A DNA stretch of 64,000 bases from Takakia lepidozioides (GCA_030704615.1 CM060732.1:81716001-81780000), one strand, 5' to 3'. Numbered from the stretch's first letter, positions 1-64,000 are shown. Made by a program: numbers and translations. The notes: generated by a model not told the origin, from the letters alone.

Positions 1-504
1 ACAAGAGTGTTCGAACCTGCAGCAATGCAGACAAGCCATGAATGCAAAGTCGAACTTACCATTTCATGCATCTTGGAAGTTGACCATCACTATTTAGTAC
101 TGCATACCAAGTGGGGGTACAGCAGTCTTGGTATCCATACTGAATCAAGAACAATTTGAAGGCCGCCAGAAGTAATAATCTTCTTGGATGTGGGCAGGGG
201 CAGCTAACTAAATTTATTTGATTGCCTCCATTGATTACACAGATTTATTTTTGTCAAGATTTTGAAGAGTGTTCCCACAATCTCAAATAGCTGATTTATG
301 AGGAGCCTGATCGCTAGTCCAAGTGTGGAGATTGATGATCTACCAAGAGGTTTCCATATGAAATCCAGATAACCTTGCACATCCATCGTCAAGCTTAATG
401 AAAGTTAATGGATACTTACCATGCACCAGGTCATTTACGACATCCTAGTATGTTAGTTTCCTGTGATAGCACATCTACAAGCTAGCAAGAAAATCTAATC
501 CGGT

Positions 505-1095
505 TCAGGACTGCAAAATAGGCGAGATGGCGGACAGGGGTGGAGGAGATGGTTGACTAGAAAGATTCCCAGGGTCGGAGTTGTAAAAACACAAACATGT
601 TGGGGGATGAGTTCGTACCGATAACAGGAGAGACAAAAATGCCACACCTGCGGTGAACATACAATGCCTGGGAATGTTGAATTTGTTTGCCACATCTTGG
701 GTCCATCCACCAAAGAAGTCCGATATAATACAGCAAGGAGCTGGCCCGAATCCAGAATCCAACCCTGATTTTGAGGACATGTTCGAGATAACACGCTGTA
801 GGCATACAGCTAGTTTGTCGGGCGCGAGGCTCCACGAGAAGAAGCCCTCTGGGAAACCATCCCCCAGACCTACGAGTCGGTGGTCTATAGCAGGTTCAAT
901 CCCAAGTCTGGCTGCATGTCCTTCCTCCTGCAGCTGCTTAATGTGCGTGTCTACGCTCACCAAGCTCACAATGACGCCAAGGGAAGCCAACTGCTTAGAA
1001 AATTGGAGCATAGGATTAGTGTGGCCAGGTACGGGGAATGGTATAATCACCACATGTGGTCTAGGTTCCTTCTGCGCTGACAAAGAGAGGGCCAT
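505..1095 (-). pseudogene. UDP-glycosyltransferase (family 1), N-terminal domain; reading frame breaks near 505
   Basis: ATG at 1095; PHVVIIPFPVPGHTNPMLQFSKQLASLG and PCCIISDFFGGWTQDVANKFNIPR are typical UGT N-domain motifs. Stops follow in all frames and no PSPG box is recognisable inside the window. Confidence 0.75.
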
Positions 1096-1929
1096 GGCTT
1101 TCGAACAGGGAAGATTGTGTGCTTGCAAGCAGTTTGAAGACAAACCCCAAGCAGCTTGCTGCACACTTAGGAAAAACCATGCGCTCGTTAAGAAGCCCTT
1201 TCCAAAGTGGTGAACTAGACTTCAGCTGTGCCGAGCACTTTTGCCACAAACTTCTGCGTACACAATGTTCTCTGTCCACACACAAATCTTATCAACATCA
1301 AAGATATGAAAGCAGACAAGGAGTAAAGATATTGAGAACTACCTGACTGCTTTCTCAGCTCTCAAGAAAAGGTCGAAAACAAATTATCGAGCACGGAAAG
1401 AAGTTTATGCACTTCGAGACCGGAAAATTCCATCTTTGGAAATTCAGCTCGAGACAGAAGTTTCCGAGGGAAGGAAACCATCTTATAAATATATATTAAG
1501 AACCACATAGGCACGACAGTGACAGACATCAAACAGGACAAAGGACTCGAACAAAAGTACCAAGGGGTTAAGCGTACCGCAACAATGCAGTAAGATCCAA
1601 GGTTTTAAATCAAGCCCAAGCAAAGAAATGCAGATGTCAACTAACAACATTGACAATGGCTAAGAAAAAATCGAGTCCCACTGACGATAACTCCTTACAA
1701 TTACAATAGCAATGCAAGGTAGTAAGTACTGGATTTGCACCTAACGTAATCGCTGTGAGCTTCAGCTGCACACTCGCTGCTTTCAAGCGCACACAACCGT
1801 CCTGCAATTCTGGAGTTCCGTCTCGTCGCTCTCCAAAGACTTGCCGCCTTTAATGGACAACTCCTGACATCATGACGGTGCTCCTCACCTACTTATTACA
1901 CGGAGACCCCAGTGGCCTCGTAAGCTTAA

Positions 1930-2150
1930 GACCAAAAAACATTTCCGGCAGTCCGGGCAGGTCCCAACGGCCTGCTACGACCAGGAAAACATTCCGGCCA
2001 GTCCGAGCAGGTCCAAAAAAGTTGAAGACGATGACGTGGTGACGAAACGTGGCGACGATGACGTGTTGATGATGATGTGGCGACGATGACTTGGCACTAT
2101 GACACCCTATATCTGCTCTATGCTAAACTAGCTTCCGACCTTGTCACTAG
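1930..2150 (+). repeat. Dispersed repeat end (GACGATGAC-rich), second copy inverted at about 15460-15570
   Basis: gacgatgacttggcactatgacaccctatatctgctctatgctaaactagct...cgacc matches the reverse complement of 15465-15560; ends in CTAG; family not identified. Confidence 0.5.
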
Positions 2151-2217
2151 AGCTTTATGGTAATAAGCAATGCGTGATAGAAAGTTGACATGAAGAGATA
2201 CTGACCACAATATCATT

Positions 2218-2345
2218 GTGGGTAGCTGAGTTGGATAGAGCACTTAGTGCCACCTAGGGCATTTTGGTTCAAATTGGTCCCCTTCCCTTAGGCGGTGTCT
2301 CATAAGCTTTGTGATCGGCACCTCACAGTGGGGTTACTTTAAAAG
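2218..2345 (+). mobile_element. tRNA-derived SINE-like element
   Basis: A box TAGCTGAGTTGG (2223-2234) and B-box-like GGTTCAAAT (2266-2274) at tRNA spacing; no complete cloverleaf. Confidence 0.5.
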
Positions 2346-2954
2346 AGATCATTTTTCCCTCTCACTGTACTCAAAAGGCTTGATTAGTGAGCCTGGTCAC
2401 TCCTGTGTTTTCCTTTCTCTTAAAATAAATAGCGCCGCATACTTGTGATGGAATTAAGATAGGTGGTCAGGATGAAGGGCTGATGATGAACTTATTAGAT
2501 GTGAAAGCTGTGAACTTGTATCAAGTTTTGTGAAATGCAAAATGTAAATGCAAAATAAAGATGGAATCTTTGGGAAGAAGGTATGAAAGGGAAAGGAAAA
2601 ATGAACAAAACCCACGGAACGGGAAAGGAATCGAGGCAATCAAGTGTAGAAGCAAGCAAGAGGGATGAAGAGATCATTGGGAGTCTCTCTCTCACCGCAA
2701 ACTACGGAGCTCCCACATTGCCCGCCGCTATTTGTATTTACTATACATAATATAATCTTGTAGGTGAAGACATAGTAAAGTATATTGGATCTGTCCACTT
2801 GGAGTTTTTCCATCCAAAAATTGAATGTAACCTGGATGTACATTTGAGAAGGTTACTAATGAAACCACTAATGGAAAATGGTTTGTGCAGCCACTTTCAC
2901 CTAATGTATTCCACTTTTAACATAAATCTACAAATGTCTCATCCTGTTATAAAG

Positions 2955-3170
2955 AACGTGGTATGGAGGCTTTGGAGACCTATGATCAAATGGTGGGGGA
3001 AGGGGCGAAGCCCAACCACATCACGTTTTTGTGCATTTGCAATGCATGTGCAAGCCTAGCAGCTCTGGAAAAGGGCACAGAAGTCCATGGCAACATTGTC
3101 AGAGCTGGAATTTTACCAAATGTCATTCTGAACAATACCTTCGTGGACATGCACATGCAAAATGTGGGTG
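2955..3170 (+). pseudogene. PLS-class PPR gene fragment
   Basis: GMEALETYDQMVGEGAKPNHITFLCICNACASLAALEKGTEVHGNIVRAGILPNVILNNTFVDM, then frameshift; about 1.5 motifs. Confidence 0.85.
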
Positions 3171-6048
3171 CACCCTATCCTACTGATTTGTTGTTGTGCT
3201 GGAACACTAGCAAACGTAGAAAGACATACGCATTTTACATCTGTTGCTATCTTCAGTGCATATGTAGTGTCATTTGCACTTTGTCAGACTATTGTTTGAA
3301 GAGCCGGATTTTGGGACTCCGGTGCTATATTGTATATTTGACTGGCAGCAGTTTAAGAAAAGCTCTTACATCAACTGTTGTCTTTAAGTGCCTATGTTTT
3401 GTCGTTTGCACTTGCTGACTTTGTTCTTTCATGTGATTCTTGCCTCTGAATAAAGCATTCATTTGCAGAGTCATTTATTGTCTATTCGGTGACTTGTGGG
3501 GCCGGGCGAGGGGAGACAAGAAGCCCAATCCCTGCGACTGCGGGCCGGCAAAGCCGCCACGGGGGGTGAGGCAGGGGGCGGGGCGGGCCACGCAGGCACA
3601 CCCGCCCAGGGAGCATTCAACTCACAGGCCTTTTCTATTACTTGGCTATGTGTATGCAGGAGAGAGGGCACAGGTGTCACATTCATTCCGTTAGCCGACA
3701 GTTGCACACGTGCAACAGTTCAAAGCTGAGAGGTGTTTGTCCCACACATGGATAGAAAAGATGAGGTTAACTCACTGCCTGGTTCAGGAGTTTTCAATCG
3801 GATCCTGATTGGCATCACGATTTGTAGAGGTTGGAGAGAGAAATTGCGGAACCAAGAGGAGGGATGGATGAGTATGCTGAAACTAAAGAGAATATAGCAG
3901 CTATGAGTGCGAGGGGTGGACATCAGTAATAACCAGACTGACAATATCGAATCCTCTACACCCGAGCTTGACCGCAAGCTGCACTATGCGCGCATTAGGC
4001 AACCATCTACATCAGTGTCGGTAGATGGCTTGACACAGCTGAGGCTCATCCATGACAAAATGCTTCGCTTCTGGAAGATATGTGGACGAGCTTGTCATGT
4101 TGTCTGCCTGTACGACGTGCTTCCTCGTCACGCTTATTCCCTTATGCATGTGACTCGTTCAACTTGACCCTCCCTCAAGGATCAACTGAGAGAGCGAGAT
4201 GGGTCCAAAGGGCTTGCATAAGTAGGCAAGCTTAAGTGATTCTGTGAGGTATGCATAGCGCCTGTCACTCATGTGTGCAATCTATGTATGCCAAGCTTTA
4301 AACAGATTGAGGGTGATCAATGCCAGAGCAGAAAGAGAACGGAAAACCCAGTACTATTGTGGAAATGTATGATCCTACAGCATGTCTACCGTTGTCCGAC
4401 GACTGCAAGGATCAACATCGCAGAATCTCCCTCAAGTAAGAACATTGCAGCTGGGTTGTCTTCTGTTGTTTATCGACATTTGCGCCATATCGGGTGAACA
4501 AACTCATTTCCACCAATGCTGAAAGATGTAATTCCTGAAGGCTGTTATTTGGAAGTGTACAGCACTGCAACCTTGACATAAGAGTGACAAGACAGTGATA
4601 TTTTTGACAGATTTAGGGCAACTGCGAGTAAATCTGTCATACCCTGATCTTTGGGTAGGGATTAGGGCCTAGTTTCCAGCTTCAAAGACCCCTCTTCCAG
4701 ATGGGAGAAGAGATCGTTGTGGAAAGCGGGAAGGAGGCAACTTATGGAAAGTTTACTTGTTACTTGTCACTTGTCATGACAATCTGCTTTCCCCAGTAGG
4801 CCGGCCCTATCGCTGGTTTCAATCTTCTTTTGGATTTGATAACATTTCAGTTGCGTTGGAGTTCAAGTTGCATTGATTTTTTTGATATTTTCCTGTGGCC
4901 ATAGATTGGTCATAGTGTTGCAACGGCCTTGCCATAGGGTTGAGGTCAATGTTGCAATCTGTCAGTGAAGCGTTGTGCAGGCTACAAAGTTGTGAAATGG
5001 ATGTAAAAGTGCACTTCAGACTACTGGGTGCCACCATCTTCCATTTTTAAAAGAAATCTATCCATTGGTCTTCACTCATGTACATAAACAATGATGCTCC
5101 CACCTCTTTCACAAACTCCCGATAAACGACGTAGTGAATATGGACAGCTCAAATCATTCACCTTTAGTCGGCATCCTCGAGGCAGTAATTTCAAACAATG
5201 TCATTTTGGTGGCCGAAGTCGTCTACTCTCTCTGCTACACTCGAGTCTCTTTGCAAATAGCGAATATCGAACATCAGAGCCTGCCCAAAACACCACAGCT
5301 CTCATCCCAATCAATGACCCACCTAGGTACGATTACGGAGTTGGTCAACACGCCCCAGTACTACTTCAATGCACAATCTAGCATCGAGATTATCAAAGAG
5401 GGCCGCGGGATTTTTTAACGGCTTATGATCTTTGTGAAAGGAAGCGAATCTACAGGGCATAGAGATTGTTGAATCATGCGAAAAATACAAATCTGAACTT
5501 GAATAAACAATCTGACTCCAGTTGCTGCAACCGGCCACCAAACAATCCAAATGTTGCAAGGCAAGAGGAAAAATATTGGGAAACAATCGTGATCATGCAA
5601 GGTGGGAGATTCAAAAAATAGTTAAACTTTCGAGCTCACTTCGAGCTTTCTTTGAATCAGTGTTTAAATTGCAGGGAATATTCCTGCTCACTCCAGCAGA
5701 TGATTTCCCCTATTGTACAAATCTACGGTATGATGGGTCAATTTTTTCCCACTGCTGGTTTTTCATTGAGCCTCGTGAACAAAATTCGGTACCCGGAACT
5801 ACTGTTCAAAAGCGTCAAATGTGGCGCTACAATTGCGTACTGACTACGAAAAACTTCTCCGACAAACCTGAAGTTGACGGATTGCATGATGTTTGGGTTG
5901 TATTGGTTTTGATGCATAGCTCTACCAACGTCAAGCCCTGCTCCCTAGCTGGGTTGACAAAAAAGACGTCCCCATTGAAGTCAGCCATTTACATGTTACT
6001 GACAAGGAAACACGGGCGGAGAGAGGGCGGAGAAGGGACGTTGAATGG

Positions 6049-6558
6049 CTAGTTGCAAAAATCGCGGTTGATGTGGTTGGAGTAGTCAAGCGTTCCAGCA
6101 CCTTCCCATCCCATCCAGTCCTCCCAGTCCTCCCAAGAATTGTCTCCAACTCCCATGAAGCTCTCACCCTCGACTTCCCGGAATTCCCACTGTGCTTCCC
6201 CATTAAGAAGATCCTCATAAGCTCTATGAATTTGTTGACACTTCGTCTCGCAGTCCTTGTCCCTGCACACATCCGGGTGAAATTTAAGGGCGAGGATGCA
6301 ATATGCTTTCTTGATCTCCGTCTTAGATGCACTTGGACCTACTCCCAAAGTCTTATAACAATCTTCGGTCACAACTCCGTTCGCAAACGCTCTTGCTACC
6401 AAACCACGGCAATAACTTGCACCGCTCTCTTGTCCCCAACTTACTCCAGCAAAATGGCTTAGAGTGGAATTGGAAAGTGCTTCTCCTCGGAATGAGCTCA
6501 TGCTTAGTCGTTGTATAGTACTCATGCTACTTCCAACCATCGAACACGCGTGAGCCAT
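6049..6558 (-). CDS. Chloroplast J-domain protein, DnaJ8/DJC22-like, intronless
   Basis: S-rich transit-peptide-like N-terminus, J domain YKTLGV...IKKAY..LALKFHPDVC, and C-terminal WEDWMGWEGAGTLDYSNHIN characteristic of J8; ATG at 6558. Confidence 0.85.
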   Translation of the reverse strand: MAHACSMVGSSMSTIQRLSMSSFRGEALSNSTLSHFAGVSWGQESGASYCRGLVARAFANGVVTEDCYKTLGVGPSASKTEIKKAYCILALKFHPDVCRDKDCETKCQQIHRAYEDLLNGEAQWEFREVEGESFMGVGDNSWEDWEDWMGWEGAGTLDYSNHINRDFCN

Positions 6559-7372
6559 AATTCTTCGCACTGATCTGTTCCAACTTCTGCTTTCCTGATC
6601 TCACCCAACCCAACTATCTGTACCCTTTCTATCAACGAAATTCTCCAAGTCCCTCCTCGAATCTACAAAGAACTCTACAACGTGTGATCTGTGAAGAGAG
6701 ATCTACACTGGGACTCGGAAAACAACAAAGATTGGACGCAGAAACACAGAAACGAGCACAACTTCGAGTGAGAAAGGAGCCGAGGATTTGTGCCCTTTTA
6801 TGGCATGCGACTGAGCAGTTCGTTGCATCCTAAACGGCAGCTGGATGTGGTGGGCCCCGCCAGCGGCTGCAGCCTAGGCGGCCCTGCTTCCCAGGGGGTA
6901 ACTTAGACCCCGCGGGTGAGATGTGCACGGAATTCTACCCCTAGGGCGGCTAAGAGTTTCTTTTTTCTTTAAAAAAAGAAAAAGAAACTTGGGAGCGACA
7001 ACTCACAATTCAAGCAGAAATCAAGTTGAGATTTAACAGCGAGTCTATACGTCTATACAGTAATTAATTAATCAAAAAACCTTTCACCCTCTTGACTCTT
7101 GACCATAGAAATTCGTAGAACAACACGTGTTGACTAAGGACTAACTATAGGACAAAATATTATATTTATTTATGATAAGACCAGCGGTTGCGCTACGTCA
7201 ATGGTTGTGTATGTGTATATACATATAAAATACAAGGTAACTACAAGCTTATCCAAAACTTGCTGGCAAGAATAAAATAAAACACCCAGTTCCTAGTCGG
7301 TCGCCACGGTCTTCGGCCATCTTGATCAGAACATTCGCCGTCCAATTCATAATTCCAACGGCTCGATATTAC

Positions 7373-8238
7373 CAGTGTTGGACTGGTATCGTATTTTGAA
7401 CACACCAGGCTGGTACTGGTATATAGGCCTCCGGCCAATTGTGATACCAGGGAGGTACTAGTATTGGCAAAAATCTGAGATTTGGATACCATGGTGGTAT
7501 CAATAATACCTGATTGGTGTGGTGTTTTACGGGTATCAATAGCAAGAGTTTTTAGAAATCGATACCAGGGTATTATCAATATTGGAATGGTATCAAAAAA
7601 ACTCATGATATGTTAAATATTGGAAGGCCCACTTCTCATATAAATGTGTACAAGCATGCAGCGTTTTTGTTTTGGCGAATTTTCGCCAAATGGCGACCTC
7701 AAAAATAGAAAAGAATATTCCGTAGCAAACTCCATGTTTTTTCATGGATGAAATCGCCAAATTTCTCCAAAAATAATAATAATAATGGATGAATTTGCCA
7801 AATATGAATGATATGAATGGATGAAATTATGGATGTGGATGATTCTGTCCTTATTTGAATGGATGAACAAAATATATGCCTAATTTTTTCAAAACTCTGT
7901 AGCCACTCGTGCTATTTTCCGAATTTAAGAAAAAAAAAACTTTGCAAGCATGCTTCTCATTGATTTTATTCCTCAAAGTATTTCTCAAGTTCCTCAAAGT
8001 ATTGATACCTAGGTTTTCCTCACAAACATGGATATGGTACTGGTATCAGGTACCAGATTCTCAACTACCTACCAGACTGGTAGGGTATCATCCACAGTAT
8101 TATGAAGCAGATACCAGGCCAATATGGGTATATGCTAGGTAGTGGCCTAAGGTGATACCAGACTGGTCTGGTACTTCATACCAATATACATACCAGTATT
8201 GATACCAGTTTTTTTTTTGGTATACCAATCCAACACTG
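7373..8238. mobile_element. Non-autonomous hAT element
   Basis: TIRs CAGTGTTGGA(C/T)TGGTAT; 8-bp TSD gatattac/gatatgac; many TACCAG/CTGGTA subterminal motifs; empty site (gatatgcc) visible in the other repeat arm. Confidence 0.85.
7659..7944. mobile_element. hAT-type MITE nested in the previous element
   Basis: Exact 8-bp TSD caagcatg (7651-7658, 7945-7952); termini CAGCGTTTTT...AAAAAACTTTG. Confidence 0.8.
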
Positions 8239-10167
8239 GATATGACCAGGTCTTTGTGCAAGGATTTAATTGGGCGTGACAAAAATGTAAGGTAATATTA
8301 GGTTAGGTTAACTCAGTCAAGAGTGGCAGGCTTATCCACAACACCACACGGAGTGCATCCATTGGACGGGTACCTGGGATCGTCTCACAGCCCTTGTGGA
8401 TACCCGACAATTTGGTGAGCCATGTATGGAATACCTTTGGGGCATGGACATAGAGGCTTTTCTCCAAGGCGACGGGCCACTGAGCCCATCGCAATGCACG
8501 GTGATGGATGATGACATCTGATGCTCTGAACATCCATCGCCGTTCACGAGAACGGATTCCATGAGCGATGGCCATTCATGGCCATGACAAAAGTCTGGAG
8601 TTATGCCAAAATAAGAGAAAGTTGGATTTATGAAGTTGTTATGATTCCTTTCTTTGGTTGCCCATTAGTAAAGATGAATGTGTGAGACCAGCGTTCTCTG
8701 TGGTAGAGACTAGAGACCTGGGCGTGAGTGCGAATACTTAGATGCCTCTAAACGCCGGACCAACCCTTTGGGCAATGCAGGATTGCACCAGAGGAAAATG
8801 CAATTTAAAAAAACCTCCAGGATCCATGGAGCTATTTCTCCCTCAGTGTTGTTTCACTTCATTCTACCCCCCCCCCCCCCCCCCCCTTATTGCACATAGA
8901 AGGGAGCCCGTATTGGGAATATGAATTTGGTCCTCAAATGTGGAGATGGCTCCTCTAACCCTCAATGGATTCTGGCTGAGGTGGTCCAAGCCTTGGGAAA
9001 AATCATTGTGAGGGCAAAGCACCTTGGTCAAAGTGCATTTTTCCTTGTACTTTTGTGTGCAGTTGAAAAATCCACCCTGGAAATTTGCTATAATGTACCA
9101 ACGGTAACGGTCATTTCTTCCCGAATTTTGTCAGTAGCTGGATGTAGTAGGTACCTGTCAGTTGATAAGGTTCATATATGTGGATGAATCAACACTGGCA
9201 GATATAGCCTGATCCATGACAGTGGGTCCCATTTTGGGGCTGCCCCACCAAAATGGCTCCCTGCGCTTAGGGGTTAAGTAGGTATGTGTACATTTACTAG
9301 TTCGTATATAGCATTCAGGCGTCCATTTTATTTTTATTTTTTTGGGGAGAACATGGGAGGAAGCCCTTTAGTCCACAATTTCATCTTTACAAATGGGCAG
9401 AAAAAGAAATAAATCGTAACAACTTCATAATCCCACTTTCTCTCATTTTGGCATAACTCCATACTTTTGCCAAAGCATGGACATAGATGATAATGGCCAT
9501 AGCTCATTGAATCCATTCTCAGGAATCTCGACGGATGTTCAGTTCTCTTTATGGTAGCGGATGTCATCATCCATCACCATCCACTGCGACGGGCTCCGTG
9601 ACCCCTGGAGAAAAGCCTCCATGTCCATGCCCCTAAGGTATTCCATAGATGGCCCACCAAATTGCCGGGGATCCACAATGACTGTGAGACGATCCCAGAT
9701 ACCCGGAATGGATGCATTCCATTCCGCACACAACACCTGTGGTGTTGTGGATAAGTCTGCCACTCTCGACTGAGTTAACCTAACCTAATGTTACCTTGCA
9801 TTTTCATCACACCCAATTAGATCCTTGCACAATATCCTGGGCATATCCAGGCGTTGGAAATTATGAATCGGACGGCAAATATTTTGGTCAAGAAAAATGT
9901 GGGTGGATGGCCGAAGACCCTGGCGACGGACTAGGAACTCGGTGTCTTGTTTGATTCTTGCCATCAATTTTGGATAAGCTTGTAGTTTGTATTAAATTAC
10001 CTTGATATACAGTATGTATATACACATATAAAACCATTGAGGGTGACATCACGGTGATAAACCATATTAAAACCGTAAAGAACTTTCAGCTTTTCCCCTC
10101 GAAGGAAACCCTGAGCTGAAACCCTGAGCTTAAACCAATGAATCCACCATCCAAGGCAGTGATCAGA

Positions 10168-10446
10168 ATCCTATAATCTACGTGCCAGGCTGGCCAATGC
10201 ATTACAACAGTTCCATGTGCGTTCTTCACGCATGGGAAGCCTATGAGTGGAGGGGAATACCTACACTCGCCCCGCCACGAGGCGGTTATCCTATAGTCTA
10301 CGTGCTAGGCTGGCCAGTGCATTACAACAGTTCCCTGTGTGTTCTTCACGCACAGTAAGCCTCCAAGTGGAGGGGATTACCTACACTTGCCCCACCACTC
10401 GACTACCGCATCGTGGTGGGGTAATCTCCTCCACTTGGAGGCTTAC
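10168..10446. repeat. About 119-bp tandem duplication ending in a fold-back hairpin
   Basis: Two copies of atcctata.tctacgtgc.aggctggcca.tgcattacaacagttcc; inverted repeat gtaagcctccaagtggagg...cctccacttggaggcttac at 10355-10446. Confidence 0.7.
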
Positions 10447-10452
10447 CCTACA

Positions 10453-10618
10453 TAATATAATAATATATGAGGCTTCCTGAAGCGTAAATTATGGTGTCTC
10501 TTGGCTCCGAAGGGCTACTGGCTTCCAATAGGAAGATGGACACCTTTGCGACACCAATCGGTGGATTGAACCCACAACCACTTCTGAGGTGGTATGTGCC
10601 CGTTACCACTGGGCTGTC
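10453..10618 (-). mobile_element. tRNA-derived SINE
   Basis: On the minus strand: A-box-like CAGCCCAGTGGTA, B box GGTTCAATCC, AT-rich tail; exact 11-bp TSD cttaccctaca (10442-10452, 10619-10629). Confidence 0.75.
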
Positions 10619-12219
10619 CTTACCCTACACATAAAACGTGATATCACGGTCAGTGACATCACTAGAATAAAGTTTAATTAATAGATTTTTTTTCCTCTGT
10701 AACTTTAGTGGGTTGCTAGGTGGAACCCTGCATGTAGACAGCCTGGTAGATCCCATGTTGGCTCTAGGCAGGTATGTTGGCTACAGGCAGGTTCCGAGCA
10801 AGGTTCTGCAGTGTAAACCGACCTTGTGACACAGGGCAATAGAATACATGCTAAAAATCAAAATTCTACTGCGTTGTGGAATAGCAGGAAGTTTGCGGGA
10901 TTCCTAAGCGGAACCCATGACTCCTGTCGGTGCTACTACACAGAGTGACACGGAATAAGTGACATCACGAGAGTGACACCGAATGGGTGTCACTAATCCA
11001 ATCAGTGTAACTCCCATTTGGTGATATGAAATTTGACCAAGTATTAACCCTTAAAGGACGAGCTAACTTTTTCACTTTTTCAAAATAACAGTATATACCT
11101 TGACTAAACTAGCTATATCTTCTCACCCCTATCCATCCACTTGGATGAACCTTACAACCTCATCCCTACAGACGACATGAACAGCATCACAAAATTTGGG
11201 CAGGTTTGACCGTTGCAAATAGGAGATTATAACGAAAAGAAATGACAAAAATTCGAACCCAAATAAAACTTACATGACACAAAATGGTTTGACCATGGAA
11301 ATTTTCCAATATCCATATTTCTCTTGGATGAATGGCCTCTAGATTCACAATTAGGGGCACATAGATGGTGCTCTCTGAAAATTTCAGAGTGAAATCATCT
11401 AGGATACATATTCACCTTGAATCCTTCATAAAATCGGTGTAGACTCATATGGCATCGTAATGGAATATAACAAGCGGCTAGTCGCGAAATGGCTCCACCC
11501 TAAAAGTCAAAAGAAATCCTTAAAATAATATATTAAAATAAGGCAATCACATATTCAACAAGGTGCTTGAAGATCAAAAACGTCTCTCCTTACAACCAAT
11601 CACCCATGGGATGATGCAGAAATATCCACATAAGAGGTTAATCTTGCAAAATAGGAAATTCAACCATTCACGGCTCACAAAAGGCATCCTCCATTGGGAT
11701 GTAGCCCAGATATTCTCTATTACCACTTCAAGGAGATCCAAGATGTTTATTGTTGTTTTGAATCAAGCTTGTGAATGAAAGCAAAGACACAAAGCTGAAA
11801 CATTTTCGTGTAATGGTGAGTGCTAAGAGAGCTTACGGCAGGTTCTCTGTTTGAAAAGTGTAACACCTTGCACAGGGTAGGATGTTTCCTGTCGACTCTC
11901 TAATCTCCACTCTGATAGAAAATTGAGGATCAAGGAAGAGAGTTCAGCTAACTTTGAAACTAATAGAGAACCATATCTAACCTCCTCTGATCTGATACAG
12001 CCAAATGTTAATCTGTGCAATACAACACTAACACAGTTGTGGCAAGACAGCTATAACTGTGGATTCCATACCAATACTGCCATTGGAATTATAAAATCTC
12101 CCAAAAGATTAAATATGGAAGTTATCAGGTTCTATGTAGATTAAACATAACCACCTCCATAAGCTATTTTGTGGTCCTTGTTTAAGCTACATAGAAGTTG
12201 ATAACTCAAAACTGCTAGT

Positions 12220-14970
12220 TTACAAGGTAAGATCAGCAGGGTCCTCTATAATGGTAGCCAGAGTATGCAAAAATTCTGCCAGATCACCGCCATAGATGAT
12301 CCTGTGATCTGCAGTCACATTTACCTGCCACAACCCGAAACACCTATCAATCTATAAACACACACAGGCAGTACCTTAACTGTCTTCATGGAACAATGAC
12401 TTGTGGAAGAGCTGCTTGTAAGCCTTTCTTTTGCAGTCATCAATTGCCTTCCGTGAAAAAGACTAGCTAGGACTAGCAAATTGTACCATGAACTACAATC
12501 AAAAGTGTCAATATAATTTCATTGTGCTTAGGGCTTGAATCTCCGAATTGATGACATGCTTTAGTATAACCACTACAATTCATGAGGAGGAAACAGAAAA
12601 TACAGACCAAGAGGTTAATGGTGTGTACTCAATTCCTCAAATCTTTGACACTCGTTTAAAACAGAACAAATTCTCTACTGTGAGACAACTTAGTCCACCA
12701 AAAATGAAACATGTTTAACAGGCACCCATGTTACCAACCCAGACATTGACGGGGGAATACCTGCATCTGGTTCTTAATGCCAAACAACCCATCTCCAGTG
12801 GCCACAACTGTTGATGCAGAGGATTTCACAGCCATGATTGCTCCCTGCTTAACAATGAGATGTGTTAGTAGTCCAGCTACACAGGGTAATAACTAGGGTA
12901 ATAGGCTCATCAAAAATCATGTCCAGCAGCACACAACATGTTCAGGACAAAAGAGAGTGGAAGAGAGCTTTGTGTAACCAGACATGGAGTACATACCTGG
13001 CCAGGAGGCAGAATTGCATCAAAGCGGTCTACCCCAAACATGCCAAGATTCGACAAAGTAAAAGTCCCTGCAACCATTTTAGGCAGCATCTTATGTCCAT
13101 ATCTTATCTCTTATGCTTTTGTTCTTGTCAGCTCATCACACTTATGGGCATCTTCTTTTTGAAACGATCAATTTGAAAGGCATTAATTTTACAGCTTTTA
13201 CACCCTAAGTTGAACTATATACATGTTATATGAGGCTGTATACAGCTATATAGGTCAACAGCAGATTTCCAAATTATTGTTACATAAATACTAATGCTAC
13301 TGGCAGGCTCGCCTTGGAAGTCTCTCTTGTTCTAGTCTGGGTTCATCCCTCACCCTTGTGGTGTGCTTGTAACTCATGGCCCTCTGAGGATTTTTTTTCC
13401 CCTTCGTATCACTAATTTATTATAGCTTGAAAATACAGTAAATATATTCTCACTGTCCAGTTATATTTGGTAGAAACAGACTTAGTGCATGGTCTAAAAA
13501 GGGAAAGTGCCTAGGTCCATATCAAGGAATGAAAGAAATGCTTGACTTTGCTCTTAATGTATATTTAGCTTCAAAGGAGAAATTCTGTAAAATTTGGGAC
13601 ACATCTCAAATCAACCAAGGGCACACAGCCAGTCAACTTCCAGGCATATAGATTACAATATTTGGAAAAAAAAAACAGAAAAAATGACATTGACTGGTGC
13701 TCCATTCATCACAAATGGAGATGCATGTCTATCACAGATTGCATGGACCATTTCCACCAACATGCTTTGACCATCAGGCTAGGAGGAAGGTCAGACCTGT
13801 GGTGTATTCCTGTGGTGAAAGCTGTTTGGCACGAGCTTTGTCAACGAGCTCCTTCCACTTGCGTGACAGAGAGTAAATGTCCAACTACAAACCGACCCAT
13901 CCGCACCACACAACCATCAACACATATATGAGATTTTTCCCCAAGCAGTATTTCAGGAGCTGCCAAAACTTATTTGATTGACACCTGATCAGTCTGATTC
14001 TGTTACCTCTATGTGGTTTTTTTTAACTCTACCTCCTTTCGTTGACCATCTACTATTGACCTCCAATCATTTTTCTTTGATTCTCTAAGTCAAATCGTTC
14101 TCTGAAGGTAATGTAGAGAGCAAAGCACCACCTCACTCCTTGGATGAATGGACAAAACTTTAAAACACTGGTTGAGATCATCCTGACCGAGCTAACAACC
14201 AACACCACATGACACATGCAAACCAAAATACACAGCATATGACTACCTTGTCAGCATCTTGAAGAACAGGTGTGATGAGTCCTCCATCCATGGCAACGGC
14301 CACAGCAATATTGATGTTCTCATTGTAGGTGAAGCTCTTCCCATCTTTGCAACTTGCATTCACCACGGGGTGCTTGGCTAGTGCCATTGCAGTCGCTTTG
14401 GCCAAGAGTGCTGTCATTGTCACTCCTTTGGACTTGATCTGAATATAACCACCATTGGTCATACAAGTTGTGACTGTTGAGAGATAGGAGCTTGAAAAAA
14501 TCAGCCTGATACAAAACTTGGAAAACTACTCTGGTTGCACAATTTTAATTGACCTGCCAATGAGTATGCTTTCTATTCAACGGGACACTTGGTGGCAATT
14601 GTCAATTTGAGTGTAACATCATCCCATGATAAAAGCGCTATCTGAGAGTAGAATGTGGTATGAAGCAGCTGATAGGACATCAATTTCCAGAATAATTCTC
14701 ACTTTGCACATGTAATCAAATTTAGTGGAAGTGACTCTCATATCTCCAGGCACAGAGCACATACTAAAGAGAGCATACCTTCTTGTAAAGAGCATCGAGG
14801 GCATCAGTTGTGATGGTGTAACCAACCCTGAATGCGGGCACAGAAAGGCTCTCTACCATATTGCGCGACACTGCTGACTGCATTGTGCTGAATGGAACAG
14901 CAGTGCTTGGAACAGGAGCTGCAAAAGCAGGGGCAGGGGCAGGGCTACCCTTGGAGACAGCCGGAGAAGC
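12220..14970 (-). CDS. Plastid pyruvate dehydrogenase E2 (dihydrolipoamide acetyltransferase, LTA2-like), 3' six exons only
   Basis: GT-AG exons about 14970-14779 (PFSTMQSAVSRNMVESLSVPAFRVGY), 14438-14247, 13884-13797, 13068-12998 (GTFTLSNLGMFGVDRFDAILPPGQ), 12845-12762, 12325-12220 (VNVTADHRIIYG...DPADLTL*). Lipoyl and E3-binding exons not found. Confidence 0.9.
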
Positions 14971-16589
14971 CGAAAAGATAGAAGGATGCTAGACCACTTC
15001 TAAACTTAACGAGCTTCTGTTTAATTGCATGTAGCAATAAAGTAACAGTCCAATTGAAAATAACATTTGATTTTTTTTAATAGTAAACATGTGCTTGACA
15101 TAGGCTGGTTTAGTTAATACAGTAATATAAGCTCTATAACTTAATTTTTAATCTAACTTTTAGCAATTTTGATTTAGATGATAACTAAAAATAATTTAAA
15201 ATATTATTAAAATATAAAAGATAAATTATTGTATATTTTTTAATATAAGACATATGAATGTATTTTGCTTAAGATCTATCTCATTCTTGTTATTATCATG
15301 TTTTTGAGATTGTAGGTGGAAAGGGCATGTGAAAACGGAACACACTAGACATAGGATGCGGGTTGAATGCGCAGGAGCCAGCCTGCCAGTATGGTCGTGG
15401 GGATGCCCTTGGCGGGGCCCGCAGTCAAATCCCCACCCCCGCATCCTTGTATTATAGTTATAGCAACGACCGAAGGAGGTCGAGAGCTAGTTTAGCGTAG
15501 AGCAGGAATAGGGTGCCATAGCACCATGTCATCGTCGTCAGCCACATCATCGTCGTCATTTTTGTGTGTCTGTTGTAACGGAACCTTGCAGAGAGTATAT
15601 AGGGTGAAGTCCGAGGACATGGGCCTTCTTGAAATGAGGGGCCGTGCACGAACATCGATAGAACAAGGCATTGCTAATGAAGGCACCTTCTTCAACACAT
15701 TTCACCCTGTTTTGAATGCACCCTCAAATAGGGTTGGGGTGTTTGCTGGGGACTGCTAATCCATGAGCGGCTCAACGAGCGGAAAGATTCGTGAGCGAGA
15801 ATATGCTCATCCGTGAGTGGAAAGATGCTAACGGATGAGGATGAATGTCACCGCGCGGAACCGTGGATGAGAAACCCCCGGGAGACGTGCATCCGCGGGA
15901 AATGATGCATATAACCAGGCAGTAGTTTGCAACTTTGTAGAAGAGACATTGTGCGCATATGGATGTTGGATGAATAATCGATGCATTTTGGATGAACTTT
16001 GGATGAACGTAACATTGAATTTGGATGAACTCTGGTACACCGATGGATGGATGAATGGATGAACAATTGACAACATGATGGATGCCGAGGGCCTGTATTG
16101 TGGACGCCTCAAATATGGATGAATGGAAAAACATAGGTGAAGGAAGTTATGAGAAGAGAAGAATAGGTCCAGAGGCACACACCGGATTCAAATCAAACAA
16201 CTCGGTATTGGTTTATTGATAGATAGTTTGAAAAGAAATGGATCATTTCGAACAAAAAGATCCACCGCCAGAGGAGTTTGCATCTGAAACTGAGTCACAA
16301 CTATCAATGAACACCCTAGCCTGCTATCCACATTTCCCCTCCGGTCGCAAAGCAGAGGAGGGGGAGATGCCTGGAGAGCAAATGCTCTGGCTGCAGCCTC
16401 CGCATAACATGGCAATTCAAGAAGGGGGGGCGTACTAGGATAGAAGTCTGGGTTCGCAAAGAAAAGGAGGAACCTTCACGTTCTTGGGCTCTTGCAAAAA
16501 CATCCCAATCCCCCATTCTCACACCACAGTGGAGGCCCAACTGAAGAAGCAAAAGCTGACAAAGAAGAACGTAAAAAAATGGTCTAAAC

Positions 16590-17625
16590 TTACTCACAAT
16601 CAAAATCGTCGTCAATTTCCATGTCTTCGTGTTCCAGGGCCACTGCTGCGAGCGCCGCATCTATCTGCGTGCCTAAAGTCGAGTTCTTGTGGAGAGAAGC
16701 TATCATCTCATTGTAGAGGTCGGCATTGCCCTCAAAGGCAGATGTCTTCTTGCTGCCTTGCAGACATTGAATGAGCCCCTGCATGCAAAAACGATCAATA
16801 AGCAAAGAGAAAGGCGTATTTGCAATCCAAAAAGAATAGCAAATGAGGGCAGACCATTGAGAGAATGTCAGTGCAAAACCACAAACCTGTTCCAAGAGTG
16901 AGATCAACAACCTGGGACCCTTGAACGCTGCAGCTCTCCATGGCTCTTCGGACGCCCGCAGCACTGTAAGTGATGCATCCACGCAGTTGTAGATGAAATC
17001 ATCATCCACCGGATCGCAAGATGAGTCAACAAGCACCCCCCACCCCCCCCCCTTTCAGGACTTCGAACTCCTTCACAGAAGTGTGGATGGGTGGCATTCT
17101 CTTACAAGACAGTGTGCGTCGAAAGCACGAGTCTGCACAATTAAAACAGGGAAGACACTGGAGTGGGCACCGAAGCCAGGGCTGGGGAAAGACTAACGGG
17201 ACCACTTGCACCATGCTTGTGTCAACGCAAGATGGTACGGAAAAAAGACAAGAAAAAACGGAAAACAGACGAGTAAAAACCGTAGCGACATTTCTGGAGG
17301 GTTGAAAGCAAATGATGAAATGAGAATCTACCTTCTGGCTTGGGAAGTCCCCATTTGTGAGTGGCAAGCTCTTAACTCCATTCCAACTTTATCATCCTTC
17401 ATTCTACCCGCCTTGAGGAAATTGGCGAGCTGGCGCCGACACTTCGAATTGGCTTCTTGGAGGATGAGCAGACAGCCATTGTTAGCCAAGAAGTGCCCAC
17501 AGAATCTGAAGACCCAAGGCCAGCAGCGGTCATTCCATGCATTCCAGGCGGGAGTCACACCCAGCGGAGGAACATCGGGGAGTGGAAGCCCATCGGGAAT
17601 ATCCACAACTACGAGCTCGCCTGCT
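16590..17625 (-). pseudogene. Beta-class N6A/N4C DNA methyltransferase-like gene, copy 1 (spliced, degenerate)
   Basis: Exons about 17625-17331 (ELVVVDIPDGLP...PAWN...FRFCGHFLANNGCLLIL, motif IV-like then motif VI-like), 17133-16888 (DDDFIYNCVD...PWRAAAFKGPRLLISLLEQ), 16779-16590 (ends DDDFDCE*); clearly homologous to 38694-39159. Confidence 0.55.
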
Positions 17626-17732
17626 CTGAAAACAGTCCCCTTTCTTTAAATATTTTTTATTTAATTTTTATTTAAAATTTAAAATTAAATTTTATATATA
17701 TATTAAATATTTTATTAAAAAAACACTCTTGG

Positions 17733-17909
17733 TTAGGCTTGCGTTAATGGAAGCCTGAATCCTGCTTTGAAACTAGTCCCCTTTCCTACACTCTGTGCAC
17801 TTGTGCAAATCCAAGAAAGCCACAATGTGTGTACAGAAACGTCTATGATACCAGGGTACGTAGCCACATCAAAATATTGTAATTAGGCTTGCGTTAACGC
17901 AAGCCTGAA
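17733..17909. repeat. Two copies of the TTGCGT-YR-ACGCAA palindrome
   Basis: Perfect 22-bp aggcttgcgttaacgcaagcct at 17885-17906 and a decayed copy at 17733-17759. Confidence 0.85.
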
Positions 17910-18809
17910 CATAGAGTGAAGCGAGCCATTTACATGTTAGAATGGAACTGCATTCCCATTTGCATTTGCTTACTTTTAGACCCGATTGTTCCCAATGTGT
18001 ATCCGGGCTTGGATTTGGCTTCGTGTTGGTTAATGGCAGCACTTTCTTGAATGAGATCAATCTTGTTTTACAATCAATATTTTTTTTCACTCGAGAATTG
18101 AAATCAATGATTTTTCTCCAACCATCTCCTAACTCACCTCATGACCGATTAATACTTGGGTAAACTTGGAGATGGCTTCGTGCTTGTTAAACCCTAAACT
18201 TTCTTGAATGACATCAATCTTGTTCTGCAATTAGTATTATTTTCCAACCATGTAATTTATTTCATCCATCTAATGGCAACACTTTCTTGAATGAGATCAA
18301 TCTTACAAGAACCTTCTGTAATGGCATTGTTATCCGACATGTGAGGTGTATTCAAAATACGTGAGGCAAAATATGTATAACTTTGACTGGTGGATGGTCA
18401 TACTTCATTCAGCATAGTTCATGTTGTTTCACAATCAATCTTATTACAGTCATCCATGGTTCATTCATCCCTCATTTTTCATCCAACATTCATCCATTCC
18501 AATTTGCCATTCATCCATAAGATTTTCGTTCTCAAATTTTCGTGGAACTCGCCGTCCTCCTGACTCCGAGTCTGAACCTTCCTCAGAAGACATTGAAGGT
18601 GAAAGTGGCCTAAACCGCACACCTTGTCTTGTGTACCCACTAGTATCGCTGGTGCTTGTACCGGCACTCCCTTCAGCAGCTGGTGGCACCTTCGTGATGA
18701 AAACTCACAACCCAACCGGTTGTCAACCTGTCTTTAATCCCCCTCCAAATACTCCTCCAAGGGCCCTCAAATATCTTCCAAACAATCCTCCAAAGGCCCT
18801 TAAATTTCA

Positions 18810-19205
18810 CTATACCTTAACAGAGGTATAGTCTGAGGTTGTTAGGGTCCCTTATGTTGATGATACCTTTACAGAGGTATAGTCTGAAAATAAGGGTTCT
18901 GTTTGGTATACTAACAGAGGTATAGTCTGAGCTGATTAGGGTCCACATATGGTGATACCTCAACAGAGGTATAGTAAAAGGGACAAGCTCCTGTTTGGTA
19001 TACTAACAGAGGTATAGTCTGAGCTGATTAGGGTTCATATATGGTGATACCTCAATAGAGGTATAGTAAAATGGACAAGCTCCTGTTTGGTATACTAACA
19101 GAGGTATAGTCTCACATTAGGGTTCACATATGGTGATACCTCAACAGAGGTATAGTCAAAGGGACAAGCTCATGTTTGGTATACTAACAGAGGTATAGTC
19201 TGAGC
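18810..19205. repeat. Tandem repeat, alternating 43/49-bp units (about 92-bp higher-order unit)
   Basis: Core (c/t)agaggtatagt at 18821, 18872, 18915, 18964, 19007, 19056, 19099, 19145, 19188. Confidence 0.9.
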
Positions 19206-19221
19206 ATACACTACTAGGGTT

Positions 19222-19780
19222 TGTAATGAAGAGCTAGAATGCAAGTCCTTGACTTCTATGCTTCTACTCAAGCAAAAATATGGTCTCTAGGTGGTCATAA
19301 GAGGCATCTTCTTGCTCTCTTCCACCCCAATGTGCAACCAAGAGTGGTCCAACTCAACTTGCAAGTCATTGTCCACCAAATCAATCCCCCTTCTAGTCCT
19401 TGGGATTTGATTGCAAACTACCATATCTCGATTGCCGAGCAATCATGCATTTGTCTCCTCATCACTTGACAATTGCTCCAAATCAACACAAATTATCTCA
19501 ATGTGTAGGAGCAATGCTTGTCACTTACAATAATGCTCCCAAGCAATCCGCCTTGGATCCCACTCTCACGCCATATGCCTCATTTGGGGTCTTGCACCAA
19601 TCCATCATCCATGTGCTCCCCGTGGTCATTTGAATGCATGTTTCATGACCTCTTGGCCTATGTGTTGCTCTCCTTCATCATAACATGAATCAACACCTCT
19701 CCACTTCACACACAAATGGATCTCAAAGGCCTTCACCTCTTGCTAGTTCAAGAGCTCCCCTTCTCAAACTTGAACTTACA
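19222..19780. mobile_element. Possible solo-LTR-like segment
   Basis: Begins TGTAA and ends TTACA; non-coding; no matching TSD. Confidence 0.3.
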
Positions 19781-19974
19781 AACTCAAGCGAGCATGCTCC
19801 ACTAAAACATGAAAATTTAGGGCAATTCTGATAAGAGGGGAAAACAGAATGAAATATGTTGAAGAAGGTGCCTTGATTAGCATTGCCTGATTTTATCAAT
19901 TGTGCCGCTGCTGTTGTGGCTTCCAGTTGACCATCTACCCATGCAAGTTTCTTGGAGCTATTATTCCACAGGGA

Positions 19975-20570
19975 ATCACCCCTTCCCGCATCATTGCTCA
20001 TAGGTCTCCAAAGCCTCCATCTGCGCCCTTGTTGTGCATATCCTGCAATCATCGCACTCCACGACACCACATCTCGTTCAGCCATACTGTTGAACACTTC
20101 ATTTGCATCCTCGATGCACCCACATTTGGCATACATGCAGTTGCTCATAGGTCTCCAAAGCATTCCTACCACACCCATGTTAAATCCTGCCAACATTATA
20201 TTCAACGTGATCAAAGTTCGTTGAGGCATTTCGGTGAACACTCGGTGTGCATTCATGATGCTCCTGCACTTAACATACATGTTCACAAGGGTGTTGAGGA
20301 GAAAAACACTTGGTGTGAATCCACTTTGGATAATGTGAGTGTGCACCTGCTTTCCAGCTTCCAGACCCTTCAATTTGATGCACTTAAGCAAGAGACAGAC
20401 ATACATATCTGAATCTGCTGAAATGCTCCTTGGTTTAACGGTTGTAGAGCCTCTTTCAGTCTGCCTGCCTCACAAAGCATCTTCACATGCCCAGAAGAGC
20501 CAGAAGAGGACTCCCTCTCTTGATCCTCTTTTAGAAGCTGTGGTCATGGTTGAGGTGCATGATTTAAATC
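19975..20570 (-). pseudogene. PLS-class PPR gene, N-terminal part, decayed
   Basis: LEAGKQVHTHIIQSGFTPSVFLLNTLVNMYVKC...MYAKCGCIEDANEVFNSMAERDVVSWSAMIAGYAQQG with deletions and frameshifts. Confidence 0.85.
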
Positions 20571-21750
20571 AGGCCTGCCAGGCCTGCAATGCACACAAAC
20601 ATGATGTGGCCGAGCTGAACCCCTTCCCCCATCATTTGCTCATAGGTCTCCAAAGCCTCCATCCCACGTCCCTGTTGTGCATACCTTGCAAGCATCGCAC
20701 TCCACGACACCACATCTCGTTCAGCCAGAGTGTTGAACACTCCATTTGCATCCTCGATGCACCCACATTTTGCATACATGCCCACTAGGGTATTGTTCAA
20801 AATGACATTTGGTACAATTCCAGCTCTGAAGGTGTCACCATGGACCTCCTTCCCCTTTTCCAGAGCTGCCAGGGCAGTGTTTCAAATGACATTAGGTACA
20901 ATTCCAGCTTTGATGATATCCCTATGCACCTCTTTGCCCTTCTCCACGGCTGCCAGGCCTGCAATGCATACAAACATGATGTGGCCGGGCTGAACCTCTT
21001 CCCCCATCATTTGCTCATAGGTCTCCAAAGCCTCCATCCCACGTCCCTGTACATGTTGTGCATACCGTGCAAGCATCGCACTCCACGGCACCACATCTCG
21101 TTCAGCCATAGTGTTGAACACTCCCTTTGCATCCTCGATGCACCTACATTTTGCATACATGTCCACTAGGGTATTGTTCAAAATGACATTTGGTACAATT
21201 CCAGTTCTGAAGGTGTCACCATGGACCTCCTTCCTCTTTTCCAGAGCTACCAGGGCAGTGTTTCGAATGACTTTAGGTACAATTCCAGCTTTGATGATAT
21301 CCCCATGCACCTCTTTGCCCTTCTCCAGGGCTGTCAGGCCTGCAATGCATACAAACATGATGTGGCCGGGCTGAACCCCGTCCCCCATCATTTGCTCATA
21401 GGTCTCCAAAGCCTCCATCCCACGTCCCTACTGTGCATACCCTACAAGCATCGCACTCCAAGACACCGCATCTCATTCAGCCATAGTGTTGAACACTCCC
21501 TTTGCATCCTCGATGCACCTACATTTTGCATACATGTCGACTAGGGTATTGTTCAAAATGACATTTGGTACAATTCCAGCTCTAAAGGTGTCACCATGGA
21601 CCTCCTTCCCCTTTTCCAGAGCTGCCAGGGCAGTGTTTCGAATGACATTAGGTACAATTCCAGTTTTGATGATATCCCCATGCACCTCTTTGCCCTTCTC
21701 AAGGGCTGCCAGGCTTGCACAAGCATTGCAATGCACACAAACATGATGTG
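20564..21750 (-). pseudogene. Tandemly amplified PPR triplet (three 375-381 bp units)
   Basis: ORFs 21473-21736, 20882-21418 and 20564-20800 share one frame, broken by two CGA>TGA stops; near-identical units start at 20581, 20956, 21337. Confidence 0.9.
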
Positions 21751-23049
21751 AGAGGGCAAAACAGGCTGAAATAGGTCAAAGAAGAAGGTGCCCTCACCAC
21801 ATTGTCCTTGAGCTTGTGTCATGACTTGACCGACCATCAACCCAAAAGGACCTCTTGTGTGTGCTACTTGTAGTCAGGTAATGTCGGATTGGTCTGTGAG
21901 ATTGAACCACCACGGTGCAGCTGAGTAGGCAGAGATTGAAACACGACCTGCTAAGACCAAGCTAACTCTCCCAAGAATAGCGAGCTCACAAGAATGTTGC
22001 GAGCTTCTCCTCGTCTCATCTCCTCCTCCTCTCCTCACTACTACAGAAACCGGTTTTTCCAACACCACCCATAGTTCACACCTGGCACTTTGAACGGCTC
22101 TTCTTACACCCATGTGAGACGAGGCAAGGTGTGATTTGGATCATTGTAGGAAAAGCCACATGGTGTTACAAATTTCACACTCGAATGACACCCATACGGT
22201 CAACAGATGTTGACCAAGATAATTCATATGGGGCATTTGACATGAGTGTCAAATGAGTCATGGAGTGTGAGGTGAGCGTCAGATGTCCTACAGGAATTTG
22301 GGGCAACTATATGGCGTGGCACATTGACCATCAAGGTGGATATGACTTGGCCCATTGACCATCCAGGTGGAAGATGGATGGATAAAATGACTTCCACCTC
22401 TATTCAACATGCCCTGGACGACATAACACATAGACTTTTGTTTAGAGAATTTAAGTTCAAAAAGGTTATTAGGGTTATGGGGACCAACAATCCAAAAAGA
22501 TGCAGTGCTCATGCAGCTGACGACAATATCGTTATGAGAATGTCACACTATAATGAACAATGTAAAACAATTGCTTTGAGAAGCTATAGATAAAACTACC
22601 ACATGTCGTCTCAGAGATTTGGGAGCCCGGCAATGTCAATCCCATTTCTGTCCAGTCAACCGTGACCCTTCACAATGAGACAGTCTGAAGCTGAGCTGAG
22701 CACGGATTTCAATCTCTACTAGTCCAACCGTACTAGAGAAATATCCAGTGATCCTCAGACAAGGTTTTCTTTGCCACCTTACATAAATTGTTCCCAATGA
22801 CTCAATCCCTGTCCACATTGTTGCTAGATTCAAGAAGCTTGGACAAAGTGCCTTGCTCTTTGTGACTGCCTCCTTTTTTGAGACAGCAGGGTTTTTTTTG
22901 CTACGGGTGTCCTTCACTCACAACCGTCTTTTTTACATTGCGTCCAGGATATCAATGATCACCCCAGCCTGAATTTTGCCCCACCCTATCAAGCGCCAGT
23001 GCTTTTTAACTAGTGCTTTTCAACTCGTCTACTGAGGGGCCCACTTTCT

Positions 23050-23440
23050 CCCCTTCGCTGGTACATGTCAAAATCACTCCAAGAGCCATAGTGTTGGAAA
23101 ACTGCCTTCGCATCCTTGATGCTCCCACATTTGGCATACATGTCCACAAGGGCATTGTTCAGAATCACATCAGGTAGAATTCCAGCTTTGACAATGAAGC
23201 CATGGACCTCTTCCTTTTTTCCAGAGCTGCCAGGTTTGCCCTTGATGCTCCCACATTTGGCATGAGGCATTTGGCATACCCTTGATGCTCCCCACATTTG
23301 GATCGCATCTGTTACAATTCCAACTTTGGTGATGCATCCAAAGCTGCCAGACTTGCACACGCACTGCAAACGCACAATCTCGTTCAGCCATAATGTTGAA
23401 CACGCATCCTCAGTGCTCCCACATTTGCTATACATGTGTC
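23050..23440 (-). pseudogene. PPR fragments inside the CACTA element
   Basis: MYSKCGSTEDA...EVHGFIVKAGILPDVILNNALVDMYAKCGSIKDAKAVF with frameshifts; another piece at about 24190-24290. Confidence 0.8.
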
Positions 23441-23444
23441 CACC

Positions 23445-25163
23445 ACCAGCTAACTTGAAGAATTCAACATGGAAATTTAGGGCCGATTCTAATAAGAGGG
23501 AAAAACAGGGTGAAATGTGTTGAAGAAGGTGCCCTCATTGCCTGATTTTACCAATTGTGTCGCTGCTGCTGCGGCTTCCAATTGACCATCTACCCATGCA
23601 GGTTTCTTGTACCAAATCCTTCCACAAGGAATCATAGGCAATGGTGTGCTTGAAATGTGGCCCTCACCGATGAATCTGGACCCACACTCTATCCCTGCTC
23701 CTTCAGCTATCCATGCCTCTGCACAAATCATGCATACATCCTTGCCTTGCTGGTAGCAGCTGACAATAACAGCCTACATTTGTTCAAGGAAACACCCAAC
23801 TCAACTTCTCACACTAGTTCATATGCTCAATTGCATCTGCTACTCTCTGTAATCCAACAGACATTCACCTTTTTCCCACAATTGGGCCACCATTGATTAG
23901 GGTCAGAAAAGTATTCATGCCACAGCTTCATGACTGTTTAGGGTTCACTGTCACAAATGAAAGTGTGTTTGTCAGAATTCTGCCCACCCCAACAGCTCAG
24001 TCACTCCCACCCATGGAAGGTACCATGCTGTATCAAGTATAAACCCTGGAAAAGTACATGCAATAGCAGAAACCAACTCTACACCATAGCACAACTGGCT
24101 TGGTACCTCCCATGTGGAGCTTGCCTCCGCCTTCTACCATTTCGCCTCTGCCTTGTAGGTGCATTCAAGTTGGCAATGGCCAATTCAGCAATTCAAAGGC
24201 TCCATCCCACTTCACTGCTGTGCACATCCTGCAAGCATCGCGCTCCACGACACCACATCTTGTTCAGCCATGGTGTTGAACACTCCCTAAACTTGACCAA
24301 ATCAGAAAAGTATTCATTCCACACCTTCTCCTCATCTCTTGTACCTGTTTCTGGATAGTTTCCTGTTGTCACATTGGCAGTATCATGTCAAAGTCACTCC
24401 AATCTATCAAAGATTCAGTCAACCAGCTAATTTGCATAATTCAACATGGAAATTTAGGGCCGATTGTGATAAGGGGGAAAAACAGGCTGAAATGTGTTGA
24501 AGAAGGTGCCCTCATCGCCTGATTTTACCAATTGTGCCGCTGCTGCTGCGGCTTCCAGTTGACCATCTACCCATGCAGGTTTCTTGTACCAAATCCTTCC
24601 ACAAGGAATCATAGGCAATGTTGTGCTTGAAATGTGGCCCTCTTGGATGAATCTGGACCCACACTCTATCCCTGCTCCTTCAGCTATCCATGCCTCTCAC
24701 AAATCATGCATACATCTTTGCCTTGCTGGTAGCAACTGACAATAACAGCCTACATTTGTTCAAGGAAACACCCAACTCAACTTCTCACACTAGTTCCTAT
24801 GCTCAATTGCATCTGCTACTCTCTATAATCCAACATGCATTCACCTTTTTCCCACAATTGGGCCACCATTGATTAGGGTCAGAAAAGTATTCATGCCACA
24901 GCTTCATGACTGTTTAGGGTTCACTGTCACAAATGAAAGTGTGTTTGTCAGAATTCTGCCCACCCCAACAGCTCAGTCACTCCCACCCATGGCAGGTACC
25001 ATGCTGTATCAAGTCTAAACCCTGGAAAAGTACATGCAATAGCAGAAACCAACTCTACACCATAGCACAACTGGCTTGGTACCTCCCATGTGGAGCTTGC
25101 CTCCGCCTTCTACCATTTCGCCTCTGCCTTGTAGGTGCATTCAAGTTGGCAATGGCCAATTCA
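23445..25163. repeat. Direct duplication of about 742 bp (23445-24187 and 24422-25163)
   Basis: Near-identical copies offset by about 977 bp; includes the last codons and 3' region of the transposase. Confidence 0.9.
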
Positions 25164-28100
25164 TCTGCCTCACTCAAAGGAACACAAACAGCAAGCTCAA
25201 TCATGATGTTATGAGGAATTTCAGGAGGCACCATGCCTACATAAATGTCTCCCTCACCCAGTGCCACTTCTGTAATATCGTGAACCACTCGTCGGGATCG
25301 AGGGTCCTTGTGAAGGACCACCTTCCAGTTCCCTCGTGAACTTTTTTCATCCGAGAAAAAAACTTGCTCCACCTGACTAGGGAATGTCCAGGGCTGCTCC
25401 ATCCCAGGCAACATGCGACTGAAGTCAACCAAGAGAAAGCCATAATCATCTCGTTTCATGGTGGCATTCCGGCCCACCATGTGTGACCTCACCCATGTAC
25501 ACAAGAACAGAATTGGGTGAAGAATTCCGTAATCCAGTTGAATTATTTCTATTACAACACCCACATATTCCAATTGGGATAACACTCGTCTGGACATACC
25601 TGCTCTGTTTTCGCTTTCCTGATGGAATACTTGAGCAACTCCAGAATCAAATGTCACCCTGTCTCTGGCGCCAGTCCCATCACTTATTGCTCGAAAGTGA
25701 TTGCCATAAGCATACATGGACTTGAAGCCCAATGACTGTACTGCTGGTGGTATACATAAATGGCATATGTCCAAATCATAGGACTCATCTGAACTCACCT
25801 TGCGTTGGACAGCACCTTCAATCCATTCATGGAATGGAGCCAGTAAGCGCATATCTGTTGGGTATGGAATTTCTCCATTGTGGTGGTCTTGGTCTTGTCC
25901 ACAAAGGTATGTTGTTCTGAACTCAGTGCGGGATGCTTCTATGAGTGCCATCTCCTCTTCATAGGCCCTGTCCAAATGAGAATTGCAAATTAGGATTACA
26001 GCTTATACCATTGGTAGAAATGAAACACACAGGATATGATAAGCAACATACTTACTCAAGGAATGGTTTCATGCAATCTGTGTTGTGCAAAATATACTCG
26101 TGTGCACTGTCTCGTTCTTGAATGGTGAGGACTCGTACAGTTCCCAATCCTTCAACCACCTCCCCACTAACTGAGTCTTCTTCATTGGAGTCCCACACCC
26201 TTCGGCTTGTAGCATGAAATTCAGCCATATACTCAGTTAGAAACCCTAGGGCCTCATCCAAAGCCTCATCCAAAGCATACCCTTCCGCCATGCTCCCTTC
26301 AGGTCGGCTCATATTCCTTACATAGCCTTTTAATGTCTTCATATACCGTTCCATAGGATACATCCAACGGCTAGACACGGGACCACACACCTCCAATTCG
26401 TCCACAAGGTGTACAAGCAAGTGAGTCATGATATCAAAAAATGACGGAGGGAATTCTTTCTCCAGCAGACACATAGTGATTGCAACATCTTCTTTTAAGG
26501 CCGGTACCTCAGCTGGATTAATGATCTTTGCACACACTTTTTGGAAGACTCGAGAAAGCCTCATAATTGCCATCCGTGGACCCTTTCCCAATACCCCTCG
26601 AATGCAAAGAGGTAAAATCTGCTGCATCATTACATGGTAGTCATGGGTTTTCATTGTAGACAGTTTATTGTCAGCCACATGTTTCTGGAATGTGGCACCA
26701 TAACGTGTGGGGGCCTTTACTTCAGCCAATGTTTCCAAAAACAACACCTTCTCATCTTCAGTAAGAACATATGGGGCCAAAGGCTTGACCAACTTGTTCG
26801 GGTGAGAGGGATGGGGTCTCAACCACAAGTGTTCACGAATGACATTGAGTTCCATATCCTTCCTAGATGTGGCTGTGTCCTTCTCCCCAAGAATGGTTCT
26901 CAGCACATTCTCACACAAAAAAATTTCACAATGCATCACATCCAGTGTGTATCGGATGAGTAAGTCTTTCCAGTATGGCAATTGGTTCAAAACAGTGACC
27001 CGTTTCATGCCATGTTCCTTTGAAGGGTCCAGTTTTCCCCCCTCAGCCCCTCCCATTGCGAGATACAACTCTCTGGTTGTAGCCCGGTCAAATTGCTCAC
27101 TTGCAATGACCACCATAGGAGCAGCTCTATGTTCCACATGTCCATTAAAGTGGGACGAGTTATTCCTATAGGGATGAATAGCAGGCAAGTATCTCCTATG
27201 ACCAAGATACAAAACTTTTTTGCATGCCTTGGAGTACCTGGAATCAACATTAGGGTCGCAAGCTGGGCAGGCCTTGTATCCCTCGTGTGCGCATCCTGCT
27301 AGCAACCCATAAACTGGAAAGTCGTGGATTGACCACATCAAGATGGCCCTCATGCGAAATGACTGTTGCCCCACTAGGCTACTTCCATCCAATGCCTCCA
27401 CACCAACTTCCCACAACAATTTCAGCTCATCCACAAGGGGCTGCAGATAAACATCTGCATTGTCATTCCCACAGATTGTGGTCCAGGAATCAATAAAGCC
27501 AACATCGTGAAAAATGGCTTAGTACACAGCCATGGTGGAAGATTATAGTTTACACACATGACAGGCCAAGTTGACCATTTGTTTGATTTATCACTGTAAG
27601 GATTGACACCATCCCATGCGAGACCCAATCGCAGATTTCTGGGGTCCGCTGCAAACTCAGGCCATTTTTGGTCAATGTGGGCCCAAGCCTTGCTGTCTGT
27701 TGGGTGCCTAACCAAGCCATCCAAACTTCGATTCTTAAAGTGCCATGACAATAACTCTGAGATGGATTTGGCTTTATACATTCGAAGCAGCCTTGGAATG
27801 ATAGGGAAATGTCGAAGGACCTTACGAGGTACTGGTGTCTTCGTACCCACCACATAACGACATGCCTGACATTTTGGACAAACCTCCAAATTTTGAAGCT
27901 CCCTTCTGAACACCACACAACCTTTCGGACATGCATGTATACTCTCGTAATGAAGCCTGAGTTCCATTATGAGTTGTTTTGCGGACTTTGGCAGGCAATT
28001 GTCTGCTGGCAACAATTGTCTTCCTAACAATGTAAGGAGTTCATCGACAAAGGTGTTTGACACACCATGGGTTTGACAAGCATTTAACAGCAGTAAGGTA

Positions 28101-28800
28101 GCAGACAATCGAGAGGAAGAACTCCCTACATACAAAGCCCTGGATGCCTCCTGCTCAAAACGTAAGGCACTCGCTACACCACGATCACCATCGCTCTTCA
28201 GTCCACCATCAGTCTGCTCTGGCACTCCATCTGTGTCCCATTGGCCCTGTGTTCCATCTCCCGGTTCCTCATGTGCATCACCAGTTTGCACCCCATTATC
28301 TGTAGTTGCGAATGTCTCCCGGAGCATTCTAAGCATGTCAAGATTACGATCCAAGGTATCAAGACCACCTGCAGGGCTGGTTTCCGTTCTAAACCCCTCA
28401 TGTTCGTCTCCAGAGTTTTCCTGCTTATAAGCATATCAGTCCACATGTCAATCCACAATAAGATGGGGAGTTTAGGGTTGGAAATGGTGGATGTGGAACG
28501 TGCCATAATACAGGCACGTGGCAATAGGAAAACGGGCATGTACAATACTCTACACCTTACAACAATCCCGCTACCAGGAATTTGAACTGTTTCTTATAAT
28601 TTCAAAGTATGCATCAGGGTTAAGGGAAGAGAATCCACAGATATGCACCGGGAGTTCTCGCAAGTTAGGATCTCGCAAGTTCAAAAGCAGATGACGCTTA
28701 GCCCGGCCAATGGTTTGCCAGTTCCCACCATGACAGGCATTGCATGGACATAGAATTTTCCGAAGACCCAGTCTTCTGCTCGCGCTTCTCTAGTTTCCAC
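25055..28800 (-). pseudogene. CACTA TnpD-type transposase (Transposase_21, DUF4218, DUF4216 regions)
   Basis: CPCNACHGG N-terminal exon, IHACPKGC, DPRNLRLGLAWDGVNP, YNLPPW, DVMHCE, MKTHDYH, FPPSFFDIMTHL, RWMYPMER; frameshift near 27430. Confidence 0.92.
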
Positions 28801-29539
28801 AATCTGTCATCGTCATGTTCTGCTTGTGTCCGCCTTTGCAATCGATGGGCAGTAGGAGGGATCATCTTGGCGACTGAGTGAGACTCGTCAGGAAATGGAG
28901 ACAGACATAGAGTGTCCAGAAGTTACACCAGGGCGCAAGCCTACAGCGAGGGAGGTATAGAACGAGCAAAGCGTCAAGCGGAGAACAAGGCATTCTTCGC
29001 ACGACTAAAGATCTACGACATTGCAAAGAGGTCCGAACTTGCATTTTTTTTCATATGCCCTACCTAGCCCTAGCCATGAAAACCGCATTAAAAGCTCCAA
29101 ACCTGCAGAGAGGATATGTTAGGGTTTTGCTGCTGCTGACATTGTCTTTCTTCTTCTTCTTTGCAGCGTCGAAGCGAGTTGAGTCGCCCTAAACGCCTCG
29201 TTGAGGAATCCTCAAACACACAGGTCCTCCTCGCCGAAGTCACAGAGTTCAACTCCTGCACTCTGCAATGTCACAACGGGAGAAAGAGGTAGAGCAAGAG
29301 GAGGCAAGCGCAGGTGGGGTAGCGGAGTCAAACACAGAGGAGGCACGAGAGCAAGAATGCAGCGAGACCAAGATTATGCCGCACATGAAGACTTGAATGA
29401 GACCAGCTCGGAGTCAGAGATGGAAACGATGAAAGAAGCCCCAACAAAGAGAAAGCGCGCAAAGCACCCTGCAAACTCCCCAACCCATCAGCAGGTTTGC
29501 GATCTGCACCAAAGTTCCGAGTTTCAAACACTATATAAC

Positions 29540-30790
29540 TTGTTCCCAGTAATAATTTAGGGTTCTGAGACCTAACAAGCTGATTGATATCTTTACGGAG
29601 CTGGTAGTACCTCGCCCACAATTCTCTGTGGTTTCCAAATTGCAGCACTCTTAGAGAGGGCTCGTCTCTCAGCTATCTTGAGTTTAATCTCATTGGTCCA
29701 CCAATTAACAGCTCTAGCACAAACAATTAGTTTCATCCCAATGATCTTGTCAACCACGGAGCAAACGAAACTCTCCCAAGAGTCCCCTGCTCTTTCGACT
29801 TCATTTCTTGCGTTATCAGAGCGAGACTGAAGTTTCTTGGAGCGATTGCATCGAGAGGGAGAGCCTCTTGCAAGGCCTGGACATACTCAACCTTGACCTC
29901 CTCATTATGAAGTTTTTCTATGCGCCACTTCCGAATCGAATGTTTCACATATCTCTTGGTGTTGGGAAAACACCTTTTGATCTCATTCCAAACCAGGAAC
30001 TGGTCAGAGGTAGCAATATCAGTTCTGTCGATCAACACATTCGCACACTAGGGGAACAAATTTTTGTCCATTATGATATAATCCACAATGGAGCGTTCCC
30101 CAGTTTGGGATTTCTCACGAGTCCATTGCACTTGGTCACCTCTTGTCCTGATATTCAAGGTGAAAAGCTGAAGATCTTCTAGACGGTTAATTAACTGTCT
30201 GCCATTAGAATGAGGGCCTCACTCCATTAGTAGGACTTACCGTGTTATAAACATTAGTTCAGGCTTTCCAGATTCCTTTTAGAAAGCCCTTCACACGTTC
30301 ATCAGTTTTGTTGTATGTGGGCTACCAAGCAATGAGACCCCAACAGGGCCCACCGCTTTAGACTCAGCCTTGAGATATTGATAGTTGGTGAACAGAGGTG
30401 CAGGGACTATTTCTTGATGGTCCTGAAGAGGGTCGCTCTCTGATGAGAATACCCCAGACTTGTATCACAAAATGGACATTGTCTTCAGGCCACCCACACC
30501 AGTGAGCATCAACAATCTCCCTTTCCTCTCTGCATCTGTTTATTGTTCAAAGGTAGACTCCCCATCCGGAGGTTAAATTTTCACTCTAGTGCCAAGGGTA
30601 GGTCTGCCCTTCAGATCATCCTCAAAGTCCTCACCCATGTCACAAACTGGAAACGAGTTCAGGGAGTTTATGCCTAACATTGTTTTGTTCGGACATTCTT
30701 CATGCTTTTGACATGGCCTTAGACACTTCAGCCTCCCACGTCAGATATCATCTACCAGGGTGAGTTCTTCCTTCCTAATATTCAGTATTT
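29540..30790 (-). mobile_element. Decayed LINE fragment
   Basis: Endonuclease C-terminal-like IATSDQFLVW and a 3' part homologous at DNA level to the LINE at 51340-53135 (tgttcaaaggtag, tctagtgcc, cccatgtcac). Confidence 0.65.
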
Positions 30791-33700
30791 ATCATAGGGT
30801 CGCTGGTATGAGGCATGCGTATTCAGCTGACTGTACCATAGTGTCTGACTGACAGGGTCTTCTTGCATAGGCCTTTGGGCTTGGCTTACCCACGTGGTTG
30901 CCATCCCTAGTAGTATGGTCGTATTGTTTCACCATGTTTCTGTTGAGCAATGTGTGCAGAGTTTCAGTCAAAAAGGAAGGGAATTGCAGGGAAGGATGCG
31001 AACGAGCATAAGTCCTCTTACTCCGCAAAGTGTGCACCAACTATTGCGCCAACTGCTGTGATGAGTGGCGCGGTTGTTCCCCCTTACGAAAAACCAGCCC
31101 CGCCCACTCCACAGACTGACGTTCCAACTCCCTGTATCCACCAGTATCGGCTCCTCCCTCGTATCTGCTTATGTACCCACAGTATCCTGCCATTCAGGGT
31201 ATAATCTGCATGGGCACATGCCGTTATCCTCACTATCAACCTCCAAACAATGATTCTCAGTGCCAGAATTACAATTCTTGCTCCACCTCCACCTGCATGG
31301 CGCTCTCAATGCATGATCCTAGTCAAGGTGGGTATTCCATTTACCACCATTATGGAATGCATCCCCACCTACTTCCTCCCTCTATCCTACCAGCCCTGCA
31401 AGACCACATGCTGTATTTTGTAGGAGGAGGAAAATTTTCATTTCTTCTGTGATAACTTGGAAACCCTGAAGGTCCTGCTCGGAACCAGTGGATGACAGCT
31501 CTGCGAGGCCTTGTCAACGGTTTGTTTGGAATGGTCATTGTATGCTCAGGATCAACCATTACACTTATTGAAAGATCGTGGAGGATCCTGGCTTCAGATT
31601 GGGAATACGGAACCTCCTGGTATTAACATAAAGGCTATTACAAAGCAATTTGGCGGCGGCTCAGTTACCAACGAAATAAGCTGTTCAAAAATTACTATAG
31701 TGTGGGGCTGCCCAAACCCCATCATGTGCCAGACAAGACATGGGCACAACTAGTTGTTAGTTGGGGTTCCACTGATTTCAAGAAATTTCAGGCAAATGGT
31801 TGTCAAGGCGCGGGGGGGATGTGTGAAGAATACATCTCGATCAGGTCGCAATTGGAATCAGCGGTGTTGTAGCACGACTGGTATACTTCTCTTACAACAT
31901 AGGAAGTTCCCACATTATTTTGCATTGACAAACTTATGTTGTGTGGGTTTTTTTGGCTGGAGCTCAGAGTCTATTCCTATCACATTGAATTAGTACACAT
32001 TGTTACTACTTGGGGGGCCTTCTCAGAGTTGGGCGCCAGACAAGAAAACTAAGCACTCTTATTGAGGGGGGAGTCATTGACGCTATCCTAGATAAATTCT
32101 TACTGGTGGTGGCAGTGTGCTATGCTAGTCATTAACACTTGCCAAGTTTGTTTTGCAATCACAGGAGAAGGAGACTGGACGTACACCCAAGTTTGCAGGA
32201 GATCGCCGGTAGCGCCAGGAGTGGACAAAGGCTACGGCTCGGGGTGGTGTACAGGCAAGTGCAGCCACAAATGGTATATAAACTCAGTACCAATTCTTGT
32301 GTGAATTACATATTCGTGATTTCCATGCCATTGCTAGTTGCCGATTGGTTCTGTTTTCTTACTAGTCATCAGGAGTCAGTGTAGTGAATTGTACTTTGGA
32401 GGTGTTCTATGTGATGGGGGAGGGAAAATTGGTTCACTATCTGCTCGCCTCGATGCTATGGAAAACAAAACAAGTGCAGATGGAAGCCAGCTCCAAGGCA
32501 AGCTTGAAGCAGTCCAAGGCCAACTGGAGGCAGCAGCTGCATTCAACAATGCGGGGCTCGCAGCTAAACTTTGGCATGAATGTGCCAGATTTGGAACCTA
32601 CAGGTCCACCATGCACCACCTTTGCGCCACACACAACAAAATGAGACTATTTTCTCATGTTATGGGCTCACCACTCAAACATGTTCAAGGGCAGTTTCTT
32701 CAACGCCACCAAAGCCAAACACAATAGGCTCATTGTTTGGGGCTTTCAGAAATGGAGGGGGGATGATGACATGGAGGGTTGGTTCTGAAGGTGAACTCAT
32801 CCATCCCCCCATATTGTTGAGGCAACTGCAAAAGTGTTCAATCCGTTTTGTGTCCCCTACACCAGTAGCACTTCCGGCATATGTACTACCCTCTCAATAT
32901 GCCTGTGAGTCTCCATGAATTTGCAGAGGTGCCCCACAGAAAGGTGTGTCTTTGTACATGATAATCATGTTATGTACAAGGTGTTGGTAATTGCCCTTCG
33001 GCAACTGAGAGACAGAAACACATCCTTATACTTGAACTTGAATGGTGTTATGTGAGAGCCGACTACGAACAAGGGCACACCTAGAGGCCCATTGTCACCT
33101 CCAGACCTGGGTGTCAGGAGTTCTGGAACGATGCCTTCCGATTTTTGATGTAGGTGTATGGTCTTCCATGTCATTTGAGTAATTGTCATTTCAGTTGTGA
33201 AAGCATTGTTTCTGGGAAGCAACCAAAGATGGTGCTTCACCAAGACTATTGTGGACCAACCTGTGGGAAATGGTGGACCCTCTCAATCCTTCTAAAACTG
33301 TTCATGTACAAGAACTTATGTAAAGTTTTGGAAGGACTACAGCCATTACAATCCCAACCAATACTTTGTGTGTGGGGACGATTCCCCACTCATTTGCTTA
33401 CCCAAACCTGCAAATAATTGCATCTTCCCGTATCCATGGAAGTTGGGAGGGATCAGCCAAACTGCAAGAGGCTTATGTAAAAGAATTACTGCCTTGGTTA
33501 GAGGGTGTATCCAGGCTGCACACATCCCTGAGTATGTGTCAGGGCACCCATACAGATATGGGCAGCCCAACTACTTGTTCAATACTGCAGCCATGGGTAG
33601 TGGATCACAACAATCTGCAAAGGCATCCGAACCAGGGCTTCCTGCTGCCAGAGTTCCAACGACTTTGCCTCCCGATGCAACAACAAAGCATAATCAAAGA

Positions 33701-34004
33701 AAGGTGAGAGCAAAAGATTCAATGCTTGGGCGCGTGGGTGGATTTGTATTGTTTATGCTACTTCACAATGTATGTCATTCGTGCTATTCTCATTTTTTGA
33801 TTCATGTGTCATTCAATATGCAGATGGTGAAACCAGTGAAAGCGTTCAATGGGCAGGGAAAGCACAATATGTGCTATTCAATCAGACTACAACCACAGTG
33901 GATTGTAACTGAACCATGGGGTGCCAACAACAAAATCCGCACAGTGTAAGTACTTCCTTTGTCCTCTTTTGTTTCCTTGTCTTATGCTGGGATCAATACA
34001 CCCC

Positions 34005-34625
34005 CTATGTATCGCTGTGTAACTGCAGGATTGACAACCTACAAAGGTAGTTTTGTGACATCGTCCTACCACATCCATGTTGACCATGCAGAACCTGCTA
34101 TCAACTAGGTATGGCACCATTCCACCTTTGATCATGTCAGCATGGAGAATAGAGACAGGCAAATGCAATTCAGAATTGGAAGTACGCAATAGGTAGGGTT
34201 GGGGGTGTTTTGCTGGAAGAACGAGGATGCAATTTTGCAGGAGTGCCAGCTGTCAGTCTCTGTTCTCCAGGGTTCATTTCTGTTATAGGAATCTGGTTTT
34301 TGTTGCAGTTTCAGTTGTATTGTATCGCTGTGTAACTGCAGGATTGACAACCTACAAAGGTAGTTTTGTGACACTCGTCCTACCACATCCATGTTTGACC
34401 AGGCAGACCTGCTATCAACTAGGTTTGCACCCATTCCCCCTTTGATCATGTCATCATGGAGAATAGAGACAGGCAAATGCAATTCAGAATTGGAAGTACT
34501 GCAATAGGTAGGGTTGGGGTGTTGGCTGAAGAACGAGGATGCATTTTGCAGGAGTGCCAAGCGTCAGTCTCTGTTCTCCAGGGTTCATTTCTGTTATAGG
34601 AATCTGGTTTTTGTTGCAGTTTCAG
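34005..34625. repeat. About 315-bp tandem duplication
   Basis: tgtatcgctgtgtaactgcaggattgacaacctacaaagg at about 34007 and 34321. Confidence 0.9.
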
Positions 34626-35826
34626 ATCGGCGACAAGGTATTATTGTTTGATCCTTGTGCACCAAAAGAAGGGCAGGTGTGGGATATAGTGCTGGATTTC
34701 CGAAAGCAAATGTGCCAGACAACTATTACCGTATCCATGTGAAATCGGTCATGATTTCAGAGGTTGTGTTGCCGTACCCGGACTACTCTGTTACCCCTAA
34801 TCATACCACATTGGGTGACACGCAGGGAAGTGCCACCTTATGGTCTGAAAAGTTTATTAAACACGCGTGATATTGAAGATGCTACAAGTTTAGTTTAGTT
34901 TTCTTTATGGATTGAAGGTTGCTGAGACAGGTGAACAAAACTGCTCTTCTGACATGAACAGTATTTTTGAATTGATGCTCTTGCTATTCTCATGTATGAT
35001 CACAAGATCCCCTGTTCAAAGGCAACTTCATTTTCCCACATCAAGCCAAATTAACTTGTGTAGACATGAATGTGGTATTTTGTTGGTTGTTTGCTATATT
35101 TAATATTAATAACATTACTACTGGTCAATGTGGTTCATAATACAATTATTATCCATGTTTTTAAATAAGCTTTTGTTTAAATGAAACAAATCAAATCAAA
35201 ATTCTAAAACAATAATATATTACATATTAAATCAAGCAGCCAATGGCTTTGGGGTGCTATCCCATTTATTATAAGAATAATAATAATAATAATATACTAT
35301 TCATTTTGGCATTTGTCACAAATAATAATTGTTTACTTTTCATCCAATAGGAACAAAACAGTGGATGTGACAGTATTCACCTAGTGTCATTGCGATCACC
35401 CACGACTTGAACCTGGTGTTAAATCTGTGTGAGAGAGTCCGTAAGAAGAGCCCTTAATATCTATTATTTATTTAATAATTCTGATGGACTCTATACGTGG
35501 CATTCCCTTTGACATACATGTGGCAAACATGGTGGCCCGAGGTGTAATAAGTACCGTAGAAAGACCATTAAGATTACTTAGTCAAAATAGTAGTTGAACT
35601 AACCAGTCAAAACGACCGTCAAAATATCCGTCAAAAGAGCCACCTAAGCCTACTGCCACATCAGGTGCAAGTTTGGTGTGAGATGGTTTTTTTCACAGGA
35701 CCAAGAAAGTTCACATGTGGTGCAAAGGACTAGGTTAACCTAACACCAAGGGGGGTGTGAAGTTGCGCTTTTTTCACACAAAATGTGTGAGAAGAGCCGT
35801 TAAAAAAACCAGTTTCCGTACTAGTG

Positions 35827-35900
35827 CCTCCTTCCCGCATCATTTGCTCAACGCCTCCATCCCACGCCCCTGCATATCCTGCGATCATCCCTCGGCTACA
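35827..35900 (-). pseudogene. Short PPR fragment at the CACTA right junction
   Basis: MIAGYAG...EQMMREG; DNA matches 19980-20055. Confidence 0.55.
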
Positions 35901-36599
35901 TGGTGTGGCGCAGGAGACAAAGAAAAACGCCAAGTCCCAGCCCTCCTCTGTGTTCACGATTACCCTAATGGGCAACCTTATTAGCAACTTTTTGACTTTT
36001 TAACCTTTTGCACTTTGATTCACTCTAGGTCAGAGGCTAAAATCCTGCTACCAGACTTGTCTAGAAAACCAAAACACCACGTAGACAAACATTTGATAAT
36101 GGTAATAAAATATATTACCATTGGGCTGGTTTGAACACTTGTTAGTAAATTTATGTTAGGATTTTTAGGTTAGGAAATTTAGGTTAGGATTTTTTCGAAA
36201 TATTCTGGTTTTTTCTTTGATGTGTGAGATGACAAAGTCCAAGCATGTCACATAAACAAGGAGTTCAACGTAAGGATGATGCAAGTGATTGTGGCAAAAG
36301 TGTAAATCATGCCTATGCCTATTTGTCCTACTTGTGTCATAGGTTGCAACGGAACGGGGCCACCTTTGAATGCGATCCCCATGCTCATTTCACCAAGGCA
36401 TTATAGACTTCATAATGTAGAGATTGAAAATGGGGTGTAGCAGGGGGTGATTCTTCACTTGCTAGTAGCCCATCGTGCAGATTTCTAATCATGAACATGA
36501 AGTTCATAATCATTTTCCAAGGGCATCATTCTCAAACTCCCCATACACCACAATGTGGAAATTCTATGGTCCCATTTCACACATGTGTGTAACATGCCA

Positions 36600-36802
36600 T
36601 GTAAACTAAGTCAACTCCCGCAACGCTCATGGCTGTTTCACACCGTTCTTGCCTCGGGTGTGGATCACATGTGAGACACCCCACAGTTAGGGCATATTTT
36701 GACCCACACCTTGGCTCACTCTACAGACCCGTGATAAAAGCCGTGGAATGTGCCACGTGTGAGATGGCAGAGCCGTGGAAAAAGCCAGTTTCTCTTCTAG
36801 TG
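36600..36802. mobile_element. Orphan CACTA right terminus
   Basis: Reverse complement CACTAGAAGAGAAACTGGCTTTTTCC resembles the 22036/35826 TIRs; no partner end found. Confidence 0.65.
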
Positions 36803-36805
36803 AAT

Positions 36806-36867
36806 GTGGGGGGGGGGGGGGAGTGACTGAGCAGTAGCAGCTGCTCAGTCACTCCCCCCCCCCCCAC
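36806..36867. repeat. G/C-run flanked perfect hairpin
   Basis: gt-G14-agtgactgagcag-tagcag-ctgctcagtcact-C12-ac. Confidence 0.85.
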
Positions 36868-36889
36868 CTTCTTTTCTTTTCTTTTCTTT

Positions 36890-37280
36890 GTCTCCTGAAT
36901 AAGTTTGACAATGATAGAGCTTAACTTTTTTTTTCACCTCTTCTTCACAAACAAACCCTATATAAGCATTCATGATGACCATCTGATTTTTTTTTCACCT
37001 CTTCTTCAATAACAGAATCCTAAACAAGTTTCACAAGGACAGCTCAATGTTTTTTTCTACCTCTTCTTCACAAAGACACCCTAAATAAGCAATCACAATG
37101 ACCATGTGTTTTTTTTTCACCTCATCTTCAATAACACAAACCTGAACAAGTTCCACAATAAACCGCTCATTTTGTTACACATCTTCTTCACAAACAAAGC
37201 CTAAATAAGCTTGAAGTGACCATCTGTTTAATTTTCACCTCATCTACATTAACAAAAACCATTGCCTGTTTCACAATGAG
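36890..37280. repeat. About 60-bp tandem repeat, six units, alternating subtypes
   Basis: tttttcacctcttcttca core recurs every 57-62 bp. Confidence 0.85.
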
Positions 37281-38693
37281 GGGTCATATTTTGGGGCCTG
37301 TTTACCTTCCAAGTGCTGGCACCAACTAAGAGCGGTCGGCCAATCCATCTCAACGTGCGTCCTCTGAGTTGTGGCTAGCAAAGCCTCCATGGGGGCAGCC
37401 CGCTTTGCGGCCTGGTTTTGGTGTGTGGTGAGCAGGGCCTCAAGATCAAGAGATCTTTCACTGAGTTTGTTAGCACTGCCCTTATGGTGGGATGCCCTCC
37501 CCTCATCAATTCTTGCTTTCTCTGCCAGTGTAGTCTCGTTACTTGAGCTTGAAGTTGATGTGCAGCCAGGAAACCCCCGAGCTCCACTGTACTTGTGGTT
37601 GATTGCTTTGCAATGTCTTCAATGAGAGCACCTGTTGACTTTGCCTTCCCTTCAAAATCAGCTTGCCTATGCTGTAAACTTTCCAGCTTCTGTGCTAGTT
37701 ATGCCACCTGGGCAGCTTTTACTTCCTGCTGCTCAATCTGAGATTGGTGTGTGACCAGCAGGCTGGTGATATTGCTGTAAGAACGGAGCCAAGGTAGCGG
37801 AGTGGCGAGTTGCTGCCGATGTGAATGACCATCTGAGTGGAAGTTGTGATGGGGGAATGCTTGCACGTGAGGCCTGGCTAGGCTCACGCCACGTCAGCAA
37901 TCATCCACGTTTGCAGGCCCTAATTCCGTGCTGCCCCCCCCCCCCCCCCCCCCCACCCTATTACCGCGGATCGGTTGTCGCCTATGTCCTTATTTTTTGA
38001 TCCATCTTCATCGCCCCCACATGAATATTCTTTCCGACCGAGAACAATGGTAGGTTTGTGGATGGTTTAGGATCGAGGACATGATTTTTGAATGAGGAGA
38101 TCGCCCGCTAGAGAATTGAATATTAACAACAAACCCTTTTTTTTGCAAAGTAGTTCATTCATTCCAACCCACAAACATTTTTCAATGCCGGAATCTGAAG
38201 ACCTACCCCAGGCAATCCCTAACTGTACTTACGGGAACGCGTGAAGAAACTTGAAAACAGTTTGGGGATGGAAGCAAACCAAAACACATTTTATTAAGTC
38301 TCGGTACTTGAACCTCAAGAACTATTGGAGGTTTCAGAGGAAATACTTCCAGAGTCTGCAGCAATTCATCTATGAACACAGCAGCCCATCCACAACGTTT
38401 TTTTTTTTCGCGACCCCCATGGAGAGGCGAATACATTGTTTGTTGGGACAACACCCGTGCGCAAGCTTCCGTGTAAACCGGAAAGCGGTAAGCTCTAGGG
38501 GGACTCGGGGACATGTAGTATCCTTGGAAACCGAAAGGTGTCTGCGTATTCAATGACTGGTGCCGAACTCTGGAAAGCAAGAAGAGGAATGGTGGTAGAT
38601 GTTATCATCCAGAAATAGACAATGTAAGCAACCATCTGTCGAACGGGAATGACACAAGGAAATGCAACATATTTTGCACGACTAGAGCCGAAC

Positions 38694-39159
38694 TTACTCA
38701 CACTCAAAATCGGAGTCCACGTCGAGATCCTCGTCAGGCGCTTCGGGCTCCTCAAGAAGTCCCTCCGTGGATGGGGCAGAAGTAGTGCCCGACTCATGCT
38801 GATGAAGCTCGCTTGAGAAGAGCTCCGTATCAGCCTCCATGCCGAAGAAGTGCCTTCCGGCGCTTTTACATGCATGAAAAGTGCACCTGCAAATCGAAGA
38901 TGAACGAGAAATCAAAACAGGGCTTCCCTAAGCTCATTGCCCACATTTCAAACACAATGTTCAGGGCCCCACATGTTCCCATAGACAAGTCAACCACTCG
39001 TCCACCGTGACGGCTGCATGTCTCCACCAAAGTCTGCATGAAAGCTGGGGATTTCTCCCGTGCACCTCTCCAAGGGACACCAGTCGACCTTTTCGTAGTC
39101 CGACCCGAGTCCATGTAATTGAAGATTACATCATCCTCCACAGGCTCGCAGGTGGGGTC
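38694..39159 (-). pseudogene. Beta-class N6A/N4C DNA methyltransferase-like gene, copy 2 (C-terminal SAM-binding exons)
   Basis: EKSPAFMQTLVETCSRHGGRVVDLSMGT, intron, then HACKSAGRHFFGMEADTELF: matches the N6_N4_Mtase pattern KP..L...I...S..G..VLDPF.G.GTT..A....GR..IG.E.D; ends DSDFECE*; upstream part cut by a LINE. Confidence 0.72.
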
Positions 39160-42100
39160 AGAGAGAGAAGACTCCGGCCGAGGCCGGCATAACTAAGAGC
39201 CACTTCACCTTGCGGCTACTGCCCCCTTTCGGGGGTGGGCCCTATAACAAAAAAAGTGTCCAGGGGGACACCAGGTGACCACTAAGAATAGAGGGGGCGA
39301 GGGTATTCCTAGGTACCCAGGGGTATCCTGGGGGACCTAAGGTGCGTTTGAAGTGCCGGATTCCAGTTGGCGTTTGTTGGTGATAATAGTTGTGAGTGAA
39401 CGGAGTGTCGTGAGATGGATTTCTTTGAAACATTTGTGGATGGGAAGAATGGGAATTTGGAAGTTATCATGTATGTCCGTGATACTGGTGTTATGAATGC
39501 CACCTCGAGTGCCGGCTATGATGACAGTTAACGGGCCGGTTTTCCAGCCACGCCTTCGGAGTGCAAGGATAAGCGGGGCATATTTTTGACGTTTTTCTAA
39601 GATTGAATCGTTTGGATAACGATCATGGCAAAATGTGAATTCAATGAAATGGATGGTGAGTTGTGGGGATGGTAAGGTGGGGGGTAAAGTGTTGATAGGT
39701 AGACCTTGGACGAGGAGTATGTCCGGGCAAAGTCGAGCGGGGCACGAGCATGGTGATCGGGTACATATGCATGGTAGTAGCCATGGTGGTACTGTGTGGT
39801 CGGGTGGCCGTCCCTGGTAGGTGCCTGCATTCATGAGCAAGAACCAACGGGTTTCAGCACGTTTTAGAAAGAGCTTATGGAGGTGCCAGACTGCCTGGTT
39901 ATGACGCGTGATATGCAAGCCATGTATAACTGGGTGTGTACATTGGCTGAGGAGATGTGGCCAAGTGTCACGAGCTTGGTGGGTGGTTGCACATAACGAG
40001 CAGTATGGGGATGGGAACAGATGTGGCCAGAAGATGTGTTTGCGTTGGTGGCCCATGTATTGGGCATATCGGAATTTGCGTGTTTGTCGGATTTGTGCGT
40101 CGGTGGTGGCTTTGGTTAGCCAGAAATGATTGGAGAGTTTATGGTGCAGAACATTGGATTGAGTCCATTTTTGGATGTGTACTTTGGTATGGCTGATGGA
40201 GGTTGCCGCTTGTTTATTTGCTTCTCTGGTCAGAGTGGTCAGGAGGTTTCGGACTGGTCTGGGTACAGGGGGGTCCGGAACGGGGTGTATGAACCAGAAT
40301 GATGGGTGTGGGCGATGTGAATAGGGTCAATCGAGGGTTCAATTATGGGTTGGGAGGCGCCGAGTTGGGCGAGTAGGTCTGCTTCTTCATTACCATGGAT
40401 GCCAGTATGCAAATGGACTTTGAGTGTATGGACTGGGTGGCCTAGGGAGATGGCCCGCTCGACAATAGCGGCAATGAGGTTGCGGTCGGGGTGATGATGA
40501 TGGGCAGAGGGGTGGGAGATGTGGTTGCAAATGAGGAATAGTGAGGTAAGGCTGTCGGTGAAGATGTAGTGTGGGGGGGGGAAGGTGTCAAGTAGAGAGA
40601 GGGCGTCATAAATGGCCATGAGCTCAGCCCGGAGGATGGTGGCAAGGCCAGGGAGCCTGAAGGCAATGCCTTGACTGGTGCCGGCGTGGTAGATTCCATA
40701 CCCTGCATTAGGTTTGGTGAGGGATCCGTCAGTGTAATGTGAATTGGCCAGTGGGTATTTGGGGATGGTGTTTTGTTGATATATTGCAGGGATTGGGGGT
40801 AGAGGTGTTGTTGGCGTGACCTGGAAAGGGCGTTGCAATGTTCCAAGCTTTGTTGGTTTTGATCCGGGACCATGTGGTGGGTGTATGGGTGTGGGAGATA
40901 ATGTTTGGATAATGGATGGTGGCCTTTAGTTTATGAGTGATGGTGAGCAATTGTTCGAGCTGAGAAAAGAAAGATGGCGGTATGGCTGTATGCCGGGGGT
41001 TTTGGATGTGAAGAATCAGGGTTAGGGTGGGTTCCTTCCGTTTGAGATATTTGGGAAGAGGAGGGGTGTGAATATACTTAAGTTGGTTTGGGTCAATCGT
41101 GGCGAGTAGATTGACCCCTTCTGGGAGTTGTAGAAGAGGATGAGAGATATTAGGAGTGTTTTGTTGTGTGACGATGAGGATTGTGGATGCAGTAGGAGAG
41201 GAGTGTGCAACAAGTTTTGCCTATTGAAGAGCTTCGTGAGAAGGAGAACCAGGTGGAGGGTGGGCAAGGCCCCGGCCTTCCCATTGTGTGCTGGGTGGCA
41301 ATACCAGTGGCTCCAAAGATACAGTCTCTGTGGTGCGGGCTAGAGAATGTGGGCAATGCCATAAGGCATGTCAATGGGTTGGAGTAATATGAGTGAGTAA
41401 GCTGGAATGTGTTGATAAGTAAAGAGAGAATATCTTGGGGTATAGTATGGTGCGCACATGCTGTTTCCAATTGAGTGAGGGACTGCGGTTTCTTGGGGGG
41501 AGTGTCTTTGAGGTAGCGATCAACAATATAATTCGGTAGCAAAGTCTTGTTTCGGGGGTTGTAGCGATTGTGGGGATGAGGTAGTAGTAGAGTATTTCTC
41601 CCAGAGCCACGTTAGTCTTGTATTGGGGATGAGGCTAATGAAGCGGCCATGTTGAGCGTAAATGTTGGAAAGGCGGGGGCCCATGTGGATTAGAGGTTGA
41701 TCATGCTTGACATCTTTGTCAGGATTACATTCAGTTATGCAGATGTGCACGTTGGGGGTATAGAGTGGTTGGTGTATATATCTGTTATCTGTAGGTTGGG
41801 CGGGAGTGGTGTGTTGTTGGTGCATGTGTGTTAGATAGTTGGTGTTGGTTTGTTTATGGAAGGTGGTGAGGAGGGCAAGATTGTGTTCGGGGTCGCAATC
41901 GTCGTGTAGGCCGAAGAGGTCGTCTTCTATCTGCCATGTGTTGTCTGCGGAAGCGTACCCATTGACAGTGATAGTATGTATCAATGCAGGTGGCTCCAAA
42001 GGCATCAATGGATGTTTGGGTTTTAACTCCTAGTATAGCTTCAATGATGTAAGCATTGTTATTGTGGTCGTATTGTGGTGAAGATGGGGTGGATGGTGCG

Positions 42101-45100
42101 GTGGTTAGGGGGGGGGTGGGATCCTTGCATAGTAGGTGAGGGGTTGGATGGCGTATGCAAGTGGCGGATAGGTTCAGGGTATTGTGTGGTAGTTACTTGA
42201 GAGGAGAAATCAGATTCTATGTTTGTTTGGGTATTGGTGGCATATGCCGTTTTGAGTGTTTGGTAGATGGAGGTAGTAGGGGTAGAACGGTACTGGGGGA
42301 GCAGGTCTTGAGCCGTATGCGGATAATAGAGGCATGGGAGGTCACATTGTAGAGTGCAAGCGGTCGAGGGATGGCAGAAGAGGGTACGAAGATGATGTAG
42401 GTAGCAATTGGTTTTGGTCGTGGCTCGGGAGAATTTAAGAGTGAATTTGCTAGGTTTTAAAAGTCTATGGCCAGTGGCAGTAGTAAGTTGGGTGAGGGAG
42501 GTGATGTGTCGTTCTTTGAAATATGTGAGGATGAGGACCTTTTGTTTGGGATAAGAAATGTCAAATTGTGGTAGAGAAGGGCTTGTAAGCCATGCGCGTT
42601 CTAAGGGTGATGAGGTGTTAGGATAGTCAGGCAGATCAGTTTGTATGCTAATTTTCATTTGGCGCAGGATAAGTAGTGTGCGTGCAGTGGGGGAGTGTAG
42701 GCAGGCTTGTGGGTGCAGGGATGCTAATGAGTATAGGCCATTGTATTTAGATGCAAGGTATTTGAGAAGTCCCTGATAAATGATACCTAGACGCCCAGGA
42801 TCGTTGAGTGCTTCTTTTAATTGGGTGCCTAATGTGCGAGCATATGAGATGATTAATGGGCTCGAACCAATGCCGTAGTGGTCCGTAGGTAGTTGTGTGA
42901 GGGCATTGGGGGTGTTAGTTGGTAGACCACATACACGTTTTGTTAGCTGGATAATACTTTTATCAAGTTTTTTGATGTCTGATACGAAGAAGGGCGCGGC
43001 GTGGAACGAGTATTGAATTTGTGTTTGTAGTACTGATTGAATGATTGATAGTTTTGGTCGAATGATAATTGGGGATTTGAGCAGAGCAATACTTTTGGTA
43101 GTGAGTTTGGATGATGTAGATTCTTTTTGGATATGCCAAATAAGGGAGGGAACGAGTTGTATGCCTAAGTAAGTGTATGGCTCGTCTGGTCCTAGGAAGG
43201 GGAAGGGTGTGTTTTGGTAGTGTACATAGAGTTTACAATGTGAGGCTATGGCAGTTTTGGTGAGACGACTATGATGTGTGGCGGCTGTGATGGCGCACTT
43301 GTGTAAGCTAAGTTCCATGCCTGACCATAGGTTGAATCTGAGTAGTTTATTAACTTGTCGGTAGAGGTGTTGTGGTTTATGTGCCAGGATGGCTAGGTCG
43401 TCTGCATATGCTGCAGCTGAGATGTCACTTGAGGAGGTTTTGTAGTGATAGCCAAGCTTGCCTCGAGCTAGCCATCGAAGTAGGGGTTCTAGGAAGATAA
43501 TGAATAGGTAGGGGCTTAAGATGTCACCCTGGATAGTTCCACGAAGGATGGGGATAGGCGGGGTGGAGCCATAGTATGTGCCAAAGTATTCAGTAGTGTT
43601 GTTTGTGTAGATGTTTCCTATTAGTTGGACGGCATCGGTGGGGTACCCAAGATCAAGCATGATAGCAAGTAATCTGGCATGGTCTATGGAGCCGAAGGCA
43701 TTTTTAAATCGATATATAGAAGATAGATGTCTTGTTTTGTAAGTTTAGCATCTTCAAGTGCGGAGAAAACATATTGTATTTGTCGTGTTGTACTACGTGT
43801 AGCTCGGAATCCTTCTTGGGGGTCACTGAGAATTTGGTGTTGCTCGCCATATCTTGATAGCATTGTGGTGAGCGTACTGGTGAATAGCTTGTATATGGTG
43901 TTGGCCAGTGCTATGGGTCTGTAATTACTGAGATCTGTAGGATCACCTTTTTTGAAGAGTAGAATGGTCTGGCTGTGTTTCCAGGAGTGTGGGATTTGTT
44001 TTAGTTTGTAACAGAGTTGAAAAAATTTAAAAATGAGGTAGTGAAGTTGAGGGTTTAATGCTTGAAGTATAGCATTGGGTATAAGATCGGGGCCCGGGGC
44101 TTTCGATTTTGATAGTTTTTTTAGACATGATTCGTAAAGATCAATTGTGAATAGGTCTATGATGCGATCCGTTAGGGATCCTCTATTGTCAATCGAGAAG
44201 CCATCTATATCATGCCACAGATAGTGTTTAGCTTTACACATGCAATTGGCAGAGTGGAGACGGGGATGTAAGTAGTTTGGAACTGCAGGTGTGTATGTTG
44301 ATGTTTGTGACCATATTTCTTGGTTGATGTCTGTTGGATTGGTTAGCAAGTGGTTGTGTCTGTGTTTGAGACAGTCGATGGGTGGGTTGAGGGCAGGGTT
44401 AAAGATGGCTTTGTGAGCTTTTTTGGGGTGGTCGCGTAGCAATTGGTTAAAAGAGGAGACGAATTTTTTGTGATTGTCGACGGCTTTTTGTTTGGTAATA
44501 TTGTAAGCGGCTTTTTTGGCATCTCTGCCAACTTTGGAGAGAGCAGCTGTCCATTTTGGAATATCTTGAAGATTGGCAGGTGGTGGCATGAGTACTTGAC
44601 ACGTTGTTAAGGTATTTAGGCAAGTGATACGTGGGTCCGATGTCCAGTTGTTCCCCTGGTGAATGGGGGTAGTGGCGGATATAATAGCGAGGGCACGCCT
44701 GATCGTGTGGTATGTGTTAAGATGTGATGTCCATATACGTTTTTGAGTACGGGTAAGGTAGCCACCATTTTGTTTTGAGCGTGCAGTTTGTGGGATTTCA
44801 GGGGGGGTAGAGCAGGTGGTAATCACACTTTTGGTCATTTTTTGCATTGAAGTTGTGAGTATGGTCTCGGCGTCGTTCCATGCTTTGTCAGGGGACTGCG
44901 CGAGGTTTGCTTCGGAGAGTATATTGGAGAGTCTTAGCATGAGGTGTAAGGATATTGGCTGGAAGTGTTTTAGAAAGACGATTATGTTATTGTGGGGAAG
45001 TGGGGATAAGATTCTAGATTGCGGCGGTGGAACATGTATGGGTGGGATAGGTCGAAAGGGGATGATGGATGCTGGGATGGTGACTGAGACGGGATAATGG

Positions 45101-47560
45101 TATGAGTTGCATAAACTATTAATGTGTACATGACTGTTGAGGTATGAGGGGATGTCATTTTGTGTCTTGAAGTAGAAACCATCAAGAAGACTGAGGGATG
45201 AGTAGTTAAGTCCACCTTGTTTGGAGTAATGGTGATCGGCCGGTATATAACGGAGGTGGTGTGAGTAAGTGAATTTTGCCCATTCATGGTCAATGGTTGA
45301 TGGAGGTTTGTGAACACCATTGTATGTGTGGCCCATGAGGGCAATGTCCCTGTTGAAATCGCCTACTAGGATGTAGTGTTGGGATTGGTTGGAGGGTTGT
45401 GTGAGTGTGTTAGAGATGGTGAGTAGGATATCAGGGATCAGGGGGAGATCTTTGGCATGTGAGGGCATGTACAAGTGGGTAAGAATAATGGGAGGGATAG
45501 CGGGGAGGTGTAGCTTGATGATTTGAAGGTGTGATCGGAGGGAGAGAGCAACAGGTATTTTGACCGTGGTGCTAGGGGAGTGATGTGTACGAAGGATACC
45601 AAAAGCCACTCCGCCCCGAGTGGGATGATATGGCGCGGAGCGTCTAAGTAGGCATTGTGCGGCTGTGAAAGAACTGTCATATAGCAAATAGTAGACTGGA
45701 AGGAGATTGTTGATGTAGGAGCTGTTAGGGCCGTGTGTGTTGAGTTTAGTTTCTTGTAATAGAATGATATGCGGAGGTGTAGAGTCCATTAGATGGATAA
45801 AGCTTTGAATGCTGGTAGCAAGTGACCCTACATTCCAGGTGAGTATGTTGAGTGCGTGTGCTTGCTGGGAGGAGGGGGCATGTGGGGGACTGTTGGGTCT
45901 AGGGGGTGTTGGAGGTGGGTCATTGGTGTGGCTGGGCAAGCAAGGTGTAATGACTGGTGGCGGTATCATGGGAGGGAGTTGATATCCAGGGATGTCTGTC
46001 TTGGCATGGAGGGTTGCAGTGAGAATATTTTTGGAAATGAATGGGAATTTGTTGGTGAGAGTATCTAGCTCGTGTAAGGTAGCAGCTGGGTGTGCTAGGT
46101 GTTCGCCAAGAATCTTGTGAACTACTCTGGGTTTGGCTTGTAGTAGGTCAAGAGATACGTGGAGATTGTGTAGGTAGTGTGGGGGTGCTAGGTATCTGTG
46201 AGGTAGTGTGGGTAGCTCATGCAGTTGGTGTAGTAGCAAACGTATGTGTATGTCTGGTTGGGTTAAAGTAATCATTGCATATTGAGGGGATTGGAGAGAT
46301 GACAACGATTAGTGAGAGTAGTAGGTGTTGTGGGGGGTATGTGCTAAGTTTATGGGTGGCAGTGACTAGGGATGGGTGTTTGCCGGTAGGGAGCCCAAAG
46401 GTCGCAATTGAGTGCGTGGGTTTACGGTTATTGGTAGGATGGTTAGGGAGAAAGGGAGAGAAGTGGTCACTAAGGTGTTGATATGCAGGCACGAGCATGA
46501 CAGTGTCTGTTTGGAAGTATAATTCATATCTGTCTTTATGATCCTTTGGAAGCTTGTTGATGATGCTAGTGATGGTATAGGGGCTTGGGTTTGGGTGAAT
46601 GTTGCCGCAGCGAAGTAGTGTAAGTGTTTCATAGGCAAGTAGATAGGACTGAAAGTGGGATGGTGGATGGTGATAGGAGTGTTTGGATGCAAGGGATCTC
46701 TGGTGATATCATCCATGTGGGCAGTGGGTTATAAGTTGGATTTTGAGGGGGTGAGGGGTGGGGGTGCGTGGGGGTAGTTGTGGAGAAAGTGTATGAGGAG
46801 GGGTAGAGTTGGTGTTAGCAAAGTGGGTACTAGTGGAGCTAGTTGCTTGTGTATGTATGGGGGAAGGTATTGCCTGTGGGTTAGTGTGTGGGTTCGTCTG
46901 GGGATCATGTAGGAGGTTTGTTGTACATGAGCTCTCATAATGGGGATAAAAATTTAATATGGGTGTATGGTGGGTAGAGAGTATATAATTAACTAAAGTG
47001 GGGGAAAGAGGATAAGTGGACGACATCCATGGATGAATGAGTTTGGTGGGCCTTGATATAGATAGTGGGATAGAGGTATAGTGTGGAGTGGTGGCAGGGT
47101 TGGGTGATGGTAAGTGGATCTGGATTGTGGTAGATGCTTGGCAGCTGAGAGGGTGGGAAGGTTGAGGAGAAATGGCTGTCAGGAATAGGATGCTAGAGGG
47201 GGTGATGAAGAGACCGTGTGATTGATTTGATATCACAAGAATTGATGAGGTAGGGGGCTGAAAATGTGAGGGTGTAGATATGGCAGATATATGACACCTA
47301 AGGAGGCGTTTTGTTACGAGATGGAGAAGCTTGTTGGGGGTGCTTATTTGGAAAAAATATAGTACAAGATGAGTCTGAAGTTGTGGAGGATGAGAGATGG
47401 AGATTTGTGAGTGAAGCCAGTAAGGGTATAGCGTTGTGAGATGATGAGAGGCCAACACTTTGTTGTGGCATATTGAAAGAATAAATGTGAGCAGAGGGGG
47501 TGCTCAGGAATTACAACATAAGGTAGTGATAACAACAGCTTAATATCTAACAAGCCTATG
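39160..47560 (-). mobile_element. Dual-endonuclease non-LTR retrotransposon (Dualen/RandI-like), frameshifted
   Basis: APE (ILTWNV, LLQETK, VGDFN; about 45850-45075), RT (KAPGPD, NYRPIAL, QEGFR, QGDILSP, YADD), RNase H (YTDGS, RAEL, FTDS, GIHGNEEAD; 40735-40365), CCHC finger, and restriction-like endonuclease (RHN, CPDILL, FIEFT, KRQKY); (CT)n 3' end. Confidence 0.85.
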
Positions 47561-48781
47561 ATCTGATAGGTGCACTACAACAAAAAGCGGCTTTTACGTC
47601 TCTGTGTTATGACTGCAAATGCAGTCATGGAAGCCATTTACGACTTCTTGACTCTGAAGACGTAAAGACCTAGTCAGTTGTGACATGGCAGATATGACTC
47701 TCCAGGCTGGCTGTCACGTGGCGCCAGAGCAGCTGTGGGGGTAGTCATACACGCTGGCATTACTGAATGACTGAACGGACAGTGTAGTCCATGTCAGCCG
47801 CGGTGTCAGACAGACACGTGGTGGCTACAGAACATGCCACGTGTCAGACTGCGACGCCAGCCCTCACTGCCAGCTATGACAGCGGACAAGGGAATTAAAC
47901 GACAGCACGTGTCGCGTCATAGAAGAAACGCGTGGTGCGACATATCATTGCCACGTGTCACTGTGGGGGACGGGGCTTCGCAGTCACATGTATGTCTTCA
48001 TGGGGGGAAATTTGGGGTCAACACGTGGCAGCATCTAGGGACACCATATGCCACGTTCGTGTGTGCCCACGTGCTGGACTTTCGAGAGCTGTGGTGGATT
48101 CTTGCCAGTCATACCTACGACTGGCGCAGTACGGTATATTCCATGAACAGGGGATTCCATGAGGACGTTGTAGTCCCAGGTGGTGCCACGTGCACGATCC
48201 TCTAAACCTCACGTGCTGCTTCGTAGACATACATTTGACTGGACGTTCTGCATATGGAGTCATAGGACCAACTGCGCGGGGACCTTAGGGGGTCACGTGT
48301 CGGAATGTAATATGCTCATACACGTATCATATTGGGTTCGGTACTCATGGTTATGACTCTAGACGGACACGTGGATATGCCACAGAGGCAGCCAATAGGG
48401 TGCCACGTGCATGTGCCATACAACATCACAATCATGTATACAGCAAGACTTTAGGCACAGAAGTGGCACAGACGTAATTCTGAAAGACCACAATAGCAGC
48501 AACATCACCATCCAGCATCACCATTATCAACCACATATGAACAGCAACAACATAACCAACCATAGTGTGTGCAATGGGGACATACCACCTACCACCACAT
48601 TGCTCATTAATGAGGCATAAGTTTGCAACAACATGCATGAGAAAATCCAACATGTGATTGCTATCAAAATTGGACAGTCAATTCAGAGAAACTGTCACTA
48701 CTATAAGTTACCGTAGTTGCCAAATCCGGATGAGGCACAGGTGGAAATCCCCAAGAAATCCACGATGCTAGCCGACCTGCC

Positions 48782-51700
48782 TCATCTCTTTGTCTGCAAG
48801 GTCTTCACTAGTTTGTCACTCCACACAGTAATGTAACCTACAGTGTCTCCCAACTCAGTGTGATGAGGCTTCATGGATTTGTTGTGATATGGTAGAGGGG
48901 CATTGGGAATGCGGACATCATCAATGTGGATGGCCACATAGCCTTCTGGCACAACAGGATACCCTTCACTCACCTCCATCCCTTGGAGACCAGCAATGCG
49001 GCCAGATCCGGCTGTTGATCGCGAAACAGTGTCTATGAGCTTGACATGGTCTCCCACCACGAACTGCCATCCCAGCCCAAACATGGCAGATTGCATGAGA
49101 ATTGTGGAACATGGATCGTGGAACGTATTGTGTCTACAAGGTCTACAAGGAGCTAATAACAATTTGTCTATCCAGGTCGGGAAGGGGAGAATAGCAGATG
49201 CATACACTTACCCCATTCTGCGAATCAGGGATCAGTGGTGTCGGCTTCCTCAAAGGGTGAAGGTGTGCTGCCCTTTGATTTGGGGGGCCTCGTTCGTGGC
49301 CAAGCACCTACAACCAACCAACAAGCACCAAAAATGTATATTATCTACACTGGGGACTCAAATTACACTAACACAATAAGATGCACCCAAACTGTCAATG
49401 CCTACAGTTGACACTGCGACAGTAATTTGACAAACTCTATCACAACATGTTTTACTGCCACAACTTAAGCACAAATGAGGCTGGCAATGGCACAAGGGAG
49501 TCACACAAAAATGCCTCTAATGTCTGGCACTGTGTACCACACTACAAAGTATGTTACCTGGCGAGGCTGAATGGCTCGAGGGCTGATAGCTTGTTGCCCA
49601 AATGTGGGTTGCCCTTTGAGATATTCTGGAATGCTCGGAGCCTTAGCTGCCCCCTCCAAGAAGGGCCATAAGCTGGTCAGAAGGAAATTATCATTGTGCG
49701 CCTCTACAGAACGACTTCTCCAAGGCAGTGGGAAAATGGCGCTGTATGCTGGATTTTTTGACCCCTTGTGCGGTGTGTCGTCAACAAGAAGAGTGGTTTC
49801 AGGATTCCAGACACAGTTGTCCCGCCACACTGTAGATAGGTTCTTCAGAAACCGTGGTTTCATGGGCAGGCTCCCATCCATGTCAGTGGACTGCTCACAA
49901 TATCCCCCATCCCACTTGAATGCAAGGTCACGGTGCCCATGGAAAAGCCAGTCCACTGTGGGTAGGAAGTTACGTGGTTGCATACAAGACCATGCTGCCA
50001 CTTCAAAGTGTTCGAAACACTTGTCCAAAAAAGCTTTGCAACCAGGCCTTACAACGACCATCTTGCTACCACATAATTTGTGCTCAAGGCCATTTGGAAC
50101 CACAAACGCATTACCGCTCCCGACATGGACGCACTCACACAGCAATCCATTAATATCTAGGATGAGCAAATGCTTGCCCTTCTCCACTATTGTGTGCACG
50201 ACATTCTCCGACATTAATTGAAGGTTGGGAGTGGAAGTGACAACCGTGGGTTGCTGGGTAATATCTGCCCGCGGGGAAACAAGGTCAATGTCCAGGGTTG
50301 TCTCAGATGCCCCCACCGCGACAGCAGCAGGCCGGAGTTCTGCATGCGCCTCCACTACCGCACAGTGTGACAGAACTGCACGAGGACGCGTAAGTTCCTT
50401 GGTAGGGGTGTCGTCCCCTCCACCTGGGCCAACATGCTCCACCTGCACATCATCCTCGAATGCATCAACGGGAGTGACGTTACCTGGTGACATGCCAGGC
50501 AAGTCAAACCTGTCCTCCAGACGTCTTGAGGCTGAAGGGCCAGCGATGCACGAGCTGTTTGCTATGGATGAGCCCACTAAGGCAGGTGAGGAAATGCTGA
50601 TCCCAAATTTCTCAGCCATGGCCTTCTGGTACATCATCACATGCGATATTGTAGCCTTCAAATCCATCATATCTTTGTGTTGTGCACCCTGTGCTCTTTC
50701 CATATCCTCCACTTTGCGAGCAATTGCTGAATACCCAGAGGTCCCCTCCTGCCAGGTCCACGCAAGTCCATGAACAACATGAGAACATCATGCCGTTGGT
50801 AGGGAAAATGCCTAGAACAAAATAATCGACAAAAAATGGGAGAAAGAATGATCACGTGGATCTCACCATCCGCTCGCTGGTCAATGTTCTGCTTACTGAA
50901 CCTTCCTGGATTTCATGCAACGATGGACTTCGGCCTCGCTCCTTTGCCTGCATTTGTCATGTACCAGCTCAGTATGCTAGCATGGTCAACCTGACGAGCG
51001 ACATACCATTCTGTGACAACAGTGATTGAACAGAGGTTTGTCAGACATACTGTTGGGATGCAACCAATATTGGTATCCCCGCGCCCACTAACCTAGTCAC
51101 TATGTCTGCAGTAATACAGAGAGCTGAGTGACAAATGCAGCTAATGCAGAAGAGTAATCACCAGCACAACACTACCCTATGTTAATGACCACAAAAAGTC
51201 ATGTTAACACTCACACTCACTCTCACTATTGCAGTTTCAAATACTGCCCTGACATCATCATTGCACGACAACTCTGATCAGACCCTCCTCTATCCACACT
51301 TACAGATTGGTATGTAAAATGAGGACCCCACCCACTTCACAACTTTGCCAGGTTCGGGTAATCCGGGTTTTCTAGTAATCCAATAATCCGGGTTTTCCAG
51401 ATATCCTCTAGAAAACCCTTCACACAAGCATCAATCTGTTGTGTGTGATTTGCCCAAAAACTAGGCCTCAGGAAGGCCTGGGCTTTTGGCTCAGCCTCTC
51501 AACTTTCAAAGTTGGTGAACAGGGGTACAGGCACAATTCCCTTGATTGAATTGAAGACAGCGTCTCTTTGGTGAGAGAACCCCGGACAGTGTATCAGAAA
51601 ATGAATACTGTCTTCAGATTGCCCACACAACGGACAATTGCACTCTCCTTTCCTCTCTGCTTCTGTTTGCTGTTCAAAGGTAGGCTTGCTTCCTGCCCTG

Positions 51701-54700
51701 AGTTTAAATTTCAGTCTAGTGCCGAGAGTGGGTAGACCCTTGAGGTCATCCAAGATGTCCACCCCCATGTCACTGACTAGAAAGAAGTTCAGGGAAGTTC
51801 TCTGCCTAACTTCATTTCATCAGACAATCTCATGGCAACAAACATGGCTTCAGACACTACAGCCTCTAAGGCAGATTTATCCAGCAGGGTCAAGACTTGC
51901 GGATCCAGGTCCAGGTCCTTGAGAATCTTTTCTACTCTCTTCTGCCAGGACTTAGCCTGTTTGACAGGGCGGTCCTGTTTCCAAGATATAGAGTCGATCA
52001 ACTTAGGATATCTGGTGTTGGGCATATGTTGCAGCTGACCCCACCATCTGACCTTGAATTCATCTCGTCGGGAGCTTAAGGATGGAATGCCAAACTCACC
52101 CCGAACAACCACATTGGCTGTTTTGGAGCATGCTGACATACACTCCTTAAGCACCCCCACTTGAATGGATTCTAGAGACTTAGCCTGGTTGGAGCTATCA
52201 ACCCATATAGCAGATCTGTACTCCAAGGCAGGTCCCCCCTTAAAGAAAAGCCTTCAAGCACCTTGCGACAAGGTGAATGAACACTTTAGTTCACTCCACA
52301 GGCAACACCCCTTCAAGAAAAACCTGATTGCCGGGGACATAATTTGGAGAATTCAATGACAAAGCCTGGTGGCACTTCGTACTTCCCTCCTAACATGGTG
52401 TAAAATGGGGGAAATGGACACCCCATTATACATTGTACTCATAAGACGTTGTTTGCCGTAGCCTTCTGGCCATTGACCCCCCGCCCAGTTTGAGCGGGAA
52501 CAAAAGGAACAGAACCTACCTCAGTCAGGGGTTGACGTTGGTAGTAAGACTTACCTTCATATAAAGATTTAATCCGGGTTTTCCAGATATCCTCTAGAAA
52601 ACCCTTCACACAAGCATCAATCTGCTGGGTGTGATTTGCCCCAAAACTAGGCCTCAGGAGGGCCGCGGCTTTTGGCTCAGCCTCGAGAGTTTCAAAGTTG
52701 GTAAACAGGGGTACAGGCACAATTCCCTTGATTGAATTGAAGACAACGTCTCTTTGGTGAGAGAACCCCGGACAGTGTATCAGAAAATGAATATTGTCTT
52801 CAGATTGCCCACACTACGGACAATTGCACTCTCCCTTTCCTCTCTGCTTCTGTTTGTTGTTCAAAGGTAGGCTTCCTGCCCTGAGTTTAAATTTCAGTCT
52901 ACTTCCAACTTGTGGGTAGACCCTTGAGGTCATCCAAGATGTCCACCCCCATGTCACTGACTGGAAACAACTTCAGGGAAGTTCTCTGCCTAACTTCATT
53001 TTCATCAGACAATCTGATGGCAACAGACATGCCTTCAGACACTACAGCCTCTAAGTCAGATTTATCCAGCTGGGTCAATACTTGCGGATCCAGGTCCAGG
53101 TCCTTGAGAATCTTTTCTACTCTCTTCTGCCCACATTATAAACAACAATCAGCCAAGGCAAAGAGGGCAAAAAGGCTGGTGTGTGAACTTACAAGCCGAG
53201 CCTCAACAGATGCCTTCCCACCACGTCCTGTTTTTGAAGGCTTCTTGATTGATGAATTTGCAACCTTCATGAGGGCACTTTTTGCGTTGAATCCTGCTGT
53301 CTGCCAATACGATACCAGCCTGTCCCAATGAGCTTCCTTCAGATGCGCAGGCCTCCCCTCGCCTGCCTTGTACATTGCATGGATCTCGTGTCTTTGGGTT
53401 TTCAAGGCAATGCCAAGTGTCTTCCTCATGTGCTCATAGTCAAGACCACGTGGCGTGTACGCAAATGTAGAGTTTAGAATCCTATATATTTCTTCAATGA
53501 CAGATTCATCCTGCGCTGCAATATGCATTGACATGTCACACAAACGCCACATCTGGCCTTTGAGGGCTGCATGCCAGGTATTGCGTGCTGGTCCAATGGG
53601 CTCTCCAGCTTTGTCAACCGGAAGCACTTGAGGGGGGAGTCCATCTTCGTCTCGCGCATCATGGTTTCGGATTGCCTCTGCCCTGGCACGCCTGTTCGCC
53701 CGCCTCAAAGCATTAGCTCGCTCCTTCTTGGTCATAGGGGTCTCTTCCTTTGCCACCTCAGGTGGTGGGGCAGCTGGGGGTTGCCATGGGGAATGGGGGG
53801 CGGGACAGTATCGCCCACCGTATGGCCCAAAAGGTTCGTATGGTGGACGTGTAGATGCCGGGTAAGCATGTGGGTCTAGGAGGTAAGGGGGAATAGGTGG
53901 AGGAGAATGGGCATATGGCTGCTGTGGGTAACCACCTGGAGGGGGCTTGTATTGGATGTGCGGGTTGTAAGGGCCCGCAGCGCCATACTGATCGGGGGTG
54001 GGGTAGGCATGTGGGTAATGTGTGTACGGAGGGTACTGTGGAATAGGTCGTGGAGGTGGTCGTTCTGCGCTTGGGGACTTGTTTGTAGCAGGGTTGACTT
54101 GTTTGAACAACCCCCGCCCCGATGGACTGCCCACCACAGCTGCAGCGCCTTCGATGGAAGCTCGCCTCTTCCTGGCCTGCACAGAATAAAAACCAATTCA
54201 AACATTAAAGTCAATCAAAGCATTCAAATGAAATCATGGCAACTTAGAACAAATTAACGCCGTGCACCTGCCATTTTAAAGCTTTGATTGTACTCATCCT
54301 CCTATGAGCAGGTCCTCATCCCCTCAGACTCATCAGGTGCCCCACACTTCTGTTTACCCATTCAGAAAAGTGGGGGCTGAGCCAAATCTACATGGCCAAT
54401 TCCAAAGCCTACCTAGTGGGGAGACCTCAAAAACCATTGGCATGCTTGTATCAAAGCGTGCATACAAGTACTTGCATCAGTGGGTAGATGGACTCATTTG
54501 AATGGACATTGCATTTTAGTTGTAAACAGAAACATCACTATGTATCAACCTCTTAGTAAGAGCCTTTGACTTTAACCCAAACTATGTACACGATGAAGAT
54601 ATAGCAAAAGGGGTTGATTTCCTATCCCATTGTGGGGTTTCACTGCCTATATGCTCGGGCATCCCTTCCTTCCTACATCCCAATTTTTCTAGCAATGCCA

Positions 54701-55260
54701 TCTCCCCAATGTGAAATTCCCAAAGTGAGAACTTTCCAAATGTGATTGCATTCAAAGTTGTGCCACGTCCACTGCCAGATTTTCTGTGGCTTCCACCTTT
54801 CAACCTCTTCTGTGTGGGAAGTGCATTTACATCCTGGAATGCTAAGAAAGTCTCAGACACGTTCTGTACATTTGCATGCTTCCTTCATGGGTATGCTGAG
54901 CATGTGAATGCATAGAAATGCTGAAGATGTGGCGTCATAGTGAGGAGGTGCTTACAGATGGTGATTTTGCCGGCGACGGGCGTTTCTGGGGAAGCGAGGG
55001 TGCAGGAGCTGGGTGGCGAAGAATATCTTCGCTAGAATCGCCAGTGTGCTCGCCCGCAGGGACACACAACAAATCCTCCTCCTCGTCTTCGTCTACATAC
55101 TGTCGTGCCTCGTCGGCCATTGTTTCTAGCCTTCCACTGCGTCTGGGTGGTCCCGTGGGTAGTGGAGGTCGACGGCAAGCACGCTTTGGTTTCGGAGCAA
55201 GAAGCCTGCAATCCTCGCCCCATGAAGAAATTAACCAATCCCGCTCTCTTCATGGTGCGC
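48782..55260 (-). CDS. CACTA TnpA-like spliced gene with embedded NIF/FCP1-type HAD domain
   Basis: Exons: P/Y-rich plus Transposase_24-like (RPAHLKEAHWDRLVSYW...SKTGRGG, 54177-53195); NIF (KHLLILDINGLL, RPGCKAFL, KNLSTVW, TLLVDDTPHK, about 50175-49600); TNP1-like (VPEGYVAIHIDDV...LPY...LGDTVGYITVW, 49090-48782). Exon joins are inferred. Confidence 0.7.
51340..53135 (-). mobile_element. Two tandem truncated copies of a LINE 3' region in a TnpA intron
   Basis: RT C-terminal region (VVRGEFGIPSLSSRRD) and zinc finger CPLCGQSEDSIHFLIHC; 51370-51940 repeated at 52570-53130. Confidence 0.8.
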
Positions 55261-55779
55261 CATGATAGTGTGGAGACAGGCGTCGCCTCACAACCATCAT
55301 TCTGTGTACTTAGCAATGCAATCCCAACACTGGGAATGTAGAAAAACTCGTAAACCCAAAAGACAAGGATGCGGGCAATTTCAGGCTAAACCGTAGACCT
55401 CTCACATTTAAAAAAAAAAACCCTAATGACAAGCCCCTGCAATGCGATGTCTGACAACCCCAAACTAAAGTATTCGGGTCAGTTGAGCACTCCGGTTGAG
55501 GTGGAATGCTCTCCTGCGAGATTTAGGCCACAACACTAGGGTGAGCCGCCTCTCAGTATACTCACAGTGGGTGCGAACCAAACAACTCCGCCTCAACCTC
55601 TTTGTTGCGAGCAATGCAGGTCTCCCTTAGCTTCTCATACGCAGTCAGAGGACCGCACGGGGAGGGCCTGACCATGGCAGTCTGACATCAGCTGCAAAGA
55701 CCCTTGCACACCCCCTGTGTAAGTACAATGTATACAACGAGAGCGGGGTTTCGGCTAACAGCTCAACGACTCCGTGTGC

Positions 55780-58700
55780 GCAGGAAAGATGAGAAACTGT
55801 GGCGACTAGAGGAGGCGCATGCCATTGCACAAGGGCACCGCAAAATATTGTGCAACTGCAAAATATGCCATGGAGGGATCTCGCAGTTTCTACCGATGGC
55901 CAAAAAACACCTAACAAAGTATGGGAGGGACCCAAACCTTCGACAGTGTACAGTCCCGGTACGCCTTGCACGACGCACGCACTCTGACATGCTCGCAGCA
56001 CGCCCGCGCATGTCCGCATTTTGGACAGTCGTGGGAGTGACTGGAGTCCGAACTACGTGTCGTTCTTCCGTTGGATGTATTGGAGTCATGGAGTCGTAGT
56101 GATGGAGTCATGTAGTCGGTAGTGCGTCAGAGTAGTCATGTCCATGACTTCATGACCGTGGATCATGGACATTTCAACTACGTGGTGTTCTTCCATTGGT
56201 TGTACTGGAGTCATGTAGTCAGGGTCATGACTACATGGTCGTTGTTGACTGCCATGTGTGAAGGCAATATGCATTTTGGGCTTTTGGCAGTTTGTTGCCA
56301 TGTGTCATGCCTTCAACGCACTGCCCACTTGGGCATATTTGTTGAGAGCTTTCACTTTGTTGGTCTGTGCAGATAGCTGTCTGTATGTGGGGATGTCTCC
56401 CTCTATCACAAGGGTATGTTTGTTTTGTTTTTCGATGAAAACTGTGTTCCTACTTTGCCGTATTATATGAGAGTAGTTTTCATTTGTGTTTGTGTCTGAG
56501 CTCCACAAGCTGCTTCGAAATGAAGTCTGTGGCCGACCAATTTCGTCTCCTGATTCGCAAGTGCGGGGGAGACTTGTAGCATTCACCTGTATTGAACTAG
56601 TGCAATTCTACAAAGTGTTTGCTTACATGACAGTGTTTAAATGAAATTTCATAATCTGGGAGTTTTGAAAAAAGCCTGTTCATCGTATCCCAATTTATGA
56701 TTTCATTTGCGTTCACAGGGCTACATTACATCCGACTCTGAAGTGGAGGCTGAATGTAGCCTAGAGAGTGTTGCAAACGACGTCAATTTGGATGGACAAG
56801 ACGGCAATGGGCTACGGGGCCAGATTGCCCGTGCTGTGCAAGATGCATTTGAAATATCAGATACCCTCCGGGAGAATCCCACACCTGCCCCAAATGCCCT
56901 TCACTTGGACAATGATGAGGCTGTTGAGAATGGCGCAAATCCCTCTGAAATGCCTGATGGGGAAAATATGGGCGGAGAAGAAGCAGGCGCGCCAAATGAT
57001 CTTCACCATGGAAAACTCATGCGAGAGTCCCAAATCCCCTTATACGATGGGAGCGTTCACAACCGATTGACTGCCACATTGATGTTGCTCAATTCTTGCG
57101 CCACTCACAGATGTACCAACGCATTTGTGGATGAGTTATTTTCATTGTTGAGGCTGGAGATTTTGCCCAAACAAAACACCTTGCCGAAATCGCAGTATGA
57201 GGCAAAAATATGATCGCCATGATGGGTCTAGGATACAAACAGATCCATGCCTGTGAGCGTGGATGTGTATTGTTTCGTGGAGACCTCAAAAAGGCTGCTA
57301 ATTGCCCCAAGTGCCATAGTCGTCGATACATGGACGGCCGTGGGAAGGTGCCCAAGAAGGTGTTGCGATACTTTCCTCTCATACCTAGATTGAAACGGAT
57401 GTTTCGAGTTAAGACGCTGGCAGAGCTCATGAAGTGGCACAACAATCATAGAAGTGCAGATGGCATGGTCCGGCATGCTGCAGACAGTAAGGCTTGGTGC
57501 CATATTGACAACACATGGCCGGATTTTGCTTCAGATCCAAGAAATCTGCGTCTTGGATTGGCACTGGATGGGGTCAATCCTTATGGCACCAAATCCACTT
57601 CTTGGTCCACCTGGCCCATCATGATGCTCAATTATAATCTACCTCCATGGTTGGTAACGAAGAAATTTTTTGTCATGTTAACACTCCTCATTCCTGGAAA
57701 GGAATCTATGACAAGTGAAAATGTGGATGTTTACCTGCAACCACTAGTGGAGGAGCTAACGACATTGTGGGTGGGAGTTGCAGCCGTGGATGTGGCAGCC
57801 ATTGAAGGAGAGCGGGCTTTTAACATGCGTGCAGTCCTCATGTGGTCCATACATGACTTCCCCGCCTATGGCTTGTTATCAGGTCAGGTTCACCAAGGGT
57901 ACTGTGCTTGTCCAGCATGTGGACCTCAAGTCGATTCCAGATATTCCCCAGCTTGTAAGAAATTGATATTCCAGGGGCATCGACGCTATCTTCCCCACAA
58001 TCATGCCTATAGAAGATCCAGACTTTTTAATGGGGCGCGAGACATGAGACCTGCTCCACATACAGTGACAGCCACCGAAATCAAGGAGCGTGCACGACAT
58101 TACAAACAATGGATTGATGATGGTGGGACTGTAGGCGCACAAAACGATCCTTCCAAGCTCCATGGCGTAAAACGATTGTCCATTCTGTTTGACTTGCGTT
58201 ACTGGGAGGTGCGATTACCACACATGTGTTTGGGAACAAAACAGTGCATTGGTTTTTCATTGTGCATGATTGTTTGTTTACTGAACCTGTGCTGTAAACA
58301 TCATTCATGACTGCATTGCAATGTGCCTAATTTGTTAGACCACATGGTGCAGCATCTTATCATCCGCCACACTTTTGATACCATGCATTGCGAGAAGAAC
58401 GTGACGGAGAACATAATCAAGACTATTTTCGGCGAGAAGGACACGATGCAAGTTCGCCGCGATATGGAATTGCAGGGCATTCAAAAGCCTCTTTGGTTAC
58501 GACGCCATCCCACCAGAGTGGATACATTAGTAATGCCTGATGCGCCATATGTGCTCACAAAACCAGAGCAGCGGGTGTTCCTGGAGATTATCACGAATCT
58601 GAAAGTACCCACTGGCTATGCCTCTGCTTTCAAAAAACATGTGGTCAAACAAAAGTTGAGCCAATTGAAGTCACATGATTATCACGTGCTAATGCAACAG

Positions 58701-59100
58701 ATCCTCCCACTTGCTCTACGTGGGTTGATGGCGCCTGGGGTTCGCAATGCCATACTAAGAGTGTCCCGTGTGTTTCGCAAGCTTTGTGCAAAATTCATTG
58801 ATCCCACCGAGCATGAGGAATTGAAGAAGGAGGTGGCAGTGACTCTTTGTCTTCTGGAGAAAGAGTTCCCACCCTCATTTTTTGATGTTATGACACATTT
58901 ACTTATCCACTTGGTGGATGAGGTGGATTTGTGTGGACCTGTAGCTTCTCGGTGGATGTACCCGGTGGAGAGAGCAATGAAGGATTTTAAAGGGTATGTG
59001 CGAAACTTGGCGAAGCCTGAGGGCAGTATGGCGGAGGGCTACGTGTTTGACGAGGCATTGGGATTTTGTACAGTGTACTTGTCTTCTGTTGATGCTACTA
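55780..59100 (+). pseudogene. CACTA TnpD-type transposase 2, truncated before DUF4216
   Basis: CNCKICHGG exon, IHACERGC, DPRNLRLGLALDGVNP, YNLPPW, DTMHCEKNV, LKSHDYH, RWMYPVER; frameshift near 57210; intron 58209-58352. Confidence 0.92.
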
Positions 59101-61052
59101 GGCGGAAAATCGGAAGCGGAGGGAAATGAAGTTTGAGGCAGGCACAGAGGTCTGGTTGAAAATCAAGAATTTCCGACTACCTCCGGAAGTGAGGCCGAAG
59201 TTCGTACCTCCGTATGCGGGACCCTTTCGCATTCAGAAGGTTATGAATGAGGATGTGTATGAATTGGAGCTGCCGGCAAACAGCAAGGTGCACCCAGTAT
59301 TCCATGTCTCCCTTTTGAAGCCTTACTTCAAAGATGAAGCGCGTCCGAATCGGCATCAAGTGTTGCGTCCGCCACCTATGCTGTTGGATCATGAAAATGA
59401 ACCTGAGTACGAGGTGGAGGCAATACTTAAGTCGAGGAGGTTCAGGAACCGAGAAACGGAGTATCTCGTCAAATGGAAGGGCTATCATCATGTGGAGGCA
59501 TCTTGGGTGCGTGCCTCAGAAATGGGAAACGCACCCGAGGCGGTTGCAGCTTTCGAAGGGCGGCCTCAAAAGCGGAAGAAGCATTGATGGGGACATCAAC
59601 CTTGGAGCGTGGGGGAGGAAATGCATGCTTAGCCCGGCTTAGCTAGCTTAGGAAGCCGATTGCAAAAAAACTTGTATTGTACAAAACGTGCTATAAATGA
59701 AATGGCTTCCAAATGTTGTGCGTCCTATTTTGTTTGGAATGGTGATGCATGGTATGGTTGGCTAGTGTGTAGAATGCATGCTAGCTTATAAAAGTGGGAG
59801 AGGTAAATTGGGTTAATTGTGTGTTTGCGTAGTGCCGAAATCGGGTGACCCCCATCCAAGAGGCAAAGAAACTTGCGCCTTCTTTGGGAGTTCACGTGCT
59901 AGTGCGCACCTGGCGCGTGCGCGTACTATAACTGCGCTACCGAGGGGGTTGCCTTGTAGTGCAGGCTAACGCGGAAGCTACATGCTTCCGTTCACGTACT
60001 ATAATCGTGTAGCCTCGGGACGAAGTCGTAGTGCGGCTTCGGCGTGTTCCCGTACCTCAGGCCAGCATTCCAAGGCGGACCCAATTGTAGTGATTGGGGC
60101 GCACGGTTGGTTCAAGGTTATCTTCCTAGTCAAAGAGGGTTCCAGGTGAACCCTTGCTCAAGGTGATGTCAAAAGCGGCATCATGAGCGGTCGCAAGCAA
60201 TGTTGTTGCAGTAAGGCGATTCGATCCTCGGGGAGGATCATTCCTTGGCCTTGAAGTAGGCCAAGAAGAGTGCATTGGGAGGAGCTGGAGAGGCTCCACC
60301 CTTGGCCGGGACTTGGAGGAAGTCGGCCGAACTAGCTAGTGGAGAGTAGAGTCAAGTGTGGGGTTTGGTTCTTTGCCATGGGACGCCATGGTACGGAAAC
60401 AAACTCCTTGATGTGGGACGCCACAACTTGGATGTTCGTTTCTACAAAATGGACAAGTCGATGAGGACATCGACTCCCTGTTGGTAGGGGTGTGTGTCGC
60501 GGCCCTTTGCCTTGAGGGCAGGGGGTCGGGACACATGAGGGGCTGCCCCTGTGGTGGGGGCAGCGGCAGCAATAGGTATGAGGGGGCTGAAGCGCCCTTG
60601 AGTGCCCAAGGCACTCAGGGAAGCGGAGGCGCTCACTAGGTGGAGCCTTGCACCTGACCGGGAGTCGAGGGTTTTCGTGGTGGTTCGCCATAAAATGGCA
60701 TGGCTGGTTGTGAAACCCCCGCGGACAGCTACATAAGTATATATAGGGAGTAGTAACCCTGAGAACGGTGCAAGCCCGTTGGTGACCAAAAACTAGTGAG
60801 TAAGCGAGCGAGCCGGAAAGCGATCAAAGAGTGGGGAGCTGTTCCGGACTGCCAACTACCAAAGGGAATTCCCGCTGGTTCCAAATCGGTGGAGGGTTCT
60901 TTGGGAGAACAAAGGGGGACCGTTATGCCCCGGTGAGCAGCTGAAGCTCCAAGTTGGCCCGGCGGCCAGGTTCGGAGTCAGGCGCGCGCATCAAAGCGAG
61001 TAACTATGACTTGAGGGGGAGCTTACCGAATTGAGGTGCGCGACACATAACA
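59101..61052 (+). mobile_element. Gypsy chromovirus 3' end: integrase C-terminus, chromodomain, PPT and 3' LTR
   Basis: YAGPFRI...VHPVFHVSLLKPY, EYEVEAILKSR...YLVKWKGY...SW; polypurine tract gggggaggaa at 59611-59620; LTR TG(59622)...ATAACA(61052). Confidence 0.88.
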
Positions 61053-61102
61053 AGTTGCCAAAACAAAATTATTCACACAACAGTTAAGACATATGTGCTT
61101 AC

Positions 61103-64000
61103 CTGAGTGAGGAACGAAACAAGCATGTCCCATGATTTCGAGGGCACCCCTTTGAATGTGGACTTCCTGGATTCCATCATTGCCAGAAAACTTTCATTCA
61201 CTACCTTACGATGGAACTGGCCCAAAACCCTGGATGGATGTTCTCTCGCATCGAAAGGCTGCTCCCTCGACTTTGCTGTACTCCTATCCCTCCTAGTTGG
61301 AGAAGGCTGTCTTTCAGTGACCTTTGACAGGCTCTGTTCCTGCGGAGCTGCACTCTTCCCCTTCCCCTTCGGATCCTCGACAATCTTCCCCTTCCGTTTT
61401 GGAGTAGCAGATTTCTCAGGCTCTTTTGCAGCCAGAGCAGCACTGATTCTGTCCTGAATGTCTTTGTCAGCTAGTGGGGCAAGTGCCGCGGCGTTGTCGT
61501 TAAGGTTTCTCAAAACAACTTCATCGAATGGTGTGTCCTGTTTTGGCAGATTGAGGTACCACCCACAATCTCTGAAGTGCGCCCTGCTCCAGTCTCTAGC
61601 AATACCAGCCGTGTACATTGTCTTGTCATTGGAGGGGTCAGCCCATGAGTAGATGAAGTTTGGGTCATCGCTAAGGTACTTTACCGGTATGAGGACATGA
61701 TACATGTACCTGAATGACACACTTACCCAAAATCCAGACAGTCAATCGATCTGATCAGGACATAGATCACAGATCACGAAAATGGTATTGGCATGCAGGT
61801 CAGTAACACTGATAAACTAACGTTTGAAAGCCCGAATCAACCTTGCGTTGACGCAATGTTGATTCGAGCTGAAATGGAAAACACCAAATTTGGAGAACTG
61901 CACTTTCAACAAGCACCTACGAGAGGGAAAGCCCATTATCCTAAAACATCTCATGCACAACATGGAACCCCAATCAACCTTGCGTTGACGCAAAGAAGAT
62001 TGGCAGATACACCTATGATAATGTAGCATTGAAAGAGACAGTGATTGACAACGGAATTCAACATTGCGTCAACACAAGGTTGTTTTCATTAACACATGAA
62101 ATGGAAAACAGTGCTTGAAAACAACCATCCGAAGATCTGCTGGTATGGATATTCAACCTTGCGTTGACGCAAGGTTGAATTCCTCTGCTGAAACACCTGT
62201 CCATGGTATTTGATAACCTTAACTTTCCTACAATTGTATGGAAATCGGGGTATTTCTGCGGGACATTTCTAGCAATCCATACCGTCAAACAACGTTGCGT
62301 CAACGCAAGGCTGTTTGTTGGTACAGTGTAAGCTCTAAACAACATTTCAAACAGACTCCAAACAGACTTTCAGTTCATCCTGGCAGCATTGGAACTGGAA
62401 ACCACCAAAAAAACAGTCCAAGAACACAGGAAAACCTACATAGCCTAGCCCTTCATCAACCTTGTGTTGACGCAAGGTTGATTTGCCGCCCTTTCACATG
62501 CAGAAAAATGACATCATTGGATACCCCAGGTACATGAAAGTGAAACCAAAACAACGGGATACAAGCTTGCGTTAACGCAATGTTGCTCGGCTGCACGTCC
62601 AGAGCCTTCAGAGCTCCCTCAAAACCTCCAAATTCGCAGTTCTACATGGAAAAAACGACACAAGAATACAAAAACATACACTTCAAGTACCAGATTTGTT
62701 TCTTGGAGGTCACACCTGTACAACACTCGTTTCATTGCTTGCTCGCTATTGTACTGGTTTTTGAATTCATAGGACCTGGAGATTCCTTTGTCTCTCTCGA
62801 ACTCCCTGAAGAAACAGTTGTTCCAGACAGCGAGCTTCCATCTCCTGATATAGGCCTCCAGTGTGATCCGGGGGCAAGCCATCTGGATTTTGTAGTCTGC
62901 CATTGACTCCCCAAGTGCAGCCACCGCTCGTTTTTCCAAACTGCAGCAAGAAAGATCATAAGAATCGTGGAGAGAGCACGGAACAGCACAAGCATTTAAA
63001 AATGGTTTTGTGGAAACCTTACCTAGCTCCAGAAGGTTGCTTTGTGTAGCCACTGGTCGAATGTGTGGTCGCTAACAACTTTTATTGCTTGTGTCTTCGA
63101 GTCCCTCTCAGGAGATGGGAACATGTTGGTGTCTCTCACAAGTGGATCGGAATTCCAGATCTCCAACCACCTGATTTTGGTTGCATTGTCCACCATTGAA
63201 ATGGAAAGGCGATGCAGTTTCTCTTGGGTCATCTCTGGCTTGGAGCCATACTTGTCATAATGTGCTTTCACCTGTTCCAGAAATTCCGTGCCAAGACTTG
63301 GATCTACTATGCGGATTTGTTTGTCGAACGCACTCATGAGGTTCTTCCTTTGATTGTTCATCTCGAATTCCATAATGTCCTCAAGCCCAGTTGCCTCTGC
63401 TCTTCTGTGTGGGAAGCATAGTACTCTGCTTTCGCCTTCAAACCAGTTTCTGCTATTTCTTGCTACATACATTACAGGGAGAAAGAATCAAACACTGCCG
63501 TTTCTTGATAAAATTTGCAGTAACAACAATCAAAAAGATGTCAAGAAGCTTACCGTGTACATGTAATCAAGAAAAGCCTCCCTTGTCAGGCTGTACCATG
63601 TGCTTGTCTTCTTTTCAGCACACCTATTCATTTGTTGAGGACTGAGCACGTTCGTGAATGACTCCAGTGGCATCAGCCTTATCTTCTGGATACGGAATAG
63701 AGTGTGGCAAAGATTTGTCGTCACATGGGAGGTTTCATTGGACCTGGAAAAACCTTCAACTCATAAGATGATTTCTAATTGTGCAAACGCAAATCGGAAC
63801 GGGAACAATGTTGGTAACTTACTTGTTTATGTCGTGCATGGCTGTCAAGATCTGCGTGACATGTCCTTTGTGGTCGAGTACCATGGAAACAACGCTCCAG
63901 TGCTATTTGATCTCGTCCGAGTGCAAGCTTGAAATGTTATCCATCCAGGCAAACAGTCTATGGTTCCTATCCCAGACAAAAAACATCTTTCCCATAAACT
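61103..64000 (-). pseudogene. Spliced gene with ParB/Srx-like motif; runs off the window
   Basis: GT-AG exons about 64000-63822 (MFFVWDRNHRLFAW...LTAMHDIN), 63743-63554, 63462-63023, 62945-62680, 61709-61103; DRNHR is one transition from DGNHR; internal stops and a frameshift. Confidence 0.55.
61833..62585. repeat. Intronic array of seven spaced palindromes, consensus CAACCTTGCGT-YR-ACGCAAGGTTG
   Basis: Centres at about 61850, 61987, 62071, 62166, 62302, 62469, 62574 with largely unrelated sequence between them. Confidence 0.92.

What the first reader, a model, noticed from the sequence alone, without database searches (positions are those of the whole stretch)
61833..62585. Spaced palindrome array with compensating arms inside the ParB-like gene (parS-like?)
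Seen: seven 24-34 bp inverted repeats with core TTGCGT-(TG/CA/TA)-ACGCAA, centres 84-167 bp apart, in one intron of about 970 bp. The outer arms differ among copies yet stay self-complementary (cgaatc/gattcg, ccaatc/gattgg, attc/gaat, caaac/gtttg), which plain tandem duplication does not explain. The centre is always GTYRAC. Established: ParB proteins load on clustered palindromic parS sites, and GTYRAC is the HincII restriction-modification site. Inference: cis-acting binding, methylation or cruciform sites for the element's own protein.
Basis: partly seen in the sequence, partly recalled or inferred. Interest (0 to 1): 0.85.

Follow-up and report, generated by a model that had tools for sequence, protein, structure and literature searches.

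The report
Helically phased palindromes in transposon gene
Seven short palindromes lie in a predicted intron of a broken, multi-copy plant gene, spaced by whole turns of the DNA helix, so they are likely lined-up docking sites for the predicted ParB-like protein that this gene encodes, which would let a likely jumping gene mark or protect its own DNA.

Summary
The seven palindromes are real (10 matches in the window against 0.07 expected). The spacers' AA/TT steps share this period. In other copies 6 of 8 large length changes or new spacers keep the phase. The host gene is a multi-copy, broken, spliced plant gene. Its ParB label rests on motifs only: every profile and fold test was inconclusive. 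No methyltransferase lies in this truncated copy, but three more sites sit in a methyltransferase-like remnant at 16.6-17.9 kb. 'Compensating arms' are only weakly supported. Best reading: a phased binding platform for the element's own protein (0.65); binding is untested and no genome-wide test could be run. ParB-like transposon genes with inverted-repeat arrays are in print for algae. This scan noted phased arrays of this kind before in other plant genomes and the same kind of palindromes in this genome (unreviewed notes). New variant of a known kind.

The parts
61838..61861 (.). Site 1 (24-bp near-palindrome, consensus CAACC-TTGCGT-YR-ACGCAA-N-GTTG); longest arms
61975..61998 (.). Site 2; 137 bp (13.05 turns) from site 1; right inner arm degenerate; missing in a variant of other copies (net -126 bp = 12.0 turns)
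62059..62082 (.). Site 3; 84 bp (8.0 turns); one CpG-type change not shared by most other copies
62154..62177 (.). Site 4; 95 bp (9.05 turns); 14-bp perfect arms
62290..62313 (.). Site 5; 136 bp (12.95 turns)
62457..62480 (.). Site 6; 167 bp (15.9 turns; 158 bp = 15.05 turns in a variant); one CpG-type change not shared by most other copies
62562..62585 (.). Site 7; 105 bp (10.0 turns; 116 bp = 11.05 turns in a variant)
61710..62715 (-). Predicted GT-AG intron (1006 bp) that holds the array; its spacers carry AA/TT steps with 10.48-bp period, about 4 bp off the site centres
   Evidence: homologue P0025 is continuous across it; an RNA-guessed contig ends at 61711
63823..64000 (-). Exon A (runs off the window): ParB-like motif region, DRNHR here and DGNHR in an 88% identical relative; in-frame stop at 63903-63905
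63554..63743 (-). Exon B (predicted); continuous with exon A in homologue P0034
63023..63462 (-). Exon C (predicted); frameshift near 63393 and stop at its end
62716..62940 (-). Exon D (predicted); 21 homologues among cluster representatives, none named
61103..61709 (-). Exon E (predicted), last exon left; the gene is cut off by the LTR-like repeat
59102..61045 (+). 3' end of a chromodomain Gypsy element and its very high-copy LTR-like repeat; borders the truncated gene, not part of the array
16590..17625 (-). Broken spliced amino-methyltransferase-like gene remnant (assigned through its homology to the remnant at 38.7-39.2 kb); a site at 17217 lies in one of its predicted introns
17217..17902 (.). 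Three related sites (cores 17217, 17739 with 2 mismatches, 17889); spacings 522 and 150 bp, not whole turns
38700..39160 (-). Second methyltransferase remnant (C-terminal half only), no site nearby

Best explanation
The seven palindromes are spaced by whole helical turns inside a predicted intron of a broken multi-copy plant gene, and they are likely binding sites for dimers of the predicted ParB-like protein that this likely transposon gene encodes. Shown: the sites, their 10.5-bp phasing, matching AA/TT periodicity in the spacers, phase kept in most length variants seen, conserved cores against variable spacers, many copies, and the same motif 5' of the gene in a close relative and in a methyltransferase-like remnant. 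Inferred: a dimer reads the two TTGCGT half-sites and outer CAAC arms in duplex DNA; whole-turn spacing puts all dimers on one face of the helix so they can touch each other or all face outward on bent or nucleosome-wrapped DNA; intact copies carry a C-terminal amino-methyltransferase, so the bound protein would methylate or otherwise shield its own element (self-marking or anti-silencing) and probably tune its own gene. This copy is dead.
For: Phasing: p 1e-4 (positions) and 2.5e-5 (spacings) at a preset 10.5 bp; 10.48 bp is the best period from 5 to 30 bp (p 0.024 with that scan, 0.002 for 10-11 bp). Six different spacer lengths, so one duplicated unit cannot explain it. Other copies (two samples; spacings worked out by me from the tables): -9 (158 bp), +11 (116 bp), -126 (95 bp, drops site 2), two 42-bp spacings; relative P0035 shows two translated sites 28 codons = 84 bp apart upstream of the coding part. 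These six lie within 0.5 bp of whole turns; chance per event 0.14. Spacer AA/TT steps: best period 10.48 bp, p 0.0025 against dinucleotide shuffles with 18 bp around each centre left out; only the window over the array itself reaches this score among 167 windows. Core CpGs intact in 12 of 14 half-sites while window CpG o/e is 0.5. 9 of 9 GTYRAC-centred sites with at most 1 mismatch lie in the ParB-like gene or in or just upstream of the methyltransferase-like remnant, about 7.5% of the window (regions drawn after seeing the sites, and clustered sites are not independent). Precedent: inverted-repeat arrays next to ParB-like PAG3 in red-algal transposons, ParB-like plus methyltransferase gene in an Ectocarpus transposon, VANC binding to intronic motifs of its own transposon.
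Against: No binding data. ParB fold not confirmed: no hit in Pfam, PHROGs, NCBIfam or PDB sequences, none against profiles built here from 49 bacterial ParB domains or 20 ParB-methyltransferase fusions. The link between the ParB-like half and the methyltransferase half is not shown in this window, and the 16.6-kb remnant scored nothing directly against the methyltransferase profile. Two variants seem off phase: +35 bp at 62552 and +5 bp in a piece over 61836-61949 (both at about single-copy depth, neither shown to span both sites). The three sites at 17.2-17.9 kb are not phased to their neighbours (522 and 150 bp). 3 of 3 distant homologues lack the intron and motif at this junction. Spacers 1, 3 and 5 are weakly related, so part of the AA/TT coherence is inherited by duplication. 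Element ends and its transposase were not found, so 'transposon' rests on copy number and neighbourhood.
Confidence: 0.65

Rival explanations
1. The array is read by host chromatin proteins: the AA/TT-periodic spacers position nucleosomes and a host transcription factor binds the outward-facing palindromes, acting as an intronic enhancer of the element's gene.
For: AA/TT periodicity about half a turn from the site centres is what wrapped DNA shows. TTGCGT resembles a NAC-family half-site (recalled, not tested).
Against: A 24-bp family-specific palindrome is longer than typical plant factor sites, and palindromic NAC sites have a longer spacer (recalled). The period 10.48 fits free B-DNA better than the slightly shorter nucleosomal period (recalled). 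In this window the motif occurs only in the two gene remnants.
Confidence: 0.13
2. The sites are bound by another protein of the element (transposase or TnpA-like helper), like CACTA subterminal repeats, and help to build the transposition complex.
For: CACTA-type transposase frames (55.6-59.1 kb, 25-28.4 kb) and a TnpA-like frame (53.1-54.2 kb; label from my recall of the family) lie in the window; phasing suits any cooperative protein-DNA complex.
Against: The sites are inside the accessory gene's introns and just upstream of it, not at mapped element ends, and none lies near either CACTA transposase remnant.
Confidence: 0.1
3. The palindromes act as structures (DNA cruciforms or RNA hairpins in the intron).
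For: Outer arms pair within copies somewhat more than between copies (p 0.011 for positions 12-15); single-site DNA hairpins of -4.4 to -14.0 kcal/mol (no shuffle control).
Against: Not significant over positions 12-22 (p 0.087); position 7 unpaired in 5 of 7; inner arms are conserved in sequence rather than covarying; RNA hairpins would not need 10.5-bp phasing.
Confidence: 0.06
4. Neutral residue: one palindrome multiplied by local duplication, or a small unrelated repeat inserted many times.
For: Spacers 1, 3 and 5 share weak similarity; depth peaks at the sites show the motif in many contexts.
Against: Six different whole-turn spacings, in-phase indels in high-depth variants, retained core CpGs.
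Confidence: 0.06

Closest known systems
PAG3 of red-algal Plavaka (EnSpm/CACTA) transposons (Petroll et al., bioRxiv 10.1101/2025.02.11.637652; section 8 and passages read; supplements closed)
   Same: Transposon accessory gene with a weakly detected ParB-like N-terminal domain (their best HHpred E-value was 0.29) and nearby arrays of inverted repeats, proposed to bind and modify its own element.
   Different: Red algae; 2OG-oxygenase partner domain, methylase in a separate gene (PAG2); arrays described as tandem and adjacent. Here: land plant, sites inside an intron with unrelated spacers of six lengths; the passages I read do not mention helical phasing. Sequence homology to PAG3 not tested.
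Sola1-1_Ec32 accessory gene of Ectocarpus (PMC12477816; passages and supplement rows seen)
   Same: ParB-like domain plus N4C/N6A-type methyltransferase in a giant DNA transposon, suggested to mark its own sequence.
   Different: Brown alga; no palindrome array mentioned in what I saw; here the fusion is inferred, since this copy is cut before any methyltransferase part.
VANDAL/VANC anti-silencing system of Arabidopsis (PMC5735166; abstract and passages seen)
   Same: Element-encoded protein binds a short motif accumulated in introns and other non-coding parts of its own transposon.
   Different: VANC motifs are 8-9 bp, non-palindromic, in tandem repeats, and cause loss of methylation; no homology to VANC was tested or seen.
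Bacterial ParB/parS and phage ParB-N6_N4_Mtase fusions (PMC12704722; passages seen)
   Same: Palindromic sites near or in the gene of the binder (recalled for parS); a GxxR-like motif (GNHR) in the intact relative; ParB-methyltransferase fusions are common in prophages.
   Different: No ParA, no detectable HTH or profile match, spliced eukaryotic gene, about 45 extra residues before the GxxR-like motif; no partition role is claimed.

Membership tests
ParB-like transposon accessory genes with inverted-repeat arrays (PAG3 / Sola1-1_Ec32 type) | Array of inverted repeats in or next to the gene | tested here: met
ParB-like transposon accessory genes with inverted-repeat arrays (PAG3 / Sola1-1_Ec32 type) | N-terminal ParB-like domain | tested here: inconclusive
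   GNHR motif in P0032; no significant profile match; models pLDDT 33 and 41; Atlas nearest family DUF3723 at 0.95-0.96 with recognition below threshold
ParB-like transposon accessory genes with inverted-repeat arrays (PAG3 / Sola1-1_Ec32 type) | DNA-modifying domain fused or adjacent | tested here: inconclusive
   Absent from this truncated copy; separate remnants: 38.7-39.2 kb scores 17.1 bits against a methyltransferase profile (0 of 200 shuffles), 16.6-17.6 kb matches that remnant (E 1e-17) but not the profile
ParB-like transposon accessory genes with inverted-repeat arrays (PAG3 / Sola1-1_Ec32 type) | Carried by a DNA transposon (TIRs, TSD, transposase) | tested here: inconclusive
   Many diverged copies; CACTA remnants nearby but separated by a Gypsy remnant; ends not in the window
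ParABS partition system | ParB_N (PF02195) match, HTH, ParA partner | tested here: not met
   No Pfam or NCBIfam match; no match to own ParB profiles; no ParA among the frames scanned
ParABS partition system | CTP-dependent loading on the palindrome | not testable with these tools
   needs biochemistry
VANDAL/VANC | VANC homology and Mutator-type host element | not tested
   functional analogy only
CACTA subterminal repeats | Repeats within the terminal regions of a CACTA element | tested here: not met
   Sites lie in a predicted internal intron; none near the CACTA transposase remnants
HincII-type restriction-modification site | Methylation of GTYRAC by a cognate enzyme | not testable with these tools
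   centre fits in 7 of 7, no modification data
Unrelated MITE or dispersed repeat | Motif spread independently of the gene | tested here: inconclusive
   Not so within 64 kb; no genome held, genome index unanswered; 24-mer absent from metagenome and viral contigs

The most novel reading that the evidence does not exclude
A land-plant DNA transposon family has rebuilt a bacterial-style ParB/parS module as a private epigenetic system: a ParB-fold methyltransferase loads cooperatively on helically phased palindromes displayed on bent DNA in its own introns and promoter, and writes a prokaryote-type methyl mark (6mA or 4mC) along the element to keep it out of host silencing, with site sequence and phase under selection in each subfamily.
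Probability: 0.3. Interest if true: 0.85.

Novelty: new variant of a known kind. Interest (0 to 1): 0.62.

Why it matters
Papers on red and brown algae propose that ParB-like transposon proteins bind and modify their own elements, but in the passages I read this is untested. A defined 24-bp site, a spacing rule (whole helical turns) and natural in-phase indel variants make the idea directly testable: binding, cooperativity, half-turn insertions, and modification calling at known positions. If true, plants would hold a second kind of transposon self-targeting besides VANC, built from bacterial parts, and a possible sequence-specific tool for writing a non-native methyl mark.

Tried and rejected
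No whole genome held; the genome index did not answer, so no genome-wide motif test and no full-length copy. Word-based protein searches for long homologues found none (weak evidence). 24-mer scans of metagenome and viral contigs: 0. 16-mer scan of viral contigs: 40 stretches, single or few sites, 1 of 40 with a ParB gene within 3 kb, taken as unrelated. Protein-based locus scans: viral none; prokaryote genomes one hit, a membrane-protein frame, rejected as chance; phage tblastn none. AlphaFold models from 4 sequences were unusable and Foldseek gave nothing. The only ParB-profile score on P0034 fell on residues 17-32, outside the conserved core, and was rejected; on the core the score did not beat shuffles. 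Atlas search with exon C: best 0.85, uninformative. No RNA holder listed; X6 and X7 are RNA only by guess. Dropped before counting spacings: 14 of 15 joint rows with unknown letters between, one ambiguous 5c row (X3 61864-62465), and changes of 1-2 bp (136-139, 85, 96, 168, 115); the tool showed only 12 of 39 indel rows and 32 of 1623 pieces. The idea that TG/CA/TA centres are just decay of a central CpG was considered: it is unlikely, since 0 of 10 centres are CG while 16 of 20 flanking core CpGs survive. In one search one exon of the 16.6-kb remnant was read in the wrong frame; redone. Paper searches (listings, plus the passages cited) found no description of phased palindromes in land-plant ParB-like transposon genes; subscription journals and preprint supplements are not covered.

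Full report
Observation. The seven near-palindromes are at the stated place, with cores at 61843, 61980, 62064, 62159, 62295, 62462 and 62567. The core pattern with at most one mismatch occurs 10 times in the window against 0.07 expected: seven here, two at 17217 and 17889, and one weak non-GTYRAC match at 53451; a two-mismatch relative lies at 17739. Turned to a common orientation the site reads CAACC-TTGCGT-YR-ACGCAA-N-GTTG. The centre is TG or CA in six copies and TA in one, and position 7 pairs in only 2 of 7 copies, so the site looks like a duplex recognition sequence more than a hairpin. The 'compensating' outer arms are a small effect: 19 of 28 pairs at positions 12-15 against 14.1 for permuted arms (56 of 5040), but 36 of 77 against 29.9 over positions 12-22 (438 of 5040).

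The spacings 137, 84, 95, 136, 167 and 105 bp are 13.05, 8.0, 9.05, 12.95, 15.9 and 10.0 turns of 10.5 bp. Against random spacings of 80-170 bp this gives p 2.5e-5 (spacings) and 1e-4 (positions) at a preset 10.5 bp; if the period is left free from 5 to 30 bp the best value is 10.48 and p is 0.024. I found this before looking up earlier notes on phasing. The spacers carry the same period: AA/TT steps more than 18 bp from any centre peak at 10.48 bp, about 4 bp off the centres (p 0.0025 against dinucleotide shuffles, 0.03 against independent spacer phases; tracts of four or more are too few to be significant), and among 167 windows of 760 bp only the one over the array reaches this score. Spacers 1, 3 and 5 are weakly related, so part of that coherence may be inherited.

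Other copies. Contigs of public runs cover the gene at summed depths of 4,000-43,000 in a run whose single contigs show about 50-60; the tool warns that this is no copy number, but it points to many diverged copies. Laid on the array alone (X1-X3 are one sample, X5 another), the window's two core mismatches read as the intact base in more than 94% of the depth, while spacers differ at many places. From the displayed rows I worked out eight large length changes or new spacers. Six are within 0.5 bp of whole turns: -9 (158 bp), +11 (116 bp), -126 (site 2 lost, 95 bp), two 42-bp spacings, and 84 bp between two translated sites upstream of the coding part in relative P0035. Two seem off phase (+35 at 62552; +5 over 61836-61949), both at about single-copy depth and neither shown to span both sites. 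Chance per event is 0.14; one search gave 5e-5 for 6 of 7, and 6 of 8 is about 2e-4 by hand. Only 12 of 39 indel rows and 32 of 1623 pieces were displayed, so this is a sample.

The host gene. It runs on the minus strand from beyond 64000 to about 61100 in five predicted exons. Homologues support the splicing: P0034 is continuous over exons A-B, and P0025 over D-E, which defines the 1006-bp intron at 61710-62715; an RNA-guessed contig ends at 61711 and another is 83 letters shorter across the 82-bp C/D intron. The copy is dead (stop in exon A, frameshift near 63393, stop at the end of exon C) and is cut off by a chromodomain Gypsy remnant with a very high-copy repeat. An 88% identical relative has WDGNHR, like the GxxR P-motif of the ParB fold described in PMC12704722 (passages), and the order of motifs fits ParB by eye with a long insertion. 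No statistical test confirmed this: Pfam, PHROGs, NCBIfam and PDB sequences gave nothing, nor did profiles from 49 bacterial ParB domains or 20 ParB-methyltransferase fusions; folds failed. The Atlas puts P0034 nearest to fungal DUF3723 clusters (0.95-0.96, recognition just below its threshold), a family carried by Starship elements (10.1101/2021.12.13.472469, passages). Three distant homologues on short contigs lack this intron and show no site, so the intronic array is lineage-specific.

Methyltransferase link. This copy holds none. Two other remnants in the window do look like amino-methyltransferases: 38.7-39.2 kb scores 17.1 bits against a profile built from 37 bacterial enzymes (0 of 200 shuffles; picked after a scan of 1630 frames), and 16.6-17.6 kb matches it (E 1e-17) though not the profile itself. 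The three extra sites lie in or just upstream of the latter. All GTYRAC-centred sites of the window therefore fall in the ParB-like gene or at a methyltransferase-like remnant, which suggests, but does not show, one two-domain gene family. The trio is not phased neighbour to neighbour (522 and 150 bp).

Mechanism. Most likely (0.65) a dimer of the element's own protein reads each palindrome, and whole-turn spacing on AA/TT-phased, probably bent DNA lines the dimers up on one face for cooperative loading; a fused methyltransferase would then mark the element. Shown are the anatomy, phasing, conservation and association; the binder, its fold, the fusion and the purpose are inferred. Rivals: host factor plus nucleosome positioning (0.13), sites for a transposase or helper (0.10), cruciform or RNA hairpins (0.06), neutral duplication (0.06). 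The HincII likeness cannot be tested here.

Comparison and novelty. Petroll et al. (section 8 read) report inverted-repeat arrays next to the ParB-like PAG3 gene of red-algal transposons and propose self-binding; an Ectocarpus transposon carries a ParB-like plus methyltransferase gene (PMC12477816, passages and supplement rows); VANC binds motifs in introns of its own transposon (PMC5735166, passages). So the concept is in print. My paper searches found no land-plant case and no mention of helical phasing; preprint supplements were closed and may bear on this. Earlier unreviewed notes of this scan describe phased palindromes in ParB-methyltransferase transposons of other plant genomes and palindromes at a ParB-like gene in this genome; they are leads, not support. 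It works like a PAG3/VANC-type self-targeting system; membership is probable but not established. Verdict: new variant of a known kind, interest 0.62.

Noticed in passing
window 36803-37960: Poly-G / 25-bp perfect inverted repeat / poly-C at 36810-36865, a 61-bp tandem array (36920-37260) and a frame matching SSB_1 (37378-37698, minus, E 4.6e-5, below the curated cut-off): perhaps the end of a small mobile element.
   Followed up: no
window 39337-47503: Long minus-strand non-LTR-like retroelement with endonuclease, RT and RNase H-like frames (labels by eye) and extreme GC skew (up to 0.62); it borders the second methyltransferase remnant.
   Followed up: no
window 49501-59129: CACTA-like cluster: NIF phosphatase (49501-50787, minus), TnpA-like frame (53136-54197, minus) and transposase frames (about 55.6-59.1 kb, plus), with a 560-bp duplication (51384-51946 / 52570-53131); whether it belongs to the same element as the ParB-like gene is open.
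   Followed up: partly
window 59102-61045: Gypsy 3' end with SH3 and chromodomain followed by about 1.4 kb of very high-copy repeat; earlier notes describe permuted LTRs in this genome, not checked here.
   Followed up: no
window 19700-25200: Rearranged tandem fragments of PPR-like genes (375-bp and 84-bp units) next to a second CACTA transposase remnant at 25-28.4 kb.
   Followed up: no
L007 and L026 3002-3045; L017 3002-3055: Unrelated phage contigs carry two copies of a similar palindrome 28-39 bp apart, in L007/L026 around a promoter-like stretch before a start codon, probably operators of a phage repressor.
   Followed up: partly
window 63960-63980 and P0033, P0034: The DRNHR form of the motif occurs in this copy and in two independent homologues, DGNHR in P0032; the variant may be tolerated or recurrent.
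   Followed up: no
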